Source: Octopus sinensis
Taxonomy: Eukaryota
Reading direction: 5' to 3'
DNA length: 64,000 nucleotides
Assembly (NCBI RefSeq): GCF_006345805.1
Contig: NC_043024.1
Location: 2,914,001-2,978,000 of the forward strand
Shown here: positions 1-64,000 of the stretch, piece after piece
Layout of the letters: every line of letters starts with the position of its first letter
Numbering within the stretch: position 1 is the stretch's first letter
Notes under the pieces: generated by a model
The model's database searches: none
What the model saw: only the letters and a program-made list of their open reading frames with translations
Told to the model about the DNA's origin: nothing
Translations under genes and position numbers: made by a program

Positions 1-2840
<2,840 letters not shown>

Positions 2841-3669
2841 AGTCAACGTGATATCTGCGGAGAATCATTCTCTCAAAGTGCGGAGTTAATTTCCCATAAA
2901 TGCATCCATCCAGCATAGAAACTACATCACTGTATTATCTCTAGTAAATCATTCTCCCAAATCATCTTCTGTCTTATGATAATGAGTTTGTTGTATACTG
3001 TGCTCATTGGAAAAAGTTAAATGAAGAAATAGAAAGAAGACATATAGTTGTGAAATAAAGACAGCAGGGAAATCTTGAAGTAGATGCACTGTACACAATA
3101 AAACACAAAATGTCCCCAGAAATGCATGCTGGGATAGAACCACCAAGAGGAAAGAGAGCATAGGAACATCAGGGGTTGTGATGACGTATTTGGGGAAACC
3201 TGAAAGTTTTGATGGTTTCAGTCAATGTATAGTTTATTCCCCGCTTCACTAATTGTGCATATGAAAGATTATCTCTGAGAGCCATGGGTGCTGCACTGTT
3301 TTTGTTTTTTTTTTAATTTTATAAGCATGTCCATGGCTAGTTGAGGTATGGACTTCAAAAAAGTGACCAAAGTTGCTGGAAAGATGGTAGATAATCTTGC
3401 AAACTTCAATCAAATCAGACATTTGACATCAAAACTAAGGTGTAAAATGTTATCCTTGTACCATGACTTCTCTCTTCGACCAAGTCTCTCAAAAATCATT
3501 ATTTAACTGGACACAAATGTATACACACAGAAGAGGAACCTTTTATTATAAATGAAGTGTGTAATATTCTGTGTGAATTGCCACAATTGTTTGTCATCAC
3601 CTTTGTAAGGGCCAAAATCTTGAATGGTAACCTCATCAACCTTTGTGAATATTTATAATGTGAAATCTA

Positions 3670-3675
3670 AATAAA
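3670..3675 (+). promoter_or_regulatory. Putative polyadenylation signal of copy A (equivalents at 11000-11005 and 18086-18091)
   Basis: AATAAA in the same context in all three + strand copies, followed by T/GT-rich sequence, downstream of the finger ORFs. Confidence 0.55.
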
Positions 3676-4298
3676 GCTGTTTTACTCTTTAAGTATTCTT
3701 CTGTCATTTTGTATGTCCAACATCTAAAACCAAGACTTGTATTGACCCAATCATAAACTAGACAATTCACAGACCCAATGAGTATGAGATAAAAGGTTAA
3801 TTCCACCATGCTTAGCTTTATAAGCTGTTCATTTCCATGTTCCAGCCCTTCTCAGCCCTCTTTTATCCATCCATCATAGCGTTATGGGCCATTGCAGGGG
3901 AGACAAATTAGGCAATAGCAGACAGGTACTTTCATTTTGCCGGTGAAAGAAAGAAAGGGAATTTCGATTTTATATATATAGACAAAGCATAATAGCTTCC
4001 TTTGAACAATTTAGTTCCATTTTGCTGGACAAAGAAACAAACAGACAGAATCTCTCTTTTATATATATAGACTAGCAGCAATACCCATCGTTGATCGAGT
4101 AAATACTTTCACTGTTTCTCAGGAGCTACATTCTAAGTATTATGATATACATAATTTGGTTGAGTTTATTTTCATGCATAGCCAGAGTAAAATACGGGCA
4201 TGAGGTAATCCCCTTTTCTGTCATTCCACTATATACATAAAACAGAGAACTTCCCCAAAGATATATGATTTAGAAAAGAGGTGCATCATCATATTATT

Positions 4299-4650
4299 TT
4301 ATTTTAAGTGAAAAACCCATGCTATGAGATCTTGTCTATGGTGTGCCTGTTGATGAAGAAAGAGTTTCTTTTGTATTTCAGGCCATTTTGGATCACATGT
4401 AAAAGTTATAATAAATATATCTGGTCTACCATAATTTCGTACATATGTCACAACATCTTGTGTTCTTTCATGCAAATAGTAGGGGTGGGGTCCATATGTG
4501 AAGCTCAATGGAAGGATGCACAATTGCCCCAGATTATTTCCATACCCATCATTATTTATGCTGTCCCCTAAGCGAATACATGAAGCAACCTGGAGCTGTT
4601 TTTGGTGTGTTCTTACATAGGTGAGTCTTTGATTCAATTTTGGCGTACAT
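4299..4650 (-). mobile_element. Helitron Rep-domain relic
   Basis: Translation ILPLSFTYGPHPYYLHERTQDVVTYVRNYGRPDIFIITFTCDPKWPEI resembles the Helitron Rep motif LPSSFTGGPRYM...YGRPDLFITFTCNPKWPEI. A Helitron-terminus-like actagcagcaatacccatcgttgatcgagtaa lies at about 4070. Confidence 0.75.
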
Positions 4651-4665
4651 GTCAAAAAAAAATTC

Positions 4666-5575
4666 ATCAACATCATCATCGTTTAACGTCCGTTTTCCGT
4701 GCTAGTACGGGTTGGACGTTTCGACCGGGGTCTGGGAAGCCAGGACGCTGCAACAGTGGCACTTCACACATTTCTCCTCATCCATCCACAGTACATGACC
4801 ATACCAGCGCAAACGTCGCTCTTGCACACCACATCTGATGCTTCTTATGTCCAGCATTTCTCTCAGGGCGCTTACACTCCGTCATATGTGCACACTGACA
4901 TTACACATCCAGCGGATCATGTTAGTTTCATTTCTTTCAAGTCTACGCATGTCCTCTGCAGTCACAGCCCATGTTTCACTACCGTGAAGCATGGCTATAC
5001 GCACGCATGCATCATACAATCTAACTTTCACTCTTAGCAAGAGACCCATTGCCACCAGTAGGGGTAGGAGCTTTCTAAACTTTGCCCAGGCTATTCGTAT
5101 TCTAGTGGTGACACTCTCTGAGCATCCACCCTCACTACTAACTTGGTTACCTAGGTAGCAGAGACTATCAACTACTTCTGGTTTCTCCCCCTGGAGTGTG
5201 ATGGAATCTGTTTTCTGAGTATCTGTGGTGTCTATTGTCCCTGTGCATTTGCCGCACATGAAAGCTATCTTCTCAGTTAATTTTCCTTTGATGTTGCTGC
5301 ACCTATTATGTGTCCATAGCTTACACTGGGTACATCTTATCAATTCCTACTTGCTGGCATAGGTCAAACAGTTTGACTGAAACTGGTAAGCCAGAGAGCT
5401 TCACCAAGTTCCAATCTGATTTGGCACGGCTTCTACGGTTGGATGTCCTTCCTAACACCAACCAGTCCAAGAGTGTAATGGATGTTTTTAGCGTGTCACC
5501 TGCACGGGTGCCAGTTGCGTGACACCAGCATCGACCACAACTACGAATTCACTTTGCTTGACGAGTCTTCTCAAC
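4666..5575 (-). mobile_element. Rearranged RTE LINE fragment (3' UTR piece, RT C-terminal region, tail)
   Basis: ORF 4882..5343 (CTQCKLWTHNRCS...VVDSLCYLG...RIRIAWAKFRKLLPLL...MLHGSETWAV) is typical RTE post-RT sequence. The ggacgttaaacgatgatg tail is at 4666-4700. Confidence 0.8.
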
Positions 5576-5606
5576 ATGATAATAATGAGGATGAAGAAGA
5601 ATTATC

Positions 5607-6021
5607 AGATCTTCTCACTTTGACCGGCAGATTTTTAAAATAATTTCTTTGTAACTAAACACTTTTAAACTTCGTATACTGGTAGAATGTGTTTATAAAA
5701 CATCTTTTTCTCTTGGATTTCTTGAGAAAATTCTGTAGTTTGTATGCTATTTCTTGTATAATTTCTCACCGGACGTTGTTGTTGAACTTGTTGACAAACA
5801 ACAGCAGTAATTGTATTCATCTCAATAGACGTCATTGATTGGTTGAAACTGCCAAAATCCGAGAAATTTAACAAGAAATAGGTTTAAAACTACAGAATTT
5901 TCTCAAGAAAGCCAAGAGAAAAAGATGTTTTATAAACACATTCTACCAGTATACTAAGTTTAAAAGTGTTTAGTTATAAAGAAATTATTTTAAAAATCTG
6001 TCGGTCAAAGCGAAAAGATCC
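5607..6021. mobile_element. MITE with about 140-bp TIRs and 8-9-bp TSD
   Basis: Arms agatcttctcactttgaccggcag... and ...ctgtcggtcaaagcgaaaagatcc. Direct repeat gaattatc(a) at 5599-5606 and 6022-6029. Confidence 0.75.
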
Positions 6022-6164
6022 GAATTATCAAATAAACTATATAAAGTACCCCAGGACTTATTTAAATGAAGGCTGATGTTGGAAAATAGAATCGTGTGCA
6101 TGTATGTAAGCTTAACAGACATTCACAAGCGAGTATGACTTGAGAGCTTAGATGATGCTTTCGA

Positions 6165-6412
6165 CGATGAAAGGTAAAGTGGAACTCTGCGGAATTTGAA
6201 CTCAGAACGTAGCAACAGACGAAATACTGCCGGGCGAAATGCTCAGCAGTATTTCGTCTGATGCTACGTTCTGAGTTCAAATTCTGCCGAGGTCGACTTT
6301 ACCTTTCATCCTTTCGGGGGTCGATTAAATAAGTAGCAGTTACGCACTGGCGTCGACGTAATCGACTTAATCCGTCGGTCTGTCCTCTCTGTGGGAAAAA
6401 AAAAAAAAAAAG
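6165..6412 (+). mobile_element. tRNA-head SINE (family S2) with fold-back 5' end, partly deleted copy
   Basis: Same structure as 13439-13707, flanked by gatgctttcgac on both sides. Confidence 0.7.
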
Positions 6413-6599
6413 ATGCTTTCGACTCGGAGAGGAATGGGCCCCGCGAGGTCTAAAATACCTAATACATGCTGGTTTTTTCGCAACAGCCTCAACAAGAGTT
6501 GAAGAAGCAAAGCAAAGCGAAGAAAAAGAGTTACTTCCCCTGGCAATTAATTGTTTAAGACCTTTAAAAATGGTCGCACCTGCTCCTGTTTAATTACCC

Positions 6600-6808
6600 A
6601 TCCTTTTAACGGACAGAATTGAACTTATAGGACTGGTAATCAACCGTGTAAACGTATACAAACAGCATTCTTTTATTATGTAGATTTCAAAAAATATAAA
6701 CCAACGTTTGTTGTAAAAACCTAGAAATTCTTTCGAAGCTGTTATTGTCCGCTCTGACTTCAGTTCCGTCACATCTTCCCCGTTGACTCTCTATATTAAT
6801 ATGTAAGT
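6600..6808 (+). other. Predicted non-coding exon 1 and GTAAGT donor (GT at 6803) of gene B; 5' limit approximate
   Basis: Block homologous to 13900-14104 (+), 26081-26300 (-) and 34791-35000 (-). Each ends in at|GTAAGTatt, oriented toward a zinc-finger ORF. Confidence 0.55.
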
Positions 6809-6889
6809 ATTATATACACACAAGCATTTATATTGTATACATGTCATAAGCACGTATGTTTATTTTGATGATAAACGTTACTGAAGCTA

Positions 6890-7045
6890 TAATTCCGCCG
6901 AGGTCGACTTTGCCTTTCATCCTTTCGGGGTCGATAAATTAAGTACCAGTTACGCACTGGGGTCCGATATAATCGACTTAATCCGTTTGTCTGTCTTTGT
7001 GTGTCCTCTCTGTGTTTAGCCCCTTGTTAGCAATAAAGAAATAGG
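6890..7045 (+). mobile_element. SINE S2, 5'-truncated (paralogous copy at about 14200-14352)
   Basis: ccgccgaggtcgactttgcctttcatcctttcggggtcga core and tagccccttg...aataaagaaata tail. Confidence 0.7.
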
Positions 7046-7299
7046 TAGTTGTCTTATTGCTTTCAATGTTTCGTTCTCCCATTGAAGCTCCACTCTAATT
7101 TTCGATATTCCCTAAATCTTAATATCAAATACCGACAGAAAGAGGAAGTTTATGGTGATCCTTCGGTATAGGTACACACGTGATTTTGTTTACATTTCTG
7201 AAGATAAGAGAAACCCTTATCTCCCACCCCTAACCACCCCATATATATAAAAAAACAACTTCTTGAAATGTATCTGGTACTTATACCTATTTCTTTACT

Positions 7300-7462
7300 A
7301 CCCACAATCCGCTAAACACAGAGGGGACAAACAAGGACAGACATAGGTATTAGGTCGATTAGAACGATCCCAGTGCATAACTGGTACTTTAATTTATCGA
7401 CCCCGAAAGGATGAAAGGCAAAGTCGACCTCGGCGGAATTTGAACTCACAACGTAACGACAG
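7300..7462 (-). mobile_element. SINE S2, 5'-truncated (shorter copy at about 14625-14725)
   Basis: Reverse complement of the S2 core and tail. Confidence 0.7.
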
Positions 7463-8270
7463 AGCCATATATATATATATATATATATATTTATTTATAT
7501 ATGTATGTATGTATGAATATATATATCTATAGTTGTCCTACGTCCCCTGTAAAGGTAACAGCGTCACCCTTTTGCAATACCCTTAAAACCAAGCACTTTT
7601 CAGCACCAGCCCCGCCACCCTACGCACGAATTCACAAAAGAATTGTGAAAACCAGATCCATAAATACGAAGCACGTGGTTAAATGAAAAACGAAATGTTT
7701 CTCTAATTTCAACCAATCAGATCCATCCATTCCCGACACTGCGGACACCGTCGCAACCGTTTCCTCTTCTTAATTTCCCCAACATCAATATTTGCATTTC
7801 TTTTTTGATGTGGAAACCGAAGTGAAGCCCACTTGATCGAACCTACAGTTGAAAGTGTCTGAACCGTGACCACCCTGTCACGTTTTTAGCTGCTATTTCT
7901 AGCAGTTCCCTTAGTCGTTCGTATATATTTTTATGTTCTGTTGTTGTTCTTGTTGCTGTTTAACCCCAGGTCGACTCATAGCAGGACTTTTATCGTAGAT
8001 CTTCCTGCTGTGACTAGGAACGTGTTTAGACAGAGTGGGACCCCTACGATTTTCCTAATTCGAAGCAAAATAATGAAGAGGGTACCATGAAATCTAAGGT
8101 TGCAAAGTTTAAAAAGCCGTCGATAAATTCAAAAGGACTCAGTTAAAACGAATGGCTTTTTAAATCTAAAAGGGCCCATTATATTAAAAGAAGGTTGAAT
8201 AATTTTAAAGGAACCTTAGAATTTTAAAAATTGACAGGTTTAAAAAAAAATACAAATTATTTTGCTGTAA

Positions 8271-8574
8271 ACATGGTTCGGGGTTCAGTTTTAGTGCGTG
8301 GCACCTTGGGCAAATGTCTTCTTTAGCCTCGAGCCGACCAATGCCTTGTGAGTGGATTTGGTGGATGGAAACTGAAAGAAGCCCGTTGTATATAAATATA
8401 TGTGTGTGTCTGTGTTTGTCCCCCAACATCACTTGACAACCGATGCTGGTTCGGCAAAAGAGACCGATAGAATAAGTACTAGGCTTACATAGAGTAAGCC
8501 CTGGGGTAGATATGCTCAACTAAAGGCGGTGCTCCAGCATGGCCACAGTGAAATGACTGAAACAAGTAAAAGAG
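8271..8574 (+). mobile_element. tRNA-head SINE family S1, partial
   Basis: catggttcggggttcag...ccttgggcaa...ggtgctccagcatggcc...acaagtaaaagag, shared with more than 10 copies in the window. Confidence 0.75.
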
Positions 8575-8674
8575 TATCTATAATTTATCTGTACAGAAAT
8601 GTAGGAAATATTCGCTGTTGCCATTTCTACGGTTTAAATGTATTCTCTATCTTATATTATTTCTGTTGTTTCAG

Positions 8675-9095
8675 AATAATGGAATAATAGAATTGTTACA
8701 ACAGAAACATCACCAGAATATATTCCTCATCTTTTAAAGACTAACAGAAGGAATTTTTATACAGAATTGATATAACCTCGTTTAATATGAAGCTGAGGGG
8801 AAATATTTCCTCTTGGGTGAGATTATAAACAACACTTCTCTGTGTTTGTCTCTGGAACCTGTACGAGATAATCTTGCATTCTAAATAAACTTGGATTCAA
8901 TTTACAAAGGAGATTGCAACGTTTCCAAATTACAGCAGAGATTACAGTTGATGGAAACGTAGCTGAAGGAATATTTGTCAGGAATGATTTATAACAACTA
9001 AACTAGAAGATATATATTTTGGTGAAAGAAGAAAAATTATTGAAGTTTTCATGATGCAGAGAAGATAAAGGATTGATTTTTTTTTCCCCCTGAAG
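8675..9095 (+). other. Leader (5' UTR) exon region of gene B, from the tttcag acceptor at 8674 to a second AG at 9094-9095
   Basis: tcttatattattt...tttcag|aa acceptor context, and motifs aaatatttcctct, gagataat, ttttggtga and ggattgatttt...cctg(a)ag, shared with the leaders of the - strand genes. Paralogous copy starts at 16172. Confidence 0.5.
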
Positions 9096-9275
9096 TGTTG
9101 TCAAATAAGTGATGGAAATTATGTGACTGCAATATCTGTAAAAATATCAGTCTCTCAGAGAAAGCATATTCATACAGAGGAACACCTTTATCACTGTAAT
9201 ATCTGTAGAAGCTTAAAGACCTAGAAACCTATTCATACAGGAAAGAAATATCCATCAGTGTGATACGTGTGGTAA

Positions 9276-10505
<1,230 letters not shown>

Positions 10506-10607
10506 AAACCATATCACTGTGATATCTGCGGCAGATCATTTTCTCAGAACCATCACTTATCTAATCACAAATGCGTCCATATGGAGGAAAAATAAAGTCA
10601 ACGTGAT

Positions 10608-10863
10608 ACCTGTGTGTAACTGGTATTTATTTAATCGACCCCGAAAGGATGAAAGGCATAGTCGATCTTGGCGGAATTTGAACCCAGAACGTAAAGGCAG
10701 ACGAAATACCACTAAGCATTTCATCCGGTGTGCTAACTATTCTGCCAGCTCACAGCCTTGACAACCGATGCTGGTGTGTTTCGGTCCCCGTCACTTAGCG
10801 GTTCGGCAAAGAGACCGATAGAATAAGTACTGGGCTTACAAAGAATAAGTCCCGGGGTCGATT
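10608..10863. mobile_element. S2 (- strand) and S1 (+ strand) SINE fragments replacing part of the 3' UTR seen in copies A and C
   Basis: ttaatcgaccccgaaaggatgaaagg core, then ttgacaaccgatgctgg...gtcccggggtcga. About 0.7 kb of copy A 3' sequence is missing here. Confidence 0.65.
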
Positions 10864-11629
10864 TGGAACCTTGTATTATAAATGAAGTGTGTAATATTCT
10901 GTGTGAATTGCCACAATTGTTTGTCATCACCTTTGTAAGGGCCAAAATCTTAAATGGTAACCTCATCAACCTTTGGAAATATTTATAATGTGAAATCTAA
11001 ATAAAGCTGTTTTACTCTTTAAGTATTCTTCTGTCATTTTGTATGTCCAACATCTAAAACCAAGACTTGTATTGACCCAGTCACAAACTAGACAATTCAC
11101 AGACCCAATGAGTATGAGATAAAAGGTTAACTCCACCATGCTTAGCTTTATAAGCTGTTCATTTCCATGTTCCAGCCCTTCTCAGCCCTCTTTTATCCAT
11201 CCATCATAGCGTTATGGGCCATTGCAGGGGAGACAAATTAGGCAATAGCAGACAGGTACTTTCATTTTGCCGGTGAAAGAAAGAAAGGGACTTTCGATTT
11301 TATATATATAGACAAAGTATAATAGCTTCCTTTGAACAATTTACTTCCATTTTGCTGGACAAACAAACAAACAGACAGAATTTCTCTTTTATATACATAG
11401 ACTAGCAGCAATACCCATCGTTGATCGAGTAATTACTTTCACTGTTTCTCAGGAGCTACATTCTAAGTATTATGATATACATAATTTGGTTGAGTTTATT
11501 TTTGTGCATAGCCAGAGTAAAATACGGGCATGAGGTAATCCCCTTTTCTGTCATTCCACTATATTCATAAAACAGTGAACTTCCCCGAGGATATATGATT
11601 TAGAAAAGAGGTGCATCATCATATTATTT

Positions 11630-11925
11630 TATTTTAAGTTAAAAGCCCATGCTATGAGATCTTGTCTATGGTGTGCCAGTTGATGAAGAAAGACTTTCTT
11701 TTTTCAGGCCATTTTGGGTCACATGTAAAAGTTATAATAAATATATCTGGTCTACCATAATTTTGTACACATGTCACAACATCTTGTGTTCTTTGATGCA
11801 TATAGTAGGGGTGGGGTCCACTTCTGAATCTCAATGGAAGGATGCACAATTGCCACAGATTATTTCCAGCTGTTTTTGGTGTGTTCTTACATAGGTGAGT
11901 CTTTGATTCAATCTTGGCGTACATG
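11630..11925 (-). mobile_element. Helitron Rep-domain relic (duplicate of 4299-4650)
   Basis: ORF 11652..11924 contains GPHPYYMHQRTQDVVTCVQNYGRPDIFIITFTCDPKWPE. Confidence 0.75.
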
Positions 11926-11939
11926 TCAACAAAAAATTC

Positions 11940-12850
11940 ATCAACATCATCATCGTTTAACGTCCGTTTTCCATGCTAGTACGGGTTGGACGGTTCGACC
12001 GGGGTCTGGGTAGCCAGGACACTGCAACAGTGGCACTTCACACATTTCTCCTCATCCATCTGCAGTACATGACCATACCAGCGCAAACGTCTCTCTTGCC
12101 CACCACATCTGATGCTTCTTATGTCCAGCATTTCTCTCAGGGCGCTTACACTCCGTCATGTGTGCACACTGACATTACACATCCAGCGGATCATGTTAGC
12201 TTCGTTTTTTTCAAGTCTACGCATGTCCTCTGCAGTCACAGCCCATGTTTCACTACCGTGAAGCATGGCTGTTTGCACACATGCATCATGCAATCTAACT
12301 TTCATTCTGAGCGAGAGACCCATTTCCACCAGTAGGGGTAGGAGCTTTCTAAACTTTGCCCAGGCTATTCGTATTCTAGTGGTGATACTCTCTGAGCATC
12401 CACCCCAACTACTAACTTGGTCACCTAGGTAGCAGAGACTATCAACTACTTCTGGTTTCTCCCCCTGGAGTGTGATGGAATCTGTTTTCTGAGTATCTGG
12501 GGTGTCTATTGTCCCTGTGCATTTGCCGCACATGAAAGCTATCTTCTCAGTTAATTTTCCTTTGATGTTGCTGCACCTATTATGTGTCCATAGCTTACAC
12601 TGGGTACATCTTATCAATTACTACTTGCTGGCATAGGTCAAACGGTTTGACTGGAACTGGTAAGCCAGAGAGCTTCACCAAGTTCCAATCTGATTTGGCA
12701 CGGCTTCTACGGTTGGATGTCCTTCCTAACACCAACCAGTCCAAGAGTGTAATGGATGTTTTTAGCGTGTCACCTGCACGGGTGCCAGTTACGTGACACC
12801 AGTATCGACCACAACTACGAATTCACTTTGCTTGACGAGTCTTCTCAACA
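11940..12850 (-). mobile_element. Rearranged RTE fragment (duplicate of 4666-5575)
   Basis: ORF 12156..12617 is nearly identical to 4882..5343. Confidence 0.8.
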
Positions 12851-12880
12851 TGATAATAATGAGGATGAAGAAGAATTATC

Positions 12881-13294
12881 AGATCTTCTCACTTTGACCG
12901 GCAGATTTTTAAAATAATTTCTTTGCAACTAAACACTTTTAAACTTCGTATACTGGTAGAATGTGTTTATAAACATATTTTTCTCTTGGATTTCTTGAGA
13001 AAATTCTGTAGTTTGTATGCTATTTCTTGTTTAATTTCTCACCGGACGTTGTTGTTGAACTTGTTGACAAACAACAGTAGTAATTGTATTCACCTCAATA
13101 GACGTCATTGATTGATTGAAATTGCCAAAATCCGAGAAATTTAACCAGAAATAGCTTACAAAGTACAGAATTTTCTCAAGAAAGCCAAGAGAAAAAGATG
13201 TTTTATAAACACATTCTACCAGTATACTAAGTTTAAAAGTGTTTAGTTACAAAGAAATTATTTTAAAAATCTGACGGTTAAAGCGAAAAGATCC
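12881..13294. mobile_element. Long-TIR MITE (duplicate of 5607-6021)
   Basis: TSD gaattatc at 12873-12880 and 13295-13302. Confidence 0.75.
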
Positions 13295-13438
13295 GAATTA
13301 TCAAATAAACTATATAAAGTACCCCAGGACTTATTTAAATGAAGGCTGATGTTGGAAAATAGAATCGTGTGCATGTACGTAAGCTTAACAGACGTTCACA
13401 AGCGAGTATGACTTGAGAGCTTAGATGATGCTTTCGAC

Positions 13439-13707
13439 CCCGAAAGGATGAAAGGTAAAGTCGACCTCGGCGGAATTTGAACTCAGAACGTAGCATCAGA
13501 CGAAATACTGCCGGGCGAAATGCTCAGCAGTATTTCGTCTGATGCTACGTTCTGAGTTCAAGCTCCGCCGAGGTCGACTTAACCTTTCATCCTTTCGGGG
13601 GTCGATTAAATAAGTACCAGTTACGCACTGCGGTCGACGTAATCGACTTAATCCGTCCGTCTGTCCTCTCTGTGTTTAGCCCTTTGTGGGCAATAAAAAA
13701 AGAAATA
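13439..13707 (+). mobile_element. SINE S2 with inverted-duplicated 5' end and 12-bp TSD
   Basis: Arms 13434-13511 and 13527-13605 are near-perfect reverse complements. TSD gatgctttcgac at 13427-13438 and 13708-13719. Confidence 0.8.
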
Positions 13708-14553
13708 GATGCTTTCGACTGGGAGAGGAATGGGCCCCGCGAGGTTTAAAATGCCTAATACATGCTGGTTTTTTCGCAACAGCCTCAACAAGAGTTGAAG
13801 AAGCAAAGCAAAGCGAAGAAAGAGAGTTACTTCCCCTGGCAATTAATTGTTTAAGACCTTTAAAAATGGTCGCACCTGCTCCTGTTTAATTACCCATCCT
13901 TTTAACGGACACAATTGAACTTATAGGACTGATAATCAACCGTGTAAACGTATACAAACAGCATTCTTTTATTATGTAGATTCCAAAAAATATAAACCAA
14001 CGTTTGTTGTAAAAACCTAGAAATTCTTTCGAAGCTGTTATTGTCCGCTCTGACTTCAGTTCCGTCACATCTTCCCCGTTGACTCTCTATATTAATATGT
14101 AAGTATTATATACACACAAACATTTATATTGTATACATGTCATAAGTACGTATGTTTATTTTGAAGCTTATTTTGATGATAAACGTTACTGAAGCTATAA
14201 TTCCGCCGAGGTCGACTTTGCCTTTCGTCCTATCGAGGTCGATAAATTAAGTACCAGTTACGCACTGGGGTTGATATAATCAACTTAATCCCTTTGTCTG
14301 TCCTTGTTTGTCCCCTCTGTGTTTAGCCCCTTGTTGGCAATAAAGAAATAGGTAGTTGTCTTATTGCTTACAACGTTTCGTTCTCCCTTTGAAGCTCCAC
14401 TCTAATTTTCGATATTCCCTAAATCTTAATATAAGATACCAACAGGAAGAAGAAGTTTATGATGATCCTTCGGTATAGGTACCGTAAACACCGGAAGTGG
14501 CTTTGTTTACATTTCTGAAGACAACAGAAACCCTTATATCCCACCCTAACCTC

Positions 14554-14599
<46 letters not shown>

Positions 14600-14731
14600 A
14601 AACACTTTCTTGAAATGTATCTGGTACATCGACTCCAGTGCATAACTAGTTCTTTAATTTATCGACACCGAAAGGATGATAGGCGAAGCCAACCTCGGCG
14701 GAATTTGAACTCACAACGTAACGACAGAGCC

Positions 14732-14762
<31 letters not shown>

Positions 14763-15513
14763 AATATATATACATATAGTTGTCCTACGTCCCCTGTAAA
14801 GGTAACAGCGTCACCCTTTTGCAATACCCTTAAAACCAAGCACTTTTCAGCACCAGCCCCGCCACCCTACGCACGAATTCACAAAATTAATGTGAAAACC
14901 AGATCCATAAACACGAAGCACGTGGTTAAATGAAAAACGAAATGTTTCTCTAATTTCAACCAATCAGATCCATCCATTCCCGACACTGCGGACACCGTCG
15001 CAACCGTTTCCTCTTCTTAATTTCCCCAACATCAATATTTGCATTTCTTTTTTGATGTGGAAACCGAAGTGAAGCCCACTTGATCGAACCTACAGTCGAA
15101 AGCGTCTGAACCGTGACCACCCTGTCACGTTTTTAGCAGCTCTTTCCAGCAGTTCCCTTACTGGTTTGTATATGCTTTTATGTTCTGTTGTTGTTGTTGC
15201 TGTTTAACCCCAGGTCGACTCATAGCGGGACTTTTATCGTAGATGTTCCTGCCGTGACTAGGAACGTGTTCAGACAGAGTGGGACCCCTACGATTTTGCT
15301 AATTCGAAGCAAAATAATGAAGAGGGTGCCATGAAATCTAAGGTTACAAAGTTTAAAAAGCCATCGATAAAGTCAAAGGGACCCAGTTAAAACAAATGGC
15401 TTTTTAAATCTAAAAGGGCGCATTATATGAAAAGAAGGTTGAATAATTTTAAAGGAACCTTAGAATTAAAAAAATTGCCAGGTTAAAAAAAAATACAAAT
15501 TATTTTGCTGTAA

Positions 15514-16073
15514 ACATGGTTCGGGGTTCAGTTCCAGTGCGTGGCACCTTTGGCAAATGTCTTCTACTATAGCCTCGGGCCGACCAAAGCCTTGTGAGTG
15601 GATTTGGTGGACGGAAGCTGAAAGAAGCCCGTTGTATATAAATATGTGTGTGTGTGTGTGTCCAGTTACTGCTTGGCAACCGGTGTTGTGTTTACATCTC
15701 CTTAACGTAGCTGTTCAGGAAAAGGCATAGGAGTGGCTGTGTGGTAAGTAGCTTGCTTACCAACCACATGGTTCCGGGTTCAATCCCACCTCGTGACAGC
15801 TTGGGCAAGTGTCTTCTAGTATAGCCTCGGTCCGACTAAAGCCTTGTGAGTGGATTTGGTAGATGGAAACTGAAAGAAGCCCATTGTATATATATATATG
15901 TGTGTGTCTGTGTTTGTCCCCCAACATCACTTGACAACCGATGCTGGTTCGGCAAAAGAGACCGATAGAATAAGTACTAGGCTTACATAGAATAAGCCCT
16001 GGCGTAGATATGCTCGAACAAAGGCGGTGCTCCAGCATGGCCACAGTCAAATGACTGAAACAAGTAAAAGAGT
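15514..16073 (+). mobile_element. Two head-to-tail S1 SINE pieces (partial, then near full length from 15723)
   Basis: Second copy has the ggagtggctgtgtggtaagtagc head with a B-box-like ggttcaatccc. Copy A carries only one piece at the equivalent site. Confidence 0.7.
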
Positions 16074-16808
16074 ATCTATAATTTATCTGTACAGAAATGT
16101 AGGAAATATTCGCTGTTGCCATTTCTACGGTTTAAATGTATTCTCTATTTATATTATTTCTGTTGTTTCAGAATAATGGAATAATAGAATTGTTACAACA
16201 GAAACATCACCAGAATATATTCATCATCTTTTAAAGACTAACGGAAGGAATTTTTATACAGAATTGATATAACCTCGTTTAATATGAAGCTGAGGTGAAA
16301 TATTTCCTCTTGGGTGAGATTATAAACAACACTTCTCTGTGTTTGCTCTCTGGAACCTGTAAGAGATAATCTTGCATTCTAAATAAACTTGGATTCAATT
16401 TACAAAGGAGATTGCAACATTTCCAAATTACAGCAGAGATTACAGTTGATGGAAACGTAGCTGAAGGAATATTTGTCAGGAATGATTTATAACAACTAAA
16501 CTAGAAGATATATATTTTGGTGAAAGAAGAAAAATTATTGAAGTTTTCATGATGCAGAGAAGATAAATGATTGATTTTTTTTTCCCCTGAAGAGTTGTCA
16601 AATAAGTGATGGAAATTATGTGACTGCAATATCTGTAAAAATATCAGTCTCTCAGAGAAAGCATATTCATACAGAGGAACACCTTTATCACTGTGATATC
16701 TGTAGAAGCTTAAAGACCCGGAAACCTATTCATACAGGAAAGAAATATCCATCAGTGTGATACGTGTGGGCAATCATTCTTGCAAATCCATCGTTTAACT
16801 GTTTACAA

Positions 16809-17513
16809 ATGTATTATACAGGAAAGAAATCATATCAGTGTGATATCTGTGGCAAATCATTCTCTCAAACATCTAGTTTGACTAATCACAAACGTATTCA
16901 TACAGGTGAGAAACCATATCAGTGTGATATCTGTGGTGAGTCATTCACTCAAAGCCATCATTTAACTACCCACAAATATGTTCATACTGGAGAAAAGCCA
17001 TATCACTGTGATATTTGTGGTAAATCATTCTCCGTTGGCAGTACTTTAACTAAACACAAACGTATTCATACAGGGGAGAAACCATATCATTGTGGTACCT
17101 GTGGCCAATCGTTCTCTCAAAATCATAACTTAATGACTCACAAACGTATTCATACAGGTGAGAAACCATATCAGTGTGATATCTGTGGTAAATCATTCTC
17201 TCACACTAGTGATGTAACTAAACATAAACGTATTCACACAGGAGAGAAACCATATCAGTGTGATATCTGCGGAGAATCATTCACTCAGAATCAAAATCTA
17301 ACGAGTCACAATCGTATTCATACAGGGGAGAAACCATATCACTGTGAAATCTGTGGCAGATCATTTTCTCAGAATCATCATTTATCTAATCACAATCGTA
17401 TTCATACAGGAGACAAACCATTTCACTGTGAAATCTGTGGCAGATCATTCGCTCAGAATCATCACTTATCTAAACACAAATGCGTTCTTATGGAGGAAAA
17501 AGAAAGTCAATAG
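16809..17513 (+). CDS. C2H2 zinc-finger protein, 8 finger units (gene C); the last lacks the second His (HKCVL)
   Basis: Open frame from the ATG at 16809, equivalent to 80 and 9312. The ORF track's start at 16764 is a GTG. Confidence 0.8.
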
Positions 17514-18315
17514 TTTCTTCCTTGCTTCACTAATTGTGCACATGAAAAAATATTTCTGAAAGCCATGGGTGCTGTAGTGTTGTTTTGTCCTTTATTTTAT
17601 AAACATGTCCATGGCTAGTTGGGGTATGGACTTAAAAAAAGTGACCAAAGTTGCCAGTCAGCAATCCATTACTGCCTTTCATCCAGGTCAAATTAAGGGA
17701 AAGATCTGTAGTGTATAGGATCTATTCTTCTATCTCAAGGTACATCTTCATGTTGTACCACAGTAACATGTTCAAGTTGGCATCTGTTTCATTAATGTAG
17801 GCAACAAGGGACCAAGAACAGATCCCTGTTGCAGATTTAATGTCATTGCATGAGGTGCAGAATGTTGTCCTTGTACCATGACCCCTTCTTTTCAACCAAG
17901 TCCCTCAAAAATCATTATTTAACTTGTCACAAATGTATACACACAGAAGAGGAACCTTTTATTATAAATGAAGTGTGTAATATTCTGTGTGAATTGCCAC
18001 AATTGTTTGTCATCACCTTTGTAAGGGCCAAAATCTTAAATGGTAACCTCATCAACCTTTGGAAATATTTATAATGTGAAATCTAAATAAAGCTGTTTTA
18101 CTCTTTAAGTATTCTTCTGTCATTTTGTATGTCCAACATCTAAAACCAAGACTTGTATTGACCCAGTCACAAACTAGACAAATCACAGACCCAATGAGTA
18201 TGAGATAAAAGGTTAACTCCACCATGCTTAGCTTTATAAGCTGTTCATTTCCATGTTCCAGCCCTTCTCAGCCCTCTTTTATCCATCCATCATAGTCTTA
18301 TAGGCCATTGCAGAG

Positions 18316-19016
18316 GAGTTTAAAACAGGTTGTCCCCAGGAACTGCCACATGCTGATCTAGTTCTCATAGCTGAATTTATAGGGGAATTAGACACTAAAC
18401 TCTACTTGTGAAGACCTGTTGGGGCAAGTGATATCAGAATTGAAATTGAACCAAATCCTATGACTGGCACCCGGCAGTTGCCAGGGCTGCTGGACTGACT
18501 CCTGTGCGGGTAGCAAGTGAAAAAGCACCATTTCGACCCTGTGCTTGAGGAGATCCATTGAGTAAAGTACACCAACATCCAAAATTAATGGAAACTGCAG
18601 TTATGATCCCTGTGCCGGTGGTACGTAAAAAGCACCACTTGAACGTGGCCGATGCCAGTGCCGCCTCGACTGTCTTCCGTGCCGGTGGCACGTAAAATGC
18701 ACCAATCCGATCGTGGCCATTGCCAGCCTTGCCTGTAGACATGACCACCACTCTAGAACTGGTGCCATTCAGCCCATGCTAGCATGGAAAATTGACAGAT
18801 GATAATGGTGGTGCAGGCTGAGTTCTTTCCAAGGACTGTAAAAAGCACCCACTACACTCACGAAGTGGTTGGCGTTAGGAAGGGCATCCAGCCGTAGAAA
18901 CATTGCCAGATAAGACTGGAGCCTGGTGCAGCCTTCTGGATTCCCAGATCCCCGGTCGAATCGTCCAACCCATGCTAGCATGGAAAGCGGAAGTTAAACG
19001 ATGATGATGATGATGA
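18316..19016 (+). mobile_element. RTE fragment: RT remnant joined to 3' UTR minisatellite and (GAT)n tail; marks the end of the triplicated homology
   Basis: gagtttaaaacaggttgtcccc...gctgatctagttctcatagctgaa corresponds to EFKTGCP...ADDLVLIAE. Tail gttaaacgatgatgatgatgatg at about 18995-19016. Confidence 0.75.
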
Positions 19017-19320
19017 ATTGGAGAAGCAATTCTAGGCATTTATAAAAAAACTAGCAGTAATACCCGTCGTTGAGTGGGTAATTACTTATACTCTTTCTTG
19101 TGAGCCACATTCAAAGTATTATTATATACATAATTTACTCTTTCTGTATGTGTATATTTTTATAAGAGAGAAATATATAACAATTAAAGTAGAAAAAAGA
19201 TCAATTTCATACAAGAACTTCCTGTTGTATGTGAGTATTTTATAAAAGAAAAATATATAATAATTGAAATATTAAAATTTCTAAGTCTCTCTAAAGGAGA
19301 CTACGGCAGCTGGTACTGGA

Positions 19321-19550
19321 TATTAATAGTTATCGCCAAGCTAATATGGTAGTCCATAAATATAGGACGAATGCTGCCGTTGATTAGTTCCAAGGGGAAG
19401 TGGCTGACCTCCCCTGTTCGAAGGTTATAATGGACACAGGTTGGTGTGTCATGTAGCTAGCTAGAGGTGATGGCCTCTTGGAGCTAATCAACGGCAGCTT
19501 TCGTCCTATATTTCTGGATTGCCATATTAGCTTGGCGATAACTATTAATA
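19321..19550. mobile_element. MITE with about 73-bp TIRs, probable TA TSD (Tc1/mariner-like)
   Basis: tattaatagttatcgccaagctaatatgg...gctgccgttgattagttccaag mirrored at 19478-19550. Confidence 0.7.
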
Positions 19551-19683
19551 TATAATAATTGAAATAAGAAAAAGATGGAGTTTCATTCTTGAATGTAATG
19601 ATAGTAATGGCAGATTAAGTTGTTGATGTATTCATGTTGCATTAAGAGTAAATTTAAAATTCTTCAGAATTCTTCAGTGTACT

Positions 19684-20310
19684 CATTGCCAACCCTCATC
19701 TTACAGCGTCCCTGTACATGGCTTGCATGGCTCTCACTAACCATTCATCTATCCCTAGTTTCCTCATTGACCACCAGATAAGGGATTGGGGGACCCTGTC
19801 GAAGGCTTTCTCCATGTCAACAAAAGCCAGGTACAGGGGCTTATCTTTGGCCAGCTATTTCTCCTGCAGCTGTCTTACCAGGAATATAGCATCAGTGGTG
19901 CTTTTCCCTGGTACGAACCCAAACTGCATCTCATCTAGACTGACCCTCTCCCTAATTAGTTGGGCTATGACCCTCATAACCTGATGTAACAACTTGATAC
20001 CTCTGTAATTATTTCTATCTAAAGGGTCACCTTTTATTTTGTAGCAGTTGACTGCTACACCAGTCGTTGGGTATGACTCCTTCGTGTATCACCTGGTTAA
20101 CTATATGGGTGACTAAGCTATAGCCGACACTGCCAGATATTTTGAGCATCTCTGCAGTAATACCTGATGGGCCTGGGGCTTTCCCTGTTTTCATGCTTGT
20201 AATTGCCTTAACTACTAAGGAACTGTCAACTCGGATTGCTGGTCCCTCTGTTGGGTCGACATTCGGCAGACCCTCTTTATCCCATTCATTTTCTTTATTC
20301 AGCAACCTTT
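19684..20310 (-). mobile_element. RTE LINE reverse-transcriptase fragment
   Basis: KTGKAPGPSGITAEMLK...QFGFVPGKSTTDAIFLVRQLQEKYL...YLAFVDMEKAFDRVP across frames. Confidence 0.85.
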
Positions 20311-20324
20311 CATAGTTGGATGGA

Positions 20325-20682
20325 TGGAAGCACTCCGTCGGTTACGACGACGAGGGTTCCGGTTGATCCGATCAACAGAACAGCCTGCTCGTGAAATTAA
20401 CGTGTAAGTGGCTGAGCACTCCACAGACACGTGTACCCTTAACGCAGTTCTCGGGGATATTCAGCGTGACAAGGCCGGCCCCTTTGAAATACAGGCACAA
20501 CAGAAACAGGAAGTAAGAGTGAGAGAAAGTTGTGGTGAAAGAGTACAGCAGGGATCACCACCATCCCCTGCCGGAGCCTCGTGGGGCTTTTAGGTGTTTT
20601 CGCTCAATAAACACACACAACGCCCGGTCTGGGAATCGAAACCGCGAGTTCACTGCCCTAACCACTGGGCCATTGCGCCTCC
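20325..20682 (-). mobile_element. tRNA-derived SINE, third family (single copy here)
   Basis: Head ggaggcgcaatggcccagtggttagggc (A box) ...ggtttcgattccc (B box), then a unique body ending in gtaaccgacggagtgc. No acceptor-stem partner follows the T arm. Confidence 0.7.
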
Positions 20683-20835
20683 ACACACGGACATTAACGA
20701 GATGAATGATAATGATACAAAGATAAGGATGGGAGAAGACAGAAAGCGCCCCCCGACCCTCTGCTTCTCTATAACATTTTTCTTTCACAACCATACACTT
20801 GAGGTATTAAACCTCTTACGATTTTTCAATATTTA

Positions 20836-21190
20836 GTAAGCAGCTTGCTTACCAACCGCATGGTTCTGGGTTCAGTCCCACTGTGTGGCACCTTGGGCAA
20901 GTGTCTTCTACTATAGCCTCGAGCCGACCAAAGCCTTGTCAGTGGATTTGGTAGATGGAAACTGAAAGAAGCCCGTCGTATATATGTATGGGTGTCTGTG
21001 TTTGTCCCCCCAACATCGCTTGATGACCGATGGTGGTGTGTTCACATCCCAGTAACTTAGCGGTTCGGCAAAAGCGACCGATAGAATAAGTACTAGGCTT
21101 ACAAAGAATAAGTCCCGGGGTCGATTTGCTCGACTAAATGTGGTGCTCCAGCATGGCCGCAGTCAAATGACTGAAACAAGTAAAAGAGTA
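20836..21190 (+). mobile_element. SINE S1
   Basis: Matches the S1 consensus through the gtaaaagagtaaaa tail. Confidence 0.75.
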
Positions 21191-21485
21191 AAAATAAACA
21201 AAGTCTTATTGTTAATTTTGTTTCATTTTGGAAAATGAAAATTTATTTCATGGTTTATTATTGTTTATATTTTGAACTATTTATGTATTCTTGAAGGTAC
21301 CAAAACCTTTTAAGTGCTTAGGGTCTCTATGGGCCTCAATCCAGCCTTGCTGATATACTTCCCTTCTGTATGAATACAATTGTGTTGACTAAGTTTACCT
21401 TTTCTGTTTGAATGCATTAGAGTTGCAACAACTGAGCACTTGGAGAGAATGATTAACCAACAATATCTTAGGGTATGGTTTTATC

Positions 21486-22105
21486 TTTCACATCAATGAA
21501 ACTACAATGGAAATTGTAGTTGTGATCCCTGTGCCGGTAGCACATAAAAAGCACCAGCCGAACGTGGCCGATGCCAGCACCGCCTAGACTGGCTTCCGTG
21601 CCAGTGGCACATAAAAAGCACCATCCGAATGTGGCCATTGCCAGTGCCGCCTTGACTGGCTTCCGTGCCTGTGGCACATAAAAAGCACCATCCGAATGTG
21701 GCCATTGCCAGTGCCGCCTTGACTGGCTTCTGTGCCGGTGGCACGTAAAAAGCACCAATCCAATCGTGACCATTGCCAGCCTCGCCTGGCACCTGAGCAG
21801 GTGGCATGTAAAAAGCACCCACTACACTCATGGATTGGTTGGCGTTAGGAAGGGCATCCAGCTGTAGAAACTGCCAGATCAGACTGGAGCCTGGTGCAGC
21901 CTCCTGGCTTCCCAGACCCCAGTCAAACTGTCCAACCCATGCTAGCATGGAAAACGGACGTTAAACAATGATGATGATGATGATGATGATATGATGCCAG
22001 ATCAAGATTGAAGCCCGGTGCAGCCATCTGGTTCGCCAGCCCTCAGTCAAATCGTCCAACCCATGCTAGCATGGAAAACGGACCTTAAACGATGATGATG
22101 ATGAT
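21486..22105 (+). mobile_element. RTE 3' UTR with about 5 minisatellite units and two successive (GAT)n tails, in the 3' UTR of gene D
   Basis: Repeated gtgcc(a/g)gtggcacataaaaagcaccatccgaa units. Tails at about 21965-21995 and 22087-22105. Confidence 0.75.
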
Positions 22106-22116
22106 CAGTGTGACAG

Positions 22117-23367
22117 TTAACTCATTGATAATTCATCATTTTGAAAGAACGATTTAGGAGGGACTTCAGATTTCTCTCTTGCATGAATTCGTTTGTGTTT
22201 AGTTAAGCTACTCCCAACAGAGAATGATTTCCCGCAGACGTCGCAATGATACGGCTTCTCTGCCGAATGAACACGTTTATGAACTGTTAAATGATAGTTT
22301 CTCGAGAATGATTTACCGCAAATATCACAATACGGTTTCTCACCCGTGTGTAAGCGTTTGTGGATAGCAAATTCATTATTCCGAGCAAACGATTTCCCAC
22401 AGGTATCACACAGGTAAGGCTTCTCACCTGTATGGATACGCTTGTGAATAGCCAAGCTATCTCGGTTAGACAATGATTTACTACAAATATCACACTGATA
22501 TGGCTTCTCACCTGTATGAACACGTTTGTGACTAACCAAGCATCGATTTTCGTAGAACGATTTACCACAGATGTCACAGTGATACGGTTTCTCCCCTGTA
22601 TGAAGGCGTTTGTGTCGAGTTAACCTGCTGCCATCAGAGAATGATTTACTACAGATATCACAATAAAACGGTCTCTCACCTGTATGAATACGTTTGTGAG
22701 TAATCAAGCTAGACGCAGCGGAGAATGATTTACCACAGGTGTCACAGTGATAAGGTTTCTCTCCTGAATGAATATGTTTGTGAGTAGTTAAGTTACTTGT
22801 AGCGGAGAATGATTTACCACAGATATCACAGTGGTACGGTTTTTCTCCTGTATGGGTGCGTTTATGTTTCGTGACGGTACTCCCTGTCGAGAATGCCTTA
22901 CCACAGATATCACAATGATATGGTTTCTCCCCGGTATGAATGCGTACGTGAGTAGTTAGATCCCTATTTTGAGTGAATGATTTACCACAAGTGTCACAAT
23001 GATATGGTTTCTCTCCCGTATGAATATATTTGTGTATGTTTAACTTATCTCTTCGAGAGAATGATTGCCCACAGATATCACAGTGATATGGTTTCTCTCC
23101 TGTATGAATTCGTACGTGTTTAATTAAACTACCTCCAAGGGAGAACGATTTTCCACAGATGTCACAATGATATGGTTTCTCCCCTGTATGAATGCGTTTG
23201 TGACTGACTAAATCTGAATTTTGATAGAAAGATTTTCCACAGGTATCGCAGTGATGTTGTTTCTCACCTCTCTGAATGCATTTGTGTTGGTTGAGTTTAC
23301 CTTCATTTGAAAATGATGTTTTGCTGGTGTCACAGTCATGTAACGATTTTCCTAATTCTTCCGACAT
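22117..23367 (-). CDS. C2H2 zinc-finger protein (gene D), 13 intact fingers plus 1 degenerate N-terminal finger, 416 aa
   Basis: Open ORF of diverse fingers. The ATG lies 2 nt after a ttttcctgcAG acceptor at 23371-23370. Confidence 0.9.
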
Positions 23368-23369
23368 CT

Positions 23370-23783
23370 CTGCAGGAAAAATAAAATCAATCCGTCAATA
23401 ACTTTTCAAAAATGTCTCTCCTCTCACCAAAATTTATGGATATTTTTCTTCTTTTTGCTTTAATAGTTAATTCCAAACAAATATCACTTCTCTTATATTT
23501 CTTCTAAATGTGATCAATGCCAATATTTAAAAATGCCGCAAATACTCTTTGTAAATCCATCAAAGTATATTTAAAAGAGAAAATTATCTCTTGCACATTT
23601 CAGACACAGAAGTAAAGAAATGCTTTCTCTCTCAGAGGAAATATTTTACTGTAATTCAGCAATGTTTTCTAGAAGCAGGATTATACGTTTGTAGAATATC
23701 TTTGCAGAGTCTTTCAAACATGATACATATTGATGATTCTTTAAAAGTAAAAAATACTTTTTAGCCAATTTCATGTGATTTTT
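23370..23783 (-). other. Leader exon region of gene D (acceptor ctttcAG at 23785-23784), containing the 87-nt invariant block 23687-23773
   Basis: Near-identical to 32700-33097, 61790-62221 and 55200-55440. Confidence 0.55.
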
Positions 23784-24021
23784 CTGAAAGAATAGAAAAA
23801 ATAATATAAGACATCAAGTATGTTTAAAAGGCAGATATTCAAAAGTGCAAATTTACAACATTTCTGTTTTCATAAATTGCTGAAGTAAACCTTTAACTGA
23901 ACTTTTTAAACTTATCCAATTGGGACAAGTCGATTACGTCAACACCAGTGGTTTTCTGACACATTAATTTATGGACCCATAACAGATAAAAGATAAAATT
24001 AATCTCGGCAAGATTCGACCC

Positions 24022-24345
24022 TGTGCATGAGGAGACCTATCGAGTCAAGTACATCAACATCAAAAATCAATGGAAACTGTAGTTGTGATCCCTGTGCCGG
24101 TGGCACGTAAAAGGCACCATCCGAACGTGGCCGATGCCAGCCTTGCCTGGCACCTATGCTGGTGGCACGTAAAAAGCACCCACTACACTCACGGAGTGGT
24201 TGGCGTTAGGAAGGGCATCCAGCTGTAGAAACACTGCCAGATCAGATTGGAGCCTGGTGCAGTCTCCTGGCTTCCTAGATCCCAGTCAAACCGTCCAACC
24301 CATGCTAGCATGGAAGGCGGACGTTAAACAATGATGATGACGGTG
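24022..24345 (+). mobile_element. RTE 3' UTR fragment nested in an old S2 SINE
   Basis: Minisatellite unit, gttggcgttaggaagggcatccagc block and gttaaacaatgatgatga tail. Confidence 0.7.
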
Positions 24346-24592
24346 ATTTCGACTCAGGATGTAAGAATCAAAAGCAATGCCGACGCTAAGCAATTTTCCA
24401 AACGAGCTGACATTTCTACAAGGTCACTACCTTGAGTGAAGAACTAATATTCATTCTCTGGTGAGGAAAACCAAAATCTTTCGCTGTAAATTACAGATGT
24501 TCCAAACAAAATACACTTCATTATCGACAAGATATTCATCCAAGACTTGGGATAAACACAGTAGCGATCGATAACCAAACCTAGGGGAAGCG

Positions 24593-25199
24593 GGTACTAC
24601 TTGAGAACAATGGTCCCGGTGCGCGCACTCGCGCTAACTAGTAGATCCTACAACGACTACGTAGCAAAGTAAATAAAATACAAAATAAATAATTTGTTAA
24701 ACAAAGGCGCAGGAGTGGCTGTGTGGTAAGTAGCTTGCTTACCAACCACATGGTTCCGGGTTCAGTCCCATTGCGTGGCACCTTAGGCAAGTGTCTTCTA
24801 CTATAGCCTCAGGCCGACCAAAGCCTTGTGAGTGGATTTGGTAGACGGAAACTGAAAGAAGCCCGTCGTATATATGTATATATATATGTGCGTGTTTGTG
24901 TTTGTCCCCCTAGCATTGCTTGACAACCGATGCTGGTGTGTTTACGTCCCCGTGTCACCTAGCGGTTCGGCAAAAGTGACCGATAGAATAAGTACTGGGC
25001 TTACAAAAAAGAATAAGTCCCGGGGTCGAGTTGCTCGATTAAAGGCGGTGCTCCAGCATGGCCGCAGTCAAATGACTGAAACAAGTAAAAGAGTAAAGTA
25101 AATAAAACACAAAGTAAGGATCGACTAGTCATGACTAGCTAGCGCGGATGCACAAGTACGCGAGTGCGCGCACCGGGACCACTTTTCTCAAGTAGTACC
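24593..25199. mobile_element. Merlin-family MITE with a 9-bp TSD, carrying an S1 SINE insertion (24706-25094)
   Basis: TIR ggtactacttgagaa(c/a)a(a/g)tggtcccggtgcgcgcactcgcg at both ends. Exact TSD ggggaagcg at 24584-24592 and 25200-25208. Confidence 0.9.
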
Positions 25200-26080
25200 G
25201 GGGAAGCGTTTGTTAGCTGAAATCACCCGTAGACGGGTTAATTTCTAAGAAATTAAACCCGTCAGAGTTCAACCGGGCAATTTATTATTGCCGACGGGAG
25301 CTGGTCCGCAATCGTCGTAAAGTCGACAACGACCTGCATTGGTTAATGAGGACAATTAAATTAGTGAAGATATTTCTCCAAACGTAATTATTTTACTTAA
25401 ATTTTTTTACCACTTTAATGTTTACCCTTTTAAAATTAGAATATCCGTGTTTTGTCTTTTATTATTTTTAAAAATCATTAAATCTTATGAGTGATATTTT
25501 TCATCGTTATTGTTTCGAAACGAAAACGAAATATTGTCTAATTCCAAGAGTGGAAAATACATTCTTATTAAAAGTAGACGTATTTCGAAGAGAGGAGAGA
25601 GAAAAAGAATAATTAATTTCAAATAACATTAAGGAAAAAGATATTAACTACAAGTTGTAATGATGCAGAGGAACCAACAGCAATAAATATTTCCAAATTT
25701 TCAAATAAATGTTCCATTTCTTCAGCTAGTGCTATTTCCTTTTCGTTTCAGTATTTCAAGTACACGATCGTAGTTTTATACATTACCCATTTCTTTCAAA
25801 TTTCATCGGAATTTTTCAACATTTAATTAAATTATCGAATTTATCAGAGATAAAGAGAAATTTAGTTCGAATATGGTATTGATCTGATGTTAAGAATATA
25901 GGAAATAACCAAAACTGCAATGGAATGTCTAAAAACAAGAACAATACAATGAAAGTATTAAAATAATATAATTTCGTCTTTGTTTAGTGAGATTCTTTTA
26001 ATTTATTGAACACATCGGAAGAAATCGATGCACGTAATATGACACATATACACTAAAAATATTTATATAATAAATACAAT

Positions 26081-26300
26081 ACTTACATGGTAATATATAT
26101 ACATATGTATAGAGTCAACGAGGAAGCTGTGAAGAACTTAAGTCAAGTGGATAATTAATAGCTTCAAGAGAATTCCTAAGTTTTTTTATAACAAACTTTG
26201 ATTCATATTTTCCAGGTCAATATATAAAAAAACGAATGTTGTTTCTATATCTTTACACAGTTAATTGTATATTTAATTGGGTTTCCACTTAATTATCAGT
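26081..26300 (-). other. Predicted non-coding exon 1 and GTAAGT donor (26086) of gene D; upper limit approximate
   Basis: Paralogous to 34791-35000 and to 6600-6808 on the opposite strand. Intron 25480-26080 is paralogous to 33760-34790. Confidence 0.55.
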
Positions 26301-26495
26301 AATAAAGTGGAGGCGATCGAGCAGGACAGACGTGGATGAAGAAACCACAGAATTGGGAGGATTTAGCAATTAAGTGACTACGGGAGCTAACTCTATGAGT
26401 CTCAGGCAGCCTGGCATTACTTAATACGGTTTTATACTAGCGAGCACCTGTCGTCAAAAATAGCCGTCGATCTTTCGATACTAGTAACATAACTG

Positions 26496-27636
26496 GGTTC
26501 CTTTCGGTTTGAACGGTAGTTTTTTAACATAATTTCTAGGTAACTAAAAAATTTTAAACTTCGTATACTGGTAGAATGTGTTTATAAAACATCTTTTTCT
26601 CTTGGCTTTATTGAGAAAATTCTATAGTTTGTAAGATATTTGTTGTTTTTTTTCCTTCAATTTTTGCAATTTCAACCAATCAATGACGTCCATTGAGGTA
26701 AAAAAATTCTGTGTCGTATGAATATGTCCCTCGTTTAAGAAACAGGATCTTTTCGGTTTGAACGACAGTTTTTAAAAATAATTTCCACGTAACTAAACAC
26801 TTTTAAACTTCGTATACTGGTAGAATGTGTTTATAAAACATCTTTTTCTCTTGGCTTTATTGAGAAAATTCTATAGTTTGTAAGATATTTGTTGTTTTCT
26901 TTTTCTTCAATTTCAACCAATCAATGACGTCCATTGAGGTAAAAAAAAATATTCTGTGCCGTATGAATATGTCCCTCATTTAAGAAACAGGATCTTTTCG
27001 GTTTGAACGGCAGTTTTTAAAAATAATTTCCACGTAACTAAACACTTTTAAACTTCGTATACTGGTAGAATGTGTTTATAAAACATCTTTTTCTCTTGGC
27101 TTTATTGAGAAAATTCTATAGTTTGTAAGATATTTGTTGTTTTCTTTTTCTTCAATTTCAACCAATCAATGACGTCCATTGAGGTAAAAAAAAATATTCT
27201 GTGCCGTATGAATATGTCCCTCGTTTAAGAAACAGGATTTTTTCGGTTTGAACGGCAGTTTTTAAAAATAATTTCCACATAACTAAACACTTTTAAACTT
27301 CGTATACTGGTAGAATGTGTTTATAAAACATCTTTTTCTCTTGGCTTTATTGAGAAAATTCTATAGTTTGTAAGACATTTGTTGTTTTTTTTCCTTCAAT
27401 TTCAACCAATCAATGACGTCTATTGAGGTGAAAACATTCTGTACCGTATGAATATGTCCCTCGTTTAAGAAACAGATTGGGTTTATTTACATTTGTGAAG
27501 AAAAAAGATACCCTTTCCCCTAACCCCAACCCTAAAACACATTGAAATGCAATAGATCGATACTAGGGTCATAATTATGGGTGACAATTTCATATGACAC
27601 CGCTAGAAAAAACTGCTGTTCAAACCGATAAGATCC
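26496..27636. repeat. DNA-transposon derivative whose left arm is amplified into 4 tandem units of about 245 bp
   Basis: Units start at 26496, 26745, 26990 and 27235 with gg(a/t)tc(t/c)tttcggtttgaacg. A single right TIR ctgctgttcaaaccgataagatcc ends at 27636. The arm is related to the MITE at 5607-6021. Confidence 0.85.
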
Positions 27637-30600
27637 AAAAGTTGTTTTTAAGTTACAATGGCTTAAAGTTCGATTATGTTTACTCATTCACAAAACAGGG
27701 TTTGGAAGCTATCATTTTGAGCATGGCAACACATGTTGTCAGATATTTGTGAATCTGTATTCTTCACACGGTACTTTTACTTTTGTTTCAGTCATTCGAC
27801 TGCGGCCATGCTGGAGCACCGCTTGTAGTCGAACAAATCTACAACTCTCTCTCTTCTCTTTCCCCTCCTTAATTCTTTTGTTCCTCTTTTTCTCTCCCCA
27901 CGTGACCAATAGGCCAGACTGCTAGCCCTCTTTTTGCGTCTGACCACGGTCAGTGCAACATCGATATTCTTCCGTGTGTTTGTGAAAGCTCTGTATCTCT
28001 GCCGTAAGGCTTCATTTCCGCACACACCAGCTGAATTCAATTCGTCCCCAGTCGAAAGACACCTGTTGTTATGTCCTGCTATTATTATTAATATTTTTAT
28101 TGTATTTATATTTGTGTAACATCGTCTGTTTTTCCGTATACATTCCATGCTTTCTTCCAAGGAATCTGATGCTCTTAGCTTACTTTTTCCTTGGGGCTGG
28201 CCAGATTGGAGCAATCTCAAGATTAATCAGCCGAAATTGCGAGGATGATCTGGTTCTTTACAGGGGACAGAAAGCTTCGAATGACCCGTCCTTTCTTTTT
28301 CATAAAGGACCCGTTTGTACTTTGGTGTGAAATAATTTTTTCCACACGTTTTTTTGAGTGCATTCAACGATGCTCAGTCCGAACCCACCACCCGCCAGAT
28401 TCTTCCGGAAAAGAAAGGGGGAGGGGTGGTGGGGGACCTTGGAGTTTCCCCACCAACAGAGTTTTTTTTTTTTTTTTCTGGGTTACTTTACATGCTTTCA
28501 ATGTATGTGACATTGAAATTATACGTAAACGGCTCCTTTCCTTAGAAAAGGAAAGATTCAGCCACTATTTCTTGCATGCCCTGCTACCAGGTAACAGCTA
28601 TTTTGAGTCCTGTATCGTAAATAGCTGTTGTATGGTAACAGGGCATGCTAGAAATAGCAACCAAATCTTTGGAGATGAGATATATTGAATGCACTTGAAT
28701 AAAACCTATGGAAACAATTTATTTCACAGTGAGGTTATGAACAGGTCTTTTACGAAATATTTACGGTATTTCTAAAGCCATCTTCACTTTAAAATATTTT
28801 TTAAATATGCCAAAACAATTTTCGTAATGGTATTCAATTGAAAATAATAAAAAAATAAATAAAATTGTCTGTTTAAAGAAAGCTAAAATATAAATACAAA
28901 AAAGCAAAAATAGAAACATTTCCTGTAAAAACAACTTTTTTTGTTGGCAAGTTAGTCATAATGTGTCTAACCGAAAGGCTAGAAATTCTTCCTTTTCAAC
29001 GTTAAGTTATTTTTGGTGTATTTTCCCAATATGCACTGTTCTGGGTATTTATACCCACCAAAACTCCTAATATCTCAAGAACCAGTTGTCCAATTCATGC
29101 GAAACTTGTTTTATTCCGTTTGTATTCACATTTCAAGAAAGTCTTAATTCTTAGTATTTTCCCCATTATGTGCCATTTTGGCTATGTAACATTGGAAGCA
29201 AGATTGAAGTTCATTTTTAATGTAATATATGTGTGTGTGTGTGTGTATAGGTCTGCCTACTTACAACTGCAATACAAGTATTTAGTTGTGAATAAACCAT
29301 TATACTTGGCACTTGTTGGCCTGGAGAAAGTCTTTGAGAGAATTCCTCAGTTGGCCACACACCAAGGTTCAACAGAACCTACTGAAGTAAGCCAACGTGC
29401 TTCTGGCATTATCACAGGCAAGAGCAAGATGTCGACATTAAAGTTCGTACTGTTTTCAAATTTTGGCACAAGGCCAGCAATACCACGGGTGTGTGTGTGT
29501 GTTAAGTTGAATATGTCGATTCCAGTGCTCAACCGTTGCTTATTTCCACCAACCCCCAAAAGGACGAAAGACAAAGTCCACCTTGGCAGAATTTAAATGC
29601 AAATGTCATGTCAGAAGAACCACAGCTAAGCATTTTCCCCAATGTGCTAACGACCCTGCCAGTTCGCCACTTTAGTTTATTATTAATTACTAGTGGGACC
29701 CATGTAAATTCTACAGAATGAAAAAAATTAAGAGGACCTATTTAAGAAAGAGAGGATGATTTGCATTTTTATAGCATTCATAGTTTTAGCTTTCTTTGAA
29801 TATACTTGGCATCTGTCTACATCCAATTCCTCACAACACCATCGGTGCCATCTTTTTCCTCTCTTTTATTATATCTTCTTAGTGTTCCATGCTCTAGATC
29901 TGTGCATCTTTTCTCAGGCAGCTTGCAACCGTGTCTCTAGTGAATCCATAGTTTAGGCTAAATTAATCCTTAGAAACAAATATCAATCTCTTAAGTGAGA
30001 AGGCGATAAATTGCACAGAAGTGCAAGTGTTGAGTGATGGTCTCTATAAAAAAAAAAATTCCTTTACCCTATCAACACACCACCACCACCATCATCTCTC
30101 TCTCTCTGCCTTTCTTTAATATCAACATCAGAACATCACCCCTCTGCTAAGATTATATTTCTAACTCTTCCCTATATCACGACCTTCAGCTAGCTTTTTT
30201 AACCATAAAATAACTATTACACTCCCCCCATCACGTCATGCTTGCTTCTTTCTTAGTCTTTTTGTTTCTCCTTTTTTTTTCTTTCTCTATTTGTCTCACT
30301 CTTTGTCTTATCATCTTTTCTCTCTGTACCCCCTTTTCTCTAATAACATGAAAGTGTTACTGACGAGCTAAGTAACAGAATGAGAAGCAGAATTATTATA
30401 AGATCACCTTACTCTATTTCTCCCTCCCTTTTCTCCACTTCTGTCCCCACCCCTCATTTATTCCACTAATCTAATGAAAGCATAACAGCTGTACAAACAA
30501 GCTGGTTATTATATATGTACATAAATATCATTTTTGTCTGAGGTTTGGATAATATTTTTTGCAGAGTAATTACATATCACATAAGAAGACTGGAAAACAG

Positions 30601-30751
30601 TTTGATAGTATTTATTCAGCATTACATGTGTTTCATTACCTAATAGGAATTACAAACTTTTAGACAAAGAGAAAACATGTAAAATATCTCCTATAAGAAA
30701 TTCTTCATACATACATATATACACGTGTGTGAGTGTGTGTGTGTATGCGCA

Positions 30752-31003
30752 AGTGAGTGTATCCTTGTCCAGACATTATGTGATGTCCGTAAATGGCCAT
30801 CATGACCGTCATACTTGTGCAGTTGTTCATTTCCAGTCCTCTGCGTAAATTATGTCTCACCAGGGAAAATATTTCCTTGCTTGGAAACAGGTGAGGATTG
30901 GTGACAAGAAAGGGTACCCAGCTCAGGAAAATCTCCATCAATGAATTCCATCTGATCCATTGAAGCATGGAAAAGCGAATTTTAAATGATGAGGATTATC
31001 ATC
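30752..31003 (+). mobile_element. RTE-tail-type SINE/3' UTR repeat (family S4); paralogous copies at about 58990-59180 and 59768-60020
   Basis: cttgcttggaaacaggtgaggattggtgac...gatccattgaagcatggaaaa...ttttaaatgatga. Lies in the shared 3' region of genes E and F. Confidence 0.6.
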
Positions 31004-31333
31004 TTTGTAGTGATATGGTTCCTCTTCTGTATGAATGCAGTTATGTTTTAATAATTGATCATTTTCATAGATTGACTTAGCACAAATGTCTTAGGGTATG
31101 GTTTTATCTTTCATATTAATAGGACTGTGTATAATTCTCCATTTTCATAGAATGATTAAGCACTGCTATCACAGTGATATGTTCTCCTTCCTCTGTCAAT
31201 GCTCTTTTGATTCGTTAATGGATCATTTCAAATGAAAGGCTTACCATTGATATAGTTTCTTTCTTGTGTAGAGGGTTTTATGAGATACAAACTTGTCCTT
31301 CTGAAGTAATGTTATACAACCAATGTCACTGTG

Positions 31334-32698
31334 TTATGGATCAACTTCATAGTGAATACTCTTGTGTTTAATTGAGTGATGTTTTTGTGAGAATGATTTA
31401 CCACAGATGTCACAGCGATATGGTTCCTCACCTGTGTGAATACGTTTATGTGCAGTCAAGGTACTGCTAACAGAGAATGATTTACCACAGATATCACAGG
31501 AATATGGTTTGTCTCCTGTATGAATACGCTTGTGTTTAGTTAAGCTGCTGCTTTCAGAGAAAGATTTGCCACAGATATCACAGTGGTATGGTTTCTCCCC
31601 TGTATGAATACGCTTGTGTTTGGTTAAGCCACCGCTTTCAGAGAATGATTTACCACAGATATCACAGGGATATGGTTTGTTTCCTGTATGAATACGTTTG
31701 TGTTTAATTAAGGTACTGCCACCAGAGAATGATTTACCACAAATATCACAGTGATATGGCTTGTCTCCTGTATGAATACGTTTGTGTGCAGTTAAGTTAC
31801 AGCGAACAGAGAATGATTTACCACAGATATCACAGGGATATGGTTTCTCTCCTGTATGAATGTATTTGTGAGCAGTTAAGTGGTGATTTTGAGAGAATGA
31901 TTTACCACAGATATCACAGGGATATGGTTTCTCTCCTGTATGAATGTATTTGTGAGCAGTTAAGTGGTGATTCTGAGAGAATGATTTACCACAGATATCA
32001 CAGGGATATGGTTTCTCTCCTGTATGAATGTATTTGTGAGCAGTTAAGTGGTGATTCTGAGAGAATGATTTATCACAGATATCACAATGATATGGTTTCT
32101 CTGCTGTATGAATAAGTTTATGAGTGGTTAGGTTGCTATTTCCAGAGAATGATTTACCACAGATATCACAGGGATATGGCTTGTCTCCTGTATGAATACG
32201 TTTGTGTTTAATTAAGGTACTGCCACCAGAGAATGATTTACCACAGATATCACAGTGATATGGTTTGCCCCCTATATGAATATGCTTGTGATTATCTAAG
32301 CTATGAGCATGAGAGAATGATTTACCACAGGAATATGGTTTCTCACCTGTATGAATACGTTTGTGTTTAGTTAAGCTACTACTTTCAGAGAATGATTTAC
32401 CACAGATATCACAGGGATATGGTTTCTCACCTGTATGAATACGCTTGTGTTTGGTTAAGCTACTGCGAACAGAGAATGATTTACCACAGATATCACAGGG
32501 ATATGGTTTCTCCCCTGTATGAATACGCTTGTGTTTGGTTAAGCTACTGCGAACAGAGAATGATTTACCACAGATATCACAGTGATATGGTGCTTCCCCT
32601 TTATGAATTTGTTTGTGTTGATTGAATTTACTTTCTTCTAAGAATGACTCTTTGCAGATGTCACAGTCATATGATGATTTTCCTAATTCTTCAGACAT
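31334..32698 (-). CDS. C2H2 zinc-finger protein (gene E), 16 finger units (15 intact, one lacking a Cys), 454 aa
   Basis: Open ORF with three identical QNHHLTAH fingers. The ATG lies 2 nt after a ttgaAG acceptor. Leader acceptor at 33099-33098, exon 1 donor at 34796. Confidence 0.9.
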
Positions 32699-33844
32699 CT
32701 CTTCAAGAAAAATAAAATCGATCCTTCAAGTTCTACAGATCAACAACTTTTCAAAAATTTATGGATATTTTGCTTTTATAGTTTATTCCAAACAAATATC
32801 ACTTCTCTTATATTTCTTCTAAATGTGATCAATGCCAATATTTAAAAATGTTGCAAATACTCTTTGGAAATCCATCAAAGTATATTTAAAAGAGAAAATT
32901 ATCTCTTGCACATTTCAGACACAGAAGTAAAGAAATGTTTTCTCTCTCAGAGGAAATATTTTACTGTAATTCAGCAATGTTTTATAGAAGCAGGATTATA
33001 TGTTTGTAGAATATCTTTGCAGAGTCTTTCAAACATGATACATATTGATGATTCTTTAAAAGTAAAAAATACTTTTTAGCCAATTTCATGTGATTTTCTG
33101 AAAGAATAGAAAAAATAATATAAGACATCAAGTATGTTTAAAAGGCAGCTATTCAAAAGTGCAAATTTACGACATTTCTGTTTTCATAAATTGTAGAAGT
33201 AATTCTTTATCTGAACTATTAAATTTATCCCATCTCTCTATTTTCAAGAGGTTTATATCACAGACACATCCATCGTAATAACACCTCCTGGACATTGCGT
33301 CTGTCCTAGACACACACACTCACACCAATATACATGTCAATGACAGTAGATATCTGATGTTTTCCCCTCAGTGTTCTATTGTATCAACACAGGTTTGTTT
33401 TATAAAATAGACATCACTCCTCCTCTGCCTCTTTCTGTATGTGCATAAATATACAAATATATATATGTGGTTAGCTTAATGTTAACCTTTTGTTGAGCAT
33501 AAAAGATGCATAAAAGTCAGTAAATAATATTGATGTCTGACTTGCAGCATCAAAATCTTTTGTGGGGAATTTTTGATGTTAAGAAAAATTGTTGGTTGAT
33601 GAAATTGGTGACAATCCTTCTCCATGGGGCAAATGGAAGAGGCTTCAATGAAGTCTATCCTTATTTTACGGAAAAACTATAATTTCTTTTCATTGTTATG
33701 CACAGAGTTTTAAAACTTAGCCATTCTTGTTTCTTTCTTTTAATTATAAATTCTTACACATTATAATTAATGTTTCTCTTCCTTGTTGCTTCAAAACGAA
33801 ATATTGTTTATCTGGATGAGTGAAAAATACATTCATATTAAATA

Positions 33845-34276
33845 TATACGCATTACGAAGAAAGAAAAGGATAACTTGCATAATTAACTGAAAATAACAT
33901 TAAAAAAAGGGTGCAATTCTGCTTTAAACATTATATAGCTCCTTATAATTTTTTCCCCATTTTCCTGTGGAATTTTCGGAAAATTTTTTCCAAATTTGTG
34001 ACCTACATTATGAAAAAAATTGTTTTTTTCAATTTTTCCCATTTTTTAAAAAATTGCCACTGTAGAACCTTTTTAAAAAATGGGAAAAATTGAAAAAAAC
34101 AATTTTTTTCATAATGTAGATCACAAATTTGGAAAAATTTTCCGAAAATTCCACAGAAAAATGCGTAAAAAATTTTAAGGAACTATATAATGTTTAAAGC
34201 AGAATTGCACACTTTTATTAATGTTGTTTTCAATTAATTATGCAAGTTATCCTTTTCTTTCTTCGTAATGCGTATA
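33845..34276. repeat. About 430-bp near-perfect palindrome in intron 1 of gene E
   Basis: Arms of about 205 bp around the 16-nt spacer ttgccactgtagaacc (34054-34069). Confidence 0.9.
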
Positions 34277-35129
34277 ATGCGAATACGTATTTGCAAAGAT
34301 TTTCTGAAAATTCCGGAAAAAACAAAACAAACCCCAGATATTAATTGTAAGTTGTAATGATGCAGAAGAACCGCCAGAAATAAAGACTTCCTATGTCTCA
34401 AATAAAAGCCATTTCCTCTCGATACGATATTTGCTTTTCGTTTCAGTATTTCAAGTGCACACTCGTATTTTTATACATTCCCCATTTCTTACTAATTACA
34501 TCGTAATTTTCCCGCATTTAACGAAATCGTCGAATTTACACGTTAGAAAGAAAGATAAATGTTATCCAAACAAGGGATTGATCCGACGTTTTTACAAATA
34601 ATTTAGAAAATAACCAAAAGTGCAATGAAATGTCTAAAAGAAAACGACAACACAATGAAAGTATTAAAATTACAGCCTTTCGTATAATTTCGTCTTAGTG
34701 AGATTTGTTTTCCTTTTAACTTTCTCAACACATCGAAACAAATAAATGTACATAATACGACACATATATAATAGAAATGTTTAAATAAATACTTACATAG
34801 TAATAGATATGGAGAGAAAGAGTGAAGGAGGGAGACGTGAGAACTGGAGTCAGAGTGGACAACGACAGCTTCAAGAGAATTTCTAGATTTCTACAACAAA
34901 CGTTAATTAATATTTTTCAGGTCCACATAATCGTAAATGCTGTATCTGTTTGTTTAGACAGTTAATTACCAATCATTTGTATATATTTGATTGGGTTTTC
35001 CTCTTAAATATCAGTCGTAAAGTGGAACTGATCAAACAATCAAGGTGCGTGAGAAACAAGAACAAGAAATACACTTAATTAGGAAGGGGAACTAACTCCA
35101 GTCATAAACGACAAAACACCATTACTCAC

Positions 35130-35620
35130 TCACTCTATCCACCTCCCTCTCTACCTTTTTTTCTCTCTAGCTCCCACTCCTTCTCAACCTCTCTCTCTAG
35201 CTTTCACTCCTCTTTCTCCAGCTTCCACTCCACGTTTCTCTCTCTCTCTAGCTCTCACTCCCCCTTTCTCTCTATCTAGCTCCCACTCCACCTCTCTCTC
35301 TAGCTTTCTTTTCCCCTCTTTCTCTACCTCCTTCTCCTCCTCTCTCACTAGCTTCCACTCCACCTCTCTCTCTAGTTCCCACTCCACCTCTCTCGCTCTA
35401 GCTCCCACTCCACCTCTCTCTCTAGCTCCCTATCCTTTTCTCTCTGTAGCTCCCACTCCTTCTCTCTCTCTCCAGCTCCCACTCCATCTCTCTCTCTAGT
35501 TCCCACTCCCCCTCTCCCTCTCTCTAGTTCCCACTCTGCCTCTCTCTCTAGCTCCCTATCCTTTTCTCTCTCTAGCTCCCACCCCTTCTCTCTCTCTAGC
35601 TCCCACTCCTCCTCTCCCTC
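35130..35620. repeat. CT-rich minisatellite, unit about 22-24 bp (tctctctagctcccactccacc)
   Basis: About 20 degenerate tandem copies, purine/pyrimidine-skewed. Confidence 0.85.
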
Positions 35621-35801
35621 AGCAGACGACATCGAAGCTTCCTTCTGAACGGCTGAAAATTTCTTTCGCTCCAAATAAATAAAAATGATTTCTTTTGCAG
35701 CTTAGACATCCAGAAATCAATGTATTCCAGTCATTTCTGCAGGAATGTAAAACATTGTTTTCATAAACTTTAAAACTTCTTTCACAATAATAATAATAAT
35801 A

Positions 35802-36165
35802 GGCGCAGGAGTGGCTGTGTCGTAAGTAGCTTGCTTACCAACTACATGGTTCCGGGTTCAGTCCCACTGCGTGGCACCTTGGGCCGACAAATGCCTTGTG
35901 AGTGGATTTGGTAGACGGACACTGAAAGAAACCTGTCGTATATATGTATTTGTGTGTGTGTGTGTGTGTGTGTTTGTCCCTCTAGCATTGCTTGACAACC
36001 GATGCTGGTGTGTTTACGTCCCCGTCACTTAGCGGTTCGGCAAAAGAGAACGATAGAATAAGTACTGAGCTTACAAAGAATAAGTCCCGGGGTCGATATA
36101 CTCGACTAAAAGGCGGTGCTCCAGCATGGCCGCAGTCAAATGACTGAAACAAGTAAAAGAGTAAA
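35802..36165 (+). mobile_element. SINE S1
   Basis: Full head ggcgcaggagtggctgtg through the gtaaaagagtaaa tail. Confidence 0.8.
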
Positions 36166-36216
36166 GGTTTATTTTTTTCTCCAGACATCGTTACCACCAA
36201 CTTTTATCAATTGACA

Positions 36217-36545
36217 TCTTGCAAGAAATTTTCTCCACAAATTTCTTAATAATTGTTATGTATGCCATTTGAAAGGTGTCTGTATAAACTTTTATCGAAA
36301 AAAAACTTAATTTTCCCAAAAGTTACGAGAGAAAAGCTCGGATCTTGTGAATTTTCCGAGGTCGTCTGTCCGCCCTCTTGCAAGAAATTTTCTCCACAAA
36401 TTTCTTAATAATTGTTATGTATGCCATTTGAAAGGTGTCTGTATAAACTTTTATTGAAAAAAAACTTCATTTTCCCAAAAGTTACGAAAGAAAAGCTCGG
36501 ATCTTGTGAATTTTCCGAGGTCCTCTGGTCGCCCTCTTGCAAGAG
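36217..36545. repeat. Direct tandem duplication of about 160 bp
   Basis: tcttgcaagaaattttctccacaaatttc...ggatcttgtgaattttccgaggtc occurs twice, with a third tcttgcaaga start at about 36535. Confidence 0.8.
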
Positions 36546-37032
36546 ATATTCACCAGAAATTTCATTGCCATCGTCAAATATGAGGTTTGAAAGTTACTTC
36601 TATAAATAAATTCATTGAAAAATAAATTCGAAGGATTAACATTGCAAAAGGTCATATATTATTTCCGTAAACTCTAATTGAAATCAAGAAGCTACCACAA
36701 CCATTCCATCAGCAACAATCATCATCTTCTTCTTCACAATATTTGTATCCTTTAAAAAAGAAGCTGCTGTTGCTATTTTTCTGAATTTATTTTACATTGT
36801 TTACACCCAGATTGGAACTGTTACTGTGCCTTGCACCAGAAAACATTATAGATTATCTAAAGACAAAACATATCACCAATGATGATGATGAATTTTCAAA
36901 ATTCTAGTCGTTCTATTGACGGGTTTGTCAATAGAACGTGCGCTAAATGGAAGAAATAAAAAGTTCTTTCCATCAGGAAAGGTACATTTTCAGAAAACTT
37001 TAAGCTGCCATTATATGTAATTTTTCCTTTCC

Positions 37033-38143
37033 GGGTAGAGGTAGGGGTCCACCAAGGCTCATTCCTCAACCCCCTCCTATTTATCATAGTCCAGGCAATA
37101 ATGGAGGAATTCAAGACAGGATGCCCCTGGGAGCTCCTCTATGCTGATGACCTTGCTCTAATTGCTGTGTCACTATCAGAACTGGAGGAGAAGTTTCAGG
37201 TGTGGAAGCAAGGATTAGAATCGAAGGGCCTTAGAGTCAACCTAGCTAAAACCAAAGTCCTAATAAGTAGGAAGGTAGACAAATCACAAACGCCATCAGG
37301 TAGATGGCCCTGCTTGATCTGTAGAAAAGGCGTAGGTAGAAACTCTATAAGACGCACCAAGTGTAAGCTATGGACACATAAGAGGTGCAGCAATGTCAAA
37401 GGAAGGCTAACTAGGAAGATGGTTTTGTATGTGGCAGATGCTCAGGAGCAATAAACACTGAAAATGCTCTGAGACCAACTTCTGCCACATTCCAGGGAGA
37501 AAAACTAGAAATAGTTGATAGCTTCCGTTACCTAGGTGACCAAGTCAGTAGCGGGGGTGGGTGTGCTGAAAGTGTAACTGCTAGAGTAATAATAGCCTGG
37601 GCAAAGTTCAGAGAGCTCTTACCCCTGCTGGTGACAAAAGGCCTCTCGCTCAGAGTAAAAGGCAGACTGTATGATGCATGTGTACAAACAGCCATGCTAC
37701 ATGGTAGTGAAACATGGGCTGTGACTGCTGAGGATATGTGTAAGCTCGCAAGAGATGAAGCCAGAATGTTCTGATGGATGTGTAATGTCAATGTTCATAA
37801 TCGACAGAGTGTAAGTACCTTGAGAGAAAAGTTGGACCTAAGAAGCATCAGTTGTGGTGTGCAAGAGAGACGTTTGCGCTGGTATGGTCATGTGGCGAGA
37901 ATGGATGAAGATAGGTGTGTGAAAAAGTGCCACACCCTAGCGGTTGAGGGAACCTGTGGAAGAAGCAGACCCAGGTAAACCTGGGACGAGGTGGTGAAGC
38001 ACGACCTTCGAACTTTAGGTCTCACCAAGGAAATGACTAGAGACCGAGACCTTTGGAAGTATGCTGTGCATGAGAAGTCCCGGCAGGACAAGTGAGACCA
38101 GAACCCGTGGCCCCTACCTGGGATGTAGCCAGTCCACTTATGA
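37033..38143 (+). mobile_element. RTE LINE, 5'-truncated, from RT motif GVHQG to the start of the 3' UTR
   Basis: GVHQG...ELLYADDL...GLRVNLAKTKV...WPCLICRKGVGRNSI...WYGHVARMDED, with frameshifts and stops. Confidence 0.9.
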
Positions 38144-38179
38144 GGGAAACGCTCGGAAACTGTGAATTTATAAAAATCA

Positions 38180-38380
38180 TCTCACCCTTTTTCCAAAAGA
38201 CTGTCCCCATAAAATTCTAGGTAATCTGAATGTCACCTCTTCCCTAAGGCCCAGTCTCTTGAGATTAGTCTTCAACACTTCATCCCATGTCCTCCTGGGC
38301 CACACTGTTCCATGAGATCTATCCACTTTAAGCAGTTGGCACTTCTTTATGCAATTGTCTTCATTCATCTGCACCACATG
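38180..38380 (-). mobile_element. Old RTE C-terminal fragment
   Basis: MNEDNCIKKCQLLKVD...GTVWPRRTWDEVLK resembles the RTE ORF end. Confidence 0.55.
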
Positions 38381-38452
38381 ACCATATTAGTGAATAGTCT
38401 TCTCGACTTGCATGCCCCTATTCCACTTTGTCATACATACACACTAACATTA

Positions 38453-39322
38453 TCTCCTTATCTCCTCAAAGACATACAGCATCTCGAAAGAGTCCGGAAG
38501 CTGGCTACCCGCATGGTTCTTGGTCTCAAGCATTTGTCTTATGAAGAAAGGCTAAAGACGCTCGACCTTTATTCTCTAGAAAAACGACAACGCTGTGGTG
38601 ATCTCATTCTTGCTCACATCATAAGCGGAAAGTGTAACCTCTCGAAAGAGCTGTTCTTCACTCCTGCTCCAGAGCATCGGCTGCGGCGTCACTCCGAAAA
38701 GCTCTATCTGCGACAATTTCATCTCAATCGAAGGAGAGGGGCTATCTCCGTCCAGGTTGCAGATCCGTGGAATAAGCTGCCGGACGAGATAGTGAAGATG
38801 CCCACGACTGCTCGGTTCAAAGTCTCCCTTGACAACAAATGGCCTGAACTCTTTGCATGAACACCCTCCCTGTACATAACTCCATGTCCCCCTACATGGC
38901 CTTGCTTTTTGCTTTTTGAGCCAAAAAATTAACTAACTAACATGTAAGTATGTATGCATGCATGTATGTATTCTCTAGAAAAATGACGACGCTGTGGTGA
39001 TCTCATTCTTGCTCACAACATCATAAGCGGAAAGTGTAACCTCTCAAAAGATCTGTTCTTCACTCCTGCTCCAGAGCATCGGCTGCGGGGTCATTCCGAA
39101 AAGCTCTATATGCGACGATTTCATCTCAATCGAAGGAGAGGGGCTATCTCCGTCCAGGTTGCAGATCCGTGGAATAAGCTGCCGACGACCACTCGGTACA
39201 AAGTCTCCCTTGACCACAAATGGCCTGAACTCTTTGCATGAACACCCTCCCTGTACATAACTCCATGTCCCCCTACATGGCCTTGCTTTTTGCTTTTTGA
39301 GCCAAAAAATTAACTTAACATA
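38453..39322 (+). mobile_element. CR1/L2-like LINE 3' ends, two tandem copies (38453-38941 and 38970-39322) with (AACT)n tails
   Basis: SPYLLKDIQHLERVRKLATRMVLGLKHLSYEERLKTLDLYSLEKR...RGDLI-like...WNKLP is a typical CR1 ORF2 C-terminus. Confidence 0.85.
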
Positions 39323-39439
39323 ACATTGCACATACTGGCTTCGTTTCTCTCTAGTCTCCTCATATACTGCATTAAGGCCCATGTCTTGCTCCAATGGAGC
39401 AGTGCTGTGTGTATGCAAGCATCATACCCATCAGGCTTT

Positions 39440-39560
39440 CACTCTGACAGACTACTTCTCCACTCCAACCCATCCTTATTTTAGTGACTACACTTTCAGA
39501 ATGTCTTTTATTACTAAAACTATCTGCTACCTCCAGGGTATGGGAGAAAATAAAGTTTCC
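39440..39560 (-). mobile_element. Old RTE fragment
   Basis: LEVADSFSNKRHSESVVTKIRMGW resembles LEVVDSFCYLG...SESVTARIRIAW. Confidence 0.5.
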
Positions 39561-40157
39561 ATGTGACCGGACTGTTTGGCACCTGTGCATCTTCAACATA
39601 CAAGAATGGCCTTCTGTCAAATCCCAAAGCATCTCATGTCTTCATAGGTTGCACTGGGTGCTTACAGCATTCCTACATATTGGGTGGGGCCATTTACAGG
39701 AGGCAGGCAGAGTCCTCTCTTCGTTAGAACCTCCGTCTTTGCTATGCTGACTTTAAAATACCTGCACTTACTTTTCTAATTAAAATACCTACAATTTCAT
39801 TTTAATTCTCTCAGATACTACTGAGAGTGAAATTGTCAGTATACAGCAGTTGCCGAGGTCAATTTGTATTAAGTCCCTTTGTTATGACATGCAAGATATT
39901 GATGAAAAAGAGGGCACAGAGAACTGATCTCTACTGAATAACTACCACTATATTAGATTCCTTACTGTACTCACCGTACAGAAAGCATCCCTGTACAGCT
40001 TTTACAATTCACTCATCAATTCCTACCTTCCTCAAAGACCCCTATATCACAAAGTGAGCCACTCTATCAAAGACTTTCTCCAGACCAACAAGTGCCAAGT
40101 ATAATGGTTTATTCATAACTAAATACTTGTCTTGCAGTCGTAACTAGGAAGACCTAT

Positions 40158-40525
40158 TCATCATCAGCATCGTTTAACGTCCACTTTCCATGATAGCATG
40201 GGTTGGACAGTTCAACTGGGGTCTGGGAAGCCAGAAGGATGCCCTTCCCAACACCAACCACTCCATGAGTGTAGTGGGTGCTTTTTACGTGCCACCGACA
40301 CAGGTGCCAGATGAGGCTGGCGAACGGCCACGCTCGGATGGTGCTTTTTACGTGCCACTGGTACGGAGGCCAGGTGAGGCTGGCAACAGCCACAATCGGA
40401 TGCTGTTTGTTATGTGCCACCGGCATGGAGGCCAGTCGAGGCAGCGCTGGCTATTGCCACGTTTGGATGGTTCTCCTACGTGCCACCGGCATCACAACTA
40501 CAAATTCCATTGATGTTGATTGATT
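40158..40525 (-). mobile_element. RTE 3' UTR minisatellite fragment
   Basis: catcatcagcatcgtttaacgtcc tail and four gtgccaccg/ggcac units. Confidence 0.75.
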
Positions 40526-40651
40526 TCGATTTTTTCATATATATATACCGGAGTAAACACATAAATGTGAAACAAGGTGGAAAAAAGAGTACTCAAATAC
40601 CAGTGGTAGAGAAATATGCTTTATTTAAAGCAGCAGAAAATTCAACAAAAT

Positions 40652-40689
40652 CTGTTACTCTGAGTTTCTCGTTGCCGTTCATCAGACAG
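40652..40689 (-). ncRNA. Putative minimal type-I hammerhead ribozyme (Penelope-like-element type)
   Basis: Minus strand reads CUGU-CUGAUGA-ACGGCAACGA-GAA-ACUC-A-GAGU-A-ACAG. Both core boxes, a 4-bp stem I, a 4-bp stem III with 1-nt loop and a GUA cleavage triplet are present. Stem II is weak. Confidence 0.6.
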
Positions 40690-40731
40690 TTTTTGCTAGA
40701 AATTTTTGAATTTTCTGCTGCTTTAAATAAA

Positions 40732-40768
<37 letters not shown>

Positions 40769-41099
40769 CATAGGTAGGGTTATAATCTAAATTGTGTTGT
40801 CTTGAAGTATATATGTTTATTCCAGAACACCAAAGTTATATGTATATTTGTGTTAGGTATGCAGTAAGAGTTGAAAAATACTGGAAAATAGCTTTTAAGA
40901 AACACAGGAGATTGGGGAACGTTTTGCTGTTATTTATTCACAATTACATGCATTTACAAAATTTTATACATAGAGAAAACAAACATGCCAGACATCTCTT
41001 ATTAGAAATTATTCATACATACATACATCACTTATTGTCCACTTTCCATGCTGGGATTGGAACTGGCAAGCTTCAGAACTGCACCAAGTTGCACTCTGA

Positions 41100-41381
41100 T
41101 TTGACCAAAAAATATTATCAATTAATTTTCAAGAATTATCTACTTGCGTTTTATTTAATTTGTTCGAAAAATATTATTTAATTTGTGTAAAAAAAAATTA
41201 TTTCATTTTGTTCATAAACAGGTAACACGCAGTGTGTAAAATAATTATTTTATTTAGTTCATAAAAAGGTAACGCGCATGTGCAAATGAACTCATTTGCA
41301 TACGCCCAAGTCATAGTATCGACCACGTACGACTAGCTTGCGTGTCGCTGCGCAACAAGACCAGTATGTGCTAGTAGTACC
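41100..41381 (+). mobile_element. Merlin 3' end fragment (subterminal region and right TIR)
   Basis: Ends gaccagtatgtgctagtagtacc. Upstream sequence resembles 53320-53569. No left partner found. Confidence 0.6.
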
Positions 41382-42010
41382 ATAATGCTTCGCCTTGAGA
41401 ATTGTTTACCTTGAAAGCGAAAATACAAGACCAACATATACAACAGGTATGTAAAACATACCTGTTGTATATGTAAAGCATTTTATTAAAAAAAAAAGCA
41501 TTCTTGAAGACTAAACTAGACAGTATAATACTGCCTAACGCATCTTATGAAATTCATAAAAGCAGTCTCTGTTTTATCACCGCCAACTAAACTTGGACAG
41601 ATATGTTGAAAACAACACACCTGATTATTGATTGGAAAAAAAAAAAACCCGAAAAAGTTAAAAATTAGGAGGCAGAAAGAGAGTTAAAATTTTAAAAATG
41701 TAGATTTTTGCATATTCAGAATCTCCATCATAGAAAGCTCAGTTCCGGGAGGCTGACTCCACTAGTTCCACCTAGTAACTTAAGGTGTATTGATCACAGA
41801 AGGCATGGAACACTACTTATTAGTTCCTGAAATATTGGTAACTATCATTAACATACGAAATATAATCTGATAGCAGCAAATAGAATGGTTTTTCACTACT
41901 CTCACTTCACTCAAAAATGCTTCTCGCTTTCTCACTCTTCCCCAAAACGCCAATCAAAATACTCATCATCAGAACTGCAAACAAAAAGCGTGGTGCAGAC
42001 AAATTCTGTT

Positions 42011-42312
42011 GGTACAACTAGCGAAAAGCGGTTCCGGTGCGCGCACACATGCAGTCACTCATAAAGCCGTGAAAGAGTCTATTAAAAAGAATTCATATCG
42101 GGAAAACTAAATTAAAACTACGGGACTTTATCCTCGTTACATATTTATGGTCGCATAACACACCTATTTATACATCGATTGAAATGGCACAAAGTACTTG
42201 CTATTCAATGGTACCACCAATACATCAGAGACATTTGCAGTAATCATCCTGTGAATAACCCATACCGAATTGGTGGATTGGGCACATCGTGGAAATAGAT
42301 GAATCCAAGAAA
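42011..42312 (+). mobile_element. Merlin element A: left TIR and decayed transposase N-terminal half, cut off by the Tx1 insertion
   Basis: TIR ggtacaactagcgaaaagcggttccggtgcgcgcac. Relic reading across frames: SIKKNS...LRDFILVTYLWS...IQWYHQYIRDICS...NPYRIGGLG/HIVEIDESK. Confidence 0.7.
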
Positions 42313-45300
42313 AACAAGGAAAATGGAAGTGCTACGTGATGGGACAGAGAGCGTTCAACATGCTGGCGAATGACTTCCGAAATGATGTGTGCCCATCCAG
42401 GATGAGCAAAGAAGATGCCCTGAAAGATGTGGAAAGGAAGAGCACCAGCACGCCGATTCCATGGACCCAGGAGGCAGAAGAGACGGGTTCCCCCCGTCTG
42501 CCGGACCCAGACGAAACAAGGTAAGTGAATTATGGCTGTATAAATGTGCGCAGCCTGACATCGAACTGGAAACAAGGCCGTTTACTAAATGATGTCAGGT
42601 CGCAGAATTTAGACGTAATTGTAGCTACTGAGACGCGAATCGAAGGGCCAAGAGATCTACTCCCGCTCCTGGATGGCTACGAGAAATATACTTCTGGCCA
42701 GCAGTGGGGTGTTGGTCCTGCTGAAAAAAGATAGAGTCTCAGAGAAAAAGTTGATTTTTTCTGATTCAGAAGGTAGGCTGGTCGTCTTAGATCTGACGTT
42801 CAGTTGTGGTAAAAAAATCAGGCTGGTAGCGGTATACGCACCTAATTCGAGTCAGACGGATTTTTATCGAGACCTGGAGAAGTTTCTTGGCACGTCAAAA
42901 TCCATAGTCATGCTAGGGGACTTTAAACATCATAGTCGATGCGCGCGTCGATGGCGTTGGCTCAAAAGATAGAAAACCAAACCTTGGCTTCCGGGATCTA
43001 CTGAGTCGCTTCCAGCTGGTAGATCCCTACAGACTTGAATTCCTGAACGCTCCACAGTGGACGTGGTCAAATAGCGACGGGTCTGTCAGGTCCTACATAG
43101 ACAGAATTCTCATTAGAAAAACAGATAAAGGATTAGTTAAGTGTCCACAGTTTCACCTGGTCAGTTACAGCGACCACAAGATGGTCACTGGCGAACTGAA
43201 CCTAGATAAGATATGTAGTAAGGGATTCGGCTACTGGAAACTCAATAAGTCCCTTCTGGCTATTGAGGAATACAGAAACCGGATCGAGTTATTAGTGCAG
43301 AGGGCGTTAACCGGTTCCATTATTAACAATAAATGGTGGTACGCCCTCAAATACGAGTCCATTAGATGCAGCATAGGTCTAGCAACTAGTGGGCGTAGGA
43401 AAGAGATAGGGCTAGTTAAGGCCTTAGAGGAGCCATGAGAGCTGGCGATGGAGCCCAAGTTAGGCTGAAGAAACTGGAGTTGAACCAGCACCTCGAAGCC
43501 AAACATATGGGTTGTATCGTCAGAGCTAGAATTCGCGCAATGGGGTGCGAGGGTATTAAGGCTGCCGGATGGGCACGAGTTGTGGAGGCCAAACGTGGAA
43601 ACGATTCCACAATTAAGTCTGTGACGAACGGGCGAGGCGATGTGATTACTGAACCAGAGGAGATGTGTCGGACGTTTCAGGAGCACTTCGCTCAGCTCTT
43701 TGGGGGCGACGGCGGGCCGGAGGAGAGGGTGGACCTAACGGACATCCTCGCCGGGTTGCCGCGCCTCTCGGGCCAGGACGTGGAGAGCTGTGAAGCGTCG
43801 ATCTCGCCTGAGGAGATAGCTGAGGTCCTGGTCGACTGCGGTGAAGGCAGGGTGCCGGGGATTGATGGTTTACCTTACGAGCTATATAAAAGAATGCCAG
43901 ACTTGTTCGGGAACGTGCTGACCGGCGTCTTTGCGAACTGGCGACAGAATGGGTTCATTCCCAGATCTGTACGTCGGGGAGTGGTGACGCTGATCAGAAA
44001 GGACCCGAGCAAGGGGGACAACATAGACAACTTTCGGCCCATCACACTGCTAAACACAGAGGTGAAGATTTTGGCCAAGGTGCTAGCGAAAAGGTTGACG
44101 CGTGTTGCGGGTGGTCTGATCGGTGAGGCACAAACGTGTGCGGTCCCTGGAAGAACCATCCAGGATAATCTTCACCTAGTACGCTACACAATAGAGAGGT
44201 TTGGGAATGACTCTGGCAAAGGTGGGGCATTGGTCCATTTAGACCAGAGTAAAGCGTTTGATAGGGTGAACCATCGGTACCTGGTGTCCATGCTGGCGCA
44301 GTTCGGTCTGGGCATTGGCTTCCTCATGTGGATCATACAGTTGTACAATAACATCGACTCGATTGTTCGGGTGAATGGCTTCTTTTCGAAGCCGTTCCGC
44401 ATCAGACGGCCTGTTCGTCAAGGGACTCCGCTCTCCCCAATTTTGTATGTGATGGCTCTCGAGCCACTGCTGTGAAAGCCGAGCGCCATCCCGACGAATC
44501 CAGGAGGTGGAGGATCTGTGACATCGTATGCGGACGACATCACCATCATCGTGACCGAGGTGGAACTCCTACGTAATGTGGGAGATGCCATCAAGGCTTA
44601 CGAGACGGCGACAGGAGCAAAGATTAACCGGGAAAAATTGGTCGGCTTGCAACTCGGCACGTCGATGCCTTCGAATAGCATCGTGGGTTGCTGGACGGAG
44701 GGCCCGGTTAAGCTGCTAGGGATCTGGTTTGGTCCAGATATCCAGATAGAAAAGAACTGGTCTGAGGTGATGAGCAAGGTGGCTATCCTTGAAAGGGAGG
44801 GCGGAGGTGGCCAATGTGTTTTTAGCATCGGTCATCACCTACTGCCTGACCGTCGTCCCTTGTCCGGATTCGTGGTTAAGCAAGTTGGAGAGGAAGATCT
44901 TCCACTTTTTGTGGAAGGGAAACACTCCTCTTGTAAGACGTTCTATTTGCTGTCAGAAACTGTTAAAGGGTGGGTTAGGGATGCCTTGGCTGTTGATGCG
45001 CTGAGGTTAGGGCATCTTTGGCCCTACCTGGATGGTGAACGGGTGTGGTCCCCACTTGCGAGGCAGATGATCCCCAGCTTTGCCAGTTTCAGTGGCAGAG
45101 AAACCAGGTATCGTCGTAGACTTAGATCGAGCATGTGGTATTCAGAGTGCCACAGGGCACTCTGCCACAGGGCACTCTGCCACTTCCGCAAGTCAGGCAA
45201 TACCGGCAGCTTTCTATAGCAGGTTGGTAGAGGCCGGAAATGACGATGCCTTGGGAAGGACCTTGGGCCTCGATCGAAATCAGTTAGACAGTCTGTTCCG

Positions 45301-46063
45301 AAGGACGTTCGGGCCGAAGACATTGGATAACTTCCAGAAGTCTTTGACCTGGCAATGTTTCAGAGGGGCTTTATCCGTTCGGGATAAACTCACAAGGCAT
45401 GGTTGGAGTGGACCATCGAACTGCCCAAGATGCGAGCGGGATCTGGAAACAGTCTCGCACGCTATTGTTCAGTGTCCGGAAGTTTCGGACGTGTGGGTAT
45501 ATGCCGAACACCTGTTGTCGGATGGAAGAAGAGTACAGCTATCGGCTGAGACAATTATAAAAATTGACTCGCCTAGCTTTTTGACAAGTGAAGGTAAGCA
45601 TTGCTTTCTCAGTACAGTAGCAGTAGCGAAAGAGTGTATATGGAAGACTAGAATGAAAGCGGTAATGACAGGCACCATGATCTCTGGCTCCGCCTTGGTG
45701 ACCTATTTCAGGTTCCACCTAAAAAGAAAGGTGGAGTTAGAGAAAAGGTGTCTGTCTGCGTGTGAGTTCGACAAAATATGGAACCGTGTGGCACGATTGC
45801 TGCGAGTGAAAGGGGCCACGTGAACATGCTGTAAGTTGGCTGCCGAGTTTCGGTGGGAAAAACAGGGCTCGTGGGGTCGGCAATCCTGGTGTTCCCACTT
45901 CATGTGTTCCTTTTATGTCGTGCTGTTGTTAAAAACATTGTGTATCATTCGATTTCTTCGATTTTGTGTAAACATTTTTATGTAAATTTCATCTGTATCT
46001 CGTGACCCCAAATCATGATGTGTTGTCCCCTTCTTCGTTGGCCCCTTGTGGGTAATAAAGAAA
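42313..46063 (+). mobile_element. Tx1/L1-clade non-LTR retrotransposon copy 1, 5'-truncated, ORF2 broken
   Basis: End of ORF1, then APE endonuclease (GCINVRSL, VAVYAPN, LGDF, SDHKMV), RT (PGIDGLP, NFRPITLLN, DQSKAFDRV, VRQG, YADDI) and a C-terminal CPRC...H...C zinc motif. 3' UTR ends ccccttgtgggtaataaagaaata. Confidence 0.9.
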
Positions 46064-49000
46064 TAGGTGAACCCGATAGGATGTGTATTTTTTTCGGCTC
46101 GTGAAAATTTTGTCAGTGTATTCTACTACCAGTTGTTATTTGTGAAAGATAAAACAAAAAGAAAAAGCAAGTTGTTTTTTGAATTCGTTAGTCGAATTTA
46201 TTTGACTAATATTAGTGAAGCCGCTGAGGAGGGGTAGGCCAATAATGGCCAGCCCGAAGGCGGACAGAACGGAAGACCAAACCCAGGTCCTGAGTCCAGA
46301 GATGTCCAGCCTAGAAAAAACAATAGCTTTACCCGACATTTCCTCGGACGAAGAGGAAAGTAGGGGAATCAGAAGAAATATAGATGTGCCAAGCATGGCA
46401 AAGAAAGCGCTAAACTTCGCCGAGGCGGCTAGCCCAAAAGAAAGAAAGATAAACCTGACCAAGTTGGAAGAAGTGAAAAAGATAGTATCCCGAAACGGGT
46501 ATAAAATTAAACTGAACCAGGCGCAAGAATCTCTCGAAGAGATAGAGAGAAAGACGATAATATATAAAACATATCGTAATAAGGAAAGGAGAATAGACTT
46601 TTCTTCGGAAAAGGAAGTGGAGGCTTGCTTACTACCCATCTGGGAAAAAATTACATTTTTAACCAGGGGTAAGAGATATGGTACCGTGGAAACCAGGTTC
46701 AGAACAGAGGAAGAAGCAAGGGAGCAGTCCATGCAACCCCTGAAAACAGATACAATAACCCTTCTACCTATTTATAGAGGAAGGCGCATTTCAAGAATAA
46801 CAATTGCTAACATACCGCCAGAGGTTGAGCCCGAACTAATAGTGGCTGGAGTCACTGCAGGGCTGGGAGAAAAAATAGAAATTCGCGATGCCATGGTGGA
46901 AGACGCCAAAAAGTGGCAAGGACAGAGAGTAAAGATTATTATACAGGCCGAGGCGGACGTCTTGGAAGAGATAGGCGAGGTTATCGAGATAGGAGAGAGC
47001 CGGATGGCAGTAATGGTGGAGGGCCGGAAGCCCAGGTGTTTCACCTGTGGCAAGAAGGGCCACATCAAGAAAGACTGCAAGCCGGCGGAGAAGGAGAAGA
47101 GCGAACCCACAAAGCCAAGTTCTCAAGTGGCGGTAACAGAAACAACACCTGCAACAGAAGTAGGGGAGGGGTGGTCACAGGTTGCTGCTACAAAACGAAA
47201 ACACAATAACCCCTCCCCGGAGAAAACCATAAGCAAAAAGAAGAGAGAAGTGAAGAAAGCGAAGAAGCCGGAGAAGGAAAACAAGGTGTATGTTGCGATG
47301 AACACCGCAAACAGAGAAGTGATGCGTAGAGTGGAGACACAACACATCGAGGAGGTGGAGATGGAAGTGAGATGTAGAGACTGGAGATGCTACGTGATGG
47401 GACTGAGAGGGTTCAACACGTTAGCAAATGATTTTAGAAAAGATGTAGGCCCATCCAGAATGAGCAAGGGGGATGCCCTGAAGGATGTAGAAAAGAAGAA
47501 CAGCAGCTCGCCGATTCCACGGCCCTCGGAGGCAGAAGAGATGGGTTCCCCCCGTCGGCCGGACCCAGAGGAAATAAGGTAAGCAAACTATGGCTGTTTA
47601 CGTTGGTTGTATAAATGTGCGCACCCTGGTAGCGAACTGGAAACAAGGTCGTTTACTAAACGATATCAGGGCGCAGAATTAAAATGTAATTGTAGCTACT
47701 GAGACACGAATCGAAGGGCCAAGAGATCTACTCCCGCTCCTGGATGGCTACGAGAAATATACTTCTGGCCAGCAGTGGGGTGTTGGTCCTGCTGAAAAAA
47801 GATAGAGTCTCAGAGAAAAAGTTGATTTTTTCTGATTCAGAAGGTAGGCTGGTCGTCTTAGATCTGACGTTCAGTTGTGGTAAAGAAATCAGGCTGGTAG
47901 CAGTATACGCACCTAATTCGAGTCAGACTGATTTTTATCGAGACCTGGAGAAGTTTCTTGGCACGTCAAAATCCATAGTCATGCTAGGGGACTTTAAACG
48001 TCATAGTCGATGCGCGCGTCGATGGCGTTGGCTCAAAAGATATAAAACCAAACCCTGGCTTCCGGGATCTACTGAGTCGCTTCCAGCTGGTAGATCCCTA
48101 CAGACTTGAATTCCCGAACGCTCCACAGTGGACGTGGTCAAATAGCGACAGGTCTGTCAGGTCCTACATAGACAGAATTCTCATTAGAAAAATAGATAAA
48201 GGATTAGTTAAGTGTCCACAGTTTCACCTGGTCAGTTACAGCGATCACAAGATGGTCACTGGCGAACTGAACCTAGATAAGTTAGGTAGTAAGGGATCCG
48301 GCTACTGGAAACTCAATAAGTCCCTTCTGGCTATTGAGGAGTACAGAAACCGGATCGAGTTATTAGTGCAGAGGGCGTTAACCGGTTCCATTATTAACAA
48401 CAAATGGTGGTACGCCCTCAAAAGAGCCATCAAATACGAGTCCGTTAGATACAGCATAGGTCTAGCAACTAGTGGGCGTAGGAAAGAGATGGGGCTAGTT
48501 AAGGCCTTAGAGGAAGCCATGAGAGCTGGCGATGGAGCCCAAGTTAGGCTGAAGAGACTGGAGTTGAACCAGCACCTCGAAGCCAAACATGGGTTGTATC
48601 GTCAGAGCTAGAATTCGCGCAATGGGGTGCGAGGGTATTAAGGCTGCCGGATGGGCACGAGCTGTGGAGGCTCGACGTGGAAATGATTCCACAATTAAGT
48701 CTGTGACGAACAGGCAAGGCGATGTGATCACCGAACCAGAGGAGATGTGTCGGACGTTTCAGGAGCACTTCGCTCGGCTCTTTGGGGGCGACGGCGGGCC
48801 GGTGGACATTACGGACCTCCTCGCCGGGTTGCCGCGCCTCTTGGGGCAGGACGCGGAGAGCTGTGAAGCGTTGATCTCGCCTGAGGAGATAGCTGAGGCC
48901 TTGGCCGACTGTGGTGAAGGTAGGTCGCCGGGAATTGATGGTTTACCCTACAAGCTATATAAAAGGATGCCAGACTTGTTCGGGAATGTGCTGGCCGGCG

Positions 49001-51081
49001 TTTTCGCGAACTGGCGGCAGAATGGGTTCATTCCCAGATCTGTACGTTGGGGAGTGGTGACGCTGATCAAAAAGGACCCGAGCAAGGGGGATAGCATAGA
49101 CAACTTTCGGCCCATCACCCTGCTAAATGCAGAGTTGAAGATATTGGCCAAGGTGTTAGCGAAAAGGTTGACGCGTGTCGTCTGATTGGGGAGGCACAAA
49201 CTTGTGTGGTCCCCGGAAGAACCATTCAGGACAATCTTCATCTAGTACGCTACACCATAGAGGGATTTGGGAATGACTCTGGCAAAGGTGGGGCACTGGT
49301 CCATTTAGACCAGAGTAAAGCGTTTGATAGATTGAACCATCGGTACCTGGTGTCCGTACTGGCGCAGTTCGGTCTGGGCATTGGCTTCCTCATGTGGATC
49401 ATACAGTTGTACAATAACATCAACTCGATTGTTCGGGTGAATGGCTTCTTTTCGAAGCCGTTCCGCATCAGACGGCCTGTTCGTCAAGGGTCTCCGCTCT
49501 CCCCAATTTTGTATGTGATGGCTCTCGAGCCACTGCTGTGAAAGCCGAGCGCCATCCCGACGAATCCAGGAGGTGGAGGATCTGTGACATTGTATGCGGA
49601 CGACATCACCATCATCGTGACCGAGGTGGAACTCCTACGTAATGTGGGAGATGCCATCAAGGCTTACGAGACGGCGACAGGAGCAAAGATTAACCGGGAA
49701 AAATTGGTCGGCTTGCAACTCGGCACCTGGAGGGGCAAGTCAATGCCTTCGAATAGCCTTCGTGGGTTGCTGGACGGAGGGCCCGGTTAAGCTGCTAGGG
49801 ATCTGGTTTGGTCCAGATATCCAGATAGAAAAGAACTGGTCTGAGGTGATGAGCAAGGTGGCTATCCTTGAAAGGGAGGGCGGAGGTGGCCAATGTGTTT
49901 TTAGCATCGGTCACCACCTACTGCCTGACCGTCATCCCTTGTCCGGATTCGTGGTTAAGCAAGTTGGAGAGGAAGATCTTCCACTTTTTGTGGAAGGGAA
50001 ACACTCCTCTTGTAAGACGTTCTATTTGCTGTCAGAAACTGTTAAAGGGTGGGTTAGGGATGCCTTGGCTGTTGATGCGCTGAGGTTAAGGCATCTTTGG
50101 CCCTACCTGGATGGTGAACGGGTGTGGTCCCCACTTGCGAGGCAGATGATCCCCAGCTTTGCCAGTTTCAGTGGCAGAGAAACCAGGTATCGTCGTAGAC
50201 TTAGATCGAGCATGTGGTATTCGGAGTGCCATAAGGCACTCTGCCACTTCCGCAAGTCGGGCAATACCGGCGGCTTTGGTACCACCGCAGCTTTCTATAG
50301 CAGGTTGGTAGAGGCCGGAAATGACGATGCCTGAGGAGGACCTTGGGCCTCGAGCGTAATCAGTTAGACAGCCTGTTCGGGCCGAGGACATTGGATAACT
50401 TCCAGAAGTCTTTGACCTGGCAATGTTTCAGAGGAGCTTTACCCGTTCAGGATAAACTCACAAGGCATGGTTGGAGTGGACCATCGAACTGTCCAAGATG
50501 TGAGCGGGATCTGAAAACAGTCTCGCATGCTATTGTTCAGTGTTCGGAAGTTTCAGACGTGTGGGTATATGCGGAACACCTGTTGTCAGACGGAAGAAGA
50601 GTACAGCTATCGGCTGAGACAATTATAAAAATTGACTCGCCTAGCTTTTTGACAAGTGAAGGTAAGCATTGCTTTCTCAGTACAGTAGCAGTAGCGAAAG
50701 AGTGTATATGGAAGACTAGAATGAAAGCGGTAATGACAGGCACCATGATCTCTGGCTCTGCCTTGGTGACCTTTTTCAGGTTCCACCTTAAGAGAAAGGT
50801 GGAGATAGAGAAAAGGTGTCTGTCTGTGTGCGAGTTTGACAAAAGATGGAAACGTGTGGCACGATTGCTGCGAGTGAAAGGGGCCACGTGAACACGCTGT
50901 ATGTTGGCTGCCGAGTTTCAGTGGGAAAAACAGGGCTCGTGGGGTCGGCAGTCCTGGTGTTCCCACTTCATGTGTCGTTTTTATGTCGTGCTGTAAAAAT
51001 TTGTGTATCATTCGATTTCCTCGATTTTATGTAAAATCATGTGTTGTCCCCATCTTCATTAGTCCCTTGTGGGTAATAAAG
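46064..51081 (+). mobile_element. Tx1/L1-clade element copy 2, near full length, intact ORF1, ORF2 broken
   Basis: Directly follows copy 1 head-to-tail with the same domain order. 3' UTR ends cccttgtgggtaataaagaaac. The 5' boundary is approximate. Confidence 0.9.
46245..47582 (+). CDS. Non-LTR retrotransposon ORF1 (gag-like), 445 aa from the first ATG, with a CCHC zinc knuckle
   Basis: Open frame containing CFTCGKKGHIKKDC, a possible RRM-like region (RITIANIPPEV) and a basic tail. Confidence 0.8.
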   Translation: MASPKADRTEDQTQVLSPEMSSLEKTIALPDISSDEEESRGIRRNIDVPSMAKKALNFAEAASPKERKINLTKLEEVKKIVSRNGYKIKLNQAQESLEEIERKTIIYKTYRNKERRIDFSSEKEVEACLLPIWEKITFLTRGKRYGTVETRFRTEEEAREQSMQPLKTDTITLLPIYRGRRISRITIANIPPEVEPELIVAGVTAGLGEKIEIRDAMVEDAKKWQGQRVKIIIQAEADVLEEIGEVIEIGESRMAVMVEGRKPRCFTCGKKGHIKKDCKPAEKEKSEPTKPSSQVAVTETTPATEVGEGWSQVAATKRKHNNPSPEKTISKKKREVKKAKKPEKENKVYVAMNTANREVMRRVETQHIEEVEMEVRCRDWRCYVMGLRGFNTLANDFRKDVGPSRMSKGDALKDVEKKNSSSPIPRPSEAEEMGSPRRPDPEEIR

Positions 51082-51342
51082 AAACAACTGAACCCGGAAC
51101 CATGTGGTTGGTAAGGAAGCTACTTACCACACAGCTATCCACTCTTTCTCGAACACATCTCCTCTAAACCCTGCCAACGCTGTTTCCCCGAACACACTTC
51201 TCGACAAAACTTGTATTTTTTTTGTAACTTTCAAATAAAATGATAAAAAAAAAAAACCATAATTTCATATTGATGTGGGGAAAATACTCCGAAAGAAATC
51301 TTTGCAGAAAGGTGAGTAGATTCATTACACATTTCATTATGT

Positions 51343-51743
51343 TACTCTCTCTTTTACTTGTTTCAGTCATTTGAATGCGGCCATGCTGGAGCACCGCCTT
51401 TAGTCGAGCAAATCGACCCCGGGACTTATTCTTTGTAAGCCCAGTACTTATTCTATCGGTGTCTTTTGCCGAACCGCTAAGTGACGGGGACGTAAACACA
51501 CCAGCATCGGTTATCAAGCAATGCTAGGGGGACAAACACACAAACACATATATATATACATATATACGACAGGCTTCTTTCAGTTTCCGTCTTTGGTAGA
51601 CGGAAACTGGCATCCACTCACAAGGCATTGGTCGGCCTGGGGCTATAGCAGAAGACACTTGCCCAAGATGCCACGCAGTGGGACTGAACCCGGAACCATG
51701 TGGTTGGTTAGCAAATTACTTACCACACAGCCACTCCTGCGCC
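51343..51743 (-). mobile_element. SINE S1, full length (head-only fragment at about 51083-51140)
   Basis: Reverse complement of the S1 consensus. Confidence 0.8.
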
Positions 51744-51961
51744 TGTTACTGCAGTTTAGTGAGATTTGGCTTTATTTCTAGCATGAAAATAGCCGGCTTG
51801 AGGGGGATACATCTCTATATTTAAAAAAAAAAAAAATTTTACAAAAAAGTGAAAACTGAATTAATGGGGAGGGAGGGGGGGATTTGAATTTTTGAAGTTG
51901 CGATTTATAATTATTCTGTGACAATATAATCTGTACTTACCACATGTGTGGTAGATTTGTT

Positions 51962-52189
51962 AAAAGCTCTACCTGCGACGATTTCATCTCAATCGAAGGA
52001 GAGGTGCTTTCTCCGTCCGGGTTGCGGATCCGTGGAACAAGCTGCCAGACGAGATGGTGAAGATGCCGACGACCGCTTTGTTCAAAGCCTCCCTGGACCT
52101 CAAGTGGCCTGAACTCTTTACATGAACACCACCCTGTACTTAACTCCATGTCCTTGCTATTTGCTTTTGAGCCTAACTAACTAACTAAC
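51962..52189 (+). mobile_element. CR1/L2-like 3' end, third copy
   Basis: Same catttcatctcaatcgaaggagag...gtggaacaagctgcc 3' region as 38700-38940, with a ctaactaactaac tail. Confidence 0.8.
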
Positions 52190-52268
52190 AAATCTACCAC
52201 GCTTCTATTTCAAATTTTTTAACGTTGTCAGTTGTTACAGCAGCCACGTGGAAATTGGTCGAACATCT

Positions 52269-53066
52269 TTATTGCCCAGGATACAAATTCGCAGCTTGCA
52301 ATAAAAATTCATGAATCCTTTTGGGGGCAGGGCGGAAAGCTTGCATGAATTGGTACCTAGCAACATATTGTTTTAAGAAACACGGTTTAATTCCAGGCCT
52401 TATCACGTTCCTCTTTAAGCTCCCCCAAAATCTTTCTATTGTCTGTGTATGAATAGATGGGTTTGCTGGATCGACAAAGTTCTGGCTGTGATTTATTTGG
52501 AAATGCTTGTAACCCAAACTATCTAGCCTATTATATATGGGCCAACAATCGCTATATACAGTTGAACCAGGATGAATGTGGCGTCTGATTAATGGAATCA
52601 GTGTGGAAGAATCTCGCCTTTGAATTTCACAACATTCCGATGTCAGAGGTATCAAAAAATTTTTCTTGGAATCCCTTTCCATTCTGCCAAAAAGCCAAAT
52701 AGTTTTCACAAGTCTCCCCCTGTTATATTTCCTCCTAACCAAGACTGTCTCATCTATTTCAACTGCGATCCCTGGCCCTCCAATTGGTGCTTGGGAATTT
52801 TCGACCCAATGAAGGCAGACTTCAGAGCAGAAAGACCTCCAATCAACAGACGTGGCAAGCGATATATCTAAATTGTCCATAACAGCTTGATGCGACCAAC
52901 CTTCTGTTAAATGATTTATATACAAAAGAATTTTCCATGGGGGTAACCGATTCCACTCCAAAAAGGTGTTCTTAAATATCGAAACCGAAAAACCACATTC
53001 TGTTGCCTTTTGTCTTCCACGACGATCCATCTTCCTGCAACGAAATACATGTCCCATTTCGTAGAA
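52269..53066 (-). mobile_element. Merlin/IS1595 (ISXO2-like) DDE transposase B, N-terminally truncated by a fold-back junction
   Basis: IGGPGIAVEIDET, VYSDCW, INHSQNFVDP...HTQTIERFW: all three catalytic acidic residues are present. The first 35 aa or so of ORF 52269..53171 come from unrelated sequence. Confidence 0.85.
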
Positions 53067-53120
53067 ATGTGAATTGCCCAACATGCAATTCACTGTGTGT
53101 TCTACGAAATGGAACAGATA

Positions 53121-53569
53121 TATTACTGGAAGAATGCGAAAAGACGATTTAAGATCATGATGGGGGTACACTCCAACATGGTGGAATCGTATCTAGACGA
53201 ATTTCTGTGGAAGGAGCAATAAGGGAAGTGTGGAAAGGAATGTCTTGAAAACATTCTTAAGCACCTTTCCGAACGTTTCACATTCAAGTGAATCAAATGA
53301 ACTGCAAGAACTGAGATATTCAATTTTCTACTTGCTGTTTGCTTTTTATTTACTTCAATTAATTTGTGTAAAAAAATGATATACATAAAAATTTTTTTAA
53401 AAATCTTTGTTTATAAAAAAAAATTTTATTTACTTCGTTTCCAAATATGTATCGCGCATGCACCAATCTATTCATTAGCATATGCGCAAGTTGTAGGATC
53501 GATTACTTATGACCAGCTAGCGAGGATGCAGGACTGAGCGTACCGGGACCACTGTTCGCTAGTAGTACC
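53121..53569 (+). mobile_element. Merlin element A: transposase C-terminus, 3' subterminal region and right TIR
   Basis: + frame reads YYWKNAKRRFKIMMGVHSNMVESYLDEFLWKEQ*...LENILKHLSERF. TIR gtaccgggaccactgttcgctagtagtacc ends at 53569. Confidence 0.75.
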
Positions 53570-53580
53570 GAAATACTTTG

Positions 53581-53643
<63 letters not shown>

Positions 53644-53692
53644 TGGGGAAAAAAAGAAAAATCGCCCCCCACGAATATATACAATCAAGATT

Positions 53693-54550
53693 TTAAAATC
53701 TTGCAATCCCCGCTAACAGTTTTTCAAAAAGATCGCAACCTTCGTACCTTTTGCGCCACATAATTTCACAGAGACCGGAGTCAATCATAGAACTCTGCTT
53801 AACACAGGCCCAAGGGCCTTCCATCCGTGGCGACTTTGACTTTGACTTAGACCGAGCACCGTGCTTCTCTGCTTTATGGCGAAATTGATAACCCTCGATC
53901 TCCGGAATATGAGAGTAAGATCTCCACAGATCACTAATGACCGTGGTTCCGGGGAGAACCGATTGGCGGATGCATTCTTCGAGTGTGTCGCGATCCCGAC
54001 ATGTTATTGTATAGAGAAAAACCTGCTTGGCCTTGCGACACACTCCTTTATAGACCCACTGGTGGGGCGGCCGACCTCCAAGTCTACATTTCCTCCTCGA
54101 GAAGACTGTCTCGTCTATCTCGACAACCTTCCCAGGACCACCTATCTGAACTGGGTTGAAGAGTAAGTCCTCTGCACAGACTTCTCTTAAACAGCTGGTG
54201 TAGTCAACAGCTGCAGTGTGACTCACACCCAGCTCTTCATAACAATAACGTATCGTGGTCAGCTTCTTCACCCAAGAATACAAGAAAAGGAGGATAGTTC
54301 GCAGAGGAAGCGAGGTGCCTTCCAGCCATGTACCTTTCCTAACAGATAGAGACTGGTCACAGCCTTTCCGTGTGCAGCGCCAGCGAACGCTCCGATCTTT
54401 CACTTTGCGTTTCATGAAATGTCTCTTTTTACATCTTTTCTTTGGAGGTATTATACCCTTCTCTGCAAAGAAAGCTACCGCATCCGCTTCGGTCCTAATC
54501 GTGTTGAACAAATCCATGAGGCCATGCGGTTTAGTTGCAGCCACAGCCAT
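53693..54550 (-). CDS. Intact 285-aa Merlin/ISXO2-like transposase-derived ORF (C)
   Basis: N-terminal C-x3-H...WRC-x4-C zinc-binding motif, SVRKGTWLE, IGGPGKVVEIDET, VISDLWRSY, a diverged RH...RMEG third motif and a DSGLCEIMWR C-terminus. No stops, and no TIR pair seen. Confidence 0.75.
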   Translation of the reverse strand: MAVAATKPHGLMDLFNTIRTEADAVAFFAEKGIIPPKKRCKKRHFMKRKVKDRSVRWRCTRKGCDQSLSVRKGTWLEGTSLPLRTILLFLYSWVKKLTTIRYCYEELGVSHTAAVDYTSCLREVCAEDLLFNPVQIGGPGKVVEIDETVFSRRKCRLGGRPPHQWVYKGVCRKAKQVFLYTITCRDRDTLEECIRQSVLPGTTVISDLWRSYSHIPEIEGYQFRHKAEKHGARSKSKSKSPRMEGPWACVKQSSMIDSGLCEIMWRKRYEGCDLFEKLLAGIARF

Positions 54551-55199
54551 ACTTCCTCAATACAACAGTAGGGGGGAAATGCAAAAGTGCAAAGAGACGA
54601 TCGAAAAGCAAAAAAAAAAAAAAAAAAAAACCCTACTATGCAACAGACAGCAAACAGAAATAAAATATTAACAGATTGGGGGGAAAATAATCACAAAATT
54701 AACATGGGGAAATGTACAAAAGGGGGCGTTCAAAAAACAAGAAAAAATACAAAAAAAAAACGTGTAATATGAAACAGGTAGGAAACAAAAAAGTTAAATA
54801 GAACAGTGTTGGAAATAATTACAGGTAGTGAGTAAAAATATCCACATATAAGTTAAAAAAAATATACAGTCAAATTAAAGAACACACCAGAATAATTAAT
54901 GTGCACGTGGTCGTGTTGCTCTCAGATTACTATCGCAAACAGTAGGATTCTTCATGCGACAACATGGAATAAATTCTAAAGTACACGTGGTTCTGTTGCT
55001 CTTTGGTTACTTTCACAAACAGTAGAAGGTATCTTCAGGTATTTGTCGATTTGGTTAGAATAATCCAAATGCGACAACATGAAATAAATTCTAAAATACG
55101 AAAGCTTGTGAAAAATGTTGACAGTGTTCAGCGTGAGAAATTACACCAGTATATGAAGTTTCAAACAGTTCAGTTTAAAATATATAATCAAAAATATCT

Positions 55200-55445
55200 G
55201 TGAACCAAATTGAAGAGATTTAAATTACCTCTTGCGCATTTCATTCAGCGAAATAAAGCAATGTTTTTTTCTTTCTCTCTGAGGAAATATATTACTGTAA
55301 CTCAGCAATGTTGTATAGAAGCAGGATTATACGTTTGTAGAATATCTTTGCAGAGTCTTTCAAACATGATACATATTGATGATTCTTTAAAAGTAAAAAA
55401 TACTTTTTAGCCAATTTCAGGCGATTTTCTGAAAGAATAGGAAAA
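55200..55445 (-). other. Orphan copy of the zinc-finger leader exon (no finger ORF downstream)
   Basis: Contains the 87-nt invariant block at 55333-55419 and the ctttcAG acceptor context. Confidence 0.75.
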
Positions 55446-55486
55446 TAATATAAGACATAGAATATGTTTAAAAGGTACAAATTTAC

Positions 55487-55715
55487 GGTACCAATTAATA
55501 GTAGTCACGGTGCGCGCACTCGCGATAGTTAGTCGTGACTAGTCGATCTTTACTTTGTGTTTCTGTTCTACTTTGTTTAAAAAGAATTATTTAGTTTGTG
55601 TTTTATTTGTTTCAAATAAAATTATTTACTTTGCTAGATAGTCGTTGTAGGATCGAGTAGTCACGACTAGCAAGCGCAGATGCGCGTACCGGGACCACGC
55701 TTCTTAAATAGTACC
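55487..55715. mobile_element. Merlin-family MITE, 229 bp, 9-bp TSD
   Basis: Exact TSD caaatttac at 55478-55486 and 55716-55724. Same family as 24593-25199 in the opposite orientation, without the SINE. Confidence 0.85.
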
Positions 55716-56843
55716 CAAATTTACAATTGTTTTGATAAATTGTAGACGTAAACCTTAAATTATAAATGAATGAGATACAGTAATTATAATAGCGACCCCT
55801 GGATATTAAATCCTTAACAAAACTCTATCACCCTCTCTCAAACATATATATATATATATATATATTTTATCTAGTTTCAGCTCACGAGCTGTGGCCATGC
55901 TGGGGCACCGCCATTAATGTGAAGTTTTCACGGCGAAGGTAAAGAATACGCACACCTGGTGTTTAGGAACACGACGAAAACGGGTTGTGCGTTTTCTTTA
56001 CCCCTGCAAATTGAAACACGATGGGGAGGGGTCAACGGAATCCAGAGATTTATTTAAGGAATGGATAACAGCTCTCATACGAAAGAAAGAAAGATAATAA
56101 CTAGGCCTAACTTCGGTATAAGTACCGGATATATTTCAAGAACGTGTTTTTTTTTTATATGGAGGGTTTAGGGTTTAGGAGGAAAGGGTTTGTGTTATCT
56201 TCAGAAATGTACACAAAGTCACGTGTGTACCTATACCGAAGGTTCGCCAATAATTACATTATTGTGTACCAAAATGCATGCAAATAAAGATAATTATGTG
56301 TTGGAGTGATGCAACAAAAAAAAAAAAAAAGGGTTAATACTCACTAATAATCAGACGCCCTTACTCGCCAAAAAGGGTTACGGGTGCGTTTTCTTTACCC
56401 CTGCAAACTGTAACACGATGGGGAATTAACACGTTGTGCAAATGGTGATTTGTCACGGTTAATTTTAAGTGATATGTGTGTCTAGAAGGAAAAATATCAG
56501 CCTCTCGCTACATGTGGTTAACGAACACTGGGACGGAGTAAAAATGACGGATTAACTCGTCAACGTCAAAACAGCAACTAAAGTTGACCTCTCCGGTTTT
56601 GGCGCTAGTTGCTATGTGTATCCTTCCGCCGCAAGCTACAAGTGAGCGGAGTAACGTACCCTTGTACGAAATAGTTCGATGCCAGTGTACATAAGTATAA
56701 CCAAAACTGCAATGGAATATCTAAAAGAAAGAAGGCTGTGACCATGTATTTTTGTCTTTGTTTAGTGAGATAATTTCTCTTGCACATTTCATTCAGTAAA
56801 ATAAAAGTTTTTTTTTCCTTCCAGAGGAAATATTTTACTGGGC

Positions 56844-56923
56844 CAAAATAATTCTATAATTTTATACACACGCTTTCCGTACGTATACGGAAAGCGTGTG
56901 TATAAAATAATAGAATTATTTTG
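56844..56923. repeat. 80-nt hairpin, 38-bp arms with one mismatch and a 4-nt loop
   Basis: caaaataattctataattttatacacacgctttccgta-cgta-tacggaaagcgtgtgtataaaataatagaattattttg. Confidence 0.9.
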
Positions 56924-57190
56924 TATGCTAATTGTTTAAATTATTTTCCATTGCTTTAGTTTTTTTTTACACGCGTAACAATTAAATTAATTTAACAATT
57001 AAGAAAAAAAAAATTTAGGGTTAGGGTTAGTTACAGGTTGTTGTCTCAGTTTTAGACGCAGCAAATGATTTTAGCTCAAAAGAGAGCATAGGATTGGTTA
57101 AAATTCGAAAAATTAAACTACGTTAAACAAACAAATTACAATTTTCTCAAGAAAGCCAAGTGAAAATAATGTTTTCTTTTGACACATATA

Positions 57191-57600
57191 GGCACAGGAG
57201 TGGCTGTTTGGTAAGTAGCTTGCTAACCAACCACATGGTTCCGGGTTCAGTCCCACTGCATGGCATCTTGGGCAAGTGTCTTTTGCTATAGCCCCGGGCC
57301 GACCAATGCCTTGTGAGTGGATTTGGTAGACAGAAACTGAAAGAAGCCTGTCGTATATATGTATATATATATATATATAAGTGTGTGTGAATATGTTTGT
57401 GTGTCTGTGTTTGTTCCCCTAGCATTGCTTGACAACCGATGCTGGTGTGTTTACGTCCCCGCCACTTAGCGGTTTGGCAAAAGAGACCGACAGAATAAGT
57501 ACTGGGCTTACAAAGAATCGGGGTCGATTTGCTTGACTAAAGGCGGTGCTCCAGCATGGCTGCAGTCAAATGACTGAAACAAGTAAAAGAGTAAAGAGTA
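57191..57600 (+). mobile_element. SINE S1, full length
   Basis: Matches the S1 consensus. Confidence 0.8.
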
Positions 57601-57764
57601 AAATTCTCCCAGTATACGAAGTTTTAAAGTGTTTAGTTAACAAGAAATTTTGTTGAAATCTGGCCTTCAAAAGGAAAAGATCCCTTTTCGGTTTCACCAG
57701 CAGTTTTTAAAAATAATATCCACGTAACTAAAAAATTTTAAACTTCGTATACAGGTAGAATGTG

Positions 57765-58140
57765 GGTACTACTAGTAAATACTGGTCCCGGTGCGCGCAC
57801 ACGCGCTAGCTAGTTGTAGGTAGTTGATCCTACAACGACTTTTGCGTATGCAAGGAAGTTGATTGGCGCATGCAGAATAAAATAAAAGAATTTTTTAAAG
57901 AAAGTGAATAAATTATTTTTTAAAACAATGTATATGATTTTTTTACACAAATCAAATAAAAAGCAAAGTAAATAATTTTTTAAACTTTTAATTTTCTTTT
58001 ATAAACAAACTAAGATTTTTTTTTTGAAAAGTGTATATAATTTTTTTTACACAAATCAAACAAAGTAAATATAAAGCAAATAGCAAATAAAAAAATTGAA
58101 TATCTCACAGTTCTTGCAATTCGTTCGAAAATGCCACCAA
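57765..58140 (-). mobile_element. Merlin A-type 3' end fragment (TIR at 57765)
   Basis: ggtactactagtaaatactggtcccggtgcgcgcac followed by sequence matching the reverse complement of 53300-53520. Confidence 0.7.
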
Positions 58141-58231
58141 ACAAAAAAATAAAATGTTGAAGTTCATTTGAGTTCCTCGAATGTGAACCATTCTGAACAC
58201 ACACGCATGCATTTATACATATACACATGGA

Positions 58232-58595
58232 TACAAATTAAATTAGAGATAAAACCACAATTAGGCAAATCAAACAGTGAAAAACATAAACCAAAACATA
58301 GAAATAAAATTAATTAATATTAATTAATATAATTTACAAAATATATAAAATATAAATTTCAGAATATAATTATAATTTAAAGTTAAAAATTTAAAATTAT
58401 TAATTTATATTTATAAATTTATATATATATATATATATATTTATTTTTTATTTATAAATATAAATTAATAATTTTTAATTTAAATTTAAATAATTTAAAT
58501 TTTGAATTTTATATTTTATATATTATATTAATTAATTTTATTTCTATGTTTTTCACTGTTTGATTTGCCTAATAGTGGTTTTATCTCTATTTGTA
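58232..58595. repeat. AT-rich fold-back palindrome centred on (TA)n
   Basis: tagagataaaaccac...aggcaaatcaaacagtgaaaaacata mirrored at 58540-58589. Confidence 0.8.
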
Positions 58596-58684
58596 TTTAT
58601 ACTGTAAAATTAGATTTAATCCTAAATCTAATTTTTCCCTGTAAGTTTGGATTTACTCCCTAATATTATTATTATATATATATA

Positions 58685-58915
58685 TATTTCTTTACTACCC
58701 ACAAGGGGCTAAACACAGAGGGGACAAACAAGGACAGACAAACGGATTAAGTCGATTATATCGACCCCAGTGCGTAACTGGTACTTAATTTATCGACCCC
58801 GAAAGGATGAAAGGCAAAGTCGACCTCGGCGGAATTTGAACTCAGAACGTAACGGCAGACGAAATACGGCTACGCATTTCGCCCGACGTGCTAACATTTC
58901 TGCCAGCTCACCGCC
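58685..58915 (-). mobile_element. SINE S2, full length (tRNA-like head)
   Basis: Head ggcggtgagctggcagaaatgttagc...gagttcaaattcc (A/B-box-like), tail tagccccttgtgggtagtaaagaaata. Confidence 0.8.
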
Positions 58916-59324
58916 TATTATATATATATAACATATATATACACACATACACATGTGCATGTGTATACATATATGTGTTCTCTTACATGATGGTTGTGAT
59001 TGTGCATCGACATCAAATGAGCAGTTGTTAGTTTCCAGTCTGCATAAAATATGTCCTTGCTTGGAAACAGGTGAGGATTGGTGACAGGGAAGGCATCCAG
59101 CTGCAGAAAAATCTCCATCAATGAATTCCATCTGATCCATTGAAGCATGGAAAAATGAATTTTAAATGATGATGATTATCATCATCATACTGATATGCAA
59201 AAAACAGTTTGATAGTATTTATTCAGCATTACATGTGTTTCATTACCTAATAGGAATTACAAACTTTTAGACAAAGAGAAAACATGTAAAATATCTCCTA
59301 TAAGAAATTCTTCCTATATACATA

Positions 59325-59722
59325 TAGGAGTGGCTGTGTGGTAAGTAGCTTGTTTACCAACCACATGGTTCCGGGTTCAGTCCCACTGTGTGGCATCTTG
59401 GGCAAGTGTCTTCTGCTATAGCCCCAGGCCGACCAATGCCTTGTGAGTGGATTTGGTAGACGGAAGCTGAAAGAAGCCTGTCGTATATATGTATATGTAT
59501 ATATGTATGTGTGTGTGTGTGTGTGTTTGTCCCCCTAGCATTGCTTGACAACCGATGCTGGTGTGTTTACATCCCCGTCACTTAGCGGTTCGGCAAAAGA
59601 GACCGATAGAATAAGTACTGGGCTTACAAAGAATAAGTCCCGGGGGTCGACTTGTTCGAGTAAAGGCGGTGCTCCAGCATGGCCACAGTCAAATGACTGA
59701 AAAAAGTAAAAGAGTAAAAGAG
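59325..59722 (+). mobile_element. SINE S1, full length, absent from the paralogous site downstream of gene E
   Basis: Matches the S1 consensus. Flanks match 30590-30750, where no S1 is present. Confidence 0.8.
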
Positions 59723-59725
59723 AGA

Positions 59726-59761
<36 letters not shown>

Positions 59762-60173
59762 CACAAGTGAGTGTATCCTTGTCCAGATATTATGTGATGT
59801 CCGTAAATGGCCATCATGACCGTCATACTTGTGCAGTTGTTCATTTCCAGTCCTCTGCGTAAAATATGTCTCACCAGGGAAAATATTTCCTTGCTTGGAA
59901 ACAGGTGAGGATTGGTGACAAGAAAGGGTACCCAGCCCAGGAAAATCTCCATCAATGAATTCCATCTGATCCATTGAAGCATGGAAAAGCGAATTTTAAA
60001 TGATGATGATTATCATCATTGTAGTGATATGGTTCCTCTTCTGTATGAATGCAGTTATGTTTTAATAATTGATCATTTTCATAGATTGATTTAGCACGAA
60101 TTAGGTTATGGTCATATCTTTCATAATAATAAGACTGTGTATAATTAATACACCATTTTGAAGGAATGATTAA

Positions 60174-60394
60174 CTCTTTCGTTACTGTATTTATTTTGAG
60201 ATGCTCTGTGTTTCTTCCAATTATTTTAAATATAACAAAGAATTTAGTAAAATAATATCGTTATCATTAAGCTAGTGTTAGGAACATAAATTGTGACTAA
60301 AATTTGGTGGAAGATTTGAATTCAAAACTTATGAAAACAAAACATTTACACTAAAAAGCCAGAGCCGGTTTCAGTCAGGTTGGTAACGAAAGGG
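60174..60394. mobile_element. piggyBac-type MITE, 221 bp, TTAA TSD
   Basis: TTAA|ctctttcgttac...gtaacgaaaggg|TTAA. The empty site gaatgaTTAAgc occurs in the gene E paralogue at 31150-31161. Confidence 0.8.
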
Positions 60395-60415
60395 TTAAGC
60401 TCTGATATCAGACCG

Positions 60416-61789
60416 TTATGGTTTCTCCTCTGTATGAATATGTTTGTATTCAGTCAAGATGCTCTGAAGAGAGAATGATTTACCACAGATATCACAAAGA
60501 AATGGTCTCTCCTCTGTATGAACATGGTTGTGTACAGTTAATTGTTGGTTTGTAGAGAATGCCTTGCCACAGATATCACTCTGGTATGGTTTCTCACCTA
60601 CATGAACATACCTGTGCATAACTAATTGTTTGTTTTGAGAGAATGATTTACCACAGATATCACAATGATATGGTGTTTCTCTTGTGTGTATAAGTTTGTG
60701 TGCAGTTAAATGGTATTTTCGACAGAATGATTTACTGCAGATATCACACTGATATGGTTTCTCACCTGTATGAATCCGTTTGTGTGTAGTTAAGGTACTG
60801 CCAGCAGAGAATGATTTACCACAGATATCACAGTGATAAGGTTTTTCCCCTGTATGAACCCTTTTGTGCGTAGTTAAGCTACTGTCAACAGAGAATGATT
60901 TACCACAGATATCACAGTGATAAGGTTTTTCCCCTGTATGAACCCTTTTGTGCGCAGTTAAGCTACTGCTAACAGAGAATGATTTACCACAGATATCACA
61001 GTGATAAGGTTTCTCTCCTGTATGAACCCTTTTGTGTATAGTTAAGCTGTTGCTTTTAGAGAAAGATTTACCACAGATATCACAGTGATAAGGTTTCTCT
61101 CCTGTATGAATACGCTTGTGTTTAGTTAAGCTGTTGCTTTTAGAGAAAGATTTACCACAGATATCACAGTGATAAGGTTTCTCTCCTGTATGAATACGCT
61201 TGTGTTTAGTTAAGCTTTTGCTTTTAGAGAAAGATTTACCACAGATATCACAGTGATATGGTTTTTTTCCTGTATGAATACGTTTGTGTCGAGTGAAGCT
61301 ACTGTCAACAGAAAATGATTTTCCACAGATATCACAGTGATAAGGTTTTTCCCCTGTATGAATACGTTTATGTACAGTTAAATAGATATTTCGAGAGAAT
61401 GATTTACCACAGATATCACAGTGATATGGTTTCTCTCCTGTGTGAATGTATTTGTGAGTAGTTACCTCACTTCTTTCATAGAATGATTTATCACAAATGT
61501 CACACTGATATGGTTTGTCTCCTGTATGACTACGTTTATGTACTGTTAAATAGATATTTTGAGAGAATGATTTATTGCAGATATCACAGTGATATATTTT
61601 CTCTCTCGTATCAATTTGTTTATGACTGAATAATTCTGAATCTTGACAGACTGATTTATCACAGGTATCATGGTGATTTTGTTTCTCATCTGTATGAATG
61701 CATTTGTGTCTAGTGAGTTCACCTTTTTCTGAAAATGACTCTTCGCAGATGTCACAGTCATATGATGATTTTTCCAATTCTTCCGACAT
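60416..61789 (-). CDS. C2H2 zinc-finger protein (gene F), 16 finger units (13 intact, 3 degenerate), 457 aa
   Basis: Open ORF with the same MSEEL(G/E)KS N-terminus and leader as genes D and E. Leader acceptor at 62223-62222. Exon 1 not found in the window. Confidence 0.9.
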   Translation of the reverse strand: MSEELEKSSYDCDICEESFSEKGELTRHKCIHTDEKQNHHDTCDKSVCQDSELFSHKQIDTREKIYHCDICNKSFSQNIYLTVHKRSHTGDKPYQCDICDKSFYERSEVTTHKYIHTGEKPYHCDICGKSFSRNIYLTVHKRIHTGEKPYHCDICGKSFSVDSSFTRHKRIHTGKKPYHCDICGKSFSKSKSLTKHKRIHTGEKPYHCDICGKSFSKSNSLTKHKRIHTGEKPYHCDICGKSFSKSNSLTIHKRVHTGEKPYHCDICGKSFSVSSSLTAHKRVHTGEKPYHCDICGKSFSVDSSLTTHKRVHTGEKPYHCDICGKSFSAGSTLTTHKRIHTGEKPYQCDICSKSFCRKYHLTAHKLIHTRETPYHCDICGKSFSQNKQLVMHRYVHVGEKPYQSDICGKAFSTNQQLTVHNHVHTEERPFLCDICGKSFSLQSILTEYKHIHTEEKP

Positions 61790-62454
61790 CTCTTCAAGAA
61801 AAATTTAATGAATCCTTCAAGTTTACGCGTCAATAACTTTTCAAAAATATTTCTCCTCTCACCAAAATTTATGGATATTTTGCTTCTTTTTGCTTTAATA
61901 GTTAATTCCAAACAAATATCACTTCTCTTATATTTCTTCTAAATGTGATCAATGCCAATATTTAAAAATGTTGCAAATACTCTTTGGAAATCTATCAAAG
62001 AATATTTAAAAGAGAAAATTATCTCTTGCACATTTCAGACACGGAAGTAAAGAAATGCTTTCTCTCTCTCTCAGAGGAAATATTTTACTGTAATTCAGCA
62101 ATGTTTTATAGAAACAGGATTATACGTTTGTAGAATATCTTTGCAGAGTCTTTCAAACATGATACATATTGATGATTCTTTAAAAGTAAAAAATACTTTT
62201 TAGCCAATTTCATGTGATTTTCTGAAAGAATAGAAAAAAAATATAAGACACAGAATATATTTTAAATAATCTGAATATTGTTTCTGAAAATTATCTCCAT
62301 TCACTTTGTGCATAGAAAAGATAAATTTGCTGCTTCAATTCTCCAGAATAACATTTGTTAAAGGACTTATACACATAAACATCAATCCTTAACCATCAGA
62401 AAGATTAGAAATACAGCCAAAATTTAAAATATCTAGGTGAAATGAAATAGGATC

Positions 62455-62787
62455 ATGGAAAACCAGCCGAACGTGGCCGTTGCCAGCGCCGCTCCGGTGG
62501 CACATAAAAAGCACCATCCGATTGTGGCCATTACCAGCCTTGTTTGGACCCCGTGCCGGTGGCCATTTGAGAGCCTCGACTGGCACCTGTGCAGGTGGCA
62601 TGTAAAAAGCACCCACAACACTCACGGAGTGGTTGGCATTAGGAAGGGCATCCAGCCGTAGAAACACTGCCAGATCAGACTGGGCCTGGCGCAGACTTCT
62701 GGCTTCCCAGACCCCAGTTGAACTGTCCAACCCATGCTAGCATGGAAAATGGACGTTAAACGATGATGATGATGATGATGATGATGA
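62455..62787 (+). mobile_element. RTE 3' UTR minisatellite fragment with (GAT)n tail
   Basis: Same units and gttaaacgatgatgatg tail as the other copies. Confidence 0.75.
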
Positions 62788-63159
62788 AAAATGACACATG
62801 ATATGAAATTAACGAAACGTAACTAATTCTTAAAACTCAACATAGAATATTCTTTATAGCTCCTTCATTAATTTGTTGGGGTGGCTGTCTTCGAGATATA
62901 TTTATTCACCATGCAGTTAAAGGATAGAAATTATTGATATTAGTCTTTACTCATTTTGTACCAGTTTAGACATATTTTGAAAACTGAAAATTATCAAATT
63001 AGACTTTATCGTAGGAAGAAATTGACTTGAAATCCAACAGAGGAAGCAATTTCAATTGTTAATCACCAAAAATTATCCAGACATTTTTATTGGCAATCTC
63101 AATTACAATTGGGTGAAAGTTGAGGAAAAGCTTTTTGAAAAAAGGAAAGGACATTTATA

Positions 63160-64000
63160 GGCGTAGGAGTGGCTGTGTGGTAAGTAGCTTGCTTACGAAC
63201 CACATAATTCTGGGTTCAGTCCCACTGCGAGGCACCTTGGGCAAATGTCTTCTACTATAGCTTCGGGCCAATCAAAGCCTTGTGAGTGGATTTGGTAGAC
63301 GGAAACTGAAAGAAGCCCGTCGTATATATGTATATATATATATATGCGTGTGTGTATTTGTGTCCCCCCCTAGCATTGCTTGTCAACCGATGCTGGTGTG
63401 TTTACGTCCCCGTTACTTAGCGGTTCGGCAAAAGAGACCGATAGAATAAGTACTGGGCTTACAAAAGAATAAGTCCCGGGGTCGAGTTGCTCGATTAAAG
63501 GCGGTGCTCCAGCATGGCCGCAGTCAAATGACTGAAACAAGTAAAAGAGAGTAAAAGAGTATATGTATATATATATATATGTATGTATGTGTTTGTGTGT
63601 CTGTGTCTGTCCTCCTAGCATTGCTTGACAACCAATGCTGGTGTGTTTACATCCCCGCCACTTAGCGGTTCGGCAAAAGAGACCGATAGAATAAGTAGTA
63701 GGCTTACAAAGAATAAGTCCTGAGGTTGATTTGCTCGACTAAAGGTGGTGCTCCAGCATGGCCACAGTCACATGACTGAAACAAGTAAAAGACAGACCAA
63801 AGCTGTCCGAGTTTTCGACCAACAATTATTCTGAAATTTAGTTCCTGGACACTTCTAGAAATGTCCAAAAGTAGATTCTCCCTCTCTCTTTTACATGTTT
63901 CAGTCATTTGACTGCGGCCATGCTGGAGCACCGCCTTTAGTCGAGCAAATCGACCCTGGCACTTTTTCTTTTGTAAGCCCAGTACTTATTCTATCGGTCT
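63160..64000. mobile_element. Cluster of S1 SINEs: full + copy 63160-63560, partial + copy about 63590-63793, partial - copy about 63878-64000
   Basis: Matches to the S1 consensus on both strands. Confidence 0.8.

Follow-up and report, generated by a model that had tools for sequence, protein, structure and literature searches.

A Merlin-derived reading frame behind a zinc-finger-type leader exon in Octopus sinensis: a candidate host gene

Introduction

Genomes are known to gain new DNA-binding proteins by co-opting transposases, and among the known donors Merlin is, to our knowledge, almost absent. Transposase capture has produced fusion genes such as KRABINER, in which a mariner transposase was inserted in ZNF112, and a splice acceptor was found directly upstream of the transposase ORF in eight of the nine cases examined (Cosby et al., bioRxiv 10.1101/2020.05.07.082677); that paper nowhere uses the word Merlin. 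In ciliates, dinoflagellates and kinetoplastids, conserved Merlin ORFs without TIRs have been proposed as domesticated, based on a preserved ORF, missing TIRs and TSDs, copies arising by segmental duplication, and synteny between species (PMC8101967). The same study uses TIRs of 24–462 bp starting with 5'-GG as Merlin criteria and records families with very imperfect TIRs (PMC8101967). In Caenorhabditis elegans, MAB-31 is a nuclear factor of the Sma/Mab pathway with a developmental role, and was likened to nothing beyond nematodes in the 2010 paper describing it (PMC2921377). Our literature search returned no report of cephalopod genes derived from Merlin or ISXO2.

Here we analyzed a 64,000-nucleotide stretch of the Octopus sinensis genome (contig NC_043024.1, positions 2,914,001 to 2,978,000; hereafter the window), with a focus on an ORF at 53693..54550 on the minus strand. 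Like Merlin transposases (IS1595/IS1016 relatives; DDE_Tnp_IS1595), its product is about 290 aa long, carries a Cys/His motif at the N-terminus and a core with the RNase-H fold, has the residues D, D and E as well as a K seven residues after the E, and is 37–48% identical to many Merlin proteins. Unlike Merlin elements, it has neither GG-initial TIRs nor an 8–9-bp TSD, has lost the HT(Q/N)xIE and NFVDP motifs, scores at or below curated cut-offs, and stands at a fixed locus with splice-site-like surroundings. It resembles the captures of Cosby et al. in that a transposase ORF lies in a zinc-finger gene setting with an acceptor-like site directly upstream, but differs from those fusions in that the upstream exon is a non-coding leader joined by a predicted splice, and in that the host is a mollusc. 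The domestication argument made for the protist ORFs applies equally to the octopus family; the octopus genes differ, however, in belonging to an animal, in lying within C2H2-ZNF clusters, in having a ZNF-type leader exon in common, and in including one lineage with measured dN/dS and an indel deficit. Unlike the C2H2 zinc-finger genes of the same cluster, the exon behind the target’s leader contains no finger array.

Results

The ORF list of the window contained the open, uninterrupted 285-codon ISXO2/Merlin-type frame reported in the initial annotation at 53693..54550 (-), and a Pfam match confirmed its identity. The frame is already part of the O. sinensis RefSeq annotation: isoform X1 of LOC115225578, named “uncharacterized,” is an exact match to the translated ORF (P0033). 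Its score against Pfam DDE_Tnp_IS1595 was 27.9 bits (cut-off 27), and against NCBIfam IS1595 46.2 bits, which is under the model cut-off of 75. The GC content of the ORF was 0.47–0.51 vs 0.30–0.35 in the flanks. No further copy of the ORF was found in about 0.15 Mb of octopus sequence scanned; a control search, run with the Merlin ORF next to the target, showed that unannotated octopus transposon copies are not sampled by the protein database. At the N-terminus (54158..54439 (-), residues about 38–131) lies a C-H-C-C zinc-ribbon-like motif (C40, H44, C59, C64) followed by a helical region of DNA-binding type; C59 and C64 are almost invariant in alignment A4. The AlphaFold2 (AF2) model showed three short strands and then helices in this region (pLDDT 90–96), with pLDDT >90 throughout the N-terminal half. 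A fold search with the model returned DDE integrases and transposases only, the matches being of the generic RNase-H-fold kind.

All four catalytic residues of the target (D146, D207, E244, and K251) were retained in columns that are invariant or nearly so in alignments A1 and A4. The earlier observation that the first two Asp are kept thus holds for D146 and D207 but was incomplete, as E244 and K251 are kept too and the motif context alone is gone; because D, D, E, and K all remain, calling the protein catalytically dead would be too strong. The remodelled segment (residues 226–256, 53783..53875 (-)) is in frame and reads KAEKHGARSKSKSKSPRM instead of VNHS..NFVDP..HT(Q/N). Within it, the codons of E244 (53819-53821 (-)) and, seven residues further, of K251 (53798-53800 (-)) are preserved, while the surroundings of E244 include a low-complexity KS repeat and show a net loss of 12 codons. 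Nine residues after K251 are gone, in agreement with the shortening noticed earlier in front of the C-terminal helix. The helix itself, downstream of the remodelled segment, is still 61–68% identical to the paralogues. In the AF2 model pLDDT fell below 50 at residues 229–256. N229 and the phenylalanine of NFVDP were lost in the target only, both paralogues keeping them. A hidden frameshift was considered and discarded, as the other two frames of 53800-53880, inspected by eye, do not contain the lost motif. NCBI lists two isoforms for LOC115225578; isoform X2 (P0001), like the haplotig model P0034, leaves out 30 nt of this segment (53824..53853 (-)) whose boundaries, GG..GA, are not those of a canonical intron. 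An exact look-up of the protein in public assemblies, a collection in which octopus read sets seem to be absent, gave genome records only, with no entry for isoform X2; it thus says little about transcription.

No TIR pair or TSD was found flanking the ORF, and a generic repeat search gave (TA)n pairs only. A TIR scan of 930 nt of upstream against 790 nt of downstream sequence, with a threshold of 14 matching positions in 18, returned 6 matches vs about 7.6 in shuffled sequences, and none of the 6 begins with GG; the initial annotation was therefore right that no inverted-repeat pair surrounds the ORF, as neither side, over about 900 nt, gave a signal exceeding chance. Element ends could not be defined for the target, and the only TSD (9 bp, GTAAATTTG, at 55716-55724 and 55478-55486) belongs to a separate Merlin-type MITE at 55487..55715 (-). 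This MITE has GG...CC ends (GGTAC...GTACC), lies about 57 nt upstream of the leader acceptor described below and, as the initial annotation had stated, is self-contained. A solo minus-strand copy of its TIR core, GTGGTCCCGGTACGC, is present at 53538-53552, without a partner and pointing away from the ORF. At 53407..53578 (-), starting 115 nt downstream of the target’s stop codon, this MITE/TIR family is represented by a solo 5' half, likewise facing away, beside a (TA)n tract at 53583-53644; its GG-initial TIR at 53574 points away from the ORF, as the initial annotation had said of the TIR at 53569. The MITE copies at 55715 and 53574 were rejected as a TIR pair of the ORF, being in direct and not inverted orientation. 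Two further candidates for element ends failed: the second scaffold L002 is a haplotig and not an independent copy, and a 56-nt inverted pair around the paralogue P0002 (L005) consists of two outward-facing TTAA/CCC-type MITEs. A bacterial promoter and terminator scan was set aside because the host is a eukaryote.

Outside the gene, at 52269..53171 (-), lies a Merlin transposase frame of another lineage, 27–30% identical to the target. The claim that the other transposase sequences of the window are broken does not survive here: this is one open frame of 300 codons with a full DDE domain and an HTQTIE motif, aligning to residues 15–313 of a 314-aa homologue, and its sole defects are in the degenerate N-terminus, where a proper start and the N-terminal cysteines are missing. 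The nearby MITE TIR more plausibly belongs to this frame than to the target.

Upstream of the target, a copy of the 133-nt internal leader exon of the ZNF genes was located at 55296..55428 (-), with an intact acceptor (TTTCAG, AG at 55429-55430) and an intact donor (GTAATA, GT at 55294-55295). The exon is nearly invariant among four copies in the window; the target’s copy matched a profile of the window’s ZNF leader exons with E = 1.4e-66 (nhmmer) and was 89.7% identical to the copy at 62010-62266. Homology to the ZNF unit extends from the leader into the intron, to about 55213. The copy had been reported on the same strand about 650 bp upstream; the strand was as described, but the distance from the end of the leader exon to the predicted acceptor of the target is 740 nt. 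Searching with a finger array (TBLASTN) revealed no finger-coding sequence on the minus strand from 32722 to 60404, so the leader is indeed without a finger ORF behind it. Since the leader is about 90% identical to that of the neighbouring ZNF gene, it is a recent local copy or conversion and not an heirloom of an old capture. The neighbouring ZNF gene lies at 60416-61789, and another fragment of leader plus intron was seen at 56767-56858.

In the predicted 3' splice site (54556..54630 (-)), a T21 tract at 54610-54630 is succeeded by a pyrimidine-rich stretch and then by the AG at 54556-54557; GAAGT stands between this AG and the ATG. The polypyrimidine tract and AG noted initially are thus borne out. 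Most of the putative intron is occupied by a low-copy repeat with internal duplications (54740..55219 (-)), copies of which are present in O. bimaculoides (L004). From a reading of the sequence and its ORFs, the leader carries uORFs and its sole open frame is out of phase with the target’s ATG, so that no fusion protein is expected; an in-frame TGA stands 9 nt before the ATG. With the frame out of phase and this TGA in place, no in-frame splice to host coding exons is predicted.

The target belongs to a set of at least three old paralogues in octopus, which are 52–56% identical with dS >1, and its DNA homology with the paralogous loci is limited to the coding sequence (54493-53695). For one of the other lineages (P0003/P0036/P0004), synteny was seen across O. 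sinensis, O. vulgaris, and O. bimaculoides: the flanks are 91–93% identical, the downstream HTH_48 neighbour is shared, and each of the three Octopus species has the 296 codons intact. In this lineage dN/dS was 0.48–0.66 (synonymous excess, binomial p = 0.009), and 0 indels were counted in 891 bp vs 16 in 2686 bp of flank (6 per kb), the joint neutral chance of the frame staying open being about 0.0025. The P0003 lineage is thus under weak purifying selection, with dN/dS up to 0.66. Between target and paralogues dN/dS was 0.22–0.29, at saturation (dS >1.2).

Among 27 non-octopus homologues, 50 columns are conserved in at least 85%; at these columns the target deviated 11 times, P0002 and P0003 12 times each, and P0004 14 times; identity to outgroups was 0.40–0.43 for the target vs 0.42–0.48 for the paralogues. 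Positions N384, D387, P388, and T395 (columns of A4) are altered in all three octopus lineages, and the HT(Q/N)xIE motif is absent from all of them, while the motifs are kept in the 27 other homologues. Accordingly weak scores characterize the whole octopus clade (Pfam 25.7–37.4 bits vs 55–65; NCBIfam 46–50 vs 82–91), and inverted repeats were found in none of the three lineages.

Every octopus lineage has a ZNF-leader-like acceptor 150–900 nt upstream on the same strand. In the other two lineages the matches to the leader profile lie 150–320 nt upstream of the ATG, with E-values of 1.2e-5 at L005 and 0.006–0.04 at the orthologous loci L004, L003, and L006; the remaining matches with E <0.01 were all leaders of ZNF genes. 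The similarity between the target’s leader and these leader-like exons is roughly 65% over about 50 nt. At the position equivalent to the target’s acceptor, the paralogue P0003 has AAATAG|AAGTATGGCC in three species. In L003, the CDS of the upstream ZNF gene, as modelled by NCBI, stops at 9733 within the leader-like exon, which means that a gene model makes use of this acceptor. In the O. vulgaris model P0035, codons 1–149 of the paralogue are joined to a C2H2 remnant via canonical GT-AG sites; a fusion is predicted for this model only and not for the target. Taken as a whole, the octopus paralogue family looks co-opted by the host.

The only second “copy” of the target, on scaffold L002, was 99.56% identical over 18.7 kb and represents the haplotig. 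Its ORF has a 2-nt deletion at codon 38 (54435-54436 of the window); because the haplotig scaffold is deletion-biased against the reference (24 deletions, 8 insertions), faulty assembly may explain it. No substitution separates the ORFs of the two haplotype assemblies, which carries little weight as about one was expected. A haplotig gene model starts at the ATG of the upstream ZNF gene and runs across the target region to about 49.3 kb of the window. Rebuilding this 233-aa model in order to learn whether the leader is used gave 2 two-exon and 2220 three-exon solutions and was therefore underdetermined. In O. vulgaris and O. bimaculoides no orthologue of the target is annotated, only the P0003 lineage is; as O. 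bimaculoides went through the same NCBI annotation pipeline, the gap there hints at a lost or decayed copy.

Discussion

The target appears immobile: its ends are lost and, in the sequence covered, it occupies a single fixed locus. It does not look like a mobile copy, since TIRs and TSDs are missing, homology to the paralogues is confined to the CDS, and the second copy is a haplotig. We give about an even chance to the interpretation that it is a host gene of Merlin origin, driven from a ZNF-type 5' cassette and probably encoding a DNA-binding protein. In this interpretation a Merlin (eukaryotic IS1595/ISXO2-like) transposase has shed its ends and now stands as the ordinary single-locus gene LOC115225578, into which transcription would pass from the ZNF-type cassette. 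Splicing would then join the non-coding leader of 133 nt (55428-55296) to the acceptor at 54556/54555, which lies five nt ahead of the ATG. The predicted product is a nuclear protein of roughly 33 kDa, which may bind DNA by its zinc-ribbon and helical N-terminal region; the RNase-H-like core would serve as a scaffold or dimerisation module and no longer as a cut-and-paste enzyme. The capture proposed in the initial annotation gains indirect support from the leader-like acceptors upstream of the other paralogues, from the one constrained lineage, and from the clade-wide motif loss, while the youth of the target’s own leader speaks against it.

Several properties of the ORF would also fit a relic without present function, either an old immobile Merlin or a decaying duplicate of a co-opted family, whose frame would still be open owing to a recent loss of constraint and whose NCBI model would rest solely on ORF length and protein similarity. 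We regard this explanation as possible but doubtful. It would account for the sister species without an annotated orthologue, the 2-nt deletion in the haplotig ORF, the KS microsatellite with its net 12 lost codons and low-confidence fold around E244, the loss of N229 and of the NFVDP phenylalanine in the target alone, and the 30 nt with non-canonical ends omitted from both NCBI models (X2/P0001 and P0034); moreover, by our own estimate from observed indel and stop-gain rates, the chance that a frame is still open after roughly 2% neutral divergence is about 0.2. On the other hand, all remodelling is in frame and the C-terminal helix beyond it is well preserved, conserved-column deviations are no more numerous than in the paralogue kept in three species, and the indels of the haplotig resemble assembly errors; the lack of substitutions in the ORF between the haplotype assemblies points the same way, with little weight. 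As a silent relic, the ORF would be an ordinary finding.

The gene may also be real and its adjacency to the leader accidental, with 55213-55478 being the stump of a truncated ZNF-unit duplicate and transcription coming from an own promoter or from read-through of the upstream ZNF gene. The leader is far closer to the copy at 62010-62266 (about 90%) than to the exons of the paralogues (roughly 65% over about 50 nt), the fragment at 56767-56858 shows that other ZNF 5' stumps exist in the neighbourhood, a repeat fills the putative intron, and the haplotig model passes from the upstream ZNF ATG across the region to about 49.3 kb. Nevertheless, the same arrangement recurs in three of three lineages, for which we estimate a chance of about 1e-4 (2 leaders per 21 kb per strand), and the orphan exon retains both splice sites, so that we consider mere adjacency unlikely. 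A still-autonomous Merlin transposon with unrecognised ends is highly improbable. The retention of D146, D207, E244, and K251, the record of families with very imperfect TIRs (PMC8101967), and the Merlin-type MITEs nearby would agree with it; yet inverted repeats did not exceed chance and none was GG-initial, the HT(Q/N)xIE and VNHS/NFVDP motifs are gone, the score lies under the NCBIfam cut-off, the nearby MITE TIR points away and is better assigned to the frame at 52269-53171, and homology to the paralogues ends at the CDS edges.

Beyond the single locus, the host-gene interpretation can tentatively be extended to a lineage-specific octopus family of domesticated Merlins. A single capture behind a C2H2-ZNF leader might have long preceded the split of O. 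bimaculoides and O. sinensis, followed by duplication within ZNF clusters, co-expression with the ZNFs, and occasional transposase-finger fusions as in P0035. If true, these would be, as far as our searches show, the first host genes of Merlin origin to be reported from a mollusc. Use by the host would link the large C2H2-ZNF clusters of octopus with its heavy transposon activity, and what the transposase gained would be a non-coding leader exon and not a protein domain. MAB-31, if it carries an ISXO2 domain, would give a precedent, in an animal, for host genes of Merlin origin, which we mention as a lead only. A shrimp ISXO2-domain protein bears the NCBI name “mab-31-like”; it groups with the lineage of the neighbouring ORF and not with the target clade.

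Reading Frame and Catalytic Region

The reading frame at 53693–54550 (−), described as intact in the initial annotation, proved to be uninterrupted, and an NCBI Octopus sinensis protein (LOC115225578; chromosome record CM016886.1, 2,957,693–2,978,550) matches its 285-aa product exactly. NCBI names the gene just "uncharacterized protein" and lists two isoforms, X1 of 285 aa and X2 of 275 aa; in the surrounding window, C2H2 zinc-finger (ZNF) genes form a cluster, with LINE, SINE, and MITE copies in between. Judged by its sequence, the protein is a member of the Merlin/IS1595 transposase family; the Pfam model DDE_Tnp_IS1595 matched weakly with 27.9 bits, barely over the cut-off of 27, and the NCBIfam IS1595 model reached 46.2 bits, under its cut-off of 75. 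Family-model scores were weak for all octopus members, while those of the outgroups and of a neighboring Merlin-type frame were two- to three-fold higher.

Closest to the target, at 52–56% identity, are three annotated octopus proteins: the paralogues P0002 (LOC115225419) and P0003 (LOC115222964) of O. sinensis, and P0004 (LOC106884119) of O. bimaculoides. The O. vulgaris protein P0036 falls in the cluster of P0003, and the next relatives beyond these paralogues share at most 48% identity. A set of 50 alignment columns with at least 85% conservation across 27 homologues from outside the octopuses served as the yardstick: the target deviated at 11 positions, P0002 and P0003 at 12 each, and P0004 at 14 (median of other homologues, about 2). 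Overall, the target is therefore no more degenerate than a paralogue kept by selection. Its particular damage is local: residues 226–256 were replaced in frame by a stretch including a KS repeat encoded by (AAGTCA)n, with a net loss of 12 codons, and AlphaFold confidence is below 50 in this segment and above 90 in residues 11–150. Downstream of the damage, the C-terminal helix is 61–68% identical to the paralogues, so the frame must have been read through most of the lineage's history. The described loss of the catalytic signature stood only in part: positions of the HT(Q/N)xIE block are changed, whereas E244 and K251 (E…K(7)) are retained. As the same four positions of the VNHS–NFVDP–HT(Q/N)xIE block are altered in all three octopus lineages, this loss is probably older than their split. 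Exactly 30 nt (53824–53853 (−)) are omitted by both isoform X2 and the haplotig model (RSKSKSKSPRM becoming L); the boundaries, GG..GA, are non-canonical intron ends, and the omission may reflect a deletion allele in transcripts or a modeling artefact.

Flanking Repeats

The initial annotation was right that no inverted-repeat pair surrounds the target. The repeat search returned (TA)n pairs only, and the core TIR sequence of the local MITEs (GTGGTCCCGGTACGC), which occurs seven times in the window, is present downstream of the target as one solo copy (53538–53552) facing away. A permissive scan around the target (14/18 matches) gave 6 hits compared with about 7.6 in shuffles, and 0 of the hits were GG-initial. 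Merlin TIRs begin with GG, and the TSDs are 8–9 bp long (PMC8101967). The MITE at 55487–55715 is of this type because it has GG…CC ends and a 9-bp duplication (GTAAATTTG), in agreement with its description as a separate element with its own TSD.

Selection on the Octopus Paralogues

Synteny links the P0003, P0036, and P0004 loci, whose flanks are 91–93% identical; in O. sinensis and in O. bimaculoides the same HTH_48 gene follows downstream, and each of the three species has an uninterrupted 296-codon ORF. The comparison of P0003 with P0004 counted 22 synonymous against 41 non-synonymous changes (binomial p = 0.009); NG86 put dN/dS at 0.48 and ML at up to 0.66, and there were no indels in 891 bp of coding sequence vs. 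16 in 2686 bp of flanks. Under neutrality, the simulated chance of avoiding stop codons was 0.096, and the joint chance of the frame staying open was about 0.0025. The dN/dS values, the zero coding indels, and this joint chance indicate weak but real purifying selection on this lineage at a fixed locus. At the DNA level, the paralogous loci resemble each other in the coding sequence alone (dS > 1.2), and flanking TIRs were found at none of them. Two large proteins, P0277 (1611 aa) and P0278 (1750 aa), match the target transposase in 14 and 11 distinct stretches, respectively, and are probably tandem Merlin copies fused into one gene model.

Leader Exon and Splice Acceptor

The acceptor-like layout reported before the ATG was confirmed on the (−) strand: a T21 run (54610–54630), a pyrimidine-rich stretch, and an AG (54556–54557) precede GAAGT-ATG, and around the start codon the target and P0003 have AG|(G)AAGTATGGC in common. 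The orphan leader (55428–55296 (−)) is a 133-nt internal exon with TTTCAG acceptor and GTAA donor intact, and it is indeed followed by no finger sequence for 21 kb. This exon is nearly invariant in its four window copies, and the other three lie 190–220 nt ahead of the ATG of a ZNF ORF. Homology between ZNF units (22000–33200, 60400–62300) reaches just some 90 nt beyond the leader acceptor on its upstream side, and no obvious exon 1 or promoter carried along by these units was found in the window; in lacking an exon 1, the orphan leader is thus no exception. A further fragment (56767–56858 (−)), 1.3 kb upstream of it, comprises the leader 3′ end and about the first 75 nt of the intron; several ZNF 5′ stumps are thus present in this region.

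A profile built from the four window copies was run against the DNA of the window and of the paralogue loci. Besides leaders of ZNF genes, it matched on the same strand, 150–320 nt upstream of the ATG, in the other two lineages: at the P0002 locus (L005, 9757–9849, E = 1.2e-5) and at the orthologous loci of P0004 (L004, 9676–9738, E = 0.006), P0003 (L003, 9683–9742, E = 0.04), and P0036 (L006, 9670–9725, E = 0.043). The matches span the polypyrimidine tract, the TTTCAG acceptor, and about the first 40 nt of the exon. In L003, the NCBI model for the ZNF gene lying upstream (475 aa) has its last coding bases (9711–9733, CDS end at 9733) within the leader-like exon, 270 nt ahead of the ATG of P0003; the acceptor is thus used by at least one gene model, and ZNF transcripts seem to splice into this exon. 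The simplest reading is that a ZNF-type leader already preceded the family ancestor, and that segmental duplication then spread the unit.

Second Record of the Target

The only other record with the target protein is an unplaced 43.6-kb scaffold (L002), with 25 substitutions and 32 short indels relative to the window. As it is 99.56% identical over 18.7 kb, it is a haplotig, and a second insertion was rejected. Deletions in the scaffold, mostly in homopolymers, account for 24 of the 32 indels; such deletions are typical of an unpolished long-read contig. A 2-nt deletion at 7930 of L002 (window 54435–54436; AAAAGATG to AAAATG) shifts the frame at codon 38, and the NCBI model on L002 therefore starts at Met46. 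Given the strong deletion bias, an assembly error is plausible. In a control search with the neighboring Merlin frame, the best octopus match was at most 44% identical and the frame itself was absent, so unannotated transposon copies are not sampled by the protein database.

Possible Co-option of the Transposase

The proposed capture and domestication are supported in part by the shared leader placement and the constraint on one paralogue lineage, but the target's leader is recent and no annotated orthologue of the target was found in two sister species. We give about even weight to the reading that the target is a co-opted Merlin-derived host gene; the ZNF-type cassette would drive its expression, and the product would work via its N-terminal zinc-ribbon and helical DNA-binding part. 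Besides the lack of an annotated orthologue, the possible frameshift in the haplotig and the 30-nt skip in both NCBI models count against co-option. The target may instead be a functionless relic or a decaying duplicate, which is less probable beside its limited degeneration and its conserved C-terminal helix.

It is rather improbable that the target is a real gene with a leader adjacent by accident. Three such placements are expected by chance at the order of 1e-4, as estimated from the background leader density in these loci. For an accident speak the 740-nt gap between leader and ORF, occupied by a low-copy repeat, and the approximately 90% identity of the target's leader to that of a ZNF gene 6.8 kb upstream, which makes it a product of recent local copying or conversion. 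That the target is still mobile, with ends that escaped recognition, is very improbable; its locus has neither the ends nor the TSD of a Merlin element.

In layout, the target resembles known transposase capture, where the acceptor lies directly before the transposase ORF (Cosby et al., bioRxiv 10.1101/2020.05.07.082677), in its zinc-finger gene context and its acceptor directly upstream. Unlike in that system, the upstream exon has no coding role, and the target should not yield a fusion protein. Only the O. vulgaris paralogue has a predicted fusion: in the predicted isoform P0035 (CAI9738361, 183 aa), codons 1–149 of the paralogous transposase gene are joined to a degenerate C2H2 remnant 2.3 kb downstream, with canonical GT and AG sites at L006 10448 and 12731 (OX597834.1). 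The finger remnant is also present in O. sinensis (L003 12602–13160), and the O. bimaculoides locus (L004) yielded none. Conserved TIR-less Merlin ORFs in protists were proposed to be domesticated (PMC8101967); for cephalopods, our literature search returned no paper on genes derived from Merlin or ISXO2.

Neighboring Merlin Frame

Other transposase frames in the window had been described as broken or truncated, but the ISXO2-like frame at 52269–53171 (−) is not broken. It lies on the strand of the target, 520 nt past it in the downstream direction, and belongs to a very different lineage, with 27–30% identity to the target. This single open frame of 300 codons corresponds to residues 15–313 of a 314-aa homologue and lacks only the start codon and the N-terminal cysteines. 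It keeps the full DDE and HTQTIE, exceeds the NCBIfam cut-off, and is 60–64% identical to contigs of Logan assemblies. A solo GG-initial TIR at 53574 may be the 5′ end of its element (52269–53578); a 3′ end was not found in the window. If this TIR is its 5′ end, the frame would be the autonomous element that partners the Merlin-type MITEs of the window. Directly past its stop codon lies a 255-bp segment (51945–52200 (−)) with perfect 15-nt inverted repeats (GTGGTAGATTTGTTA / TAACAAATCTACCAC), which looks like a small MITE-like insertion.
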